The position numbers and the translations under genes were made by a program. Positions 1 to 64,000 of a stretch of 64,000 nucleotides of DNA are shown here, piece by piece. A model generated the notes under the pieces. The model searched no databases and had not been told where the DNA came from. It was given only the letters and a program-made list of their open reading frames with translations. Positions within the stretch are counted from its first letter, which is position 1. Each line of letters opens with the position of its first letter. Source of the stretch: Cyanophora paradoxa CCMP329 (Eukaryota; Plantae; Glaucophyta); assembly GCA_004431415.1 (NCBI GenBank), contig QPMI01000535.1:310001-374000 (forward strand), in the 5' to 3' direction.

Positions 1-465
1 CGGCGCCTGTATGCACGACCGGATTTCTTTGGATATACATATTTGATGCACCTATTACAGGTGCTACTATGGGCACATCCGAATTAACGAGATTGCAAGT
101 GATAGAAAAAATGGTTTTGGGGGCATACAGATTGCAATCAAAAGTAATCGTGGCGGGATCAATAGTAGGATCGACATTTGAACAGATCTGAAACATCCAC
201 CCACCCACACAGTTGCAATTTAAATTGCGAAAAGCTGTGCCTGCCATTGCATCCACATAGCCAATCCCATTTGCAATGTCATAGATGTGACCAAACTCGT
301 AACCGAAAATGTCATTCCATAGGTTAGAAGCCATAGCTCCCATCACATAGCCTTTTAGATTAACAATTAGGTCATTGGATTCACTGGTATATTGGCATGG
401 GTTATATAAAATTGATTATCCAATACAGCATTCTTTACTGTCGTTTCTACTATGGGTTCCGTCAT
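1..465 (-). CDS. Viral hypothetical protein, partial (runs off window), one apparent frameshift near 377
   Basis: ATG at 465 (MTEPIVETTVK...). Adding one C at ~377 continues as NDLIVNLKGYVMG... open to base 1. TCN/SN motifs resemble the adjacent fibre gene. Confidence 0.55.
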
Positions 466-475
466 TATTTCTCTA

Positions 476-3400
476 TTATGGCATTCTACAAAAATTAAGG
501 TCGCATTGGAGAAGCTCGTATGTTCTGCCCTCTCGTTGTGCAATTTCCGCCATAAAGTCTGCATTTTCATTCATTATTGATTCAGCCATTCGTTCTGCTC
601 GTGATTTTTTGGGTGCTGCCCTACTTGCTGGTGGTTGATCAGTTCTCACAACACTAAGACCATGCCCCTCGGCTGACCTCACCTCTAACCCCACATCTCC
701 TTCGGCTGTTTGGGTCACATTAAGCTCTGGTGTTGAGTATTTATTACCTGCTCCTGCAATGGTTCTGTCTATGCAAGCACAACATAGAGCTCGGAATTTG
801 TATGCAAGCACAAGTCCAAGAGCACCGAGAATCGGCAAGAGAATGAGAAGCACTAACGTTCCTGGATCCATTCCTGGCGATCCGACTGGATTTGTAGGAT
901 TTGAGGGATTATTAGGTGTCGTGTTCGGATCTGGATCAGTTGTAGGGGATCTTTTGAATCGGGATCTGGCTTAGGTGTGTTTGGATTGGGATCGTTTGGT
1001 GGCGGTTCTGTCGACCCTGCTAATGATGTCGGCGCTGTGTATGCATTCGCAAACACGATGGGAGCCGTTGCTGGATTTCCTGTTGAAGACCCTGTAATTG
1101 CACCATAGGTATCTGAGAGATATTTATATAATTCCTTTGTCACAGGTGGATTGCTCACAGATCGGCACACCCAAATATTGCATGTAGTATCATAGACTGT
1201 GTCCCTGATAAATGGCGGTAGAGCTGTCCCACTAAATGACTCAAAGAGCCCATTTCTCGATAGCAACCTATGGGCTGCATCACAGTTCCCACCCTCGAAA
1301 TATTTGGTAGCCGAAATTGCACCTTGCACATAAATATTGCAAGTCGAGTGCATTCCGATGCTATTTAGGTTGGGAGTGTATCTATCATCGAGCCGGACAG
1401 TGCACACCCATGGGGAAGCGGTTTTAATATATTTCTTATCGCCCACTTCGATTACATCTGTATTTGGGTGGCTGTCAAGCTGAGTCCAAACAGCATCATA
1501 CCTGAAAGTGTAATAAACTAAGAGCCCATCAGTAGAGGATGTGAAAGCAAAGAAGGTCATAAAGTCCGTGGATCCAAAGAAGTCAGCATTGGTCGATGTT
1601 AGGGTGACTCTGGGATAGCTCATATCCACAGTCTCAGAAGGATATGGAATATAAGAGGTGTAATTGCGATTGAACAGGTAATAGTGAAATCCATCTGAGA
1701 CATTCGAGTGAGTGGGCAAGGTGACTGTTAAGGTCTTACTGCGATTTTCAAACGTGTTTTGTATGACAATATTGCAAGTATTAATATATCGAGAATCGAA
1801 AAAGTAATTATTTGTGACACTGTTATTGATCAGAGTCGCATTGGTTCCATTAAATACGAAATTCTGCCCATTTATTCTCGTAGTATGGAGGTCGGTCACA
1901 TCGAGAGGATACCTTATTTTCAAGCGGTCTTCGGGGTCAAATCGCGGAATAGTTCCTGTTGCCTTCCAATTGATAGTAAAGGGAGGAGAAAGGGACACAG
2001 GTGGGATCGCTGAAAGATTAAATTTCGCAAAATACAACCCAACAGGATATGCTGTAAGAGCATATGTCACTGTTGCATTTCCGACAAGTGTGAAGCCGGT
2101 GGTTGTTATGTTAGTTGCAACAAATGGGGAGTAGCCGGCTGGTGCATTGTTAATAGAGGTGGTCGACCCATTATTGATCACATACAAATTCGTGTCAGTT
2201 ATTTCAATAGTAGGAGGGGAAACAAATGGTGTCTCAAATGTGAAATTAAAATTCGCTGGAACCGCTGCAAGGTATCTATATGTTGTTGCTGATATCTCGG
2301 ATGCCTGGAATACTTTGCTTCCCCTCTGCACTACATTACTGGTGTCTTTCACATTGTGATAGGATATACTGGGAGTCGGGGAGAGCACCAACGAAATAGC
2401 ATCTGGTAAATCAGACTTTGTAATATACAGCTCTTTAAGATACTCCTTTTTGAAAGGGGCGGTCAGATCTCCAATAGTAGCCGATGACCCTGCGACCACA
2501 ATATTACAGGTGTTTGCATTCAAAGTATAAACTGTGTTCCACCTCAAAGAATTCGCCCCAAGATCGAAATTCTGTGAGAAGGGCACGATATTGCTACCTT
2601 GTAAATCTCGGTAAACCTTCACTCTGGGTTTGCTATCGAATTCAGGGGTGATATAATTGATGTTAAGAGTGAAACTAATAGTAGCTTCGGAACTCAATGA
2701 GTTGTTTCGGATGATAAGTAAATTGTATGTCTCGTTAATGACAAACGAAACCTGAAACCCTGTGGAGGTGACATTTTGGATAAATGCTTTATTAGATTCA
2801 TTATTGTTATAGATAGGATTATAATAAGTAGTGTGATCCACCAATGAAACAGTGGGTATATTCGTCTCGAAACCTGTGACACCCAACTGATCCCAAGTGA
2901 ATGTATATGTAGGTTTGCCTACGTAAGCGACATAGACCCCATTTGCGAGCTGCTGAGGGTATCCCTCGACAGTGTAGGTCTCAGTTTGCGAAACCGAGCG
3001 GGAAAGGTTACTATTATAGTCGGTGTAGCTGATCAGTGCATTATCATTGGTAAGAATCTGATTAGGTCGGACTGAGTGATTGAAAGGCAAGATTATGTTA
3101 CTTGTTTTTGAGGTCGTGCTATAAAGGTTAGTCGTGTGCAAGTCATCAAACCACCCATCATAGGCATACACATTGAGCCATTTCTTAACAGCATCAGTGT
3201 TAGATTGCCCGAGATTAAACTGATGATCGAGCAAAGGCACCAAATCGCGGGATAAATACATGATCGCATCAGTGATGGTGATAGCCCCTGTTAAAACAGC
3301 GAGCCCTGCCGTGTTTGCTGCGGTAGCAATTGATAAACCCGAGATTTCGAGATCCTGGGCTACATCTCGCTCGTTTCTTGTGAATCGCTCACTATAAAAC

Positions 3401-3819
3401 TCCTTTACAAGGTCGACCCCCATGACCTCAATTAAATGTGGTCGAGTGAGTGTAATATTGCTTGTGATGCTCTGCGAATATTTAACAGGATCCCATTCTA
3501 CGACAGCTGTCAGTGGGATGGGGCGGGCTTTATTGATTTCGTGCTGAAAGGTTCGCACAGTGGGGAAATTGCTGCCAAAGAATGCAACAGGCGAGCCCCC
3601 ATGATAGATAACGAGGGCTGAGTTATCAGTGCCATAGGTAAAAGGGAGATTGCTGGTGATATCAATATATTCAAGGTTGCTCTGATTTAATAGAAAGTCT
3701 TTTACCACAAGGTTCGAAGATATGGTCACATTGGAAGCGGTAATGTTACTGCTGAGCTCGAAACCGTCATCCAAATACAAGGTTTCCCGAGTGATAAAGG
3801 GGAGATTCGTGATACTCAT
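476..3819 (-). CDS. Fibre/spike-like virion protein with C-terminal transmembrane segment (ORFs 853..3819 and 476..871 joined across a frameshift near 946)
   Basis: SN/TCN repeats; two fibre-type P..(F/Y)xLG....W..VY motifs; two H-lectin-like segments (VTSTGF, ITTTGF...INWKATG). One added C gives a P/N/D-rich stalk leading into LVLLILLPILGALGLVLAY and CCAC. Confidence 0.7.
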
Positions 3820-3837
3820 TTGTAATATAAGATTATT

Positions 3838-4812
3838 TTAACCCGATAGCACCTCTAATATAAAGCTGTGATTAACGCCATTAAAGTCGACTACATTATT
3901 GTAGGCATCGAGCCATTTAATTGTGAGGGTGTCTATATCATAAGCCTGATCGTGGGAATTAAAGAACTCCACAGTATCGATTCTGCGGAATGTCAGGTAG
4001 TAAACAAACGATCCCAAGGGGCTGGTTAGTGGGATCTTAGCGAGGTTTGCATTTCCGCCCTCATCTGTCTTTGCTGCTACCATATACCTGTCGTAAAAGG
4101 GAGTAAACTCTTTAATTTGTAGGTAAACATAGGGGGTCGGATTTAGATTAATCGCATTCGGGAAAGTCACTGCATGTTCGAGAGGGAATGGAAGCACAGA
4201 TATTCCGGCGGGGTATTTTGTTTTGCCCTCATAGGCTTGTAGAAATGAGTATTTTGGATTGCTGGGTGTGAGGGGTAAATAGTCTACCGTGAGATGCTCT
4301 GAATCCTCACCAACTGGAATTGTTTGATAAATATCCCCTTTGATCATTCCATGGAACCTTGCAAAGTCGTCATGTGCACAGCTCAGTGTGAGGGGAATGC
4401 TCGAATAAAACGTAATTTTCATAGTCGCTGGATTATAGAGCCACTTGTAGTAGACTGTGACGCTTTCGCTTGTGAGAGGGTTTACATCGACAAAGCTGCC
4501 CGAATAGCCTAAGTTCTTATTACCATATCCCCAAATCGCGGGGGTGTAGTTCCCAATATCAGGGAAAGGGGAAAAGGTGATGCTGTTCGTCATTCCCTGT
4601 ATGGTCACGCCTCTGGAATTATCGGTGACAGCATAAATCGTGTTTGGGAGCTCGGCGCTCGCAATGCGCACCCCTTTTACGTTCAGAAGTCGCTGAGAAA
4701 GCTTTACTGTATATTCTCCCGGATGCCCTGCACTGCGCTCAATAGAATCGATATTAACATTGACCCTCGTAAACTTGCCATTATAGAAATCGTTAACTGG
4801 CTTCCGAATCAT
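3838..4812 (-). CDS. Minor capsid (penton-like) protein A
   Basis: N-terminal IDSIER...YTVKL...NVKGVRIASAELPN and C-terminal LAKIP...LTIKWLD...VDFNGVNHSFILE, the NCLDV/PLV penton pattern; homologous to 53142..54032. Confidence 0.8.
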   Translation of the reverse strand: MIRKPVNDFYNGKFTRVNVNIDSIERSAGHPGEYTVKLSQRLLNVKGVRIASAELPNTIYAVTDNSRGVTIQGMTNSITFSPFPDIGNYTPAIWGYGNKNLGYSGSFVDVNPLTSESVTVYYKWLYNPATMKITFYSSIPLTLSCAHDDFARFHGMIKGDIYQTIPVGEDSEHLTVDYLPLTPSNPKYSFLQAYEGKTKYPAGISVLPFPLEHAVTFPNAINLNPTPYVYLQIKEFTPFYDRYMVAAKTDEGGNANLAKIPLTSPLGSFVYYLTFRRIDTVEFFNSHDQAYDIDTLTIKWLDAYNNVVDFNGVNHSFILEVLSG

Positions 4813-4839
4813 TTTTATTTCCTATTAATAAAGAATAAA

Positions 4840-6126
4840 ATGCGCGAGTATCTCAGCATCAGTAGCCGTGATCGATCAGAGGGCTCGGCTCATTCCTATA
4901 AGGTGACCCTTCCAAAGCAATACCACAATGTGAAGAGCATCGCTGTGCGACAGATCGAATTTTCCAACACGATTCCCACGGTTCCAAGCCCTCAATTCTA
5001 TACTGAGATCGGGGAAACGAAAGCCGATGATGCTAATACGATTTTCATATCATTTCCTTACCGATTTTCGAGCGGTCAGCTGAATGGTGCCACTCAGGAA
5101 ATCAGAGATTCACAGGCAACTGCAATATATGACGCTTACAAAGCCATAGATGCTGGCGACCAAGGCAACTATATACCGCCTGATTACCTAAACACTTTCA
5201 GAAGATATACCCGATACAGAGACGTAGCAATTACGATCCCTCCGGGCACATACTCGACTGGAACCGACCTTGCCACTGCAATCGATAACATCTTAACGAA
5301 AAATGGAACTGGCAACTACATCAAGGATATGATCGACACAAAAATTAATCCAAGCTACGCATCGACAGGAGGAACCTTTTACCCGGTGGTGAGATGTCGT
5401 TTTGAGAGCACATTAAATGCTATATGCTTTTATTCGAGTGATTATGTCTACATAGCTTTCACGAAATATGGACCGAGTAATGCCACTGCGTCTACTGCGA
5501 ATGAAAGAAAGGTGCTCGCCTATCGCACGATGACTCTTCTCGGGTTTACATCGATCAGAGAGAATATAATGATAGATCAATACAACGGATCGGGCTACAC
5601 AGCCTTCGCTGGGAGCGGTGTCGTTTACTCAGCTGGTGATGCATTCCGCAATTATAATTCGACGGCTCTGGTCTTAGGCATAGCCGGAGGCACTGCCCCG
5701 GATTATACACCGGATAATGCAATAGTTTTAAAGATCACAGAGCCGGACTGCTCGCTTTTTACGACATGCACCGAGGCTACTAATGGATTCCTCGCTAAGA
5801 TCCCGATTTCGAAAGGCACAGCCTATGCTGATGCTGAGCTAATTAATTATGGGGCGGATGCTTTCACGAAATACTTTAACACCCGCCTCTCCTTTGATAG
5901 TTTAACCGTTCAAATTCTCACGGAGAGCGGTTATAGGTATTTCCTCGGAAGCTGCGAGCACACATTCATTTTGGAAATTACTATGGGAGTGGATGAGCCC
6001 GACGACGATTTACAGCGCATTGTTAATAAGGGATTCGCGAAAATGCTCTATGAGGACTACCCGCATTGCGGCAATTTAACGAATGCGTTGAGCGGGGTGG
6101 CTGTAAAAAATAATCCGTTCTTCTAA
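4840..6126 (+). CDS. Minor capsid (penton-like) protein B
   Basis: ISSRDR...YKVTLPKQYHNVKSI, IPPGTY, FLAKIP, HTFILEI; homologous to 54060..55016. ATG at 4840 preferred over 4723. Confidence 0.8.
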   Translation: MREYLSISSRDRSEGSAHSYKVTLPKQYHNVKSIAVRQIEFSNTIPTVPSPQFYTEIGETKADDANTIFISFPYRFSSGQLNGATQEIRDSQATAIYDAYKAIDAGDQGNYIPPDYLNTFRRYTRYRDVAITIPPGTYSTGTDLATAIDNILTKNGTGNYIKDMIDTKINPSYASTGGTFYPVVRCRFESTLNAICFYSSDYVYIAFTKYGPSNATASTANERKVLAYRTMTLLGFTSIRENIMIDQYNGSGYTAFAGSGVVYSAGDAFRNYNSTALVLGIAGGTAPDYTPDNAIVLKITEPDCSLFTTCTEATNGFLAKIPISKGTAYADAELINYGADAFTKYFNTRLSFDSLTVQILTESGYRYFLGSCEHTFILEITMGVDEPDDDLQRIVNKGFAKMLYEDYPHCGNLTNALSGVAVKNNPFF

Positions 6127-6159
6127 AATAAATTTCTCAGCGGAAGATAAAAACGAAAT

Positions 6160-7608
6160 ATGGATCCCACGACCTCGCTTAGCCGCCTCACGCTCAAATC
6201 CGTCCTCGAAACCCCGGAGGATTACAAGAGCATGCTTTTGGATCGCGGATTTATCGTGGGTGTGGACAAACAATTCAAGCCTTCTCGTGTGGAGGTGCTC
6301 CCAATTGCGGATCCCGGCAATCTGTTCTCCTCTACTGGTGCTACCACTCGTGTGGTCTTCTATCTCCCTCGCTACAATTGGTGCAATGGTATTAGCCTCC
6401 AAGTTACCATCCCGTCGGCGAAGGCGCTAACTGCCATCGCCAAGACCTCTGCTGACTGCTCGGCTGATCTATTCAATACTGGTTTCGTCCGCGGGCTTCC
6501 TGGCTCGTTTGTTCAGCGAGTCAGCATTAAATACGGGTCGTATGAGCAAATTATTCCGGCTGAGCGCCTGGTAGATTACGCTTTCCTGGCTAACACTCCG
6601 GCTGAATTCGATCAAAAGAAGCGCAAGCATGGGCTACATCTCGGACCGAAGGTAGAGGGCGGCAACCAAGCTGGCGGCATTTTTACCATGCGAATTCCGA
6701 GCTTCCTCGATGCTGGCGTGCCCATCGGTGCGCTCCCATCCGAAATCGCGGTCGAAGTATATTTCCAAACCCCTGCGCTGCTCGAAACTGCGGCGGTTCC
6801 TGGCGTTTACGCTCAGAATAACGCTGCTGCAATTACTGCGACCAATTCTACTGATGGCGAGACAACGCTTGCTCAAGCGGCTGCTTTCGGAAATATTAAG
6901 ACCTTAGCTCACTCGGGTGCCACTGCGATTTTCGATAGTGCGGCTCTCACACCTACACCTGCACTTGCGAATCTGGAAATGACGACCCCTCGTATTGTTA
7001 TGGACGCTGTTAACATCGATGAGGAAACGATGGGCGAAATCATTACTCGTGTTAAGACCTCTGGCATCGCCATCCCATACACTGATATTCAGTTTGCGGA
7101 TTATACCGGTCAAGCTCTCGGCTCCGGTCTCCGCCTGTCACTATCTCAAATTTCTGGACTTGTTTACGCACTTGTTGTCAAGATTCGCGACGAAAATGCA
7201 CTCGGCGATAATAAAGGAGGGCACTCTACTGTCCGCACCCTTGCCTTCGATGATAATGTCGTGATGCAAGTTCTAAATAACAACAATTACTTATATTCTA
7301 ACACTGGTGTCCCGCTGCAATCTGCGGCTATGGAGCTCGCCGATAAATTCAAGATGACCAACTGGATCGATAGCAACAAGCGCCCCATTTACACTGGCTT
7401 CTGCTTTGCCCTCGATGGTAAAGCGGCGCTCAAAGGTGAGAAGGCGACTGGCTACGTCGATCTAACACAATCCGCGTCGAGCTTCCTGCTGCTCACACCC
7501 AATGGCACACCCCTCGCCACCTGGACAAAGGTCGGTGTTCAGATCTCGGCTTACTGCCACAATATTCTTGTGATGAATGCCAATGGATTGTCTCGCGTGA
7601 CGGCATGA
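6160..7608 (+). CDS. Major capsid protein (double jelly-roll)
   Basis: 482 aa, between penton and ATPase. FYLPRYN, TGYVDLT and YCHNILVM motifs echo NCLDV-type MCPs; clearly homologous to 55058..56446. Confidence 0.85.
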   Translation: MDPTTSLSRLTLKSVLETPEDYKSMLLDRGFIVGVDKQFKPSRVEVLPIADPGNLFSSTGATTRVVFYLPRYNWCNGISLQVTIPSAKALTAIAKTSADCSADLFNTGFVRGLPGSFVQRVSIKYGSYEQIIPAERLVDYAFLANTPAEFDQKKRKHGLHLGPKVEGGNQAGGIFTMRIPSFLDAGVPIGALPSEIAVEVYFQTPALLETAAVPGVYAQNNAAAITATNSTDGETTLAQAAAFGNIKTLAHSGATAIFDSAALTPTPALANLEMTTPRIVMDAVNIDEETMGEIITRVKTSGIAIPYTDIQFADYTGQALGSGLRLSLSQISGLVYALVVKIRDENALGDNKGGHSTVRTLAFDDNVVMQVLNNNNYLYSNTGVPLQSAAMELADKFKMTNWIDSNKRPIYTGFCFALDGKAALKGEKATGYVDLTQSASSFLLLTPNGTPLATWTKVGVQISAYCHNILVMNANGLSRVTA

Positions 7609-7682
7609 GGACTGTCGCGGGCAAAATTTGATGTCATTTTTAATCCTTTGTCTATTTAAGGACAAGACGATTATAAGATTTA

Positions 7683-8405
7683 ATGGCGTATCTCGAACAA
7701 ATGGAAGGGATCAGGCGAATCGCTTTGTGTGGAAAGCATGGCGAGGGCAAGTATGCGCTTATAGATGAAGCCGATTATGATCATGTCATGAAAATAAGCA
7801 AGTGGTATTACCATAACCAACGGGGATATGCATGGGGTTACATTGCTGGTGTAAAGAAAAACATCGACATGCACAAATGGATTTTCGGACATCAACAAGG
7901 GCACTTTGTTGATCATATCAGTAGAGACAAACTCGATAATCGTCGCTGTAATCTTAGATTCTTAACACCGCAAGACAGCGTATTTAATACAGGTATGAGA
8001 AAACGAAACAAAACTGGTTTCAAAGGTGTTTTCCAAGCGAAAAGAACCGGTCGGTTCAGGGCAAATATTCAAAAAAGTGGTGTCCCATACAATTTGGGAA
8101 CGTTTGATACAAAAGAAGAAGCTGCTGCCGCTTACAACCAAAAAGCAAAAGAGCTATTTGGAGATCTTGCTGTTTTGAACGAGGTAAACCCTGAAATTAA
8201 ACCAAAACCTCCTCTTTACTCACTGAATACAAGTGGATTTCGTGGTGTAACTGAAACAGCGACTGGAAAATGGGAAGGATGCTTTTCATATAAGAAACAG
8301 CGGTGGAGAAAAGTGTGCAACACAAAGGAGGAGGCTGCACTTTTCTACAACTCAAAAGCCAAAGAAATTCTCGGTGATAAAGCGATCCTCAATGATGTTG
8401 AGTAA
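7683..8405 (+). CDS. HNH endonuclease with two AP2 DNA-binding domains
   Basis: VDHISRDKLDNRRCNLR (HNH); GFKGV...LGTFDTKEEAAAAYN and GFRGV...TKEEAALFYN (AP2). Confidence 0.9.
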   Translation: MAYLEQMEGIRRIALCGKHGEGKYALIDEADYDHVMKISKWYYHNQRGYAWGYIAGVKKNIDMHKWIFGHQQGHFVDHISRDKLDNRRCNLRFLTPQDSVFNTGMRKRNKTGFKGVFQAKRTGRFRANIQKSGVPYNLGTFDTKEEAAAAYNQKAKELFGDLAVLNEVNPEIKPKPPLYSLNTSGFRGVTETATGKWEGCFSYKKQRWRKVCNTKEEAALFYNSKAKEILGDKAILNDVE

Positions 8406-8454
8406 ATAGAGGGCTGTGGCGTTTCGTAATTTTTATATCTTTCTAATAAGGGAA

Positions 8455-9126
8455 ATGGATATACAAGATCTGAGTGAGTTTGACCCGGCAAGTCTTTCAT
8501 TCCCTTGCCGTTTACTTGCTGTCGGAAAAACGGGAGTAGGTAAGTCAGTATTCTTAAAATACCTGCTTTACCACAACGAGGACAAGATAGATTCGGTGAT
8601 GATATTCGCTTCCACGATCTGGAACCATCAATATGACAATGTCACATCGTATTTGTATGAGGATTTCGATCATAAGCTGATCGACAATATAATACAGAAA
8701 CGCAAGGAGCGAATCAAGAAAAAGGAGAAAGTCGGTAACCTGTTAATCATACTCGATGATTTCATTGACAATCCAAGTCTTTCGATGTCAGGAAGAGGTG
8801 AACCTATATTAAATCAGCTATTCACGTCGGGGCGCCATTTATTCATATCTGTGTGGATTCTGTCACAAAAACTCACTAAGATTTCGCCGACACTTAGGGT
8901 TAACTCCGAATATATCTTTCTATTCTCGCTGCCCAACAGAAAAGAGATGGAGAGTGCTGAGGACGAGTTTAATCCATACGAAAAGCATTGGTTTGAGAAG
9001 GTGATGAACGAATACAGTCACAGCTATCAGGTTATCTGCATTGACAACTCGAAATATAGCCTGGAATTCTCTGTGGGCAAGGCTGATCCGGTGCCTGACG
9101 AATATAAATTCAAGCGGTTCTTTTAA
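8455..9126 (+). CDS. A32-like (FtsK/HerA) genome-packaging ATPase
   Basis: Walker A GKTGVGKS, Walker B LIILDD, GRH motif, SQ...RVN. Confidence 0.92.
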   Translation: MDIQDLSEFDPASLSFPCRLLAVGKTGVGKSVFLKYLLYHNEDKIDSVMIFASTIWNHQYDNVTSYLYEDFDHKLIDNIIQKRKERIKKKEKVGNLLIILDDFIDNPSLSMSGRGEPILNQLFTSGRHLFISVWILSQKLTKISPTLRVNSEYIFLFSLPNRKEMESAEDEFNPYEKHWFEKVMNEYSHSYQVICIDNSKYSLEFSVGKADPVPDEYKFKRFF

Positions 9127-9132
9127 AAAGCG

Positions 9133-9366
9133 GTGGAAGAGATAAAGCCCGCTGGTAAACAGCCGGTAAAACAGAGCTCCACAGAGGTAAATGGCGACCA
9201 ACCCCAAACCACCGATATAACGAAACCTGTGAGTGGAAACGTCGCCACCTTAAAGCGATCCACCAAAAGAATAATCGAAGCCGACCTACTTAAAGACCCC
9301 AATCTATTGCTGGCATACCAAGAAAAGCGCCGCCCAAAATTTGCAAAGAAATTGGGTAAATTTTGA
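9133..9366 (+). CDS. Short basic ORF, in frame with the ATPase (possible C-terminal extension)
   Basis: Same frame as the ATPase, separated by one TAA; no ATG; the element-2 ATPase has a basic tail. Confidence 0.35.
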   Translation: MEEIKPAGKQPVKQSSTEVNGDQPQTTDITKPVSGNVATLKRSTKRIIEADLLKDPNLLLAYQEKRRPKFAKKLGKF

Positions 9367-9389
9367 ATAAATTTCTCGCATAATGATAA

Positions 9390-10061
9390 ATGCCACCCAA
9401 GAACTCGCGGAAAGCTATCCAAATGGAAGATCAAAGCGCTGTTGTCGCTGGCAAGATTAATCCTGCGGAGGATGCCGGTCGCACTGGCGGTGCTGCCGCT
9501 TCTGACCAAATAGATTTCGATCTGATTGACCCGAATACAAAGGTTTCAGAGCGTGCTCAAAAGGCGGATGCTAAGCGGGAGCCGGTCGATTCCACTGATA
9601 GAAAGCTGGCGGATCAATCCCTCGCCGAATCACAGCTCACAGGCGAAAAGCTAACCGATAATAAGGTGGTAAAAGCCGAAGCAACAGCCGCTTTACCTGC
9701 ATCGATGGAAGCCCCTAAAAAGCGGGCATCTGTCTATGTGACCAAGGGCGAGAAAGTCGGTCAGGAATTAGAGGAGAAGTTTAGGGCGCTGGAAGCGCGA
9801 CTGGCTACCTACGACACTACTGTGAGAGCCTTTGATGATTTTACCAAGGACTACAAACAGCGCAAGCTGATTAAACAGGCTGTTCGAGTGGAAATGGAAA
9901 AGAAGCGGGCAACTGTTCCCGATATTCAGACAGTCGAGAAAAAAGAGACAGTCATAGCTGAAAATGCACCAAAGCCGGGCGGTTTCGTTAACCCATCGGG
10001 TGTGCATGCACAGCCGGGTGCCAATCTGTCATCTATGTTTGGTGGGCGTCGTCGCTTCTAA
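9390..10061 (+). CDS. Conserved viral ORFan, coiled coil, ends MFGGRRRF
   Basis: Syntenic homolog 57232..57864 (EKFRALEARL vs AKLRDLEARS; GGRR tail). Confidence 0.75.
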   Translation: MPPKNSRKAIQMEDQSAVVAGKINPAEDAGRTGGAAASDQIDFDLIDPNTKVSERAQKADAKREPVDSTDRKLADQSLAESQLTGEKLTDNKVVKAEATAALPASMEAPKKRASVYVTKGEKVGQELEEKFRALEARLATYDTTVRAFDDFTKDYKQRKLIKQAVRVEMEKKRATVPDIQTVEKKETVIAENAPKPGGFVNPSGVHAQPGANLSSMFGGRRRF

Positions 10062-10261
10062 TGTGCAAGTCGTTCAAACATAAATGAATCCGCCCGTATT
10101 TAGAGCGGGTCTTAATATGAATTCCCTTGCAATAGGGACAGGTCGGCTCCACAAACACCATTATAAGGTCGACTAATTCGTATGGGAACACACGAGCAAG
10201 TAACACCCTCATTCCCTTTTCTTTTCTCCAATATTTAATACGTTGTGCAATATTAGGATCT

Positions 10262-10609
10262 ATGAATTTCATCACGCAATGCATTGAGATGTTTCACCTG
10301 CATTTCACAAGCACGTGCCACAACTCCTGCTGCGACACAACCGTAGAGGTTGACATTTCGGACGAGGATAATGGAGGAAGGCGATTATCTGTATATTCCA
10401 ACCACAGCGATAATCACGATCGTCCCCGATCTCGATCGCCCTCGCCTGTGCCCGCTGACTCCAATATAATCCCACAGGTAGCAATAGAAGACGTGCAAGT
10501 ATCCTATATAAGACGCCGGTCGTGCCCTAATTTCGTAGAAGGTCATATTCGCGTTGATTCGCCATATCCGCCAATTAATCCGCTTTATTTGGGCGAATAC
10601 GATCGCTGA
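10262..10609 (+). CDS. Small conserved protein with Cys/His N-terminus and Ser/Arg/Pro tail
   Basis: MNFITQCIEMFHLHFTSTCHNSCCDTT matches 43325..43693 MDLIRRCLDMFHLHITSNLKSSCCETT. Confidence 0.75.
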   Translation: MNFITQCIEMFHLHFTSTCHNSCCDTTVEVDISDEDNGGRRLSVYSNHSDNHDRPRSRSPSPVPADSNIIPQVAIEDVQVSYIRRRSCPNFVEGHIRVDSPYPPINPLYLGEYDR

Positions 10610-10636
10610 AACAATTTTCGCGGTAAATAGTATCGA

Positions 10637-10777
10637 ATGCCCGACCCTGATCTCTACGCGATCCTATACAGGAAACGCGCGCAAAATGCACTGGAAGCCG
10701 CTATTAAAAAACGTAGAGAAGAGCTCGCTTCGGTCACAAAAAATGACAGCTCAGAAAATGATTTAAAGAAGAAATAG
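10637..10777 (+). CDS. 46-aa basic helical peptide (below ORF-track cutoff)
   Basis: Hand translation MPDPDLYAILYRKRAQNALEAAIKKRREEL...; fills an intergenic gap. Confidence 0.35.
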   Translation: MPDPDLYAILYRKRAQNALEAAIKKRREELASVTKNDSSENDLKKK

Positions 10778-10826
10778 CAAAGACCACTGATAAAAATATT
10801 TTCTCAGCTTAAAGTAAGGTAAACCA

Positions 10827-11048
10827 ATGGAGACGCATGCTATGACTGTGTATGATAAGAACGGGAACCCGGTAGATCTCGATAAGGCGGGCTGGCGTGT
10901 CAGGGATATATATAAACAGCGGATGCGCTATAACGACGATCCCGAATATCGCGAATTAAAAAAGAAAAAGGCGCTGGAATATTACTACCGTCGCAAGCAA
11001 GAAGAGGGCATTCACAGTGGAAACCGCGGGCGACCCCGCAAGTATTAA
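10827..11048 (+). CDS. Small basic putative DNA-binding protein with AT-hook
   Basis: RYNDDPEYR shared with 58226..58501; C-terminal RGRPRK. Confidence 0.7.
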   Translation: METHAMTVYDKNGNPVDLDKAGWRVRDIYKQRMRYNDDPEYRELKKKKALEYYYRRKQEEGIHSGNRGRPRKY

Positions 11049-11230
11049 ACGCAATCCGCCGCTGAATCCATTCCTTATTTTTCAAGCGGCTTTCCGATGC
11101 ATATCGGCAAGCTCCCCAATCGTTTTTAGTCATCGGGAAAAAATTTGTAGGGCATTTAAAGACAACTCGCCAAAATTTGATCAGCCTAAGAAAAATTAAT
11201 TTCTTGCATTAAGGTAGAAAGACATCGAAA

Positions 11231-13645
11231 ATGGCGAAGATGACATCGAAACAAAAGACTTTACTCCAAGAGCTCGCTGATTGGCTGCGTGGCGATGAGA
11301 CCTTGTCGAAAAACACGATTATTCCCATGAAAGACGAGGTTAAAAAGCCCGCCTACACCCATAAAGGCGGTGTTTGGAACTGGGGAAGATACGACGAAGC
11401 CTTTGCTTCCAACGAGTTCACTAATTGGGGCATTCTGCTGTCGAATTCGATGATGGTCGTTGATTTCGACGATGAGGAAACGTATCAGAAATTCGTTGAG
11501 ATGTTTCCCGATGATTTCGATGCCCATCAGCCGCTCGAAAAGACTCGAAAGGGCTACCATGTATTCTTTCGACGCCCTGATGAGTTCGATAAGCTGAAAA
11601 TCACAGATAGCGCGCCGGCTTTTAAGGGATACAAGAAGGTCGACCTCAAAACCATCACTGGCACTGGCACTGCGGGACTTCTCAATGTATGCCCAAGCCC
11701 TAATAAGACCTGGGTAATTAAGCCGTGGGCATCGTCGTGCAAGTTTAATGAGCCCTCCGACGCTTTCCGTAAATGGATTATCGAGAACTACGATTACAAG
11801 CATGCCAATAATCCACAGCCGAAAGCGGGAAATTCGAGCAAGGATAATACCGAAGCTGCTATTATTGCCGGACTGTGTGGCATGGGGTTCCTATTCCCAA
11901 ACATCTATGCACGCCGCGATGAGGGCTTTGACTTTAATTCGGCTAACAAGGGGTTCCTGTGTCCCTGCTGCGATGAATCCCACGATTCCAATAACTGGTG
12001 GGTGAAGAAAAAGCGAGATGGCAAGTATAATGAGTATATTGTGAAGAGTTACAGCGAGAACTGCAAGCCGAAAGAGTTCTCGGTTAACATAGAGCTGACC
12101 GAGGAAGAGAAACACCATTTAGAAATTAACACTCTCATTGACAAGACCGTTTCAGTTGAAGGTGCCCATTATCCTGTTGCAATCATCTGCGCCAAGATCC
12201 TGAAAGCGACCACAAAATATTCAAATGATGTCTGGTTTAACCTTAACCCCAAAAATGGTATCTGGAAATATGACAAAACGGACAAGTCGATACTCTCTAA
12301 GATCCCCGAGCATGTGGCACAGTGGTTCTTTAAGAGGGCGGGCTATCATCTTTCCAATGCTGTTAGTGCAAGTGGAGATGATCTTGTGAAGGAAAAGGCT
12401 GAGAAAAGCGCCCATATGTTGCTGGCAATTCACAAGAGGATTCAGAATACACCGTATCAAAAGTCGCTGGAACCGCATATTATCACACAGCTGCAAGACG
12501 ATGACTTTATGGCGACTCTGGACACAGTTCCCAATATTGTGGGGTTTACTAATGGCGTGTTTGATTTAAATAATATGACTTTCCGCAAGGGGACGACGGA
12601 AGATATGGTGAGCAAGACTGTCGGCTTTGATTACTGCGAGGAAGTTGATGAGGCAAAGGTTAAAAGGCTGAAAGACATTTATTTGGATATCTGTGGCGGA
12701 GATATGGAACTCTACAACTACCTGATCAGCCTCTATGCATATGCACTCACAGGTAAAACCGACCTGCAAACGTTCTATCTATTCACAGGTGTCGGTGCTA
12801 ATGGAAAGAGTGTGATTGAAACGTTTATGCAAGAGACATTCGGTGATTATGCTCGCCCGATTAGCATTACTTTGCTCACACAAGTCCACAAAGCAAATAG
12901 CCCGATTCCCGAGCTTGCTAATAAGCAAGGTGTCCGGCTCACCCATGCAAACGAACCTAATGATGGCGACAAGCTTCTATGCGGTATGATGAAGACACTG
13001 ACAGGTGGCGAGCTCTGCACAGCCCGAGGACTTTTCAAGGATCCTATTGATTTCAAGCCTCGGTTTACTATGGTGATCCTGTGCAACAATAATCTGGAAA
13101 TCGAAAAGCCCGACAAAGCTATTAAGCGTCGGTTCCGATCGATCCCATTCCGCTCTGTTTACTCACCTAATCCCAAAGCCGGAGAGAAGAAAGCGGACGA
13201 AACCCTCATGGAAATGTTTGAGGGCGACGAGAAAAATGAATACAAGCGGGCAAATATTCAGATTCTCATCGATATGCTCGCTACTGGCAAAGTTAAAGAG
13301 ATCCTGCAAAACCCGCCGCAATCTGTCATCGAGCATAGCGCCAAATATCTCGACGACAGCGATAAGCTGGGTTCCTATCTGCGCGAAAATTACAAGCTGT
13401 CAGAGGAAAAGGGCGCCCATGTTGCCTGTGATGAGGTATTCAAAGCTTGCGCGGAAATGATGCGAAGCTACGATATCAAGACAAAGGTTACCACTCGCAC
13501 TATCAGTAACAAAGTGCTCGAAACATTCAAAATTGAATCGACTGTGACTACAATTAAAGGGAAGTCGAAGCGAGTTTATAAGGGGCTCACTAAGATCGCC
13601 AAGACACAGTTTGAAGACGAAGATGAGGATGATATAGAAGCGTAA
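11231..13645 (+). CDS. Prim-pol (AEP) primase fused to D5-like SF3 helicase
   Basis: VVDFD and TRKGYHVFF (prim-pol); CPCC..H Zn knuckle; D5_N GFTNGVFDL; Walker A GVGANGKS; ANE; motif C LCNN; RRFR. Confidence 0.92.
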   Translation: MAKMTSKQKTLLQELADWLRGDETLSKNTIIPMKDEVKKPAYTHKGGVWNWGRYDEAFASNEFTNWGILLSNSMMVVDFDDEETYQKFVEMFPDDFDAHQPLEKTRKGYHVFFRRPDEFDKLKITDSAPAFKGYKKVDLKTITGTGTAGLLNVCPSPNKTWVIKPWASSCKFNEPSDAFRKWIIENYDYKHANNPQPKAGNSSKDNTEAAIIAGLCGMGFLFPNIYARRDEGFDFNSANKGFLCPCCDESHDSNNWWVKKKRDGKYNEYIVKSYSENCKPKEFSVNIELTEEEKHHLEINTLIDKTVSVEGAHYPVAIICAKILKATTKYSNDVWFNLNPKNGIWKYDKTDKSILSKIPEHVAQWFFKRAGYHLSNAVSASGDDLVKEKAEKSAHMLLAIHKRIQNTPYQKSLEPHIITQLQDDDFMATLDTVPNIVGFTNGVFDLNNMTFRKGTTEDMVSKTVGFDYCEEVDEAKVKRLKDIYLDICGGDMELYNYLISLYAYALTGKTDLQTFYLFTGVGANGKSVIETFMQETFGDYARPISITLLTQVHKANSPIPELANKQGVRLTHANEPNDGDKLLCGMMKTLTGGELCTARGLFKDPIDFKPRFTMVILCNNNLEIEKPDKAIKRRFRSIPFRSVYSPNPKAGEKKADETLMEMFEGDEKNEYKRANIQILIDMLATGKVKEILQNPPQSVIEHSAKYLDDSDKLGSYLRENYKLSEEKGAHVACDEVFKACAEMMRSYDIKTKVTTRTISNKVLETFKIESTVTTIKGKSKRVYKGLTKIAKTQFEDEDEDDIEA

Positions 13646-13683
13646 ACGACATCCAAACAATCATTAACTACATCATTTTTTAG

Positions 13684-13932
13684 TAACTACGCAACTACAT
13701 AGCGAAGCTACGCAATTTAATACCGGCAACTACGCATTTAATACCAAAACTACGCAACTACGCAACTTTCAGAAAAAGTTTGAAACTCGGGGCGGGAAAA
13801 ATTTTGAAAAGCGCAAAAGTTGCGTAGTTGCGTAGTTTTGGTATTAATTGCGTAGTTTTGGTTTCAAGTTGCGTAGTGTTTCAAGGAAAGTCAAGTAGTT
13901 TCATGTAGTTTATCATATTAATTAAGTAGTTT
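13684..13932. promoter_or_regulatory. Iteron palindrome (AACTACGC arrays in inverted orientation), putative replication origin
   Basis: Multiple AACTACGC, a ~45-bp spacer, then multiple GCGTAGTT, immediately downstream of the primase-helicase stop. Confidence 0.65.
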
Positions 13933-14019
13933 ATTATTTTGTATACTATATATCGTGCCATTCTCAAAATTTGACAAAGGTATATAAGCCTTTCTCTGAT
14001 TGTATATACTGACAACACA

Positions 14020-14256
14020 ATGACCGCTATCAGACCTACCTATACGCATGTCCTGACTGCGGACGAGATCACCCAAACCGCGACCATGGATATTGAAGCC
14101 ACACAGGATCTTTTCAGGCGAATATTCGGTTACTACCCGAATTGCCGCGGTAAAAAGACAAAAACCCATGTTATCAAATCTGACACTATGCAACTGACAA
14201 TAGAGCTGCCCGAAAACGTAAGACTAACGGTAAGAAGTGTCACAAAGCTAACTTAG
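14020..14256 (+). CDS. Hypothetical protein
   Basis: 78-aa ATG ORF preceded by the CAAAATTTGA motif seen before other element genes. Confidence 0.5.
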   Translation: MTAIRPTYTHVLTADEITQTATMDIEATQDLFRRIFGYYPNCRGKKTKTHVIKSDTMQLTIELPENVRLTVRSVTKLT

Positions 14257-14266
14257 GCACTTGCAA

Positions 14267-14761
14267 TTAATGGTATTGTTGCAAACTCTCAATACGACAA
14301 ACTGGACAGGAAAAACGTTGTTTATAAGTCATTTCGGATATGCAAGATTCACACACAGAACTATTACACTGCGCACAAGCTAAATCTTCCGTTTTTATAA
14401 CCTCTAAACAAATCACACACTTAACTTCCCCATCTTGTTTTTTAGAAAAGCCCGATATAACATTTTGTATTACCTCAATGCATTTCTCTTTCGTAATGTC
14501 AAGTGGTATTAACATTTTATATCCTTTGTAAACCAATGCGCATATGTGCTGCCTACGAGGATGGTAAAACTGGGAAGCCATATTAAGATGTAAAAACATG
14601 TCCTGATGTTTACGCGTTTGTGATATAACAAAGATTACCTTCTTACGGGCATTCTTCTTTTCCCATTTGAGATAGTTCTTGTCTGTGCATTCTTTTGTTG
14701 CTTCTGTTACGGGAATATTTGTAAGTGTCTTACAATATTCTATTATCTCTTGGGTATTCAT
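14267..14761 (-). CDS. RING-finger protein (putative E3 ligase)
   Basis: CVIC...CAQC....CESC...CPVCR at the C-terminus. Confidence 0.8.
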   Translation of the reverse strand: MNTQEIIEYCKTLTNIPVTEATKECTDKNYLKWEKKNARKKVIFVISQTRKHQDMFLHLNMASQFYHPRRQHICALVYKGYKMLIPLDITKEKCIEVIQNVISGFSKKQDGEVKCVICLEVIKTEDLACAQCNSSVCESCISEMTYKQRFSCPVCRIESLQQYH

Positions 14762-14892
14762 TGTGTTTCTCTATATCTGATACACATAAAATGTTTTCCT
14801 CCGTGTCATTTTTTGAGATGTCCTTAAATATGTTTCCACATTTTTTGAACGCGTCCTTTCCCCGAAATTAAAATGTTCCCTTAGAGTAAAAG

Positions 14893-17800
14893 ATGCCCCG
14901 CCAAACTAATCGCCTTATAAAAGAGAAAAAGGACGAAATATTAGGCTTGTTAGGTAGTCTTTTAGTCACTGGGGAGATCACCGAAGCCGAATATGATCGT
15001 AGGGCGGCGATCTTAGATCGAAAACCCCGCTTAGCTAACCTTGCGAATATTGCCGACGAGCTTTACAATCGCCTGGAAAATGTGGAGCGCTTCTATACCG
15101 AAGGGAGGCGCTTAGCCGTCATAGAACCCGATGAGGAAGACGGTTTCGCAATGAATAAAGCGTATGCCTGGTATAGCTATAAGGCGGATGAACAGATAAT
15201 CTTAGATCCGGTGGAATTTCTCACTACCATCGCTGCAAACCTGCCTGGGCGGCTGAAAGAACGGCTGGACGAGCTTAAAGCTATTAAGGTGCGCCTTACT
15301 TTCATCTGCCGATACGTAAAAGTGAGTGATCCTAACGTTTTTATCACTAAACACATTTATAGCGATTATTTCGTAATCACAAGGTCGCGCAATATTCTCA
15401 CTGAGTTAGTGGGTGTAGCTCAGCAAATGAATGAACAGATGATACAGGTCGACAGCTACCGGCTAAGTAAATTAGATAAGCTACATGTCGCCGTTTTGTC
15501 GTATGCGCCGATGGGCGGTTGCTACATTGAGACCCCCGAATGGATTGGATTAAAGCGAGCCACAGTAAATATTAAGAATATCGATGGTCACGACTGTTTT
15601 AATTACGCTATCCTCGCATGGCTGCACAGAAACGACATAAACAGACACAAACGTAATGATCCGTTCCAATATAGGCGGTGGATGACTGAACTCGACTTCT
15701 CAGGCATTAATTTCCCGGTGGCTTGCGATGCTGCATTAATAGATCGTTTCGAGGACAATAATCCCGAGCTGTCAATTAATATATATGGCGCCGACAATGC
15801 GACCCAAACCTTTTACCCACTGCACATGTCAAGTAATCCGCGTCGTAAATCGAAGGTAAACCTGCTGCTGATCGAGGACGCAAACGGACAGGGTCACTAT
15901 ATTACGATCATGTCACTGAGCCGCCTATTAAAGACCACCTTTGATAAAGCAAACGACGGGCGCATTTTCTACTGCGAAACCTGTTTGTCCCGGTTTAGAT
16001 CACAGGAGAAACTCGATAGCCACACCGACTCTAATCGCTGTATCGATTGGCGGCTGAGTAAAGGTAAATGCCCGGAACCCGGAAGCTTTATTACTTTCGG
16101 ACTGCAACACCTAAGGAAAATGGTGTGGCTGCCCACTGTCTGCTACTGCAAGGTAGAGATGGAGTCGGTGCCGGTTCTTAATGAACCAAATAGAACTAAG
16201 CGAGAGGTAAAGTCGGTGGCACTCAATGTAGTTATGGGCTCGCATGTTGAAAATCACGAATTCGAGGGCGTGGATCCACTGGGACAGATGTTTACCACGT
16301 TAGGGGAACTGTGCCGCGAGATGCTTAATACCCTATTTACTAATACACCTATGATTCCGCTCACAGAGGCGCAAAAGCAAGCCTATAAGCTCACCAAGCA
16401 CTGCTATATATGCAATCAGCGGTTTACCCACGAAAACTTCCCTGTGCGCGATCACTGTCACCAAAGCGGCGATTATATAGGAAAAGCTTGCCGAAAATGC
16501 AATTTACATAGGAGGATCTCAAAGCAAACGAAAGTAGCCGTGGTAATTGATCGGATGGACGAGTGCGGACATGCTATATTCAGGAAAATCGCACAGCAAG
16601 ACGACAAGCTGCGGGTCGAGATCCTAAGTAAGAATTTCGACGAGTATCTCTCTTTACAGTGGGGACTTTACAAATTCATAGACGCCTCGAATTTCATGGA
16701 TTTTCAGGCGTCCGATGTTAATGATCTCATGGTAAAATTCGGTAAATTCAGTATGCTCGCCCATGAGCAATACGGACTGGATCCCACGCATTATGTGAGC
16801 GCACCGGGACTATCGTGGGACGCGATGTTAAAGCATACGAGGGTCGCGATAGAACAGATCAGCGATGCGGATCACTACGAATTTATTGAGCGGGCAATTA
16901 GGGGCGGCTTTGCGACCATGCCCACACGATATGCCGAGGCTAATAGCGAGGATAAACATATAGTGCTATTGGATGCGAATAATCTGTATGGCTATGCGCT
17001 CAGTCAGCCTTTACCGGTCGGGGACTATCGCTGGGACGACACAAGCACAGCTTTTACCGAGGTCGTAGGGCGGAGTGCATTTATAGAGGTCGACCTTGCG
17101 TATCCGGACTATTTAAAGGCTGACCATCGCGATTTCCCGCTGATCGTGAGTAAAGAGGTAATTACTGCGGACATGCTCGGCAAATATCAGCGTGGGCTTT
17201 TGGAGATTAGCGGCGAGAAGCTCAGTAAAGATCCGAAGCTGATCGCCTCGTTTACTCCGAAATATAATTACGTGGTCTCTCAGCCGATGCTGCTCTATAT
17301 GGTAAAAAAGGGGATCGTAGTTACTAAGATTCACCGCGTGCTTTCGTTTGCAACCGCTGCATTTATGAAGCCCTATATAGATCTAAACACGAAACTGCGC
17401 AAGGAAGCCCGGAATAAATTCGAGAGCGACTTCTTTAAATTGATGAATAATGCTATTTACGGTAAATGTCTGGAATCGTGTCGCGGGCGCTCCGTGGTAA
17501 AGATCGCGAATAGCACGAAGCTGTTTAAGAAATATGCGGCGAGCCCACTGGTAAAAGCGACGAATGTATTAAACGAGACTGCGGTCGCATTCGAAATGTA
17601 TAGTAAACACGTAAAACTCGATAAACCGGTCGCTATTGGCGCTTATGTGCTGGATGCCGCGAAGCTGCATAATTATAGCTTCTTTTACGACGTGATCCGA
17701 CCGACTTTCTCGCAAGCTCAGCTGCTGTTCCACGATACCGATTCGTTCTGTCTGTATATAGAGAGCGCGGATCTGGAAGCGGGCATGCGAGCGATCAGCC

Positions 17801-18156
17801 CTCATTTAGATTGCCCTTATAGTCCCGAGAACCGGATGGTTCCCGGTAAATATAAAAATGAGATGCCCGACGTCAAGATAGTGGAGTATGTGGGACTGCG
17901 ACCGAAACTATATGCTTTCCGCACCGAGAGCTTTGACAAAGTGAAAATGAGCGGGACAGCCTCGAAAGAGGTGCATTTCGACGACTTTAAGCGCTGCCTA
18001 TTTGACGGGATCACAAAAACAGTAACAGTAGTAAACAAGCAACGGCGATGCCACCACTTATATGATTTGGAGAGCAAGCGGATAGCGCTGACCCAATTCG
18101 ATAGCAAGCGCTGCATATCAGGCGACGGCATACATAGCCTTCCATTCGGCTGTTAG
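14893..18156 (+). CDS. polB: Polinton-type protein-primed family B DNA polymerase
   Basis: Motifs LLDANNLYG, KLMNNAIYGK, HDTDS, RPKLY; Zn finger CETC; endonuclease VII-like CYIC..RDHCH...CRKCN; vOTU-like DCF...GHY. Confidence 0.93.
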   Translation: MPRQTNRLIKEKKDEILGLLGSLLVTGEITEAEYDRRAAILDRKPRLANLANIADELYNRLENVERFYTEGRRLAVIEPDEEDGFAMNKAYAWYSYKADEQIILDPVEFLTTIAANLPGRLKERLDELKAIKVRLTFICRYVKVSDPNVFITKHIYSDYFVITRSRNILTELVGVAQQMNEQMIQVDSYRLSKLDKLHVAVLSYAPMGGCYIETPEWIGLKRATVNIKNIDGHDCFNYAILAWLHRNDINRHKRNDPFQYRRWMTELDFSGINFPVACDAALIDRFEDNNPELSINIYGADNATQTFYPLHMSSNPRRKSKVNLLLIEDANGQGHYITIMSLSRLLKTTFDKANDGRIFYCETCLSRFRSQEKLDSHTDSNRCIDWRLSKGKCPEPGSFITFGLQHLRKMVWLPTVCYCKVEMESVPVLNEPNRTKREVKSVALNVVMGSHVENHEFEGVDPLGQMFTTLGELCREMLNTLFTNTPMIPLTEAQKQAYKLTKHCYICNQRFTHENFPVRDHCHQSGDYIGKACRKCNLHRRISKQTKVAVVIDRMDECGHAIFRKIAQQDDKLRVEILSKNFDEYLSLQWGLYKFIDASNFMDFQASDVNDLMVKFGKFSMLAHEQYGLDPTHYVSAPGLSWDAMLKHTRVAIEQISDADHYEFIERAIRGGFATMPTRYAEANSEDKHIVLLDANNLYGYALSQPLPVGDYRWDDTSTAFTEVVGRSAFIEVDLAYPDYLKADHRDFPLIVSKEVITADMLGKYQRGLLEISGEKLSKDPKLIASFTPKYNYVVSQPMLLYMVKKGIVVTKIHRVLSFATAAFMKPYIDLNTKLRKEARNKFESDFFKLMNNAIYGKCLESCRGRSVVKIANSTKLFKKYAASPLVKATNVLNETAVAFEMYSKHVKLDKPVAIGAYVLDAAKLHNYSFFYDVIRPTFSQAQLLFHDTDSFCLYIESADLEAGMRAISPHLDCPYSPENRMVPGKYKNEMPDVKIVEYVGLRPKLYAFRTESFDKVKMSGTASKEVHFDDFKRCLFDGITKTVTVVNKQRRCHHLYDLESKRIALTQFDSKRCISGDGIHSLPFGC

Positions 18157-18561
18157 TCGTCTATCTTATCGTGCGTTCTTTTTCTTGGTTTGCGCTCTAA
18201 TTGAAGGAGCTGTCGCCTTAGGATATGTAAAAGCCATATGCACTTTAATCCGGGGTCGTCAGGGTCGATTAGGAAGTAATTGGGGATCGGGTGCGCGTCC
18301 CATATCGGGGCGTCCATTTTACTGTTTACTGCACGTTTTTATTGCGCGTTTTGCGGTGTTTATTGTCAGGATTTTCATTAATTATTAAAATCTCGACAAT
18401 AAACGCTCAGGTAGCCTGATTTTATTGACAGTAAACGTGAGAGTCTCACCACGATCGCTGTAAAAATTGAAAGCCCGTGGGCAACGCAAAATGATTTAAG
18501 GAGAACGCGCTACATTTAGGCAACAGGAAAATATTTTCTCAGGTTAAAGTAAAAGGCGACA

Positions 18562-19218
18562 ATGGACAACGCAATTGAAGGCGACGAACGTCAGCGCCAC
18601 CGATCGATAATGAGCATTCTAAAAGAAGGCAACCCTGTATTCGCTACCTTTCTTGGTCTGAATGATGAACAAATGAATACGATTATCCGTCTTGTTAGTC
18701 TGATGGATATTCAAAACATACTTTTCTCCGTGATCGGCTATTTTCCTGCAAACCCCAATAGAATGTATGGGAAAATGGTCGACAATCGCTTTTTCTGGTT
18801 TACGTATCCGGAAATACCGCACGAGGAGAGAAGGGAGTTATTCGAAGAAGACCCCAACGTAATTGCTGCCGATTTTGTGGAAGTGATCGACCCTGTTAAA
18901 GTATTTGAAGGATCTGGATTAGATGCGAATTCAGGCGATCTTCTATTCGCACTGATTCATGCTCAGGCTCAGAAGTCAGAAAAGAGGCGTGAGCGTGAAC
19001 GTCAGGAAGCGATGCGGCGCGTTTATTTAGATGTGCCGCGGAGAGACCTTTCACAGTCCTATCCTAAATTCGAAGCGCATGGATTAACTATTAAATCTCG
19101 GGCGACCTTGCGCAAATTCTTAAAGGAAAACGGGGCATCGTGGGACAAGCATAATGGGTGGTTTACATACGATAGAAACAGCATCGTTGTTAAGATCTTC
19201 CGCCCTGATTTACCGTAA
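18562..19218 (+). CDS. Hypothetical protein, C-terminal DUF5710-like motif
   Basis: VYLDVP...LKENGASWDK..GW; preceded by element promoter-like motifs. Confidence 0.6.
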   Translation: MDNAIEGDERQRHRSIMSILKEGNPVFATFLGLNDEQMNTIIRLVSLMDIQNILFSVIGYFPANPNRMYGKMVDNRFFWFTYPEIPHEERRELFEEDPNVIAADFVEVIDPVKVFEGSGLDANSGDLLFALIHAQAQKSEKRRERERQEAMRRVYLDVPRRDLSQSYPKFEAHGLTIKSRATLRKFLKENGASWDKHNGWFTYDRNSIVVKIFRPDLP

Positions 19219-19290
19219 ACAAACAATACCTTTTCTTGTCGCGTGCGAGTAAAATGTTACATTGATCTTTTTTATTGTCTGATGACAAGG

Positions 19291-20724
19291 ATGTCAAGAC
19301 CGCCCATAGTAAGACGATCGCAAGATTTAGAGGGGAGCACATTGCCGATCCCCGTGCCGAAAGAGAATAAAGAGAGCCGCATAGTAAAGCGGTCTGATTT
19401 AAAGGCTTTGGTGCCCCGCGATGTGCCCGTAGCCCTTGCTGTCCCGGAGGAATCGAAAATTGCCCGGAAGTTTTACAGCCCGCAAACCGGTTTCAAAGGG
19501 ATCACTAAGCTACGGCAAGAGCTGCCCGACGAGAATTATAAGAAATTGCAAGAGTGGTATAGCCGGCAAGAGGTCGTTCAGATTAATGCGCCGCACCTAT
19601 CCCGCAAACGAGACCCTGCTATACCGATCCGACAGCCTCTCGATACCTACGTAATTGATCTGCTATTCTTTCCGGCGTATGCTAAGTATAACGACGGCTA
19701 CCAAGCATTTTTAACAGGGATGGAGAACACGTTGCGCGTCGGATATATTATACCGATGCGGGATAAGTCCGCGGCGTCGACCTTAGCCGCCTTTATACAG
19801 CTGCAAAATAAGGCGCCGAGACCAATTTTTAAGATTCAAAGCGACCGCGGCTCAGAATTCACTAATAGCCTGTTAAGAGAATATTTCGAGAATCAGTTTA
19901 TCGAGCATCAGATTGCGGACACAGCCGACCATCGCGCGCAAGGGCGCATAGAAGCATTTAACAAGCAAATGCGGCGGCTGATCACGAGCTACTGCATCGC
20001 GAATAATACGGCTCGATTTATAGATGTCCTGCCCGAGCTGGAATATAATTATAATAATACGGTGCACTCTGCGACCGGCTATATGCCTGCCGAGACCAAC
20101 GAGAGTCACTATAAGCTTATAGTGCAAAAAGAAGATGCGAAATTCAAGAAATCGATAGCTTATTTGGATCAGATTCAGCCGGGCATGTCAGTAAGGCTAC
20201 GGATCGAGAAGACGCCATTCGCTAAGGGCGGTAACAATTGGAGCCGGATCGTCTATACTGTCGCCGGGCGCGAGGGCTATAAGTTTATGCTAACTGATCC
20301 GGACGGCAATCGCGTAGAGGGTCGCTTTGCATTTCACGAGCTATTCCCAGTCCAAGCTGTGGATTACCTAATGGCGCCCACAGTAGACGCATTAGAAGCG
20401 GCAAAGGACGAGGCGCGCGTCGATGCGCAATTGCGTAGAGAGGGCATAGAAGCCGCCGCGACTGTGCCGCAAGGCACTCTATTAGAAGATCGCGTGCAAA
20501 AAGAGAAACGCGTAAATAAAGAATTACAGCGGCTAGTAACAGCCGCCGAGCCTAAGCTATCCGGCGGCGTGAATAGCCAACGATGGTATAAGTCGTTCTC
20601 TAATCAAACTGAGAGCTATAAAGCGCCGGAAACCAAAGCTACATTAAGAAGTAGTAGAAAAGTAGCAACGGTAGCGCCGGTAGCTAATGGCGATCGAAAA
20701 GCGACTTTGAGACCACGAAAGTAG
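19291..20724 (+). CDS. int: Retroviral-like (rve) DDE integrase
   Basis: YVIDL, IQSDRGSEF, GRIEAFN, YNNTVHSATG, F.KG...NWS. Confidence 0.93.
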   Translation: MSRPPIVRRSQDLEGSTLPIPVPKENKESRIVKRSDLKALVPRDVPVALAVPEESKIARKFYSPQTGFKGITKLRQELPDENYKKLQEWYSRQEVVQINAPHLSRKRDPAIPIRQPLDTYVIDLLFFPAYAKYNDGYQAFLTGMENTLRVGYIIPMRDKSAASTLAAFIQLQNKAPRPIFKIQSDRGSEFTNSLLREYFENQFIEHQIADTADHRAQGRIEAFNKQMRRLITSYCIANNTARFIDVLPELEYNYNNTVHSATGYMPAETNESHYKLIVQKEDAKFKKSIAYLDQIQPGMSVRLRIEKTPFAKGGNNWSRIVYTVAGREGYKFMLTDPDGNRVEGRFAFHELFPVQAVDYLMAPTVDALEAAKDEARVDAQLRREGIEAAATVPQGTLLEDRVQKEKRVNKELQRLVTAAEPKLSGGVNSQRWYKSFSNQTESYKAPETKATLRSSRKVATVAPVANGDRKATLRPRK

Positions 20725-21092
20725 TAGGCGCCGCGGTGCTTTCGTAGCCGCCAAATCGCGCCCTTTGCGAATCAGACCGCGCCGCTTTGTAGTAGCGTAG
20801 AACTACTCTATACGCGCACGGATGCAAAGCATGACTAGTGGAGCCTCACGGGAACGCGCGCCGGCTCTCAGAATGTAGCGGACACCTCGATTTTCGGGCA
20901 CTTGTGCCTATGGCGAATTTGCACTTCTTGCCACGGTTGAGTTAGCTAGTCAAACTAGCACCAACATGCCCGGAATCAAGTTGTGAGCACGTAGCAATTG
21001 AGAGCGCGCCGAGATCGGCTTCCTGTCCAAAGTTATGCGGGGAAAACGGAAGGGGGGGTCTCCGCGAAGTCGCGATCGCCGGTGTTATCGAG

Positions 21093-21147
21093 TCGGGACT
21101 CGGGACTCGGGACTCGGGACTCGGGACTCGGGACTCGGAACTCGGGA
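21093..21147. repeat. (TCGGGAC)n heptamer tandem repeat
   Basis: About 8 consecutive copies. Confidence 0.9.
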
Positions 21148-21229
21148 AATTGCAACTTGCAAGCCGGTCAGTCGCTCAGCGGCTGGTCAGTCATATACAC
21201 ATATATATGCATTCAAGTTTTTGTTCGCA

Positions 21230-21790
21230 ATTTGTCCACAAAATGACCACAAACCCGGTAGCCCCGATGTCCACAAATGTCCACAAAATGCCACCTTTAC
21301 GGTATCCCCCCTGTCACGTTCTGTCACCTTAACCGGTATCCCCCCTGTCACGTTCTGTCACCTTAACCGGTATCCCCCCTGTCACCCATGAATGATAAAT
21401 TAAATAAAATAAAACAGTCGGTTCACATCCGCGATTGGTCGATCGATCGAAAAACACATAAAAAACTACTTTGTGGCATGCTATACGTTTTCGGACTCGC
21501 CGCAATGCGATGACGCCGAATATGTCGGTGACGCCGGTATATATATGTATATGTCGATAAATGAGAAAACAAAAAGAAAAACAAGCGGACGATTTCAGGA
21601 CTTTTCAGGACGATGGGGAAGAATTTCAGGACTTTTCAGGACTTTTCAGGACAATTTGCATATGTGTATAAGTATATACCATAGAAAAATACTACTTTAT
21701 GGCATGCTACATGTTTTCGGACTCGCCGCGATGTGATGACCCCGAATGTGTCGGTGACGCCGGTATATATATGTATATGTCGTCATATAG
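21230..21790. repeat. Cluster of short direct repeats (GTCCACAAA; 35-bp CTGTCAC unit; TTTCAGGAC) and a ~100-bp duplication (21461 / 21686)
   Basis: Visible directly. Confidence 0.8.
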
Positions 21791-22004
21791 AAAAAAAACA
21801 AAAAAAAACAAAAATTCAAAGTTGTGCGGGATTACACACACGGAGGTTCGGACATATATACGAAATATACACATGACTAAATCGTTATTGTTTTCATAGA
21901 ACTCGCATGTTGTTTGCATGTATCTTGCATAGTGGGCGGGGCGCACTGTTTCACACTAAGGTCAATCGATTTTCATAGAGTCTCAGACTGATAACAATAA
22001 GATA

Positions 22005-22228
22005 AATAATAAACTACTTTATAATTAATAAAAACTACTTTAAACTACTCAACTACCTATGTTAAACTACGCAACTTAATACCGGAAACTACGCCATTAA
22101 TACCAAAACTACGCAACTACGCAAGTTTTTCACTTCTCTAATTTTTTTCCCCGCCAACTTCTAAACTTTTTCAGAAAGTTGCGTAGTTGCGTAGTTTTGG
22201 TATTAAATGTGTAGTTTTCGGTATTAAA
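22005..22228. repeat. Copy of the AACTACGC origin-like palindrome, interrupted at 22228
   Basis: Matches the reverse complement of 13684-13932; its continuation TTGCGTAG resumes at 30375. Confidence 0.85.
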
Positions 22229-25200
22229 AGCGATCAGATCAGGCGAAGCCTCTTTCAGGCGAAGCCTCTTTCAGGCGAAGCCTCTTTCAGGCGAAGCCTC
22301 TTTCTCAAACCCAAAAACCGCCGATATAAATTCCTTTTTTAACCTTTTTTTCCACTCAAGATCCCCCCTGCTAAATAATTTCCGCGTCGCACTCCCTCGA
22401 GGACGAATTATTAATTCTGCCTCGACACGGACGCGATTGCCGCTAATGACTCAGCTACCCTAACCCCCACAGACCTCTCTAGATCCATTTTTAGCGTCGT
22501 GGCTCCCCTAAGACGACCGCTCGCCCGTGGGCGTCGCGCGAAAATCGAATTTCCCTCTGGATCAATTCCGGTACTTAACCTCCGACAAATGCAGTCCGAG
22601 TCAGAAGGTGGGACCCGGTCCCGCCCGGTCCCGCGACGAAATCGCGCCAGGGACGCCCCAGAACGATACAGAATGCCGCGCGAGGGCGAGCGCATCGCCG
22701 CAAGCTCGATTTCAAGCGCCGTCGACGCTCCAGTGCGAAGAGTCGGCCGAAAATTTGATCCAGCGCTAGCCGGTCCCGCCCGGTCCCGCGACGCGCGCAA
22801 TCGATGCGTACTGGCGCGCATGGACATAGCAGGGCCTGCGCACCCCCGAAATCCGCTTTTCGGAGCCGGAACAGCGCAGGAAGGTACCCGACGGCCAAAA
22901 TTCGATCCTGCACGCGCCCTGACATCTTTCCGCGCGCCCACGCCGCGGCGCATGCGCGGAACGATAGCATAAGCATTTAAGATGTAGGCAAAGTCTTCCG
23001 CACGCTTTGCGTATGCGACGGGCCGCGAGGACCCAGCCGACCCCGAAAATTCGATCCTGCATGGACCTGCACATCTTTCCGCGCGCCCTCGCCTCGAGCT
23101 CCGCAGCCCCGCACATCGATGCTATAGCTATATGCATTCAAGATTCTGTTTAAGCGATTCGCAAGCTCTGTGCATGCGCCTGGCCGCGAGAACCTTGCCC
23201 CTCCCGGGCCTCCCTCTCAACAATATTATATATAATTCATCTCCTCTAATCTCAACCTGCTCCGGCCTCCCTTTATTTCCTCAGTACATTAATATTCCTC
23301 TAGTTATATTCCTCTAGCCGGCCAGCGGTAGCTGGACTGGCCGTCAGCCGGCCAGCTTCCAACCAGAAAGCTGTTCGCGATCGGCCAGGCCGCTGGCCAG
23401 TGCCCTATAGGCCTACTGTGACAGCCGCGAGGGCGTCCGCGAGGCTTCGCCGTACTTAGTGCTCCGCAGGAGCACGGATCTTGTCTCAAACCCAAAAACC
23501 GCCGATATAAATTCCTTTTTTAACCTTTTTTTCCACTCAAGATCCCCCCTGCTAAATAATTTCCGCGTCGCACTCCCTCGAGGACGAATTATTAATTCTG
23601 CCTCGACACGGACGCGATTGCCGCTAATGACTCAGCTACCCTAACCCCCACAGACCTCTCTAGATCCATTTTTAGCGTCGTGGCTCCCCTAAGACGACCG
23701 CTCGCCCGTGGGCGTCGCGCGAAAATCGAATTTCCCTCTGGATCAATTCCGGTACTTAACCTCCGACAAATGCAGTCCGAGTCAGAAGGTGGGACCCGGT
23801 CCCGCCCGGTCCCGCGACGAAATCGCGCCAGGGACGCCCCAGAACGATACAGAATGCCGCGCGAGGGCGAGCGCATCGCCGCAAGCTCGATTTCAAGCGC
23901 CGTCGACGCTCCAGTGCGAAGAGTCGGCCGAAAATTTGATCCAGCGCTAGCCGGTCCCGCCCGGTCCCGCGACGCGCGCAATCGATGCGTACTGGCGCGC
24001 ATGGACATAGCAGGGCCTGCGCACCCCCGAAATCCGCTTTTCGGAGCCGGAACAGCGCAGGAAGGTACCCGACGGCCAAAATTCGATCCTGCACGCGCCC
24101 TGACATCTTTCCGCGCGCCCACGCCGCGGCGCATGCGCGGAACGATAGCATAAGCATTTAAGATGTAGGCAAAGTCTTCCGCACGCTTTGCGTATGCGAC
24201 GGGCCGCGAGGACCCAGCCGACCCCGAAAATTCGATCCTGCATGGACCTGCACATCTTTCCGCGCGCCCTCGCCTCGAGCTCCGCAGCCCCGCACATCGA
24301 TGCTATAGCTATATGCATTCAAGATTCTGTTTAAGCGATTCGCAAGCTCTGTGCATGCGCCTGGCCGCGAGAACCTTGCCCCTCCCGGGCCTCCCTCTCA
24401 ACAATATTATATATAATTCATCTCCTCTAATCTCAACCTGCTCCGGCCTCCCTTTATTTCCTCAGTACATTAATATTCCTCTAGTTATATTCCTCTAGCC
24501 GGCCAGCGGTAGCTGGACTGGCCGTCAGCCGGCCAGCTTCCAACCAGAAAGCTGTTCGCGATCGGCCAGGCCGCTGGCCAGTGCCCTATAGGCCTACTGT
24601 GACAGCCGCGAGGGCGTCCGCGAGGCTTCGCCGTACTTAGTGCTCCGCAGGAGCACGGATCTTGTCTCAAACCCAAAAACCGCCGACCGAAATTCCTTTT
24701 TAACCTTTTTTTCCACTCAAGATCCCCCCTGCTAAATAATTTCCGTGTCACACTCCCTCGAGGCAGAATTATTAATTCTGCCTCGACACAGACGCGATTG
24801 ATGGACATTACACAGCTGCCCGAACCCCCACAGACCCTCTACATCCATTTTTAGCGTCCTGGCTCCCTAAGACGACCGCTCTCCCGTGGGCGTCGCGCGA
24901 AAATCGAATTTCCCTCTGGATCAATTCCGGTACTTAACCTCCGACACATGCAGTCCGAGTCAGAAGGTGGGACCCGGTCCGCCCGGTCCCGCGACGAAAT
25001 CGCGCCAGGGACGCCCCAGAACGATACAGAATGACGCGCGAGCGCGAGCGCATCGCGGCAGGCTCGATTTCGGGCACCCTCGACGCTCCAGTGCGAAGAG
25101 TCGGCCGAAAATTTGATCCGGCCGGTTCCGGCCGGTCCCGCGACGTGCGCAATCGATGCGTACGGGCGCGCATAGACATAGCAGGACCTGCGCACTCCAG

Positions 25201-28200
25201 CGATCCGCTTTTCGGAGCCGGAACAGCGCAGGAAGGCTCCCGGTGGCAAAAATTCGATCCTGCACAGCCCCGGACATCTTTCCGCGCGCCCGCGCCGCGG
25301 CACATGCGCGGAAGAATAGCATAAGCATTTGAGATGTAGAAGAAGCCTTCCGCACGCTTTGCGTATGCGCCGGGCCGCGAGGACCCAGCCGACCCCGAAA
25401 ATTCGATCCTCTACAGACCTGAAGACCTTTTCTTGCGCGCTCGCATCCTCGCGCATGCGCATCGCTACAATATTCATTTCACATTTTTTTGAAGCCTTCC
25501 ACAAGCTTTGAAGACGCGGAAGAGCACGACAACCCAGCCGACGGTAAAAAATCGATTCTGAACAGACCCGGACATCTTTCCGTGCGCCAACGCCGCGGCG
25601 CATGCGCGGAACAATATGATAAGCATTTCAGATGTAGACAAAGCCTTCCGCACGCATTGCAGATGTGCCGGGCCGCGAGCCGACGCCGAAAATTCGATCC
25701 TGGACGGACCTGCACAGCTTTCCGCGCGCCCTCGCATCCTCGCGCGTGCGCATCGCTACAATAGTAATTTGAGATCTTTGTTAAGCTTTTCGCGAGCTCC
25801 GAGGACGCGACAGGGCGCGAGAATCCAGCCGACCCCGAAAATTCGATCCTGCATGGACCTGCACGTCTTTCCGCGCGCCCTCGCCTCCGCAGCCCCGCAC
25901 ATCAATGCTATATGCATTCGATCGCGAGATTCTGTTTAAGCGATTCGCAAGCTCTGTGCATGCGCCTGGCCGCGACAACCTCGCCCCTCCCGGGCCTCCT
26001 TCCCAACAATATTATAATTAATCTCTTCTCAATCTGCTCCACCCTAGCCTTTATTTCCTCAGTAAATTAATATTCCTCTAGCCGGCCAGCGCTAGCTGGA
26101 CTGGCCGTCAGCCAGCCAGCTTCCAGCCAGCTGCAGAAAGCTGTTCGCGATCGGCCAGGCCGCTGGCCAGTCGCTGAGTGCCCTATACATAGGCCTACTA
26201 TGACAGCCGCGAGGGCGTCCGCGAGGCTTCGCCGTACTTAGTGCTCCGCAGGAGCACGGATCTTGTCTCAAACCCAAAAACCGCCGACCGAAATTCCTTT
26301 TTTAACCTTTTTTTCTACTCGAGATCCCCCCTGCTAAATAATTTCCGTGTCACACTCCCTCGAAGCAGAATTATTAATTCTGCCTCGACACGGACGCGAT
26401 TGATGGACATTACACAGCTGCCCGAACCCCCACAGACCTCTCTAGATCCATTTTTAGCGTCCTGGCTCCCCTAAGACGACCGCTCGCCCGTGGGCGTCGC
26501 GCGAAATCGAATTTCCCTCTGGATCAATTCCGGTACTTAACCTCCGACAAATGCAGTCCGAGTCAGAAGGTGGGACCCGGTCCCGCCCGGTCCCGCGACG
26601 AAATCGCGCCAGAGAGACCCCAGAACGATACACAATGACGCGCGACGGCGAGCGCATCGCCGCAAGCTCGATTTCAAGCGCCGTCGGCGCTCCAGTGCGA
26701 ACAGTCGGCCGAAAATTTGATCCGGCCGGTTCCGCCCGGTCCCGCGACGCGCGCAATCGATGCGTACTAGCGCGCATAGACATAGCAGCGCCTCCGCACC
26801 CCCGAAATCCGCTTTTCGGAGCCGGAATAGCGCAAGAAGGTACCGGACATCAAAAATTCGATCCTTCACAGGCCTGGACATCTTTCCGCGCGCCCGCGCC
26901 GCGGCGCATGCACGGAACAATAGTATAAGCATTTGAGATGTAGAAGAAGACTTCCGCACGCTTTGCGTATGCGCCGGGCCGCGAGGACCCAGCCCACCCC
27001 GAAAATTCGATCCTGGACGGACATGTGCATCTTTCCCCGCGCCCTCGCATCCCCACGCATGCCCATCGCTACAGTATTCATTTGAGATCTAAACGAAGCC
27101 TTCCGCGACCTCTGTGGCCGCGACAAAGCACGAAAACCCAACCGACGCCAAATTTGCGATCCTGGACACTGGGAAAGGCTACACGGGGCGTAACCGGTTT
27201 AAGCTCACAGCGAGCCGCAACAGTTCCGAGGGGCCCCCCCCGGACCCCCCCAGGACCCCCCCAGGCCCCCCCCAGGCCCCCCCGGCCCCCCCCGGGCTCC
27301 GGACAGACCTGCACATATTTCTGCGCGCCCTCGCCTCCGCAGCCCTGCACATCGGTGCTATATGCGTTCGAGATTCTGTTTAAGCGATTTGCAAGCTCTG
27401 TGCATGCGCCTGGCCGCGAGAACCTCGCCCCTCCCGGGCCTCCTTCCCAACAATATTATATAATTAATCTCCTCTCAATCTGCTCCACCCTTTATTTCCT
27501 CAGTACATTAATATTCCTCTAGCCGGCCAGCGCTAGCTGGACTGGCCGTCAGCCAGCCAGCTTCCGAGTCCAGCCAGAAAGCTGTTCGCGATCGGCCAGG
27601 CCGCTGGCCAGTCTCAAACCCAAAAACCGCCGACCGAAATTCCTTTTTTAACCTTTTTTTCCACTCAAGATCCCCCGTGCCAAATAATTTCCGTGTCACA
27701 TTCCCTCGAGACAGAATTATTAATTCTGCCTCGACACAGACGCGATTGATGGACATTACACAGCTGCCCGAACCCCCACAGACCCCTCTAGATCCATTTT
27801 TAGCGTCCTGGCTCCCCTAAGACGACCGCTCTCCCGTGCACGTCGCGCGAATTTCGAATTTCCCTCTGGATCAATTCCGTTACTTAACCTCCGACAAATG
27901 CAGTCCAAGTCAGAACGTGCACGTGGAACCCGGTCCCGCCCGGTCCCGCGACGAAATCGCGCCAGGGACGCCCCAGAACGATACAGAATGCCGCGCGAGG
28001 GCGAGCGCATCGCCGCAAGCTCGATTTCGGGCGCCCTCGACGCTGCAGTCCGAACAGTACGCCGAAATTTGATCCTCCCGGTTCCGGCCGGTCCCGCGAC
28101 GCGCGCAATCGATGCGTACTGGCGCGTATAGACATAGCACGGCCTGCGCACCCCCGAAATCCGCTTTTCGGAGCCGGAACAGCGCAGGAAGGTACCCGAC

Positions 28201-30374
28201 GGCAAAAATTCGATCCCACACGGCCCCGGACATCTTTCCGCGCGCCCACGCCGCGGCGCACGCGCGGAACGATAGCATAAGCATTTAAGATGTAGAAGAA
28301 GACTTCCGCACAGTTTACGGATGTGCCGGGCCGCGAGGACCCAGCCGACCCCGAAAATTCGATCCTGGACGGACCTGCACGTCTTTCCGCGCGCCCTCGC
28401 AGAAGCGCGGCCCTGCAGGCATGTACCAGCACTTGAGAATCTCCGGCACGTCTTGACCGCCCTCCGCATCGCGCCTGTATCGCATAGCTCTTGGTCGCAC
28501 TCCCTCGAGCCAGAATTATTAATTCTGCCTCGACACGGACGCGATTGCTGCTGGTAACACACCCACCCGAACCCCCACAAACCTCTCTACATCCATTTTT
28601 AGCGTCGTGGCTCCCCTAAGACGACCGCTCTCCCGTAGGCGTCCCGCGAAAATCGAATTTCCCTCTGAATCAATTCCGGTACTTAACCTCCGACAAATGC
28701 AGTCCAAGTCAGAACGTGGAACCCGGTCCCGCCCGGTCCCGCGACGAAATCGCGCCAGGGACGCCCCAGAACGATACAGAATGCCGCGCGAGGGCGAGCG
28801 CATCGCCGCAAGCTCGATTTCGGGCGCCCTCGACACTCCAGTGCGAAGACTCCGCCGAAAATTTGATCCAGCCGGTCCGGCCCGGTCCGCGACGCGCGCA
28901 ATCGATGCGCACTGGCGCGCATAGACATAGCAGGGCCTGCGCACCCCGAAATCCGCTTTTCGGATGCCGAACAGCGCAGGAAGGTACCCGATCGCGCGAC
29001 GGCAAAAATTCGATCCTGCACAGCCCCGGACATCTTTCCGCGCGCCCACGCGCGGCGCATGCGCGGAACAATAGCATAAGCATCTGAGATGTAGACAAAG
29101 CCTTCCGCACGCTTTGCCGATGCGCGGGCCGCGGGACCCAGCCCACCCCGAAAATTCGATCCTCTACAGACCCCGCGGGGACCCAGCCGACCCCGAAAAT
29201 TCGATCCTTCACGGACCTGCACATCTTTCCGCGCGCCCTCGCGTCCTCGCGCATGCGCATCGCCACAATATTCAGTTGAGATTTTATCAAAGCCTTCCAC
29301 AGACTTCGAAGACGCGAAAGAGCACGAGAACCCAGCCGACGGCAAAAATTCGATCCTGCACGGGCCCGGCCATCTTTCCGCGCGCCCACGCTGCGGCGCA
29401 TGCGCGGAACAATAGCATAAGCATTTAAAATGTAGAAGAAGACTTCCGCACGGTCTCTAAATGCACCAGGCCGCGAGGACCCAGCCGACCCCGAAAATTC
29501 GATCCTGTACGGACCTGAACATCTTTCCGCGCGCCCTCGCATTCTCGCGCATGCGCATCGCCACAATATTCATTTGAGATTTTATCAAAGCCTTCCACAA
29601 GCTTCGAAGACACGAAAGAGCACGAGAACCCAGCCGACGGCAAAAATTCGATCCTGCACGGACCCGGACATCTTTCCGCGCGCCCACGCCGCGGCGCATG
29701 CGCGGAACAATAGCATACGCATTTGAGATGTAGACAAAGCATTCCGCACGCTTTACAGATGCGCCGGGCCGCGGGGACCCAGCCGACCCCGAAAATTCGA
29801 TCCTTCACGGACCTGCACAGCTTTCCGCGCGCCCTCGCATCCTCATGCATGGGCATCGCTACAATATTCATTTGAGAGCTTTTCAAAGCGTAGCGCAAGC
29901 TCCAAGGGCGCGACAGGGCGCGAGAACCCAGCCGACCCGAAAATTCGATCCTGCATGGACCTGCAGGTTTTTCCTCGCGCCCTCGCCTCCGCAACCCTGC
30001 ACATTGATACTATATGCATTCGAGTTTCTTTTTAAGCGATTCGCAAGCTCTGTGCATGCGCCTGGCTGCGATCGCGAGAACCTCGCCCCTCCCGGGCCTC
30101 AAATATTATATATTTATTCTCCTCTCAATATGCTTTACCTGTTAAAAGCAAGCCAGTCCAACTCTTCCCCTAATTATTAATTCCTTCTCCTAATTAATTA
30201 CATTCCTCTCTAGCTGGCCAGCCAGGCCTCTGGCCGCCAGCTTCCAGCCAACCAGCTGTTCGGCCGGGCCGCTGGCCAGCTGCAGTGCGCTACGCCTACT
30301 GTGACAGCCGTGCGCGCGCGAGGGCGGCCGCGAGGCTTCGCCGTACTTAGTGCTCCGCAGGAGCACGGATCTTG
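22229..30374 (+). mobile_element. Non-autonomous Helitron2/Helentron-like tandem array
   Basis: 5' (TCAGGCGAAGCCTCTT)x4 at 22239-22302. Units start 22303, 23484, 24665 (1181-bp period), 26266, 27612 and ~28500. Most units end GAGGCTTCGCC (inverted to the 5' motif) + hairpin GTGCTCC-GCA-GGAGCAC + GGATCTTG. Internal ~100-200-bp subrepeats. Confidence 0.7.
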
Positions 30375-30845
30375 TTGCGTAGTTTTCATGCGTAGTTACG
30401 TTAAATTGCGTAGTCTACCGGGAGTCCGCATGCATTTAGGTGCGAGACTATTGCGTAGCCTATAAAACGGTCGTGTTTCAGTGCGAAACTATCGCGTAGC
30501 TTCCCTTGTAGTATGCCGGCGCTCTTTTCAGTAGAGAAAGCATGGTATATATCATAGAATCATATTGATATTAATAAGAAACTACTTTATAATATATAAA
30601 CTACTTGAAACTACTCATCTTACCATGAAAAACTACGCAATTCGAAACCAAAACTACGCAAACGAAACCAAAACTACGCAACTACGCAAGTTTTTCACTT
30701 TTCTAAATTTTCCCGCCCCGAGTTTCAAACTTTTTCTGAAAGTTGCGTAGTTGCGTAGTTTTGGTATCTTTTCAGTAGTTCCCGGTATTAAATTGCGTAG
30801 TTTCTTTGAGTAGTTGCGGTAAATTGCGTAGTTTCTATGTGTAGC
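30375..30845. repeat. Remainder of the interrupted palindrome plus a complete copy of the element-1 origin-like palindrome (~30575-30845)
   Basis: TTTCCCGCCCCGAGTTTCAAACTTTTTCTGAAAGTTGCGTAGTTGCGTAGTTTTGGTAT is identical to the reverse complement of ~13741-13799. Confidence 0.9.
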
Positions 30846-30893
30846 CGCACGATCTCGATGCGAAACTCATGCATTTACGTGCTAATCAGTAAG

Positions 30894-31265
30894 GTGTTAC
30901 AGGTGTTACAGGTCTATCCCAAAGTTTCCTATCCCCCACCCCTCCTAGGGCAAAGTTTGGGATGAACCTGTAACACCTGTAACACTGACCTAATTCAGTA
31001 AGAACCTATTAAAACAACAAAATATCAGTCTTAGTATATCATAATAATATCAGTAGTAATTATTTTTGTATTATAACGATCAATTTCGTATCGTTTTCAG
31101 TGCGAAACTATTCACTATCACATATTTTCGATGCGCGCGAAATGTTTTATGCAGCACACGATAATTGTTTACGTTGTTACAGGTGTTACAGGTCTTGCCC
31201 AAACTCGGAACCAAGACCCCACTCCTAGGGCGGACTTTGGGATAAACCTGTAACACCTGTAACAC
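30894..31265. repeat. Two palindromic cassettes with TGTTACAGG / CCTGTAACA iterons (30894-30985, 31175-31265)
   Basis: (TGTTACAGG)x2 - spacer containing CTCCTAGGGC - (CCTGTAACA)x2, twice. Confidence 0.85.
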
Positions 31266-31427
31266 TGAATAAGACCAATTAAAATACAAAAGAATCAATC
31301 ATAATATATCATAGATCTACTTTGTTTTATAGAGAGCCGCATACAGAACGTTCCATGCAGCTCATGGTAGTTGTTTTTGATAAAACGGCGCGTGATCGTC
31401 GCTTTTATATTGAAAATTCAGAACAAC

Positions 31428-31827
31428 ACACATATACAACGCCCGGCTTTTAGACTGAGGCAAGTTATAATTAAACTAAGTTGAGTCACACCTAAACTAT
31501 AATGAATCTCACGAGATATATAAGTCTACTCATCGAGAATATAGCTAAACTTCACATAAACTATACATATTTCACATATTTTATTAAAAAGAAGCTATAA
31601 CCCACGATAAAATAAATTTTTTTTTTAAGATCTACGGTGGGCGTGCCCACTCGTAGTACACAACGAGGATACAAGTCACGGTATCGGGAATCACAGGGAT
31701 AAAATAAATACATATCACAGATAAAATACACACATATTCACGATAGATATATTATAAATACAGGTTATATACTAACGAGATCAATTTAAATAAGCCGAGG
31801 TCTAAAAGCCGGGCGTTGTATATGTGT
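31428..31827. repeat. 28-bp perfect inverted repeat flanking an AT-rich ~345-bp spacer
   Basis: ACACATATACAACGCCCGGCTTTTAGAC at 31428-31455, reverse complement at 31800-31827; no clear TSD. Confidence 0.75.
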
Positions 31828-32670
31828 TCTGCTGTACCTGAGTTTTCATCTTTTGTCCTTGACCGGGTCCGGACTTTCCCATCGAAATCGAGCTCAATTG
31901 CAAGCTTGCCATCGGCTAGGTCGCGACAAATGCATATGTACAACTCAATATCATTCTACGACAGGTCTTCCGCTGGGTCTCGACAACTTCGAATACGGCG
32001 ATCGCGAGCGTCCCATACTGTGCGTTCAATTGCAAGGCATCATCGATATCAATATGTGTCAATCACGCGACGGCGCCAATACGGCGCCAATACTACATTA
32101 TAAATTAAACATTAATTATGCATTCAATGACATGATTAATCCCCTTTCGGACAGGGCCATCCAGTGCCGCGCCATCGGTATCTACGGTATCCTCTAAAAC
32201 TGCTTGCATTTGATGTTAATGAAAAGTTTATAGTTATAATTAATTGAATCCTTTCGCAGCTCGCGAGTGCGACGGCCGTGCTTATGAGCATCGTAGCAGC
32301 GGTGGCGACTGCAGCTGTGCGCACGTGAGCCGGAGTCCCTTCAGCTTTAATTCGAACCCTTCAGCTTTAATTTAACTTGTGAGAGGCTCTAGAATAAAGT
32401 GTTTCTGCACATGGTCGTGCACGTGCACACACCCGTGCTCATGAAGGCACGAACACGGGACTCGGTGCTCGGCCCGGCGGCCAGCTGCAGGCCTGGGCCC
32501 AGGGTGCACTGCGGCAGCTGCGTGCACGCGGCGCCAGCGCGCTCCCAGAGATCTAGAGGCACCAGCTCTCATAATCAAGCTCACCAGAGAGATCTAAGGC
32601 GCTGCTGGGCACCCTCGCTCTGCATCCAAAGTTCAGAAATAAAACGAAACAACAAGCAGGGGGCCCATGA

Positions 32671-35600
32671 TCACGCGAGGGAAAAGGAAACGCTGCGGGG
32701 TACGCCCCTCTGCTGCGCCGCGGCCCCCATCCGAGCCAGCGAGGGGGGCCGGGAGTTGGGGGGGGAGGGGACCGCGGGGGCGGGGCCGGGGACGATGGGG
32801 GCCGAGGCGCGGCGGGAGGGGAGGGGCCCCGGGGCGGGCGGGAGGGCCCCCAGGCTGTCGGAGCTGCTCGCCCCGCTTCCGCTGCCGCCCCGCGAGCGCG
32901 CGGAGAGCGACCCGGGCGTGCGCGCCCGGGCCCCTCCCCGCCGCCGCTGCTGCGCGCCGACAGGGCCCCCGGGTGCGCGCCTCGGGCGGGGCGGCGGCGG
33001 GGGCGGGGGCGCCTCGCCTCGGGAGGCTCCGGCGCCCTTCCCCGGGCGCGGGCCACGGCGCGCCTCACGTCCTCGAAGAAGCCCCGCACCGCCTCCGCGA
33101 CCTGAGCGCGCGAAAATGTGAGGCAGGAATTCGAATCACAGAAGCTAAGAAGACGTCCTACGCGCCTCCTCGGGCCTCATGCCGCCCTCGCCCGCAGCGT
33201 CGGCCGCGGGGCCGGGCCGGGGCCGGGACCGGCGACGGCGTCGACGAGGGAGGGCAGGGTCGTCCACACGAGCCGCGAGCCCGAGGCCGGCGCCCCCGGC
33301 CCCGCCCCGGCCCCGGCCCCGGGCAGGGGCGGGAGAGCGCTCTCCGACGCCGGCCGCGCCACCTGCGCGCGCGCCCGACGGTCAACGTTCGCCAGGCTGT
33401 TCCCGATCGATGGAAGCGCAGGGAAGGCCGGAGGCGCGACTAGCTGTAGCACGACGAAGCCTGCTGCTCGCGCTATTGCGATAAATTAAATTACGAGTGC
33501 ATTCCGACGTTAACGCACCTGGGTGACGGTGCCGTCGGGGGCGACCGCCTCGTCGAGGAACGATCGCCTGAACGCCTGCGCCATGCTCCGCCCCGCCCCT
33601 TCGCCCAGCGCCCCCGGGGCCCCCAAGGGCCGGCCGCCCCGCCCCCGGCGCCGGCGCCGGCCGCCTCGTCGCGCTCGGCGTAGTAGCGCGCCACCGCGAG
33701 CCGCACCATCGCCTGCCGGCGGCCGGGGGGTCAGGAAGAAGCTGGGAGGATGCGGGGCAGGGTAGCTGCAGGCAGGGCGTGGCAGGGCAGGAGGCGGGGT
33801 AGCTGCAGGGCGGAGGGAAGCAGGGCGGAGCGGGGGGAGGGCGGGGGCGGGGGCGGGGGCGGGGGCGGGGCAGGTGGCCGGCTATCACGGCGGGTCGGGA
33901 AGAAGCGAGGAGTATGCCGTGCGGGGCGGGGCGGGCGGGGCAGGGCGCGCCTCCTCGAACTCGGCGGGGTTGAGCTCCTCCATCGCGTCCGCCCCGAAGT
34001 CGTCCGCCTCCGTCACGTCTGGCCCGGCGGCGCCGCTTTCTCTCAGAGACCCGAGGCAGGAAAAGGGGGGAAGGGGGGGGGAGGCGCTTTCTCAGAGGCC
34101 AGAGGCGAGGCGAGGTGGGGGGCGCGGGAGGGGGCCGGGGCGGGCGGGGCGGGGCGGGCCCGCACCGTCGTCGATGGTGGGGTCCGCCTGCGCAGTCGCG
34201 AACGCCTGCCGCCGCCGGCCCCGCCTGAGAGGGCGGCCCCCCTCGCCTCGCCCCCTCTAGACGGAGGTTTGCGCATGCACCAGCGGCCCCCAGGGCGGCG
34301 GCGGCGCGCACGCGCTGCACCTCGATGCCGCCGCTTTATGGTTCAGAACGCTAAGAGTCCTAGGAACGGTCCCCGCGCGACGCACGTGCTGGACGTCGAC
34401 GTCGGTGAGGGTCCGATTGTTGAGCAGGTTCAGGTCCTGCGGGGGCCCCGCCCCGCTCAGGTCACGGAGCGCCTTCGCGAGGACGGGAGGCGCGAGGTGG
34501 CGGGAGGGAGGCGGGGGCGGGAGGCGAGGCGGCGGCGGCGGCCGCGGGGCGGCGGGGCGGACCTGGAACATGGTGAGGAACTCGCGCACGCTGACCTGCC
34601 GCCCGCCCCCGCGCGCGTCAGCGCCGGGGCCCGCTCGCCGCGGACGTTCCCTCTTCATGAAATATCGGGAGCCCCTCTAGGACCGTCTCTGCGCAGCAGG
34701 CGGGCCCGGGCCGAGGCGGGCACCGAGGAGTTCTTGTGGGAGCCGTGCAGGCGCGCCGCGTACCCGTCCAGCCCGCAGTACTGCCCGAACGAGGCGAGGG
34801 TGAGGCCCCGGGCGGGAGGGGAGGGGCGCAGGGGGCGGGGCGACCTTCTCGAAGAGGGCGCGGACGAGGGGCCGCTCCCCCCCGATCGCCTCCTACGGCA
34901 GAGAGGGCCCGGATCCGTCACTTGGGCGCTCCCTCCATCTCAGGCGGGAGCCCGAGGGGGCGGGGGCGGGCCTGGACGAGGGGCCGCTTCACGAGGCGCC
35001 GGAACTCCTGCACGTCGTCCCTGCCCCCGAGCCCATCGGGCCGGGCCGCGGAGCGCGGCCTCGGGCGAGGAGCTCGCTCTGGCGGGGGGCACCAGCGGGC
35101 GTGGGGCAGAACGTCGCGCTCCATGAGCAGCGCCAGACGCTCCCCAAGCGAGGACCCCTCCACCGCCTGCCTCGAAGGGGGCCGATCGGACGGGGCGGGG
35201 CGGGGCGGGCGGGCGGGAGGCGGGGCGGGGGCGCGCGTATTTGATGTCCGCGAGGCGGCAGACCGCCTGCATGAACTGCGCCAGGCCCTGTACACGCAGC
35301 CCCGCGAGTGAGCCGGGGTACGGGGCGGGCAGGCCGGTGGAGGGGGCCGGGGGCGGGGCGCGGGCTCACGAGGGTGAGCTTGTTCGCCGTCTCGAGCATC
35401 GCCATTGTCTGCCGGCCCGGCGCCGCGCGGCGCGTGATCATGAGGGGCGCGCGGGGGGCCCAGGCGGCGCCCTCGCCGCGAAGTAGCGCTAGCAGCGCAC
35501 CGCGTTCTCGTCCTCGGCCTTGGCCAGGCTCCCCTGTGAACCGTTGAACAGCCCCGCCCCGGTCAGCGCCGGGCGGGGCGGGGCGGGGCGGCACGGAAAA

Positions 35601-38131
35601 GCTGGAAATCAGAAGAGGGGCGCGGCGGACCTTGTTTGCCATGAGGAAGATGAGGTTGGCGCGGGGGCGGGTGAGGGCCAGCGGGCCGGGCGGGCCCTTG
35701 GTCCGCGGCGCGATCAGGCGGCAGTCCTGCGTGGCGAGCCCCTCGCGGATATCAGAGCCGTGCTGAGCTCGAGGGCGGGCGGCGCCGGGCGGCGCGCGCG
35801 CCTGGACAAAGGCGTCGAACTCTGCGCGGGCGCGGGCGCGGGTGCGAGCGCGGGTGAGCGTTCGAAGACTGCCGGGCGGGGCGGGGCCGGGCCGGGGCAC
35901 GGGGCGGCCCGGCGGGGCGGGGGCGGGGCGCACCGCGCTTGGACATGGAGTGCAGATCCTCCGCGTCCAGCTGAAGGGAGGCGGGGGGAGGGGAGGGAGG
36001 GGGTGTCGGGGGAGGGGCAAGCGCGGGCAGGCGGGTGGGGCGGGGGAAGGCGCGGAGGGCATGGGGGCGAGGGGGCGGCACCCTTTTGGAGCCCGGACGG
36101 CGATGCTCTTGACCTGAGACGAGCGGGGGTCGGTCAAAATTTAGGAGGAGGGGGGGGGGGGGGGGGGAGGAGGAGGAGGGGGGAAGGGTGGGGGGAAAAG
36201 GGGCGCGGGGCGGGACGCTTGGTGCCGGGCCGGGGACCCTTGGAGACGGGCGACGGAGATGGGCCGCGGGGCGGGACGCCTGGCTCTAGCGGGGCCCTTG
36301 GACGGGCGGCGGGCCTAGGGCGGGCGGGCGGGCGGGCGGGGCGGAGCGGGGCGGGCGGGCGCGCCTGGCCGCTGTCGAGCTTGGCGTAGAAGCGGTAGAT
36401 CGTCCGCAGCGGGATGTAGTAGCTGGGAGGGGGGGGGGGGGGGGGGCAGTAAAGGGGGGGGGGGGTGTCGCGAGTCAGAAACAGACGGGCGGCGGACGAA
36501 GTGCGTCTGAGGAGATCACTAGATGGCATCGTTAAGGGGGGGGGGGAACAGAGGGGGTGGGGCAGAGGGGGGGGTAGAGTCTCTCTCCCACGACAGTCCC
36601 TCTGGATTTACGCACTCGCGGTGCAGAGTCGGCTTCAGCTGCGCGGCGAGTCAGTGCATGTACCCCCAAGGCGGCTTCGGCAACCCGGTAGCCCCCGCGC
36701 ACCTCCGCGAGCTCCTCCTCGGGGCTCATCGGTACCCAGCTCTCCAGGTTCAGGCCTGGGGGTGCGATAAGAAAGGGGTACACGGAGTTTCTGGGGGTTG
36801 AGGGGTAGAGGGGCGTGCCGACGGGCTTCTGGGGCTTGAACGCGCGTCCCTTCAGGACCTCCTCTGCAAGCGAAAGGGGGTACGGGATCAGCGACGGATT
36901 TTCAAGGCGTAGGACGCAGGACGCGCACCCATCTTCGCGAGGCGCCACTGCTCTCCGAAATCGTCGACGATCTGCCGGGCGAAGGGGGGGGAGGGGGGGT
37001 AGTGAGAGGGAGGTGAAAGGCTCAGGGGGTACGGGGAAGGGGGCACCTTGCGGGCGACCTTTTGCGGCGGGGACGGCTCCTTGCGGCTCCTCCGGGGGTC
37101 GACGGGGGGCGGGTCGGGCCCGAGCGCGAGGTCGGCCCCAGAGCGCTGCCAGCCTGCGCGCGCGCCGGCGGATCGCGGAACCCGGGAGGAATGAGGGGGA
37201 GAAGGGCCCGGGGGAGGGTCGAACCGGGGTCCCAGAACCTGATCGATCGCGGGGGGCGTCAGCTTAGGGGCGGGGGCGGGGGCGGGGGCGGGGGCGGGGC
37301 GGACGGGCGGTCGCGGCGGATGTGGTCGAGGGCCTCGCGGAAGGTAAGGGCCGCGCGGGCGTCGTCCGAGTTGTGCGCGAGGCTCAGCAGCACCCGCCCC
37401 GCACCCTCCTTCCATCGCTGCCGGGGCGGAGTCAAGGGAGGACGGAAGTGGGGTGGAAGGCGGGACGGAGAGGAGGGGGGCCTCGCACGCGGGAGGCGAG
37501 AGAGGCGGCGCCGCTCCTGAGGTGGGCGCGCGCCGGCGCCCGCGGAGTCCCCCCCGGCGTTGTCGCGATCTGAGGCGCGGGGCGGCCCATCGCCAGCGGC
37601 CGGCCAAATCAGCGAAGTTTGAGATGGAGGGAGGGTCTAGATCTGGCGCGGCTACAGGTCGGGCGGGGCGGGGCACCTCTTCGGATCGGCGGCGCGCGGT
37701 GCGGAGCTCCTCGAGCGAGTCGTACAGGGCGCGCCGCGAGGAGGACTTGGAGAGGGGCCGGCCCCCGCGCCCCTCCTCCTCCTCCTCCTCCTCCTCTTCG
37801 CGACCCTCCGCCCCGCCTTCGTCTGCTCGCGCGCTCAACCGAATGCGTGCGGGAGCGGTGCGGCGCGGCGCGGCGCAACGGCTGGGGCACCTGCGCTGTC
37901 GTGGGGCGGCGTCTGCGGCGGCTCTGTGAGGCGGAAGGTCCCCCGGCCTGGCGTCGTCGCGCTCGACGCCGGCGCCGGCGCCAGGTTCAGGGGCGTAGGC
38001 GCCGCCGCGGCTCCGGGGAGCGGCAGCCTCGGCACGGCCGCCCGCTCCCGACCGGCGCCCGCTCCGGCGCTGCGGGGGCCGGGCGCGGCCCCGCGCGCCT
38101 CGTCCTCGTCGCGCATCTTCGCAGCGCCCAT
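32671..38131 (-). CDS. Host multi-exon gene (many microexons), degenerate EF-hand / p25-alpha-like helical protein; ends approximate
   Basis: Short exons between C-rich GT-AG introns: YYIPLRTIYRFYAKLDSGQ, ANLIFLMANK, LAQFMQAVCRLADIKY, VSVREFLTMFQ, DLNLLNNRTLTDVDVQH, MEELNPAEFEE|AMVRLAVARYY. Confidence 0.6.
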
Positions 38132-38781
38132 GCGCGGCCGCTACGGTACGTGCATCCTTCGGAACGTTTAACGCGTGCGTTCGGAATTCGGCACGCCGCG
38201 GCCGCGGAGCGGCGCGCGCGGCTGTCTGCCTTTACGCTACGTCGACGTCTGCACTGTCTCGTCAGGTCTTCACGAAGTCGTCTTCACGGCATCGGGTCGG
38301 CGCGAGCTGTCAGCACTGTCGTTTCGAGGCACCCGCGGCCGCCGGGCCGCAGGCGTCGCTCCGCCTCCGAGCTCTGCTGCTGCTGCTGCGCTCAGATATC
38401 GATTTACTGTTGCGCTGTTGCTGGGAGAGGCGCCGGCCGGATGATCATCGGCCGATCGGATTCCGACTCCTGGTAACTGCCGCTAAAGCCCGGGTACCAT
38501 AGCTCGCGATCGAAAAAAAGCCTCGAAGGGGCCTCGGAAGGCTCGGATCCGGCCGGACTCCGGAGTCGGAGCTCTCCGAATCAAATAAACAGTCCTGCCC
38601 CAGGGGCAGTGCAACCTCTGGTCTGAAGCGTGCTATAGCCTATAGTGAGTCAGGTCCTCGGTTGAACGGGTAACATTTCAAAAAGTTTACTTGGGTAACA
38701 TTTACTTATCGAATAATTATAAACAGGTATTAATTAAACAGTCACGGTACTGGGTACGTAGTGACAAGAACTAGTTAGTAC

Positions 38782-39010
38782 TTCGAATTCGAACACAAAA
38801 CGGGATCCCCTAGAGTACTACGTAGCTACGGCACTACAAGTACTCAGTCGCATCGAATTCGAACACAAAACGGGATCCCCTGCAGTACTACAAGGACTTA
38901 GTCGCTTCGAATTCGAACACAAAACGGGATCCCCTACAGTACTAGTACTACAAGTACTTATAATTACTCGCTTCGAATTCGAACACAAAACGTTTAATTT
39001 AACGGGATCC
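38782..39010. repeat. Minisatellite with 29-bp core TCGAATTCGAACACAAAACGGGATCCCCT x4
   Basis: Cores separated by related AGTACTAC-rich linkers of variable length. Confidence 0.85.
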
Positions 39011-39318
39011 CAGGCCCGGTCTAGAATCTAGATCCAGATCTAGATCTAGCTATGCCACTATATTACCGCCACCGGTACCCCGCCAATTACCCGGTTAGAA
39101 AGCGCTCGTTAGACGACTAGCAGGGCTGACTGGCACGGGGGGCGGAGAAATGAAACGGGTACCGGTACACACGTAATAATATAATTAGCTTAGTAACTTG
39201 ATTATATTAAGATATATACAATTTATAATAAACATGACATATAATATAAATAGGTTTATCATTATATAATAAGAATATTATTAAGTATATATATAATACA
39301 GCAATTATATCATATTAA

Positions 39319-41079
39319 CAAGACACCCGCTCACGCGGGGAAGGCCCCCCCCCCTTCCCCGCACCCCTTCCCACCCATCCAGATTCCTTCGAGTTATGCA
39401 GATCGAAGGGGAAGAACATTGATTTAAATCAGTACACGAGCTCAATAAAAGATCAAGGTAGATCCAAGTAGATGTAGATCTAGATCTTGTTTCGCAATAT
39501 AGCTAGCGCTAGTGCTACTGAGAGCTTCGAATATCAGAAGAGCATGCATAAATATTCTTGAGACCTGGAACCGTGCAGGCTCATCCAAAATGAGAGAGGC
39601 GTGTGTAGGATCGATTTTCCTGGAGAGGCAAGTGTAGGATCGATTTTTCGGTTCAGACTGGATTTCGATGGGGTTTCGCGCGCTTATAGCGAGCTTAACA
39701 TCAAATAAACATCAAACGAACACAGTCAGTTGATGCCCGTGTGCCTGGAGGGGAGGGCGTGCGGAAACATTGATGGGCGTGCCCAGGATCGAATTCGACT
39801 GCGAAATCAGTACACGAGCTCACTGAGTCAATCAAAGACCAAGGTAGATCTAAGCTTAAGTAGATCTAGATCTGTTTCGATTTTCGTGAGCCTAGTGCTA
39901 GTGAGAGCTGCTGAGGTCGGGCGTCTTCGGATTTAAACCATGCATCGCTAGATAAACATCACAAGAGCATGTACAGATATTCCTGAGAGCTGGAGCAGTG
40001 CAGGCGCATCGAGAACCAGAAAGGCATGTGCAGGATCGATTTTCCGGTTCAGACTGGATGTCGGAGGCTTATCCCGCGCGTATAGCATGCTAAATTTCAG
40101 ATAAGCATCCAACGAACACAGCGACTTGATGCCCGTGCGCGTGGAGGCGCGGGTGTGCGAAAAGGTTCAAAAGGTTCAAGGGCGTGCCGAGGACCGAATT
40201 CGACTGCAGCCCGGGTTCCCGGGGCCCGGCGCGTGCCTGGAGCATGCGAAACGCTTACTTTATATCCAACATGCATACCGTATCGATGCGCGCGCGCGCC
40301 GCAGCGTGGGCGCGCGGAAAGGTCGATGGGAGAATGCATAATCGCATTTTTCAGCAGTTTACTTTCTCGAGCTGTGCCGGCGTTCGAAGGCGGATTTCTG
40401 GCCTGCGCAGGCTTTGTTTAGTCAATGCGCATCTGTGTGCATTGCTCTCGGGTGTTGGCAGACAGGAATCGGCTGGCCCATGCCTGTGGATCAAATTTTC
40501 GAGTGACTCGGATCGATTCCGAAATTTCGGGGTGACTGCGAGCTTGAATTCAACCTTTCCACCGGCATGTTAGCGATATTTAGCATGCGCTGCGTCGCTC
40601 GCAGTGCTCGCTTCGGCGCCGTGTTGCGTCGTGGGGCGGCTGGAAAATTTTCCAGGGTCCCACCTTCGCTGCAAGTCGTGGGTTGACGCGGTTCAAATAC
40701 CCGCCTGAGAACTTCCGATTTCGGTTGCGGTTTTAGCCTAGCGGTTAGGATTCTCGGTTCCGGGTCTGAAGTTCCGGGTTCGAATTCGACCGGGAGGATT
40801 CCCTCCTGAGGGCACGCACAGGGCACGGACAGGGCACCGATTGGACACGGATAGAATCGAAGGTGGATTTCGAGGGCTTAACCCGTGCGACAGTGGTCGA
40901 AGATATAACATATGATATACTAGAGGGGAAGTTAATGGCACGGACGAATCACCGAGCGGGCACCGATAGGGCACGGTGCTGGGACGGTGGGGGCGGAAGT
41001 TGAGGGGAGCAGTCGTAGTGGAGTGCCGCCTGGAGTAATTCGTGCGGCGACCTGGGAAAAAATTATGGGGGGGGCCCAA
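39319..41079 (-). mobile_element. Second, diverged Helitron2/Helentron-like non-autonomous element
   Basis: Minus strand ends CCCGC-GTGA-GCGGG hairpin + TGTCTTG. GGCCCCCCCC (39343) and GGGGGGGGCC (41067) form an inverted pair. Internal similarity to the reverse complement of the 22.3-30.4 kb units (GCGTGGGCGCGCGGAAAG, GGATCAAATTTTCG). Confidence 0.55.
40727..40796 (+). pseudogene. tRNA-derived (Glu-like) sequence with Pol III A and B boxes
   Basis: TAGCCTAGCGGTTAGGATTC...CCGGGTTCGAATTC; acceptor and anticodon stems do not pair properly. Confidence 0.4.
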
Positions 41080-41142
41080 TTAATTGTAGCAAAAGTAACG
41101 TACCCCCAGAGAATCTTTTACAATCATTTACACTATACCTAA

Positions 41143-41383
41143 CACAGCTCGTTTTTTTTCCTAATCGACCCAACACGGCCCGGATATGGGCAAGGGTAGC
41201 CGGCGATCGCGATAACTTTTCACCCGCCGCAGAACGGCTAGTCTCCTCGCAACCGCTTGTAGCCGGCAAGCTACCGGGTAGATTGCACTAGCTAAAGCCG
41301 GGGAATTCCAAAAACCCGAGGGGAATTTAACGAAACCGGATATTTGGCCGTGTCGGGTCGACCGGTAAAAAAAACGAGCTGTG
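41143..41383. mobile_element. MITE, ~38-bp imperfect TIRs, TAA target duplication
   Basis: TAA|CACAGCTCGTTTTTTTT...AAAAAAAACGAGCTGTG|TAA. Confidence 0.8.
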
Positions 41384-42367
41384 TAATAGCCAAACCTAGC
41401 TCGAGAGTAACCTCGATGTGACGGACATCTAAGCAGTGAACAGTAGAACCTCTGGTCTCTTCTTCGCTTCGCTCAGAATTGAGACCAGAGGTTGATTTGC
41501 GCCGGGCGCCGCGCTGCGGCCCTGCGGCGCCTGCGCCGGCCCTGCGCCGGCATATGCATGCGCATGCGCACTGCGCAGTGCGCCGCCGTCACCGACGTCG
41601 ACGCCGCAGCGACGATCCGGAGTTTTCACACTGCAACGTTAACAGACATTGCCGGCGGAATTTATCGCCCAGCTGCAGGAGTTTTACATATGCATCGCGA
41701 TATCGCTCGCAGCTCAGCAGCAGCAGCTTTACAGCCTGGCTAAAGGAAATTAACGTCGCACAGGAGTGTGCGAAATTAAACGCCCTACGGCGTATCAGCA
41801 TGCGCACAAGCGGAGTAACACGCTCGCGCTATATATATACGCGCGGAGGAAGAAACGCAGTCTGATCATAAGTATTCATAATTATCACAGCGCCAACAGC
41901 CCGGCGCGCGATCAAACTGTGACCGCGCTGCTGGCCTTGCATGCGCACGGGCGCTTACGCTTCAGGGCAATTATTATTGCAAGTTCAGGCGCCCCCGAGC
42001 CTAGCTGTAGGCCGTACGTGTAACCAGATCTGCAGCTGCCAGAGCTGCAAGAGACGCCGATCGTGAATGTCAATTAAAAAATACGCATATAACCAGACAG
42101 CCGAGCTCGCGATCGAGGGGGCCACATGTACATAATCGTGATCATCATGGCATGAACAGCTCCAGCTGAGAGCGCTATATAGCTATTCATGCATGATCAT
42201 GATTTTATATTTGCAGCATTCATGAATCTGGTTTCAAGTTTCTAGCTTGAAACCGCTAATTTCACACGTTCCGCTAATTTCATGATCACACGTTCCGCTA
42301 AAGACAGCCCACAGCTCAGCCGCTGCACATGTATATGCGTGGAACTCGATTAGGCGAGGCTGTAGGC

Positions 42368-43086
42368 CTAGGCGAGGGCGAGGTCGGCCGCGTCGGCCTC
42401 GAGCTCGGCCACGGCCGCCTCGAGCTCCGCCAGCTCCGCGTCGACGTCGGCGTCGGCGCCGGCGCCGGCGGCGAGGTCGAGCTCCGCCTCGTCGACCTCG
42501 GCCGTGGCGGCGTCCAGCGCGCTCTCGGCGTCCTGCATCTGCGCCGCGGCCGCCTTGAACTCCTCGAAGTCCAGCTGCCCGTCGCCGTTGGAGTCGGCTG
42601 CCATGATCTTGCTGTTGATCTGCGGACCGGACCGGAGGACCCATGACCATCAAAATTGGCCTAGATCTGGCGCGGGCAGCCGCGCGCGGGCCCGAGGCGC
42701 ACCTCCTGGTCGTCCAGCCGCACTTCCATGTACTTGATGCTCTCCGAGAACTCAGCCGCTGAAACGAACTGGTTCTGGGTGCGCGCATTCGCCGATCAGC
42801 TTACAGAGGAGGGATCCGGAACCCAGATATAAATCTAGAGGCTCCGGGGATCCCGGACTCCGGGATCCGGCCATGGTCAGCTGCAGCCTGCAGCGAGCTC
42901 GAGCCGCCGGCGCCGCCACCGCCCCGCGCGCGCTTGATTTAAAATTATTATTAATATTATAAGCTTGTCCAGGCTAGTTGTCAAGCTGAGCACCTGGTCC
43001 CTGTCCCACGCTTTGAACGTGGTCAACAGCTCGTCGTCTTCGCCGGACGCCGCGTTAACGTTCTTGCGCGCCATACCCGCGAGGTA
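42368..43086 (-). CDS. Host calmodulin-like EF-hand protein, 3' three exons (43086-42994, 42774-42703, 42619-42368)
   Basis: Splices via GT-AG to YLAGMARKNVNAASGEDDELLTTFKAWDRDQ|NQFVSAAEFSESIKYMEVRLDDQE|INSKIMAADSNGDGQLDFEEFK..., i.e. the calmodulin linker plus EF3/EF4 with an acidic Ala-rich tail. Confidence 0.85.
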
Positions 43087-43324
43087 CTGCGCTCGGGACG
43101 GATGTTGTAAAGGGGAGGACCCCCCCCCAAACCAGACCGCCCCCCAAAGTCTGGTTTTACCATCAGGGGTCCACCCCTATAAGCGTGATCATTGAGCGAA
43201 ATTAGTGAGCTAGAGTAGACGTGTTGATTAGGCGTTAGTTTAGGGAGATATCGGAACTGAGTTTAGGAGGGCGTGTGTGGGTGTACTTGGGGCCCCGGTT
43301 GCTTGCGCGCGGTCTGCTGCGGCC

Positions 43325-43693
43325 TCAATCATCTTCTTCCACGATGATCAATGTTTTTTCTGTAGAAGTTCTCCTATGCCTTGGTGAATCGTGTCTTTGG
43401 GCATTCCTGAAATTGAACGGGAGCAGAGCCAAATTTTGCATTGGAGTTCTAGGGATCGCATGCCCATGGGTCCCAGGCCATGAGCTTCGTCTATCAGTAG
43501 GAACTAGCCAGGTCACAGGGGAGTCTGTTCGAGATTGTTCACAGGGCGACACTGACCGAGAAGTGTTCGGAGTTCCATCAGTGCCGTCGGTTTCTGAGAT
43601 ATTTAGATCAATAGTTGTTTCGCAGCAGCTGCTCTTGAGATTGCTTGTGATGTGAAGGTGAAACATGTCAAGACATCTCCTTATCAAATCCAT
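43325..43693 (-). CDS. Small conserved Cys/His protein (homolog of 10262..10609)
   Basis: Shared MFHLHxTS...SCCxTT...IS and an SRSVSP tail. Confidence 0.75.
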   Translation of the reverse strand: MDLIRRCLDMFHLHITSNLKSSCCETTIDLNISETDGTDGTPNTSRSVSPCEQSRTDSPVTWLVPTDRRSSWPGTHGHAIPRTPMQNLALLPFNFRNAQRHDSPRHRRTSTEKTLIIVEEDD

Positions 43694-43729
43694 TCATAGT
43701 ACTTGTTGCACATAAAAGAATGAAGATCT

Positions 43730-44563
43730 CTAAGGATTAGGATCGGCCCCGCCGATTGGGAAATAACGATTCGAATTGAAGGTCTCACCGTACTTAACAC
43801 CATTTGCGATTGCATCTGTTCTTTCGGCAAATAGAATAACTTTGTAGGCGCCCATAAGCGTAGCCCTCACAATAAACTGGTAATCTTCAACCCCCACTGG
43901 AGTAGAATGGAAAGCGACACCAAAATTGTCAATAGGATTAATTAAAACAGCTATGTTTGGCCGGAGAGCATCGTTTCTCCTACAAAGGAAGTAGATATCC
44001 GGGGGAATATCAACAACACTCTTGAAATGATTTCCGAGTGGCTGAACGTTATCTACGATCGATGTTTGCTCATTTATGTTTAGCGTGAAGACTTTGATAA
44101 TATAAGGCAAATTCATACCAGGAACATACGTTCTGATTCTTTCATTAGTGTTTTCAGGGTTAGGTTGATCATTTACAAATATAGGGGCGCAAGCAGCTCC
44201 ACCCACTCTCAGGCCATCTCCAATATAAGCACCTCCGGACCTGCAGGTAACAGCCCCTGTTCTTGATTCGTAGGTAAACGTGTTAACCTTGTTAGCGTCG
44301 TCATAGCTATCAGGATCCCCATAATGTGCATTAAAGTTTGCGTTTGTTACGACAAGATTTGTTGTTTTGACCACTCCATTATTTTTGTCACATCTAACCT
44401 CTCCTAAACGTAATATGTGATTCTCCCGAAAAGTGTTAAGAGTTGGCTGCTGCTCTGTAGACTCTAGGCCAGGCACGTCGTCGGAAATCGCATGCTGCAG
44501 GACGTGATTTACTGGGGCCGCAAGAGTTAAAGTTGGAACTACTATTCTTTCAACAGCTTCCAT
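43730..44563 (-). CDS. Putative fibre-accessory structural protein
   Basis: Paralog of 44593..45440; C-terminal YKVILFAERTD resembles fibre tip domains. Confidence 0.65.
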   Translation of the reverse strand: MEAVERIVVPTLTLAAPVNHVLQHAISDDVPGLESTEQQPTLNTFRENHILRLGEVRCDKNNGVVKTTNLVVTNANFNAHYGDPDSYDDANKVNTFTYESRTGAVTCRSGGAYIGDGLRVGGAACAPIFVNDQPNPENTNERIRTYVPGMNLPYIIKVFTLNINEQTSIVDNVQPLGNHFKSVVDIPPDIYFLCRRNDALRPNIAVLINPIDNFGVAFHSTPVGVEDYQFIVRATLMGAYKVILFAERTDAIANGVKYGETFNSNRYFPIGGADPNP

Positions 44564-44592
44564 TTTAGAAAACAGGAGATAAAACTTTCCAC

Positions 44593-45440
44593 TTAAGGTA
44601 TAGGATTTTCCGGATTGCCTTCCTCATACATATTATTCAGTGCCGGATCAGGATTCAGTCCTCTAGTGGCCACAGATGCAGCCACATCGGAGCGATAGCC
44701 AATGATTAGGATAGAATATCTGCCTATAGCAGTAGCATATAAATCGAAAAGATGCCTTGTATTAATATTACGAACAACGTATCCACGTCCTGCGTGTCCT
44801 AGACCCTGTACAAAGAACGTGTAAACATGGCCTATTTGATCATTTTGATCTTGACAGAGCGATTGAAGTGCCTTGGGGATTTCTCTGTTTGAAAGCAACC
44901 TCTCTCCATCGAGACCATTTGGTGTGCTGGAATTAGCTATTGTAATTTCAACTTCTACTAGAGCTTGTGCATAGGGGAGGTCACAGCAGGGTACATACAT
45001 GCGAACTCGTTTACGATTTTCAGCATTCTCTAATGAAAAGTCTGGGACATCATTGATGGCAATCGATGATGATAGCCCTCCACTAACTCGGCAAGCACCG
45101 GTAATAGCCGCTCCTCCGGAGCGCACAGTGAGGGCAGCAGTGTTTTGATCATAGTTTATGCTTCGGAGGTCAACACTGTACGAATCAACTCCCCCTGTTA
45201 TGGGCTGTGAGAAATTGGCATTTGTAACTAGTAATCGCGTTGTTTTGACAACCCAGAGTTTTTATCTGCGCGCAATTCTTTACACCGAATCACCGATCGC
45301 TGATCAAAGGCGTTAGTTGAATTTGGCCGCTCAGTGGACTCTAATCCAGCAATGGCATCGCTAACTTCGTGCTGCCTCATATGGATGGCTGGGGAGCCGA
45401 GCGAGTAGATAGGTAGTTGGACCCGATTGTACTCGGTCAT
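44593..45440 (-). CDS. Paralog of 43730..44563 (frameshift near 45252)
   Basis: One added G gives DKNSGVVKTTRLLVTNANF vs paralog DKNNGVVKTTNLVVTNANF; shared RSGGA, ND.P, R.YVP...LPY. Confidence 0.7.
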
Positions 45441-45477
45441 TTGATAGAAACGAAAGAGAAAAAATAATGCAGCAACG

Positions 45478-45786
45478 TCAAGCTGGAGTGATCAGATTTG
45501 ATCCGAGAGCTTGATAGATAGTGGATAGGTTATGAAGTGACATCATCATAGTTTTCAGGTTTGAATCGAGCTCATTATATTTGCCGGCAGGATCACCATA
45601 AGCCGATTGCGCGAGGACATTAACCAAGAGGTTTTTATATTCATGAACAACTGGGGACAGTTTGTTAGTTTGCTGAATTGTTTTTTCGACGTTTTGTAGC
45701 GCGGCTACAAGTTTAATAGTATCGAATGCAAGAGCGACAGGCTCAGTAGTAGTGGAAGGAGATCCACCAAGTGGATAGGTCGCCAT
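45478..45786 (-). CDS. Hypothetical helical protein
   Basis: 102-aa ATG ORF co-oriented in the gene block. Confidence 0.6.
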   Translation of the reverse strand: MATYPLGGSPSTTTEPVALAFDTIKLVAALQNVEKTIQQTNKLSPVVHEYKNLLVNVLAQSAYGDPAGKYNELDSNLKTMMMSLHNLSTIYQALGSNLITPA

Positions 45787-45817
45787 TTACTATACTGTGA
45801 CATTTTTATTACGGCAG

Positions 45818-48800
45818 TTAAGCAGCCTGGCTGCGCCATTGATCTATTTGATCTTGTAGACCCTTGCATTTCTTAGATAATTCTTTAACAGCTTCTATGA
45901 GAACCGGAATTAAACCCGTGTATTCGAGAGCTAAGTAGCCATCATCTTGTTTTGCTCTAACAACTTCTGGTATAACCTGTTGCACATCTTGCGCAATTAA
46001 CCCTAATCTTGTTCCGTCTTTTTCACTTCCGATTCGTTTAAAACTCACTCCTTCTAACTTTTCAATTGCTGAAAGAGCGCCCGTTATCTTTTTAATATCG
46101 GTTTTGTATCTTCTATCGCTACCTTGTCCGAGATAGTTTCTAACCCACATGTAACCATCGTCATTTATAAATGCTACATGTGTATCTATCGTATTTCTAA
46201 ATTCTACTACTGTTGTTGCATGTCCTCTAATATATGTAGTTGATGCTGAACCGAAATATACTCTTTCATAATTATCAGTTGATGTTATCCAAGTTCCGGT
46301 AGCCCAAGTTGCGCTATTTGGTTTGCTAAAAACGTTATCCCAACTGATCGTCCCATTTGCTGGTGTGGTTCTTCCTTTTTCTTTTGTCCATCCAACCATA
46401 CCGATGTAACACCGTCCTTTACTTGCAACAAATCTTACGTGTGAAAAGTTATCACAAGCAAAGGAAGCCCACGCCAACCCATCGTGATAATCAGAAGTTC
46501 CATAATTTGAGATAGCCTGGTAAGTATTTACTCGCATAATGTGGAACCATCTACCCGATCGATAACCTCCAATATCGAAATATCTTGTATTTGTCCAACA
46601 CAAGTATTGAACGTGACATGTTTTCATATTTGCTGGTTTTTCGATTTGCGCCCAATCACTACTCGTCGTTTCTCCTTCAATACTGCTATAAAATCCGTCC
46701 ACAGGATTATCATTAGTAGCCGTCCAACCTGATACCCAAGATCCGCTAAATGATAGACCACCACTACCTGTTCCACTCCAAGTATCAAAACCTGTAATGT
46801 TTCCAACTAAACTCGGTGTAAGTAGATTTGGCTTACTATAAATGTTATCCCAAGAAATGTAACCTGTGTGACCACCATATGAACTACTATGTGCGCGATC
46901 ATGTGTAAAACCAATACCCATAATGTGAACTCTTCCAACTCTCGGATAAATACGGATGTGAGTAAATCGACCCGCAAGGAAGATAGGGACATTATTTAAC
47001 CCGTTGTGGTGACCGTCGGAATCGCCATTATGAGGGTGATAGTTATTAACTCTCGTAATAAATACAATTGCTCCATTACTACGGACTCCCCAAATTTCAA
47101 AGTAACGGCAAACAGTCCAAGGTAAATGTGTAAGGAATGCTGTCCCATTAACCATTGCTGTGGGTATTGTATACTGAATCCATGTAGTTGTAGAAGCTGT
47201 ATCATCGGCTTCACTGTTGAATACATAACTACCATAATTATATCCTGGATCCCAAGGTGTCCCATAACCAACTGTCCAAGTTCCGCCCGATGAATGATAA
47301 ACGCCACCTGCTACTGTGTCATCAAAACCGTAACATTTCGGAACGTCATAACCATTTCTTTTTAATGTTGCAACATCTATGGTTGTTGCGCTTATGGTTG
47401 GAGCAATCAAAGTATTAGTAACCGCAAGGTTGCCGTTTTCATATGATTGTAAAATTGTAGAATCTGCTGAGTTTCTGAATACAACACACGCATTATCTCC
47501 ATTAGGTCTACCTCTAATGTATGTTGTATTTCCATTCGCAAAATAGAACCGTTCGTAGTTGTCTGTTGATTTTAACCATGTCTGGACAGCCCATGTTGCC
47601 GTTCCTGGAAGGTCTGCGGCTGAATAAAATGACGGTTTGCTATAAACATTATCCCAACTTATCATACCATTCGCTGGTGCTGTTCTTCCTACCTCTTTCG
47701 TCCATCCAAGCATTCCAATATGAACACGTCCTTTCTTTGCGAAAATTCCAATATATGAAAAACTTCCACAAAATACGGAAGTCCATAATAAACTCGAATG
47801 CCACAGTGTGTCAGCGGTATTTTGAACGTTTTGATAAGTATTCACTCTCATAATATAATTCCATCGACTGTTGCGATATCCGTAAATATCGAAATATCGC
47901 CCATTCGTCCAACATAAGTATTGTATGTGACATGTTTTCATTCCTGCCGGAACAGCACACTGCATATAGCCATCACCGCTTTCATCGTTTGTTTGGTTGC
48001 TATGAAAACCTTCTACTGGATTATCTGTTGTGGGTTTCCATCCTGTTGTCCAAGCACCAAGTGGAAATGCTACACCAGTGCTATTCCAACCACTCACTAC
48101 ATCGAAATCTGAATATTTGCCGACAGGATTAAAAGCGATATTATCATAATGCACTAATCCTACATCCGTATCAGTTGCTCTTTGTCTACTCCAACCGAAA
48201 ACACCCGTTAGATAAATGCGACCTTTTCGCCCTTGAACATATATTTTACTGTAAAATTCACAATTTACAGAAGTAAACGCAATAGCCATATACGTTCCAT
48301 CTTGAACGGCGCCAACTTGAACAGCTTGATAGTTATTAACGCGTCTAAGGAAATGTTGATGGTTATTCACGGTTTGTCCGTATATATCGAAATATCTACA
48401 ATTATCCCAAAGTAAAAGTTGAATGTAAAACGATTTCATACCTTCTGGAACTGTCCAACGCATAAAACATCCGCTGCAATCTTCATCATTTAGTGGGTTT
48501 GTGTAACATCCTGTTTGTCCTGTTCTTTGTCCTGTCCAATTAACAGTCCAATTATTTGCGCTTCTATCTGTTGAAACAGTGTCTAATTGATCGAATTCGA
48601 AACCTTTTGGTATTGTGGTTCCGCCAATTTGTAAAGTGGTAGCGTTAACGGTTCCATTAACAGTCCCACCTGTAAGAGGTAAGTAATTCGCAAGTGCCGC
48701 CGCTAATTCTGCATCCGTTGCATAACTGCTTAAATCTGCGGTGGTAAGATATCCTTTATTGGTTAGGTAATCATCTGTAACCACTCCTGAAAGGGTTGTA

Positions 48801-51642
48801 TTGTGTAAGTTTTTCGCCGCCATTCTCTGATTGACTTCTAAGGCGCCACCTGATGTCGTTTTAATCCACGCCATCTCACATTTTCCGTGATCATCTGTGG
48901 GTTGTCCCGCAACGGGAAGATAGTTAACAACTTTCTCCCTTGTGAATACTATTTTAGGTCTTGCTCCATCATATGCGCTTTGATCTGTTACATTAATTTG
49001 AATAGCTGCTGAAAAATCCGCTACTTGTCCTGTTTCCCTGGGTGATAATTCGTAACATAAATACTGGGGAAAGTATCGTTTACTCCTACGTTGAAATCAC
49101 CACTATACACTCCATTTACGATTGGATCCCTGGGTAATCTTACAGCGAGAGTTCCCACCATCGGTGTGCCTTCTTGACCTGTAAACGATCCATTGAGACT
49201 AACGTAATGATCATTCAAATATAACCTGTCAGGTGTATTAATCGATTGGTAAAGTGTGACTCCATTAAAAACATTTCCGATTGCATTCAATTGTGCAAAT
49301 ACTGGCTGTTGATCTATTTCGTCCCAATCGTGCCTATGGGCGAAATCTGTAATATCGGCTTTGACGTGTTCATGTGCAAAATCCGTAATATCTGCTTTGA
49401 CATGTTTGTGTGCGAAATCTGTTATTTGGTCTTTTGTGTGAGTGTGGGCGAAATCTGTAATATCGGCTTTGACGTGTTCATGTGCAAAATCCGTAATATC
49501 TGCTTTGACATGTTTGTGTGCGAAATCTGTTATTTGGTCTTTTGTGTGAGTATGGGCAAAATCTGTAATATCGGCTTTGACGTGTTCATGTGCGAAATCC
49601 GTAATATCTGCTTTGACATGTTTGTGTGCGAAATCTGTTATTTGGTCTTTTGTGTGAGTATGGGCGAAATCTGTAATATCTGCTTTTACATGTTCATGAT
49701 CTGAGGGTGGGAATTTTTCGGGTGCGTCAGGGATATTATCCCATCTAAAATAATCTTCTGTTACGACTCTTGAAATATTTTCGTTATGAATGTTTTTCGC
49801 TGAGGCTCTCTGATTGATTTCTAAAAGACCCTCAGGAACTCCACCATTATAATTTGTTTTTATCCATGCTACCTCACACTGTTTATAATCGTCACGATTT
49901 CCTAAAAGGGTTTCTGCTGCGAGTTGCTCACGGCTGAATATTAATTTTGGCCTTGAACCATCGAAATCGCTAACATTAGTCACATTGATTTGTAGAGTAG
50001 CATCTTTGTTATCAAAGTTTGCTGGATCAGAAGGGAGAGATATTAAACCTCCTGTCATCGGGACATCATCCACGTAGTAATTGGTTAAGTAGATTCCTGG
50101 TTTAGTGTCTTTAATTTCTATGCCACCACCAAGTGGTAATATTACATTTCTTGTAGGTGGTCTAATATAAAGTTCACCCTCCATAGTGGTGCCTGCATCT
50201 ATTCCTTTGCGACTTACGTAGTAGTCATTTAATTGTAATCTTTCTGGTATCTCAATGTTCTGATAGAGACTTACACCATGTGGAAAGTCTGTTAATATAT
50301 TACCTGCGGATGCGAAGGTAGGCTGTTGATCGATTTCGTCCCAATTATGTCTATGGTCTTCTGGAGGAAACTCCGGAGGAACGTTATCAATGTCTTCCCA
50401 ATCGTGCCTGTGATCCTCTGGGGGAAACCTTAAAGGCTTATTATCAATCTCGTCCCAATCATGTCTGTGTTCCTCCGGCGGAAAAATCTCAGGTTTGTTC
50501 GTAATTGATTCCCAGTCTACGGTGAACTCCAAGGGGAAGAGAATAGGTTCAAAGCCGTCTGGAAGCAGCTGCTCATGCGGAATCACAGGCTGCTCGTACT
50601 CGAGTTCTTGAACATCTAAGCCATCAGGAAGTAACTGCTCTTCCGGCTCTGTGTACATCTCGAGTGGAAAAACTTCTATATCAGGCGGTAGGTATTCTTC
50701 ATGCGGATGCTTATAGGGTTCAATCACTGGGCGATTCCTGACAGCCTCCCACGATATAATATTTTGACCAAATGGGATTGTTTCATCAGCAACTCGCTCT
50801 CGACCTGGTCCATCCGGGGTTGGCGGCTTTGGTAGCCCTGGAAGAGGTGGTATAGGTGGTATAGGGACAATAGGTCCAAAGTAGTAGTTGAAAATGTTGA
50901 TCACCTCCTCTTCAGTGCTTACTTTCTTACCGTCCTGATAAATATTTGTTCCATGAATATTTCGCCACTGCCTGGTGCGAAGCCCTAGGTCATATCTATC
51001 ATGCAATGCCGGGAGCAGGTGTCTGTCACCCTCAATCAGGATAGAGCCAAAGGTGCATCCAGGAATATCTAACCTGGTAGCAGGCTCTGTATCAATTTGA
51101 TTAACATCAAATCCGTATAAAATATTTGTTTCTCGTGCAGCTGTATAAAGTAAATCCCAGGGAAATGGTTGGATTTGCGATGATAGCACTGATATCCCTG
51201 CGTCTTCACCAAGGAGGATTCGCCCTGTAATTTGAGCAGCTGTCTTGTTCGTGATGGCATTGGATTCATCAATAAGGCGTAGAGCTGATGTGTGGACCCC
51301 TCTATCATTTTGAAGCCTAAATATTAATCTACCAGAATCATACTTGGAAACTGTGCCTGAAGAGGCAATGCGTAGGTGACGCGGTAAAGCCCTGGATCCG
51401 ACTATTTCAGCAACATAATTCTCAGCTGGACCCAGACAAAATCTCTGTGCAATATCCGGGGCGCCAACATGTGAGTTGCGCAGAATTAATGCAGCTGGGC
51501 GATTTAACTCAGTCTGGTGTATATCTTTGTCAGCATTGTACTCAATTAGAGTACTCCCAAATACGCGAATATTTATATGCCGATCATCCACGAGATCTGG
51601 AGCTTTACGAAGTGGCACTGGCTTCTTTAAGATGTAGGACAT
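45818..51642 (-). CDS. Giant tail-fibre-like protein (~1940 aa) with C-terminal peptidase S74 intramolecular chaperone (frameshift near 49037)
   Basis: SDRRYKTDI...GLIAQDVQQVIPEVV...LIEAVKEL; HxH repeats; four RYFDI/RVN domains. One added G joins the two ORFs and restores QINVT...DGARPK...CEMAWIKT, matching the internal repeat QINVT...DGSRPK...CEVAWIKT. Confidence 0.85.
49339..49698 (-). repeat. Ten 36-bp coding repeats (HxHxKxxITDFA) with a 108-bp higher-order period
   Basis: HEHVKADITDFA / HTHTKDQITDFA / HKHVKADITDFA cycle. Confidence 0.9.
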
Positions 51643-51666
51643 TTTTATATAAGCCCCCTTTTAAAA

Positions 51667-53150
51667 ATGAAGGTCATTCTCTCACTATCAGGTGGAGGTG
51701 CTCGTGGCATAGTCATTGCCCGAATTCTACAGCGGATCGAGGCGATTACTGGGAAAGCAATTCCACAGCTGTTTGATTTCTTTGCAGGCACCTCGACAGG
51801 GGCAATAATAGCGGCTGGTTTAGCGACCCCATCCAGCCCAGGCTCTGTTCTCGCTTATCGATATTCTGCAAGTGATATCTTCAGTTTATATCAAACGAAC
51901 CTACCTGTAATATTTGCAAATCCGAGATCACTCACAAGCTTGCTCTCAGGAAGCCGCTATGATGCAAACCCTCTGGAGTCGGTGCTCACAGACGTTGCCC
52001 TGGACTACACAATTGCAGAATCGACCAAAGACATATTAATTACAGCGTTTGATACAGTTCGGATGCAGCCCGTAGTTTTCACCAAAGATGGGCCATACTC
52101 GAGCACGCTGATTCGTGATGCAGTTAGAGCATCTTCTGCAGCGCCAACATTCTTTCCACCGAAGGTTCTAGGAGACAAAAACCTTGTTGACGGGGCCATC
52201 GCCTGTTTGAATAATCCCTCAGTTGCAGCGCTAAGCCACGCCAGCAAAATTTATGATGCAGAGGATCCAATTGTTCTTGTGAGCATCAGCTGTGGTGAGG
52301 TCCAAGCTAGTGAGCAACTGACTGCAGGCTTTTCGAATGCGGAGACGTCAGGCTGGGGCGCCCTGGGCTGGATCCTATCCCTCTCAGGCAGCCCAATTAT
52401 TTCTATGCTAATGGCTGGGAGCGAGCTGGAATCGCACTTTCAAATGCAAGAGCTGCTTCCAGTTGATGCAGATAGGAATCTCACTAGATACTGGCGTTTA
52501 AGTGTTCCGCTGCCAGCTGCAGTCATGAGCAAGCTTGATGATGCCTCGCCTTCGAATATTTCTTATTTGATTTCCACGACGGATTTATGGCTGAAACAAA
52601 CCGAAATAAATGCTAAAATAAATGCACTCTGTAGCTTTCTACTGGCGAATTACGACCTACTGAACGATGAGAGACTTATCATATCGTCTACCTTAACAGT
52701 TGAGCCGCCATTTGATGTCAACTGGTTTATAATTCCAGATGCAAACATCACAAGCAACGACTTTGAGGAATTGCACCCACCTTCTCACGTGCGGCCTAAC
52801 TCAACAGGGTTCCAAGGGGTACTTTACCTAATCCCTGGATTAAAGTCGAGTTTCCCAAGCCTTTTGAGCTACATCAAATCATTATGTATGGGCCAGCCTT
52901 TGCTGCCGGAGTCCTATTTAATTTCAGCATTCTGACCAATTTAGGATATTTACGAGACGGGTCACTATTTGAAAACACGGTCCTAGCAAATGTGCTTGCT
53001 GCGAACCCAACTATGACAGGCTTCGATCTAATGCATAGTGACTCGCATTTAATCACCCCACAGGCGTATAACTATGTGCAAATTATAACAAACGAATTTA
53101 TAAATGTAAATGCATTCCGGCTTGATTTCCGGGGACGTTACCTAAACTAA
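51667..53150 (+). CDS. Patatin-like phospholipase with C-terminal beta domain (frameshift near 52818)
   Basis: SGGGARG, GTSTG, ASSAAPTFF, DGA. One added G gives GTLPNPWIKVEFPKPFELHQIIMYG, joining ORF 52884..53150. Confidence 0.88.
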
Positions 53151-54032
53151 AAATTGCAGTTCACCAGACCAAGGCAGGCCATTCAGTGATACATCATCAC
53201 CATCTCTGTCGACAATGCGCAGTCGCAGAGAGGTCAGCACCAGGCGCTCTTCGATGGGGATCCACTCGCCGTCATTTTCCTGATTTATATAAACGAACTT
53301 GCCAACATCCTGGCTCATCTGGATTCGAGCGAGCCCGTAATTACACATTGATTTAGCCCCACGGCGAAGCTTCGAAGCAAACGGCCGTAGCTCTTCGCAG
53401 ACAAGGAAGAGGTACTGGTCGCTGTTCATGTCGATTATCTTTGGAAATTCGACCGCGTAACCAAGTGCTATACTCTGCATTCTTCCGGTGAAATCGACGC
53501 CGTACTCAGGGTGTGCAGGTGTTACTGGAATGCCAGCAACCTCGAGGTACCGCTCAGCTGCAGTTGCTGGTCTTTGCGGCCCTTCAAGCACAATAGGAGA
53601 CAGCTGGAGGGGCTCATTTCGGTTAAGCCCGAGCAGATTCGATAGAGCTTTAAACTGGCACGTCAGTGTGCAGGAACGGTTGCAATAGGCAGACATTTTC
53701 AGCGTCTCTGGGTCCCGAAATAGTTTAAAATACGCAATTGAGATCCCTTCTAGCTCAATATTGAATGATAGGCCAAAGTTGTAAATATCTGTTTCGCCCA
53801 GATTTGCAGTCGTAATTATGCCAGGCTCAAACACCTCCACGTTTTGCGTTCCAAGGTAGGGAAAGGTGATGGAAAGATACTCAGCTTTAATGCTGGTGTA
53901 AAGGCTGTTTGCGAACTCACACTGGGTTAGTCGAACAGCAACTGGATTGATTATCGGTTCATTGATTTCGAGCACAAAGTTTGCCTCTGAATCGATTGGC
54001 CTTCTGTCTCTGCTGTCAAACGTAAGCCGCAT
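53142..54032 (-). CDS. Minor capsid (penton-like) protein A
   Basis: FDSRDR, CEFANSLY, LARIQ, LRIVDRDG...LNG; homolog of 3838..4812. Confidence 0.8.
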   Translation of the reverse strand: MRLTFDSRDRRPIDSEANFVLEINEPIINPVAVRLTQCEFANSLYTSIKAEYLSITFPYLGTQNVEVFEPGIITTANLGETDIYNFGLSFNIELEGISIAYFKLFRDPETLKMSAYCNRSCTLTCQFKALSNLLGLNRNEPLQLSPIVLEGPQRPATAAERYLEVAGIPVTPAHPEYGVDFTGRMQSIALGYAVEFPKIIDMNSDQYLFLVCEELRPFASKLRRGAKSMCNYGLARIQMSQDVGKFVYINQENDGEWIPIEERLVLTSLRLRIVDRDGDDVSLNGLPWSGELQFLV

Positions 54033-54059
54033 TTTTATTCTCTAACTGATATAAAAAAG

Positions 54060-55016
54060 ATGCCTACGGACTACGTCTGCATTGCAAGTCACCAAGCGGA
54101 GGAGCTGACATCCACCTCGAAATTTAAAGTAAGACTGCCTAAAGTTTATCAGGATGTGAAAGCCGTGCGCTTGGTATCAGCTGAGATCCCCAACACTATG
54201 AGCACAATTGATGTACTCGATCCGGCAGAGGATTTAGTCTTTAACACCTATATATATTGGTGCAAATATGATCCCACTAATGAAGGACCCGACCCACCTC
54301 AGGCCGGATTTGGAGCGTGGAATAACATTGCAATTCCACCTGGAAATTACGACGTCACCTCGCTTGTGACAGAGATAAACGAAAGGTTGACGGGAACAGG
54401 TATCACGTGCACGTATAATTCAGCGATCAAATTAATAGGGTTCACAGCTAACTTCGAGTTCTTTATTGCTCTGATGTTGCCAACGAACCAGGGTGGGCGG
54501 GAAGTCAGAAACTACCAGGCCGTTGCAAGGGCTCAGCGAACTGCAAAGCTTCTAGGGCTGAGATCAATTCTACCAATTCGGTCAAAGACATTATCTATAA
54601 ATACTGAATATATAGCAGGCGCTTATGAGCCTGATGTCACTCCTGATGATCATGTGCTCCTACGAATTCCTGAAATTGGTGACCTTGTCAGTATGCCGAA
54701 CACGTCAATACCTGGCTTCTTCTCGAAGCTGAGCATTCCAAGTGTCCTTCGTCCAGGCGAGATAGCATACTATGATTCAACTGAAGCACATCCTTTGTAC
54801 AAGTATATTTATTCAAAGCTGGACCTCTACTCTGTGACTATTGAGATTTACGATTTTATGCAGCGAATTGCTGATTTAAATGGAGGTCCTGTCTCATTTA
54901 TACTCGAAATTCGTTATGGCCCAGATGAACCAAATGGTGATGTTGTCTACGAGCTCGCCAAGCTTCAGCTCCAGAAAAGGTCAAAGACATATCCTTGGAT
55001 CAATTCGTCAAACTGA
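54060..55016 (+). CDS. Minor capsid (penton-like) protein B
   Basis: FKVRLPKVYQDVKAVRLVSAEIPN, IPPGNY, SFILEI; homolog of 4840..6126. Confidence 0.8.
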   Translation: MPTDYVCIASHQAEELTSTSKFKVRLPKVYQDVKAVRLVSAEIPNTMSTIDVLDPAEDLVFNTYIYWCKYDPTNEGPDPPQAGFGAWNNIAIPPGNYDVTSLVTEINERLTGTGITCTYNSAIKLIGFTANFEFFIALMLPTNQGGREVRNYQAVARAQRTAKLLGLRSILPIRSKTLSINTEYIAGAYEPDVTPDDHVLLRIPEIGDLVSMPNTSIPGFFSKLSIPSVLRPGEIAYYDSTEAHPLYKYIYSKLDLYSVTIEIYDFMQRIADLNGGPVSFILEIRYGPDEPNGDVVYELAKLQLQKRSKTYPWINSSN

Positions 55017-55057
55017 GTCCCGAATTATTTTCTTCCGTTTGAATTATAAACACTTCA

Positions 55058-56446
55058 ATGGATGTTACCCAGAACTTGCAACGTCTTGGTCTAAAGGAGC
55101 TGCTCACAACTCCGCAGGAAGCTAAGGATTTCTTTATGAATAACGAGCTTATGTTAGGTCTAACCAGCCAAACAAAGCCTGTGCGTGTCGTTGTCAACCC
55201 TAGCAATGACTATGGAGACTGCTTCGGAAAGAGGGTTACTTATTTCCTGCCCCGTTACAATTTCCTTCAGGGGCTTGAACTCCAGTTTACCCTGCCCGAG
55301 CTGACCGCTTTTACTGGTGACACTGACCTGGTTCGCACTGGTTATCTGCGGTCTGTTGGTGCTCTTGTAAAGCGAATTGAAATCAAATATGCTTCCTACA
55401 GCTACATCGTCCCTGAGGACTGGCTTGTTCACAGCGCTCTGATTTTCAATGATGATGCACAGCTCAAAAAGAAATACCGGTCAGGTGGCTGGCTACATGG
55501 AACACCACCTCAGGGGACAAATCGCACTGGAGGTATTTTCAGTGTAAAAATCCCCTGTCCATGGGAGGGTTCTGTGCTCCCAATTGGTGCTCTTTCTGGC
55601 GAGGTGTCTGTCGAGGTTTGGTTCCGTGATCGTGCCCAGGGCTTTGTTGAGACCAGCTACGGTGGTAGGTTTGTAACGGAATATGCCATAGGCGGTGATG
55701 CGACTAAAGAAGATGGACTCGGGAGCGTGGGAGCCGCTGCTGCATCCCCTGCAAACATCGGCCAGAATATAACTCCCAATGTCCTCACTGTCACTCCTGA
55801 AAAACCCGAGCTTTCGAATCCGAAGATTATAGCTCACTGCATCAACGTTGATGAGGCCACTTTTGCCCAGGTGATTGAGAAAGTCAAATCTTCGGGGATT
55901 GCCATTCCCGCTACCGATGTCGGCTGGGTTGATGCTGATTCAATTACATATGCTGGTGCGGGAGCGCCCACCCGGATTAATCTGTCTCAAATCAGTGGAC
56001 TTTGCTACGGTCTGTTCGTTAGCATTCGCAAACAGCCAAACATGAACCAAACTGACGGAAAACACAGTGTCCTCAAAACCGAGGCGAATACTCGTGATAT
56101 CACTATTTCCTGCGAATTGAATGGCCAGCGGCTTTATTCAAACGAGCCTGTTCCTCTATTGCAAGGTGCTGAACTCATCGCTGATGTCTTCAAGTGCTCA
56201 AATCTCGACGCGCCTCTTAATCGATATGTTCTGACTGGTTTGCCATTTTGCATTAGTGGGGATAAATCGATCCGAAATGCTGCTCAAACTGGGTTCGTAG
56301 ATCTGACGAACTCCAGCAGCTGCTTCCTGAATATCATGAACCCTGCTGCTTACGATGCTAACAACAAGATTTACGTTCAGGTTCGAGCTCTCCTGCACAC
56401 TGTACTAATTGTTGATGCTGCGGGTCTTCGTAAGGTGAACCTCTAA
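55058..56446 (+). CDS. Major capsid protein (double jelly-roll)
   Basis: FGKRVTYFLPRYN, PIGAL, SGIAIP, LSQISGL and TGFVDLT shared with 6160..7608. Confidence 0.85.
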   Translation: MDVTQNLQRLGLKELLTTPQEAKDFFMNNELMLGLTSQTKPVRVVVNPSNDYGDCFGKRVTYFLPRYNFLQGLELQFTLPELTAFTGDTDLVRTGYLRSVGALVKRIEIKYASYSYIVPEDWLVHSALIFNDDAQLKKKYRSGGWLHGTPPQGTNRTGGIFSVKIPCPWEGSVLPIGALSGEVSVEVWFRDRAQGFVETSYGGRFVTEYAIGGDATKEDGLGSVGAAAASPANIGQNITPNVLTVTPEKPELSNPKIIAHCINVDEATFAQVIEKVKSSGIAIPATDVGWVDADSITYAGAGAPTRINLSQISGLCYGLFVSIRKQPNMNQTDGKHSVLKTEANTRDITISCELNGQRLYSNEPVPLLQGAELIADVFKCSNLDAPLNRYVLTGLPFCISGDKSIRNAAQTGFVDLTNSSSCFLNIMNPAAYDANNKIYVQVRALLHTVLIVDAAGLRKVNL

Positions 56447-56466
56447 TTTCACCGACTATCTTTTTG

Positions 56467-57219
56467 ATGGATGGGTCAGACGAGCTCGCACAGTTCCAGC
56501 CTAGCGATATGAGGGTCCCATTCAAAGCCCTATTTATTTCAAAGTCTAATAGCGGCAAGTCTTTTTATTGCACAAAGCATTTACTTAGACTGCTATATCC
56601 AAAGATTAATCGAGTCGTTGTGTTTACCGCCACCAAATTCAACGGCGAGTATTCTGCAATAACTAAAGAGCTTTATGACGATTTTCAGCCATCTATCGTT
56701 GCTGAAATCATTGATTCACAGCGAAATTTGATTGAAAACAAAAAGAAAGCGCCGCAGATATTGCTCGTCTTGGATGATCTCGTCGCCGCCTCTGAAACCG
56801 TAGATCTGCGAAACAGCAAGGCTGTAAATCGACTTTTTACTCAGGGTCGTCATTTTAATATCAGTACGATTCTTATGACCCAAAAGCTAACAGCTCTTAG
56901 TCAATCTATAAGATCGAACTCCGACTATTGTTTTTTCTTCAGTTACTCTAATCACACGGAGCTGGAGGCCATTTATAGAGAGTTTAGCCATCTCCCAAAA
57001 GAAGAGTTTATAGCTTTATTTGAAACCTGGGCGCACGATTATCAGTGCCTAGTCCTAGATGGAACTAAGTACGATACGGCCTGGTACGTTGACAAAGCTG
57101 CTGAAGATAAGAGCTTTCGTTTCTCTAAATGGCTAAGACAAAAAGAAGAAGAAGTCTCTAAGACAGAAGAGTCTCTTGTAAGCTCTAAGAAGAAACGCCG
57201 ATTTAAAATATCAGTATAA
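56467..57219 (+). CDS. A32-like packaging ATPase
   Basis: SKSNSGKS, LLVLDD, GRHFN, TQ...IRSN. Confidence 0.92.
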   Translation: MDGSDELAQFQPSDMRVPFKALFISKSNSGKSFYCTKHLLRLLYPKINRVVVFTATKFNGEYSAITKELYDDFQPSIVAEIIDSQRNLIENKKKAPQILLVLDDLVAASETVDLRNSKAVNRLFTQGRHFNISTILMTQKLTALSQSIRSNSDYCFFFSYSNHTELEAIYREFSHLPKEEFIALFETWAHDYQCLVLDGTKYDTAWYVDKAAEDKSFRFSKWLRQKEEEVSKTEESLVSSKKKRRFKISV

Positions 57220-57231
57220 GAACATTAAGAG

Positions 57232-57864
57232 ATGCCACGCGGAAAACCTATAAAGGGCTATCGGGAACGCAGGGTGCTTGCCGAGCCAAATGCTCCGCTG
57301 ATTGAGAGCGGTGCCACAGAGGGCGCAGCTGTCGCTGATCCTAGCGGGGAGCTCGCCAGCGACCCCCGACTAAATGCCCCTGTAGCGAAAACAATTGCGT
57401 CCGCAGCTGCTGGTGCCAGTGCAACCGATGACCGGCACGCCCAGGCTAAAACTGTAACTGAAATGCAGTCTGATATCGATGATGATGCTGCTAGAATTAT
57501 CCAAGCCATGGCCTCTGAACCACGCTATTCAGGGCCAAAAATAAGAACACCAGCTATAAGCAAAAGCCAGTTTGACGAGTTAGCTGCGAAATTGCGCGAT
57601 CTAGAAGCAAGATCCTCAAACATAGAGTCATACGTAAAGGAAAAGCAGGAAAGATCAAAAATTCGTGAGATGCTGCGCAGTGAGATGTTTAAGACAAGGG
57701 CGATGGATGCGCCAGATTTACGCTATTTGAAAATCGAAAAAGAAAAGGCTTCACAAGCTCTCGATGATGCCGCTGTAAAGCCCGCAACGCCTTATGTGTC
57801 TGAGCCCAATTCTACAAGCTCTCAATTGAAGGGAGCGATGGGTGGCCGGCGGATTCGACTGTAA
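57232..57864 (+). CDS. Conserved viral ORFan, ends MGGRRIRL
   Basis: Homolog of 9390..10061 in the same position. Confidence 0.75.
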   Translation: MPRGKPIKGYRERRVLAEPNAPLIESGATEGAAVADPSGELASDPRLNAPVAKTIASAAAGASATDDRHAQAKTVTEMQSDIDDDAARIIQAMASEPRYSGPKIRTPAISKSQFDELAAKLRDLEARSSNIESYVKEKQERSKIREMLRSEMFKTRAMDAPDLRYLKIEKEKASQALDDAAVKPATPYVSEPNSTSSQLKGAMGGRRIRL

Positions 57865-58120
57865 AGTCCGGCAGATCAGGCAGATCGACGAGGCTCTCCG
57901 CAAGCAAGTCTTGGCTTGCGCCCTCTTCAACTGTAGGACGTCGCTGATGCAAAGTCGCATCCTCTAATTGACAGACTTCGAAAGCGTGCTGCAGTTCACG
58001 CTTGTCGTATTCACGCAGATGCGGCCAAGACAGTAGCCATTCAGCATATTTCGGATCGCTTACAACTACCTTAAGGTGAGTCTCTCCTCGGTACTTTCCA
58101 AATCGAATTGTTCCTGGCAT
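57812..58120 (-). CDS. Small protein with FGKY(R/K)G motif (DUF3820 / exonuclease X C-terminal-like)
   Basis: IRFGKYRGE......DPKYAEWLL. Confidence 0.65.
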   Translation of the reverse strand: MPGTIRFGKYRGETHLKVVVSDPKYAEWLLSWPHLREYDKRELQHAFEVCQLEDATLHQRRPTVEEGASQDLLAESLVDLPDLPDFTVESAGHPSLPSIESL

Positions 58121-58225
58121 TCTTTGAATTATATCTCGGATTTATTTTCGGAATTTAACGCACCCCACTGCGATTGATGTCTTAAAATTATTTCGCTCAT
58201 CATATATAACGAGAGCCGCGCGCAA

Positions 58226-58501
58226 ATGGACACTGATTCATCACCTAAACGTCCCGGGCGGAAACCAATTGTCGTCACCCCTGAGATCGCCGCAGCTCGG
58301 AAGGCTAAGCGTGCCGAGAACCATCGCCGCAGATATAATGAGGATCCGGAGTACCGTCGGCGCCACATCGAAGCCAGTCTGAAATATCAACGCAATAATA
58401 CCGAGAATCATCTGCAGGCTAATCGCCGGTATCGCAATCGAATTTACGAAAAATTAGCTCTGCTCGAGTCCCTGCAAAACAGCGTAGTTATAGCGCTTTA
58501 A
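58226..58501 (+). CDS. Small basic putative DNA-binding protein
   Basis: KRPGRKP, RYNEDPEYR; homolog of 10827..11048. Confidence 0.7.
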   Translation: MDTDSSPKRPGRKPIVVTPEIAAARKAKRAENHRRRYNEDPEYRRRHIEASLKYQRNNTENHLQANRRYRNRIYEKLALLESLQNSVVIAL

Positions 58502-58553
58502 AGGACGGCAATAAGCCAAAGGAAAGGAGCCGTGGGCGGGCGGCCTTTCTTTT

Positions 58554-59741
58554 TCACGCTCGCGGTCGCAGCGTTCGCGTATTGCTAGGGGCTGAGTACG
58601 CTGCAGTTTTATTCTGGAACGACGAATACCACCTCTGCGTTGCGCCCCCGGGGTTCAGCTTCTCTTTGCCTGCAGTCAACAGTTGCTTCTGCACACGCTC
58701 AAGCTTGCGTGCCCTCTCGATATCGCTCTTGTCTAAATTCTCCTGCATCAGATTAATCTCTTTCTTCCTGCGCTGCTGCGCTCGCTGTGCTGCATTGCCC
58801 GCACGACGTTCCTCTGAATCTGCCGCTACTTTTAATAGTCGCTGGTAGGTCACAGCTTTGTCGTAGCCCGAAAGCGTAAATTTGAGCAGCGGCCCAAAGC
58901 CACCTATCTCCGTAATCGTATAGATTTCTTTAGAATACGTCGGCTTTGATGACTTGTCGAATCGCTGACGCTCTAGCTGCACACGCACTCGATCACCTAT
59001 CTTGAAGTCCGCTTGCGCAAAGTAATGCTGCTGCTCGTAAGCCTCTCGCTGATAATCGTTGCGAGCAATCGTCTCCTTTGGATTCTCGGCTGCTGCGTTC
59101 GGCGACGTACCGATTGACCTATGCTCTGATGAATTATAATTGCGCAAGAAAGCAGGCAGCTTATCGATATATCTGTCCGTGTCGTACGCATCCATGTACT
59201 TTGCAATGATGCGCTTAAGCGTACCATTAAATCTCTCTATTTTGCCGTTCGCTTGCGGGCGATGCGCCTCCACTGCATTATGCTTGATTCCCATACTCGC
59301 CAGCATTGCTGCTGCGGTTCCCTTAAACTCCTGATCGGTCTGAATGACGTCCGGCTTCGAGGGGAGCTCATCAATCAATTTCTTCAAACTCGCTAGCAGA
59401 GTGCTTTCCGATTTCGTCTTCATAGGAATGCTATACGCTTTACGCGTCGTCACATCAATACCGTTCATTATAAAAGTAATCCCTCGATTTGTTCTTGCAT
59501 ACGGGGTCACATCAATCAGATCAACTTCGTAGTACTTTTCGGGCTCCTCGTAAATAATGCTGGTGGACGGCTTTTCCTTCACGGGTTTCGCAAAACGCTG
59601 TGCCGTCGTTAATTTCGAAAGCACGTCCTGCACTTTTGATAGCGGTAAATTGAGCCGCTTAGCTATCCGCGCCGCAGACTGAAAGCCAGTTTCCGGATCG
59701 TAATAAGCTTGTTTAATTCGACTCGCCTGCTCGGTACTCAT
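58554..59741 (-). CDS. int: Retroviral-like (rve) DDE integrase
   Basis: YEVDLID, IQTDQEF, GKIERFNGT, YNSSEHRSIG. Confidence 0.93.
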   Translation of the reverse strand: MSTEQASRIKQAYYDPETGFQSAARIAKRLNLPLSKVQDVLSKLTTAQRFAKPVKEKPSTSIIYEEPEKYYEVDLIDVTPYARTNRGITFIMNGIDVTTRKAYSIPMKTKSESTLLASLKKLIDELPSKPDVIQTDQEFKGTAAAMLASMGIKHNAVEAHRPQANGKIERFNGTLKRIIAKYMDAYDTDRYIDKLPAFLRNYNSSEHRSIGTSPNAAAENPKETIARNDYQREAYEQQHYFAQADFKIGDRVRVQLERQRFDKSSKPTYSKEIYTITEIGGFGPLLKFTLSGYDKAVTYQRLLKVAADSEERRAGNAAQRAQQRRKKEINLMQENLDKSDIERARKLERVQKQLLTAGKEKLNPGGATQRWYSSFQNKTAAYSAPSNTRTLRPRA

Positions 59742-62700
59742 GGGGGACGCTACTATAGTACTCGTCCGAAATTATCTTGCGCTTTGTATACTGCGACTTG
59801 TTCAGCTGTCGAGCAAACGGAATTTGGATCATGGAACTAAAGCTGATTCCGCTCTCCCGTTGCCGCCCGTTCGGTTTATAAACACGGGCCAGCTTTGATT
59901 CGATTGTGCATTTGGGTTGGTACGCGGGATCCTCGAGCATGCACCTGTAAGCTTCCAGAGCGATCCTGCGGTCGAGGGCCCCTTCCTCGCCTCTGGTTCG
60001 TCTGGCAGCCAGTGCTCCTGGATCCACAATTGCGGAATCCCCTTTGCGCGTACATGCAGATCAAACTGCGCGTCGCTGTCCCGTACAAATAAACAAGTAT
60101 AAAGCTTCGGCCCAATAAAGTACGCTTCCACAATCCGCCCTTTAATGTCACAGTCAAGTTTCCCTAGTTCCTGCCTGCAAATGTCCGCATCTGTTGCTGT
60201 CGCTATATCATATGCTGGCTTCATATAACCCTTTGCCCGCAGCAGATCGGCGTATTTTCGATGGACAATCAAAGAGTCCGTATCAGTATAAAACGGCATT
60301 GCATCAATGTTCCAGTATGCGCCTATTTCAATTAGAAACCTGTCCATGATCTCCCGCGAATATGACAGAATAAATGCGCCAATAAAGCACGGTTTAGAGA
60401 CAGCTCTATCACGCTTGGACTCCTCAATCTCGTACGTGACAAACATCCGCGTGTCTGACTCGATCGAAATGTCTGTGATCTGCGCTGATCGCTGAATTTC
60501 TCGAAATCGCTTGTAAGATGTGACTAGATCCGAGGTGGTGATGACAGGCCGCTGGCAATATTTACCGTAAAGGCCATTCATGGAAATCTTTGACGTCGCG
60601 TACTGAGCTGTCCCCTTGCGAGATCTAGCTTTCTGGCAGTACATACGCTCCATGTAGGTCTTGAATATTTGATCTTTTCCATCAAACAGGTAGACCTCGT
60701 GCACCTTTGTCACCTCGCACCCCAGCTTAATTGCACGATTAATATCGACTGACGTATACCAGCCGCGCTCAATCGGCTTAAGATTAGACCAGCCTAGATT
60801 TGATTCATGCCGCGGCAGCGGAGAGAGCAGCAGATTTTGCGGAATTGTCACGTCCACGCACGCAATAAACATCAGCGAACGCTGACTCGATTGGACAAAT
60901 TTGCAGAATCTGTCCAGTGCATCGGGCGACGTAATATGCTTGTACTTACCAGTCGGAAACCAATTCTCGTACATTGCCGTCGGATACAAGCTTACGACAT
61001 CCAAGTCGACTAAATAATCATCCGGGCCCGATGAGACGAATTTGCGTTTAAACGGGAGACACCGCCCACCGTATATTGCCTGGCGCAGCACCTGATCATC
61101 CTTGTAGGTCGGCAGCGAAATTGGATTGATCAAAGTCTGCCGATGAATCTGGAACGCCATTGCCGACGCTGTGGTTGTTTGCGTCGTGTTCACGTTTAAG
61201 CCGTAGAGATCGAAAACTGCTGTTGAATATTTAATATAAAGCTCTGTCATTGCCTTGACGTCGTCTTCCACGTATGGCTCCCATTCAGATTTAAAGCGCT
61301 CAACGTCCTCCCACGTTTTAATCTTGCTATGATCAAAATCGCCCTTTACGTTAGTGCAGCCGTAGTCCTTGCAGGCCTGCTTGAGCGATGCCTGGATGTG
61401 CAGGCACGGATCAAATGTACTAATAGCCCCGCCGGCAGCCGTTCTCCAGGACATATTCTTGATCTTGCCATTTGACCGCAGAACATTTAATGCGGTCTCT
61501 GGTCGATTTAAAACGAGCCACTTGTAGATGAATATATAATCGAAACCAGATCCATTGTAGAACACCAGCGTCGTCTTCTCGCTGCGGCGCTCAAGCCAGC
61601 GCATAAATAAGTCCAGCGTTTGCTCACCGTAAATTAACTCGCACGAGGACACCCCTCCTTTCTCAATCATGCAGTAGCTGACAGCGTACGGACGTGCGTT
61701 TTACCGTCGGCAGCGAACGTTTCGAAATCCGCGCAGACAACGCTGTCCAATGCTGTTAATTCGGTCTCCGGTTTGCAGGGCTTGATCTGCCGCCCAATTA
61801 CGTTCTGCCGGCGCGTCATCTCCTGACACTCCGACGTGTGGTCACCTCTAGGGTCATACGCACGCTTGCAGCGATTGCAGAAGGAGCACTGTGCCACATG
61901 CGCCGCCAAATTAAACATCTTTCCGCAGCAAGGGCACCGCTCCAAACCTAGCGTCGCTTCCTTTTTTACCAGATAGCAATGCCCGTCGATGTTGCAGAGA
62001 ATTGCACGCTTCGAATAACCGAACTGGGTTCGAAAAAGCTCCTTGAATTTCGTGGCAGCCCACTCCGTCACGGTTGCATCAGTCGAATAAAATCGGCAGA
62101 TCGCTTCCACTGTGCCTCGATTAAGAGATATCATGCCCTTTCCCAGTCCAAGCCGCTCTCGAATAGATGCGTAGGGTGCCTTTGCCAGCTTTTCGATTAC
62201 TGTCTTCAGGCTCAGCCCGCGTGGATTTAATTTCACATACTCAAAGCATTCGAGCACGCAGTCATTCGCTGGGACATCGGGCAGTAAAGCTTGTCGACTG
62301 TTCTGTGATAAAAAGGCAGTTTCGGTACGTTGCCTAGGGCGCCAGCCGCGTTATCTGCGATCAGCACTTCAATTGATGTCACTGTCCAAAAATCGTCTTC
62401 CTGGTACGACATTTGAGCCGCCATCCACTGCGCAATGCGCTCATCCAGGCTCTCGGTCAAGGTCTGCAGTGCATTCTGTCTAATCTGAATCAGCTGCGTT
62501 GTGTACATGTGATTGTTGTCAAAGCGGAACCGAATTATCACAAAGCGCCCTATCATCTCCGCAACGCCCAGCTGTCCGAGGATGTCAATCGTTAAATTCT
62601 TGACCGACTCAGGATCAAAGTTGGGCTCAATCGCATATACATGCTTATCAAACAGCAAATTCGGATAGCGGTGATGCCTGTGAGAAAGCACACCATCTAG

Positions 62701-63036
62701 ATCTCGTGGCACGGGAATTTCTTCAACGTCTTGAAATATATTCGGGACGTCTTCTAGTATCGCGTCCTCGGCCTGAACGGCGTTTGCGCGAGCTGCTGCA
62801 ATTGCGCCGAAATGGCCTGCGAGCTGGCTTTCAAATAATCGGCGAGCTGGGCGAACTGTCCCTCGCAATCGCAGCAGTGTCGCAATATAGTTGCGAATCG
62901 TGCGGCCCCAGGTCCCGCCGCTAGCGTCCGCTAGGCGCATCAGTTTGTTTCGAAATGTCCCGTGAACATATCCACGATCGTAAAGCTCTGTCGCTAAGTT
63001 TCTAAGTTCGGTCTTAAGTGCTGCAGTGGTGGCCAT
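59713..63036 (-). CDS. polB: Protein-primed family B DNA polymerase, split into four ORFs by three single-base gaps (~62280, ~61690, ~59991)
   Basis: ExoI CADFET, ExoII FYNGSGFD, ExoIII YVEDDV; Pol DVVSLYP, KISMNGLYGK, YTDTDS, PKLY. Junctions restore CPDVPANDC, HVPYAVSYC and EGEEGALD. Confidence 0.9.
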
Positions 63037-63144
63037 TGCAATCGCTTTCAAGAAGAGGGACTGAAATTATTTTCGGAATTCAGCGCAACAATCTCTGACT
63101 GTCAGATAGACTGAGAGGAACCTTTAAGCCATAGCTCAGACGTT

Positions 63145-63582
63145 CGCGACTTAGGACAAAAGTTCACGTCGGCGTTCGCGACTTTGGACAAAAGTTCACG
63201 TCCAAAATCCTCAAGCATGCAGGCGCACCCCCACGCATGTCTCCCGCAATCTAGCCGCTAATATAGCCTCAATTACACTATAAGAGACGACTAGGACAGT
63301 TGTTAGCCAATTCGGGCGGCGTTCTGAAGTTCGTGACTTTGGACAAAAGTTCACGTCCAAAATCCCCAAGCATGCAGGCGCATCCCCACGCATGCGTGGC
63401 ATGATCAAAGCGCTAGTATAGCCTCAATTACACCACAGGAGACTACTAGACTACTTGCTAGCCGATTCGGGCGCCGTTCTGAAGTTCGTGACTTTGGACA
63501 AAAGTTCACGTCCAAGGTCGCCTAGTGACTTTGGACAAAAGTTCACGTCCAAGGTCGCCTAGTGACTTTGGACAAAAGTTCA
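63145..63582. repeat. Six copies of GACTTTGGACAAAAGTTCACGTCCAA within a ~155-bp duplication and 37-bp tandem units
   Basis: Copies near 63148, 63180, 63335, 63490, 63527 and 63564; internal TTGGAC/GTCCAA dyad. Confidence 0.85.
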
Positions 63583-63592
63583 AGAGCAATCT

Positions 63593-63975
63593 CTAGGCCT
63601 TATCGATCTGGCTATCCTTATCACTGTCAGGCTTGATGATCTTCGAGATCTCTCCGCGAATGCGGCGTGCAAGTTGAATGTCCTTCGGCATGATAGTGAC
63701 GCTGCAACGGAAAACGATCAGAGGATTGCAGGATATGACAAAAAGCAAGTTGGCTCACCGTTTAGCATGAATCGCGCACAGGTTAGCATCTTCGAACACT
63801 CCCACCAGATAAGCCTCGGCGGCAGTCTGGATCGCCAGCATGGCGTGCGACTGGAAGCGCAAGAGGGGATTAATGTCCTGAGTGATCTCGCGAACGAGTC
63901 GCTGGAATGGCAGCTTGCGAATCAGGAGATCCGTGGTCTTCTGGTACTTGCGGATCTCGCGCAACGCCACAGTGC
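63593..63975 (-). CDS. H3: Divergent histone H3 (H3.3-like), last two exons 63975-63759 and 63701-63593; 5' part outside window
   Basis: [72 protein letters not shown]|[35 protein letters not shown]. 57-nt GTGAG...TTGCAG intron; another TGCAG acceptor at 63976. Confidence 0.93.
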
Positions 63976-64000
63976 CTGCAATCGTGATAATTAGATGAAA

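Follow-up and report, generated by a model that had tools for sequence, protein, structure and literature searches.

A gene-free array of predicted viral replication origins in Cyanophora paradoxa and its tentative reading as a multi-helper satellite

The window analysed here is a stretch of 64,000 nucleotides of Cyanophora paradoxa CCMP329 (contig QPMI01000535.1). Its positions 21230-31850, minus an 8.1-kb Helitron-like insert, form a non-coding unit of about 2.5 kb, which contains two AACTACGC palindromes, two TGTTACAGG palindromes and helically phased half-arrays of GTCCAC, TGTCAC and CAGGAC. We give about even chances to the reading that this unit is a non-autonomous, origin-only satellite of several helpers, with origins taken from several virus-type primase-helicases. 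The initial annotation had interpreted the locus as a set of origins that fit different variants of the primase-helicase, and this interpretation is well supported by a predicted winged helix in the helicase, by conserved iteron cores and by the same repeats behind other helicases.

Content and extent of the unit

The left part of the unit, on the forward strand, starts with half-arrays of GTCCAC (three copies) and TGTCAC (five copies) at 21230..21390, with 10-bp phasing and a 34-bp tandem duplication. Linker L copy 1 (21460..21584) begins with ACTACTTT, is 87% identical to 21686-21811 and contains ATGAC/GTGAC, which may serve the TGTCAC block as an inverted arm. A half-array of five CAGGAC repeats, also phased at 10 bp and followed by an AT-rich stretch, lies at 21592..21655, and sequence comparison placed linker L copy 2 at 21686..21811. 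The three annotated half-arrays are present; they lie on one strand only, with repeats mostly 10 bp apart.

Four palindromic cassettes follow on the same strand. Cassette C1 (22002..22238) is a AACTACGC palindrome with a 58-nt spacer, and its right arm resumes at 30375, past the insert; the rest of C1 and a linker with GTGCGAGACT and TTTCAGTGCGAAACTAT occupy 30375..30570. Cassette C2 (30570..30832) is a AACTACGC palindrome with a 57-nt spacer. The leader TCGATGCGAAAC and cassette C3, with two TGTTACAGG repeats, a 54-nt spacer, two CCTGTAACA repeats and an AT-rich flank, span 30850..31060, while a linker, a leader and cassette C4, a TGTTACAGG palindrome with a different spacer of the same 54-nt length, span 31095..31325. 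The sharing of linkers was borne out by TTTCAGTGCGAAACTAT, which occurs at 30476 and 31095.

Both AACTACGC cassettes had been annotated as copies of the palindrome of the neighbouring element 1. They are inverted relative to it, and their identity to it was 82.7% over 225 nt (22002-22228) and 86.3% over 249 nt (30573-30818). The long exact match between C2 and that palindrome is real, with a length of 60 bp instead of the 59 bp given before (13741-13800 against 30758-30699). The TGTTACAGG palindromes at 30894-30985 and 31175-31264 are 75.5% alike. Their architecture had been called the same as that of the AACTACGC cassettes, which holds for the inverted arms and the spacer of 54-58 nt, but the GTTRC core is oriented differently: in the AACTACGC cassettes it faces outward, in the TGTTACAGG cassettes inward. 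The element-1 palindrome and C1-C4 each have two or more short iterons per side in opposite directions, which the three half-arrays lack.

The spacers of the element-1 palindrome and the four cassettes measure 58, 58, 57, 54 and 54 nt, respectively, so that their length is preserved despite differing sequence. They are T-rich with a GC core in C1 and C2 and mixed in C3 and C4, and the most AT-rich part flanks one arm. Between C1 and the element-1 palindrome, 0 of 50 core positions differed vs 40 of 181 non-core positions (p = 3e-5), a further cassette comparison gave 2/60 vs 31/191 (p = 0.008), and between C4 and C3 the differences were 0/24 vs 37/138 (p = 0.001). This conservation of the iteron cores may predate capture, or may stem from arm-to-arm conversion.

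In agreement with the annotation of the array as gene-free, the longest ATG open reading frames wholly within the unit have 50-70 codons; a 118-codon frame at 21035-21391 crosses a minisatellite and the iteron repeats. The commonest 8-mer occurs six times in the left part and 11 times in the right part, compared with at most four in 200 dinucleotide shuffles of each. Rfam gave no match at gathering score on the unit, and sub-threshold hairpin matches only. Two words resembling the E2F consensus, TTTCCCGC (30709) and GCGCGAAA (31135), suggested a promoter, a reading that was rejected as two words are too few.

The earlier estimate of about 2 kb of cassettes ending at 31320 was right about the cassettes, while the size is about 2.5 kb and the unit extends to about 31830-31850, beyond which contig depth falls to the level of the unique flank. 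Its right end (31411..31848) is an imperfect 45-49-bp inverted repeat around an AT-rich loop, and a contig of run X13 covers 31149-31601 without a break. Between the two ends of the unit there was no joining terminal repeat, target duplication or att core, so that the unit lacks a visible means of moving; the ends are no more alike than expected by chance (197 and 211 of 1000 shuffles scored as high). Neither an excision signal nor a circular form turned up in the contigs. Non-autonomous Polintons have terminal inverted repeats like those of the parent, with 5'-AG...CT-3' ends. The element-1 terminal repeat had no match in the unit and the ends of the unit are unlike each other, and the unit was rejected as a non-autonomous Polinton for want of parent-like terminal inverted repeats. 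No Helitron-type ends were seen by eye at its inferred ends, of which the left is only approximately placed.

Two later inserts interrupt the copy in the window. The Helitron-like tandem array at 22239..30374 (forward strand; units of about 1.18 kb, 149-bp subrepeats) is not part of the unit. Helitrons carry a 5' TC and a 3' hairpin followed by CTRR, and insert at A|T targets without duplication. This insert has the 5' TC, the 3' hairpin GTGCTCCGCAGGAGCAC followed by CTTG, a CTRR variant, and the A|T target, and agrees with a Helitron in these features; its empty site is joined in a public contig of X13. The second insert, at 31618..31697 on the reverse strand, is the 80-bp 3' end of a poly(A)-tailed retroelement with a 12-bp target duplication, GATAAAATAAAT. 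It falls in a bin of very high depth, and its empty site appears as a joint from 31611 to 31704. With these two inserts, the copy in the window may be dead.

Element 1 and its iteron palindrome

Element 1 has the genes and ends of a Polinton-like virus, namely pPolB and an A32 ATPase, both above the Pfam cut-off, an rve integrase below it (E 0.007), and a terminal repeat supported by depth. The right terminal inverted repeat was placed by depth at 20736..21061, with ...GGGGGGGTCT as its probable end, and the array lies outside it; depth at 20983 was 1.7-2.7 times that of the integrase gene in four runs, and a loose contig end lies before 20736 in run X4. The open reading frame at 6160-7608 is 36% identical to its element-2 counterpart, but searches of Pfam, NCBIfam and PDB sequences gave no match for it; it is a candidate double jelly-roll major capsid protein on the grounds of its size and gene order only. 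Apart from the palindrome, the non-coding parts of elements 1 and 2 had no match to the array.

The primase-helicase of element 1 (11231..13645, forward strand) combines a Prim-Pol domain, a D5/SF3 helicase and a predicted C-terminal winged helix (residues ~713-790). Pfam gave Prim-Pol (weak), D5_N and DUF5906, and TIGR01613 was above its cut-off. The structure model (pLDDT 88) was compared by VIA-align with SaPI5 PriRep 7ola (Z 25.9), the RFX DNA-binding domain 1dp7 (Z 11.5, rmsd 1.9) and the phage P4 origin-binding domain 1ka8 (Z 7.8, rmsd 2.4); a model of the C-terminal domain built from the single sequence lacked consistency (pTM 0.37) and was left out. These comparisons suggest that the C-terminus is a winged-helix domain like the P4 origin-binding domain, and this primase-helicase is likely the cognate initiator of the AACTACGC iterons.

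The palindrome itself (13685..13939), a predicted replication origin, has 6+6 iterons, a 58-nt spacer and an AT-rich distal flank. Its first iteron lies 40 nt past the helicase stop, while the copies in the array are detached from any gene. Divergent sibling helicase variants read into the same palindrome, and no target-site duplication was found around it. One low-depth sibling form lacks 13733-14024; it keeps the left iterons and has lost extra flank, and is a deletion, not an empty site.

SaPI Reps are described as binding iterons that lie directly 3' of rep and flank an AT-rich centre on either side (PMC9371898), and pRN1 as requiring a stem-loop (21-nt stem, 58-nt loop) located 54 bp downstream of the primase-helicase gene (PMC4234260). 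In these accounts (PMC9371898, PMC4234260), SaPI, phage P4 and pRN1 resemble element 1 in having a primase, an SF3 helicase, a C-terminal winged helix (predicted in element 1) and an iteron or stem-loop origin directly behind the gene. By position, initiator domains and two-sided iterons, the palindrome is predicted to be an origin of the SaPI/P4 type. For Polinton-like viruses, the primase-helicase was proposed to recognise a cis origin near its own gene, placed in the terminal inverted repeats (PMC11296320); unlike in that proposal, the iteron palindrome of element 1 is internal and is also found apart from the virus.

Copies of the unit and the same repeats in other viruses

In public contigs, the unit is one member of a multi-copy family (depth roughly 12-22x), in which cassettes are acquired, dropped or exchanged from member to member. 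Relative to the adjacent unique flank, depth was about 22x in run X13 and 12-18x in run X1, figures that are contig depth and not copy number, with one contig per run as the unique-flank baseline. Variant copies hold two more repeat types, GCACAG and TATCCAC. C3 is replaced by a GCACAG half-array in some copies, and C3 and C4 are deleted in others, with joints at copies of the linker or leader; several other spacers were seen at the C3 position, and a TATCCAC array follows 21947 in three runs. C2 is skipped in one contig by a joint from 30398 to 30859, which is weak, like the joint from 21556 to 21891, as one side of each has fewer than 30 letters. Over four runs, unit depth tracked the parts of element 1 (0.73-0.97 of the integrase and 0.35-0.44 of the terminal repeat) and gave no sign of a separate episomal amplification. 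The unit copies may be tied to element-1 ends.

The expectation that such iterons lie behind other D5/SF3 primase-helicases is supported for TGTCAC, CAGGAC, GTTACAGG and AACTACGC, which occur directly 3' of such genes in unrelated viruses. Four of five repeat types were found directly after primase-helicase stops, TGTCAC at 20 of 80 loci and the other three at a few loci each; the link of these three rests on 2-4 loci, and the counts cover the four named types. For tandem TGTCAC, an SF3 helicase was present in 26 of 80 viral loci (80 of 99 had flanks), and the motif lay within -300..+400 nt of the helicase stop in 20 of them, which form 10 clusters at 50% identity; some of these origins (loci L346 and L339) have the two-plus-two layout of C3 and C4. 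The Fisher comparison (20/80 vs 1/124) overstates the association, since it counts related genomes, and the sets compared against are iteron sets too. Of 45 viral loci with tandem CAGGAC, all with flanks, three have it behind a D5/SF3 helicase, and two of these are near-identical. For TGTCAC and CAGGAC taken together, Pfam covered 52 of 94 candidate open reading frames. GTTACAGG occurred at 121 loci or more, of which 79 with flanks were examined; among the matches listed, most are coding (collagen-type repeats), two of the 79 lie behind primase-helicases (Pfam covered 32 of 79 nearest open reading frames), and near several of the non-coding clusters no helicase was seen. AACTACGC was behind primase-helicases in the single viral locus and in 3 of 79 metagenome loci.

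As a control, GTDB loci with tandem AACTACGC matched D5, VapE or Cch queries in 0 of 36 cases, and 0 of 32 nearby open reading frames scanned had a primase or SF3 domain. Among giant-virus core D5 genes, 0 of 74 had a 3+3 iteron palindrome, vs 6+6 behind element 1 (5 of 79 genes were dropped for no Walker A match or a short flank). Exact two-armed palindrome patterns had no matches in viral contigs, and the element-1 helicase found no related loci in viral and metagenome contigs, with a looser alignment returning giant-virus-type D5 loci only. The helicase-linked loci elsewhere are phage or giant-virus origins, not helpers of C. paradoxa.

The satellite reading and its alternatives

If the unit is a satellite, a resident Polinton-like virus or related element would express its own primase-helicase, whose winged helix would bind the cassette that fits it, in the manner of SaPI and P4. 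The hexamer would then load at the AT-rich flank, prime and copy the unit in trans. Each extra repeat type would add one extra helper, and recombination between the repeated linkers and leaders would let the unit acquire, drop or exchange cassettes. Initiator bound by the unit would be drained from the helper, and the unit may in this way curb the virus.

Repeated origins or palindromes that are copied in trans, and can interfere with the helper, are known from defective-interfering genomes with reiterated origins (SV40, herpes amplicons) and from baculovirus hr regions. These repeat the origin of one virus, whereas the array family mixes several repeat types and is chromosomal. SaPI, P4 and pRN1 have their own rep gene and one origin in the accounts cited above, whereas the array is gene-free, has several specificities and lies in a eukaryotic chromosome; the integrase and replication genes that mark phage satellites (SaPI, P4, PICI) are absent from the unit, where ATG frames do not exceed 70 codons. 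Staphylococcal plasmids are described as carrying several oriT mimics, up to 3-4 variants per molecule, used by a relaxase in trans and thought to broaden the helper range (PMC4993578). Like the array, they carry non-coding copies of a helper's origin, but theirs are transfer origins on self-replicating plasmids, while the predicted replication origins of the array are the entire element (PMC4993578). Begomovirus deltasatellites, DNA satellites that are small, non-coding and dependent on a helper (PMC4756297), resemble what the array is proposed to be. In that account they are single-stranded, replicate by rolling circle with a TAATATTAC stem-loop, which is absent from the unit, have no cassette library and are not described as integrated (PMC4756297).

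It is possible, but rather unlikely, that the array is a long terminal repeat, an hr-like region or similar end module belonging to a larger virus-like element, which the origins would then serve, with element 1 or a deletion having split the array from its coding body, or with the element-1 family inserting beside it. Unit depth near that of the element-1 integrase (0.73-0.97 in four runs), a start within about 170 bp of the element-1 end, closure in a long inverted repeat at the depth of the array, and the palindromes reported at the termini of Polinton-like viruses and virophages (bioRxiv 10.64898/2026.07.28.741278) all fit such a module. Element 1, however, is closed at 21061 by a terminal repeat of its own, at about twice integrase depth, a GGGACTC minisatellite with other single-depth forms separates this repeat from the array, and the non-coding parts of elements 1 and 2 match the array in nothing but the palindrome. 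We regard as unlikely a neutral composite repeat, which would go back to a single capture of origin fragments from dead viruses, followed by growth through local duplication and unequal crossing-over and by passive spread. The internal tandem duplications (the 34-bp TGTCAC unit and the two L linkers), the two secondary inserts and the repeat-rich neighbourhood are consistent with it, but no cassette is accompanied by a coding remnant, seven or more repeat types are packed together without intervening material, and spacer length is constant while spacer sequence differs.

A decoy or memory locus maintained by the host, where viral iterons titrate initiators or yield small RNAs against viral origins, appears quite improbable. 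One-strand half-arrays could capture an initiator and yet make no two-armed origin, and the content differs between copies as in an acquired library. Nevertheless, the four cassettes are complete predicted origins with AT-rich flanks, which on a chromosome risk unscheduled firing; the unit has no repeat-spacer regularity and the window no associated host gene, and the high copy count suits a selfish element. Since the unit is multi-copy, variable and made of complete predicted origins, a satellite is provisionally favoured over a host decoy. The origin reading had been made subject to the palindrome not being a dispersed host MITE that moved into element 1. In a wider form of this alternative, the palindromes would be host MITEs nested in each other. 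Their palindromic, short and multi-copy nature, with very high summed depth in a TGTTACAGG arm bin, would suit MITEs, but this explanation is largely refuted and highly improbable, because the element-1 palindrome has no target duplication, divergent sibling helicases keep it and read into it, the only form lacking most of it is the deletion, and the arms are phased iterons that match helicase origins elsewhere.

More tentatively than the satellite itself, we propose that the unit may represent a new class of eukaryotic element, composed only of captured viral replication origins and adding cassettes for new specificities, which would be copied by several endogenous Polinton-like viruses at once while suppressing them, and would thus act against viruses as a DNA-level library that can be updated and needs neither proteins nor RNA guides. 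In the literature searched, which did not extend to subscription papers and bioRxiv supplements, no multi-iteron element consisting of origins only was found for Polinton-like viruses. The locus points to an internal iteron origin of the SaPI/P4 style in a Polinton-like virus and gives a direct binding test, and it suggests an added layer of parasitism, in which a gene-free element gathers the origins of several helpers. If true, the unit would be a eukaryotic double-stranded DNA counterpart of multi-oriT plasmids and deltasatellites, would offer a natural set of initiator-iteron pairs, and might help explain how the host tolerates many endogenous viruses.

Setting and anatomy of the iteron array

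Two Polinton-like elements lie in the window on a GC-rich (75%) eukaryotic background. Element 1, which begins before position 1 and ends at about 21061, encodes an A32 ATPase, an rve-like integrase, and both a primase-helicase (11231-13645) and a pPolB. Its putative right terminal repeat was placed at ~20736-21061 by a loose end and a depth about twofold over the integrase. Element 2 starts near 43117, where it apparently interrupts a minus-strand EF-hand-like host gene (42234-43116, by eye). Within 45818-52935 it encodes a patatin-like phospholipase and a long protein that resembles a fibre and bears an S74 chaperone domain; it also carries a pPolB split across three ORFs and probably frameshifted (59829-63036) and, at its far end, a minus-strand histone H3-like coding sequence (63600-64000, by eye). 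The core ACTTTGGACA of its GACTTTGGACAAAAGTTCACGTC units, repeated at 63136-63582, is found again in the terminal repeat of element 1 (21022-21033) and is possibly a common cis signal. Sequences related to the Helitron-like subrepeat, older and inverted, were seen at 39426-40430 and 41142-41384, together with a 39-bp inverted-repeat pair resembling a MITE.

The array is situated some 170 bp beyond the end of element 1 and is divided by an insert with Helitron-like ends (22239-30374), whose empty site (between A and T) was present in a contig of the public DNA run X13. Cassettes C1 and C2 were 82.7 and 86.3% identical, respectively, to the iteron palindrome 3' of the element-1 primase-helicase, C2 including 60 bp of exact match, and C3 and C4 are TGTTACAGG palindromes. 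The inner spacers of the element-1 palindrome and C1-C4 were 58, 58, 57, 54, and 54 nt. Half-arrays of GTCCAC (three copies), TGTCAC (five), and CAGGAC (five) occupied a single strand, mostly at 10-bp steps. The repeat counts of both array parts were above every one of 200 shuffles per part. An ORF scan of the unit gave no credible ORF, and an RNA-family search gave no known family. These results bear out the initial annotation of a gene-free array of iteron cassettes.

Differences between cassettes largely spared the iteron cores. Compared with the element-1 palindrome, C1 differed at 0/50 core positions versus 40/181 elsewhere, and C2 at 2/60 versus 31/191; between C3 and C4 the values were 0/24 and 37/138. 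This pattern may reflect selection predating capture. A core that begins with GT (GTTGC, GTTAC, GTCAC, GTCC) is common to most repeats and is reminiscent of the RFX half-site, which is GTTRC.

The element-1 helicase and its palindrome

A model of the element-1 helicase, built from 85 sequences (pLDDT 88), matched SaPI5 PriRep at Z 25.9 and the pRN1 primase at Z 12.6. A winged helix is predicted at its C terminus, where residues 713-790 matched the DNA-binding domain of RFX (Z 11.5, rmsd 1.9) and residues 709-793 the origin-binding domain of P4 (Z 7.8, rmsd 2.4). In the available text of PMC9371898, the same domain of SaPI binds two opposed groups of iterons situated directly downstream of rep, and in that of PMC4234260, pRN1 requires a 21-nt stem and 58-nt loop directly behind its gene. 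The element-1 palindrome looks like a replication origin. The available text of PMC11296320 proposes PLV origins in the terminal repeats, whereas the iteron palindrome here is internal.

The initial annotation had named, as its refuting case, a dispersed host MITE that jumped into element 1. This origin of the palindrome was rejected, because in three runs the contigs of a divergent sibling helicase continued into this palindrome, the sole form without most of it was a deletion, and there was no target duplication.

At least 0.61 of the 12400-22300 words were present in each of 20 public DNA runs, drawn from 19 studies and all listed under one organism; one of these runs is possibly the source of the window. 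The helicase depth was about 1/4 of the total pPolB depth and 1/3 of the integrase depth (11231-13645; 14893-18156), and the helicase-origin module therefore seems confined to some members of the element-1 family.

Helicase linkage of the repeat types in other viruses

The TGTCAC tandem was found at 99 viral loci, and 80 with flanks were examined. A D5/P4 or VapE SF3 helicase was present at 26/80, and at 20/80 the motif lay within -300 to +400 nt of the helicase stop. These 20 loci formed 15 clusters at 90% identity and 10 at 50%, and several had the two-plus-two layout of C3 and C4. Pfam added five loci with DUF3987, AAA_25 or DUF5906 proteins. The link was found at 3/45 viral loci for CAGGAC, two being near-identical, and, among the matches listed, at 2/79 loci for GTTACAGG. 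For AACTACGC it was found at the single viral locus and, among the matches listed, at 3/79 metagenome loci, of which one closely matched the viral locus and another was a giant-virus D5 gene. The linkage is weaker for CAGGAC, GTTACAGG, and AACTACGC than for TGTCAC. As evidence against such a linkage, a primase-helicase-type gene was absent from all 36 GTDB loci that carried the AACTACGC tandem, and a comparable palindrome lay behind 0/74 giant-virus core D5 genes. The expectation that the iterons lie downstream of other primase-helicases held in 20/80 loci for TGTCAC, in few loci for the other three types, and not in the GTDB and core D5 sets. The helicase-linked origins found were phage or giant-virus origins, from genomes other than this host.

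In one locus, L285, three TTGCGTAG repeats start about 35 nt past the end of a giant-virus-type D5 gene (910-4477; C962R-like primase, stop-split), in contrast to the 74 core D5 loci scored. Five phages (L009, L035, L042, L067, L070) had large non-coding GTTACA/TGTAAC iteron clusters, mostly adjoining terminase genes, and no helicase was found in the stretch around them.

Variation of the family and possible roles

With adjacent unique contig as baseline (depth 18 in X13, 100 in X1, a second run), the unit reached ~22x in X13 and 12-18x in X1, a rough contig depth, not a copy number, from the left array bin and single right-part contigs. The multi-copy DNA begins between 21062 and about 21230 and ends at about 31830-31850, past an imperfect 45-49-bp inverted repeat, which one X13 contig joins to C4. 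In X1, C3 and C4 were lost together, or C3 was swapped for a GCACAG half-array, at copies of the TCGATGCG leader; alternative spacers between TGTTACAGG arms also occurred. In three runs, a TATCCAC array followed 21947. The joints and this continuation indicate that the family is variable, with at least seven repeat types, and that cassettes change at repeated linkers.

There is about an even chance that the unit is an origin-only, multi-helper satellite. This reading draws on the observed anatomy and homology, the pattern of conservation, the link to helicases in other viruses, and the variation within the family. The primase-helicase of a helper would bind the matching cassette and copy the unit in trans, added repeat types would widen the helper range, and the unit would interfere with the helper. 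The ratio of unit depth to the depths of element-1 parts was steady over four runs. This speaks against episomal amplification of the unit on its own in the samples concerned and leaves room for a physical link to the element-1 ends. Such a link favours an end module of a larger element, which we nevertheless consider unlikely. A neutral composite repeat is somewhat less probable, and a host decoy, one of the roles initially suggested, slightly less again. A nest of MITEs is highly improbable, given the palindrome kept by the sibling helicases and the lack of target duplication. The unit ends gave no sign of an excision or insertion route.

Among the known classes compared, the unit fits none, being without genes, TAATATTAC, Polinton-type ends, and target duplication. 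The satellite would work like multi-oriT-mimic plasmids (in the available text of PMC4993578) and deltasatellites (likewise PMC4756297), but with SaPI/P4-type origins. Such an element was absent from term searches of the available text of PMC10120064, PMC12220804, and bioRxiv 10.64898/2026.07.28.741278, and from two supplements of PMC12220804, searched for the species name only. The literature search, with bioRxiv supplements and subscription papers outside its scope, found none described. A tentative idea, with a low probability, is that the unit represents a new class of antiviral element that collects origins. The array is a real and unusual feature and, as read from its sequence, would be a helper-dependent non-coding satellite of novel form.
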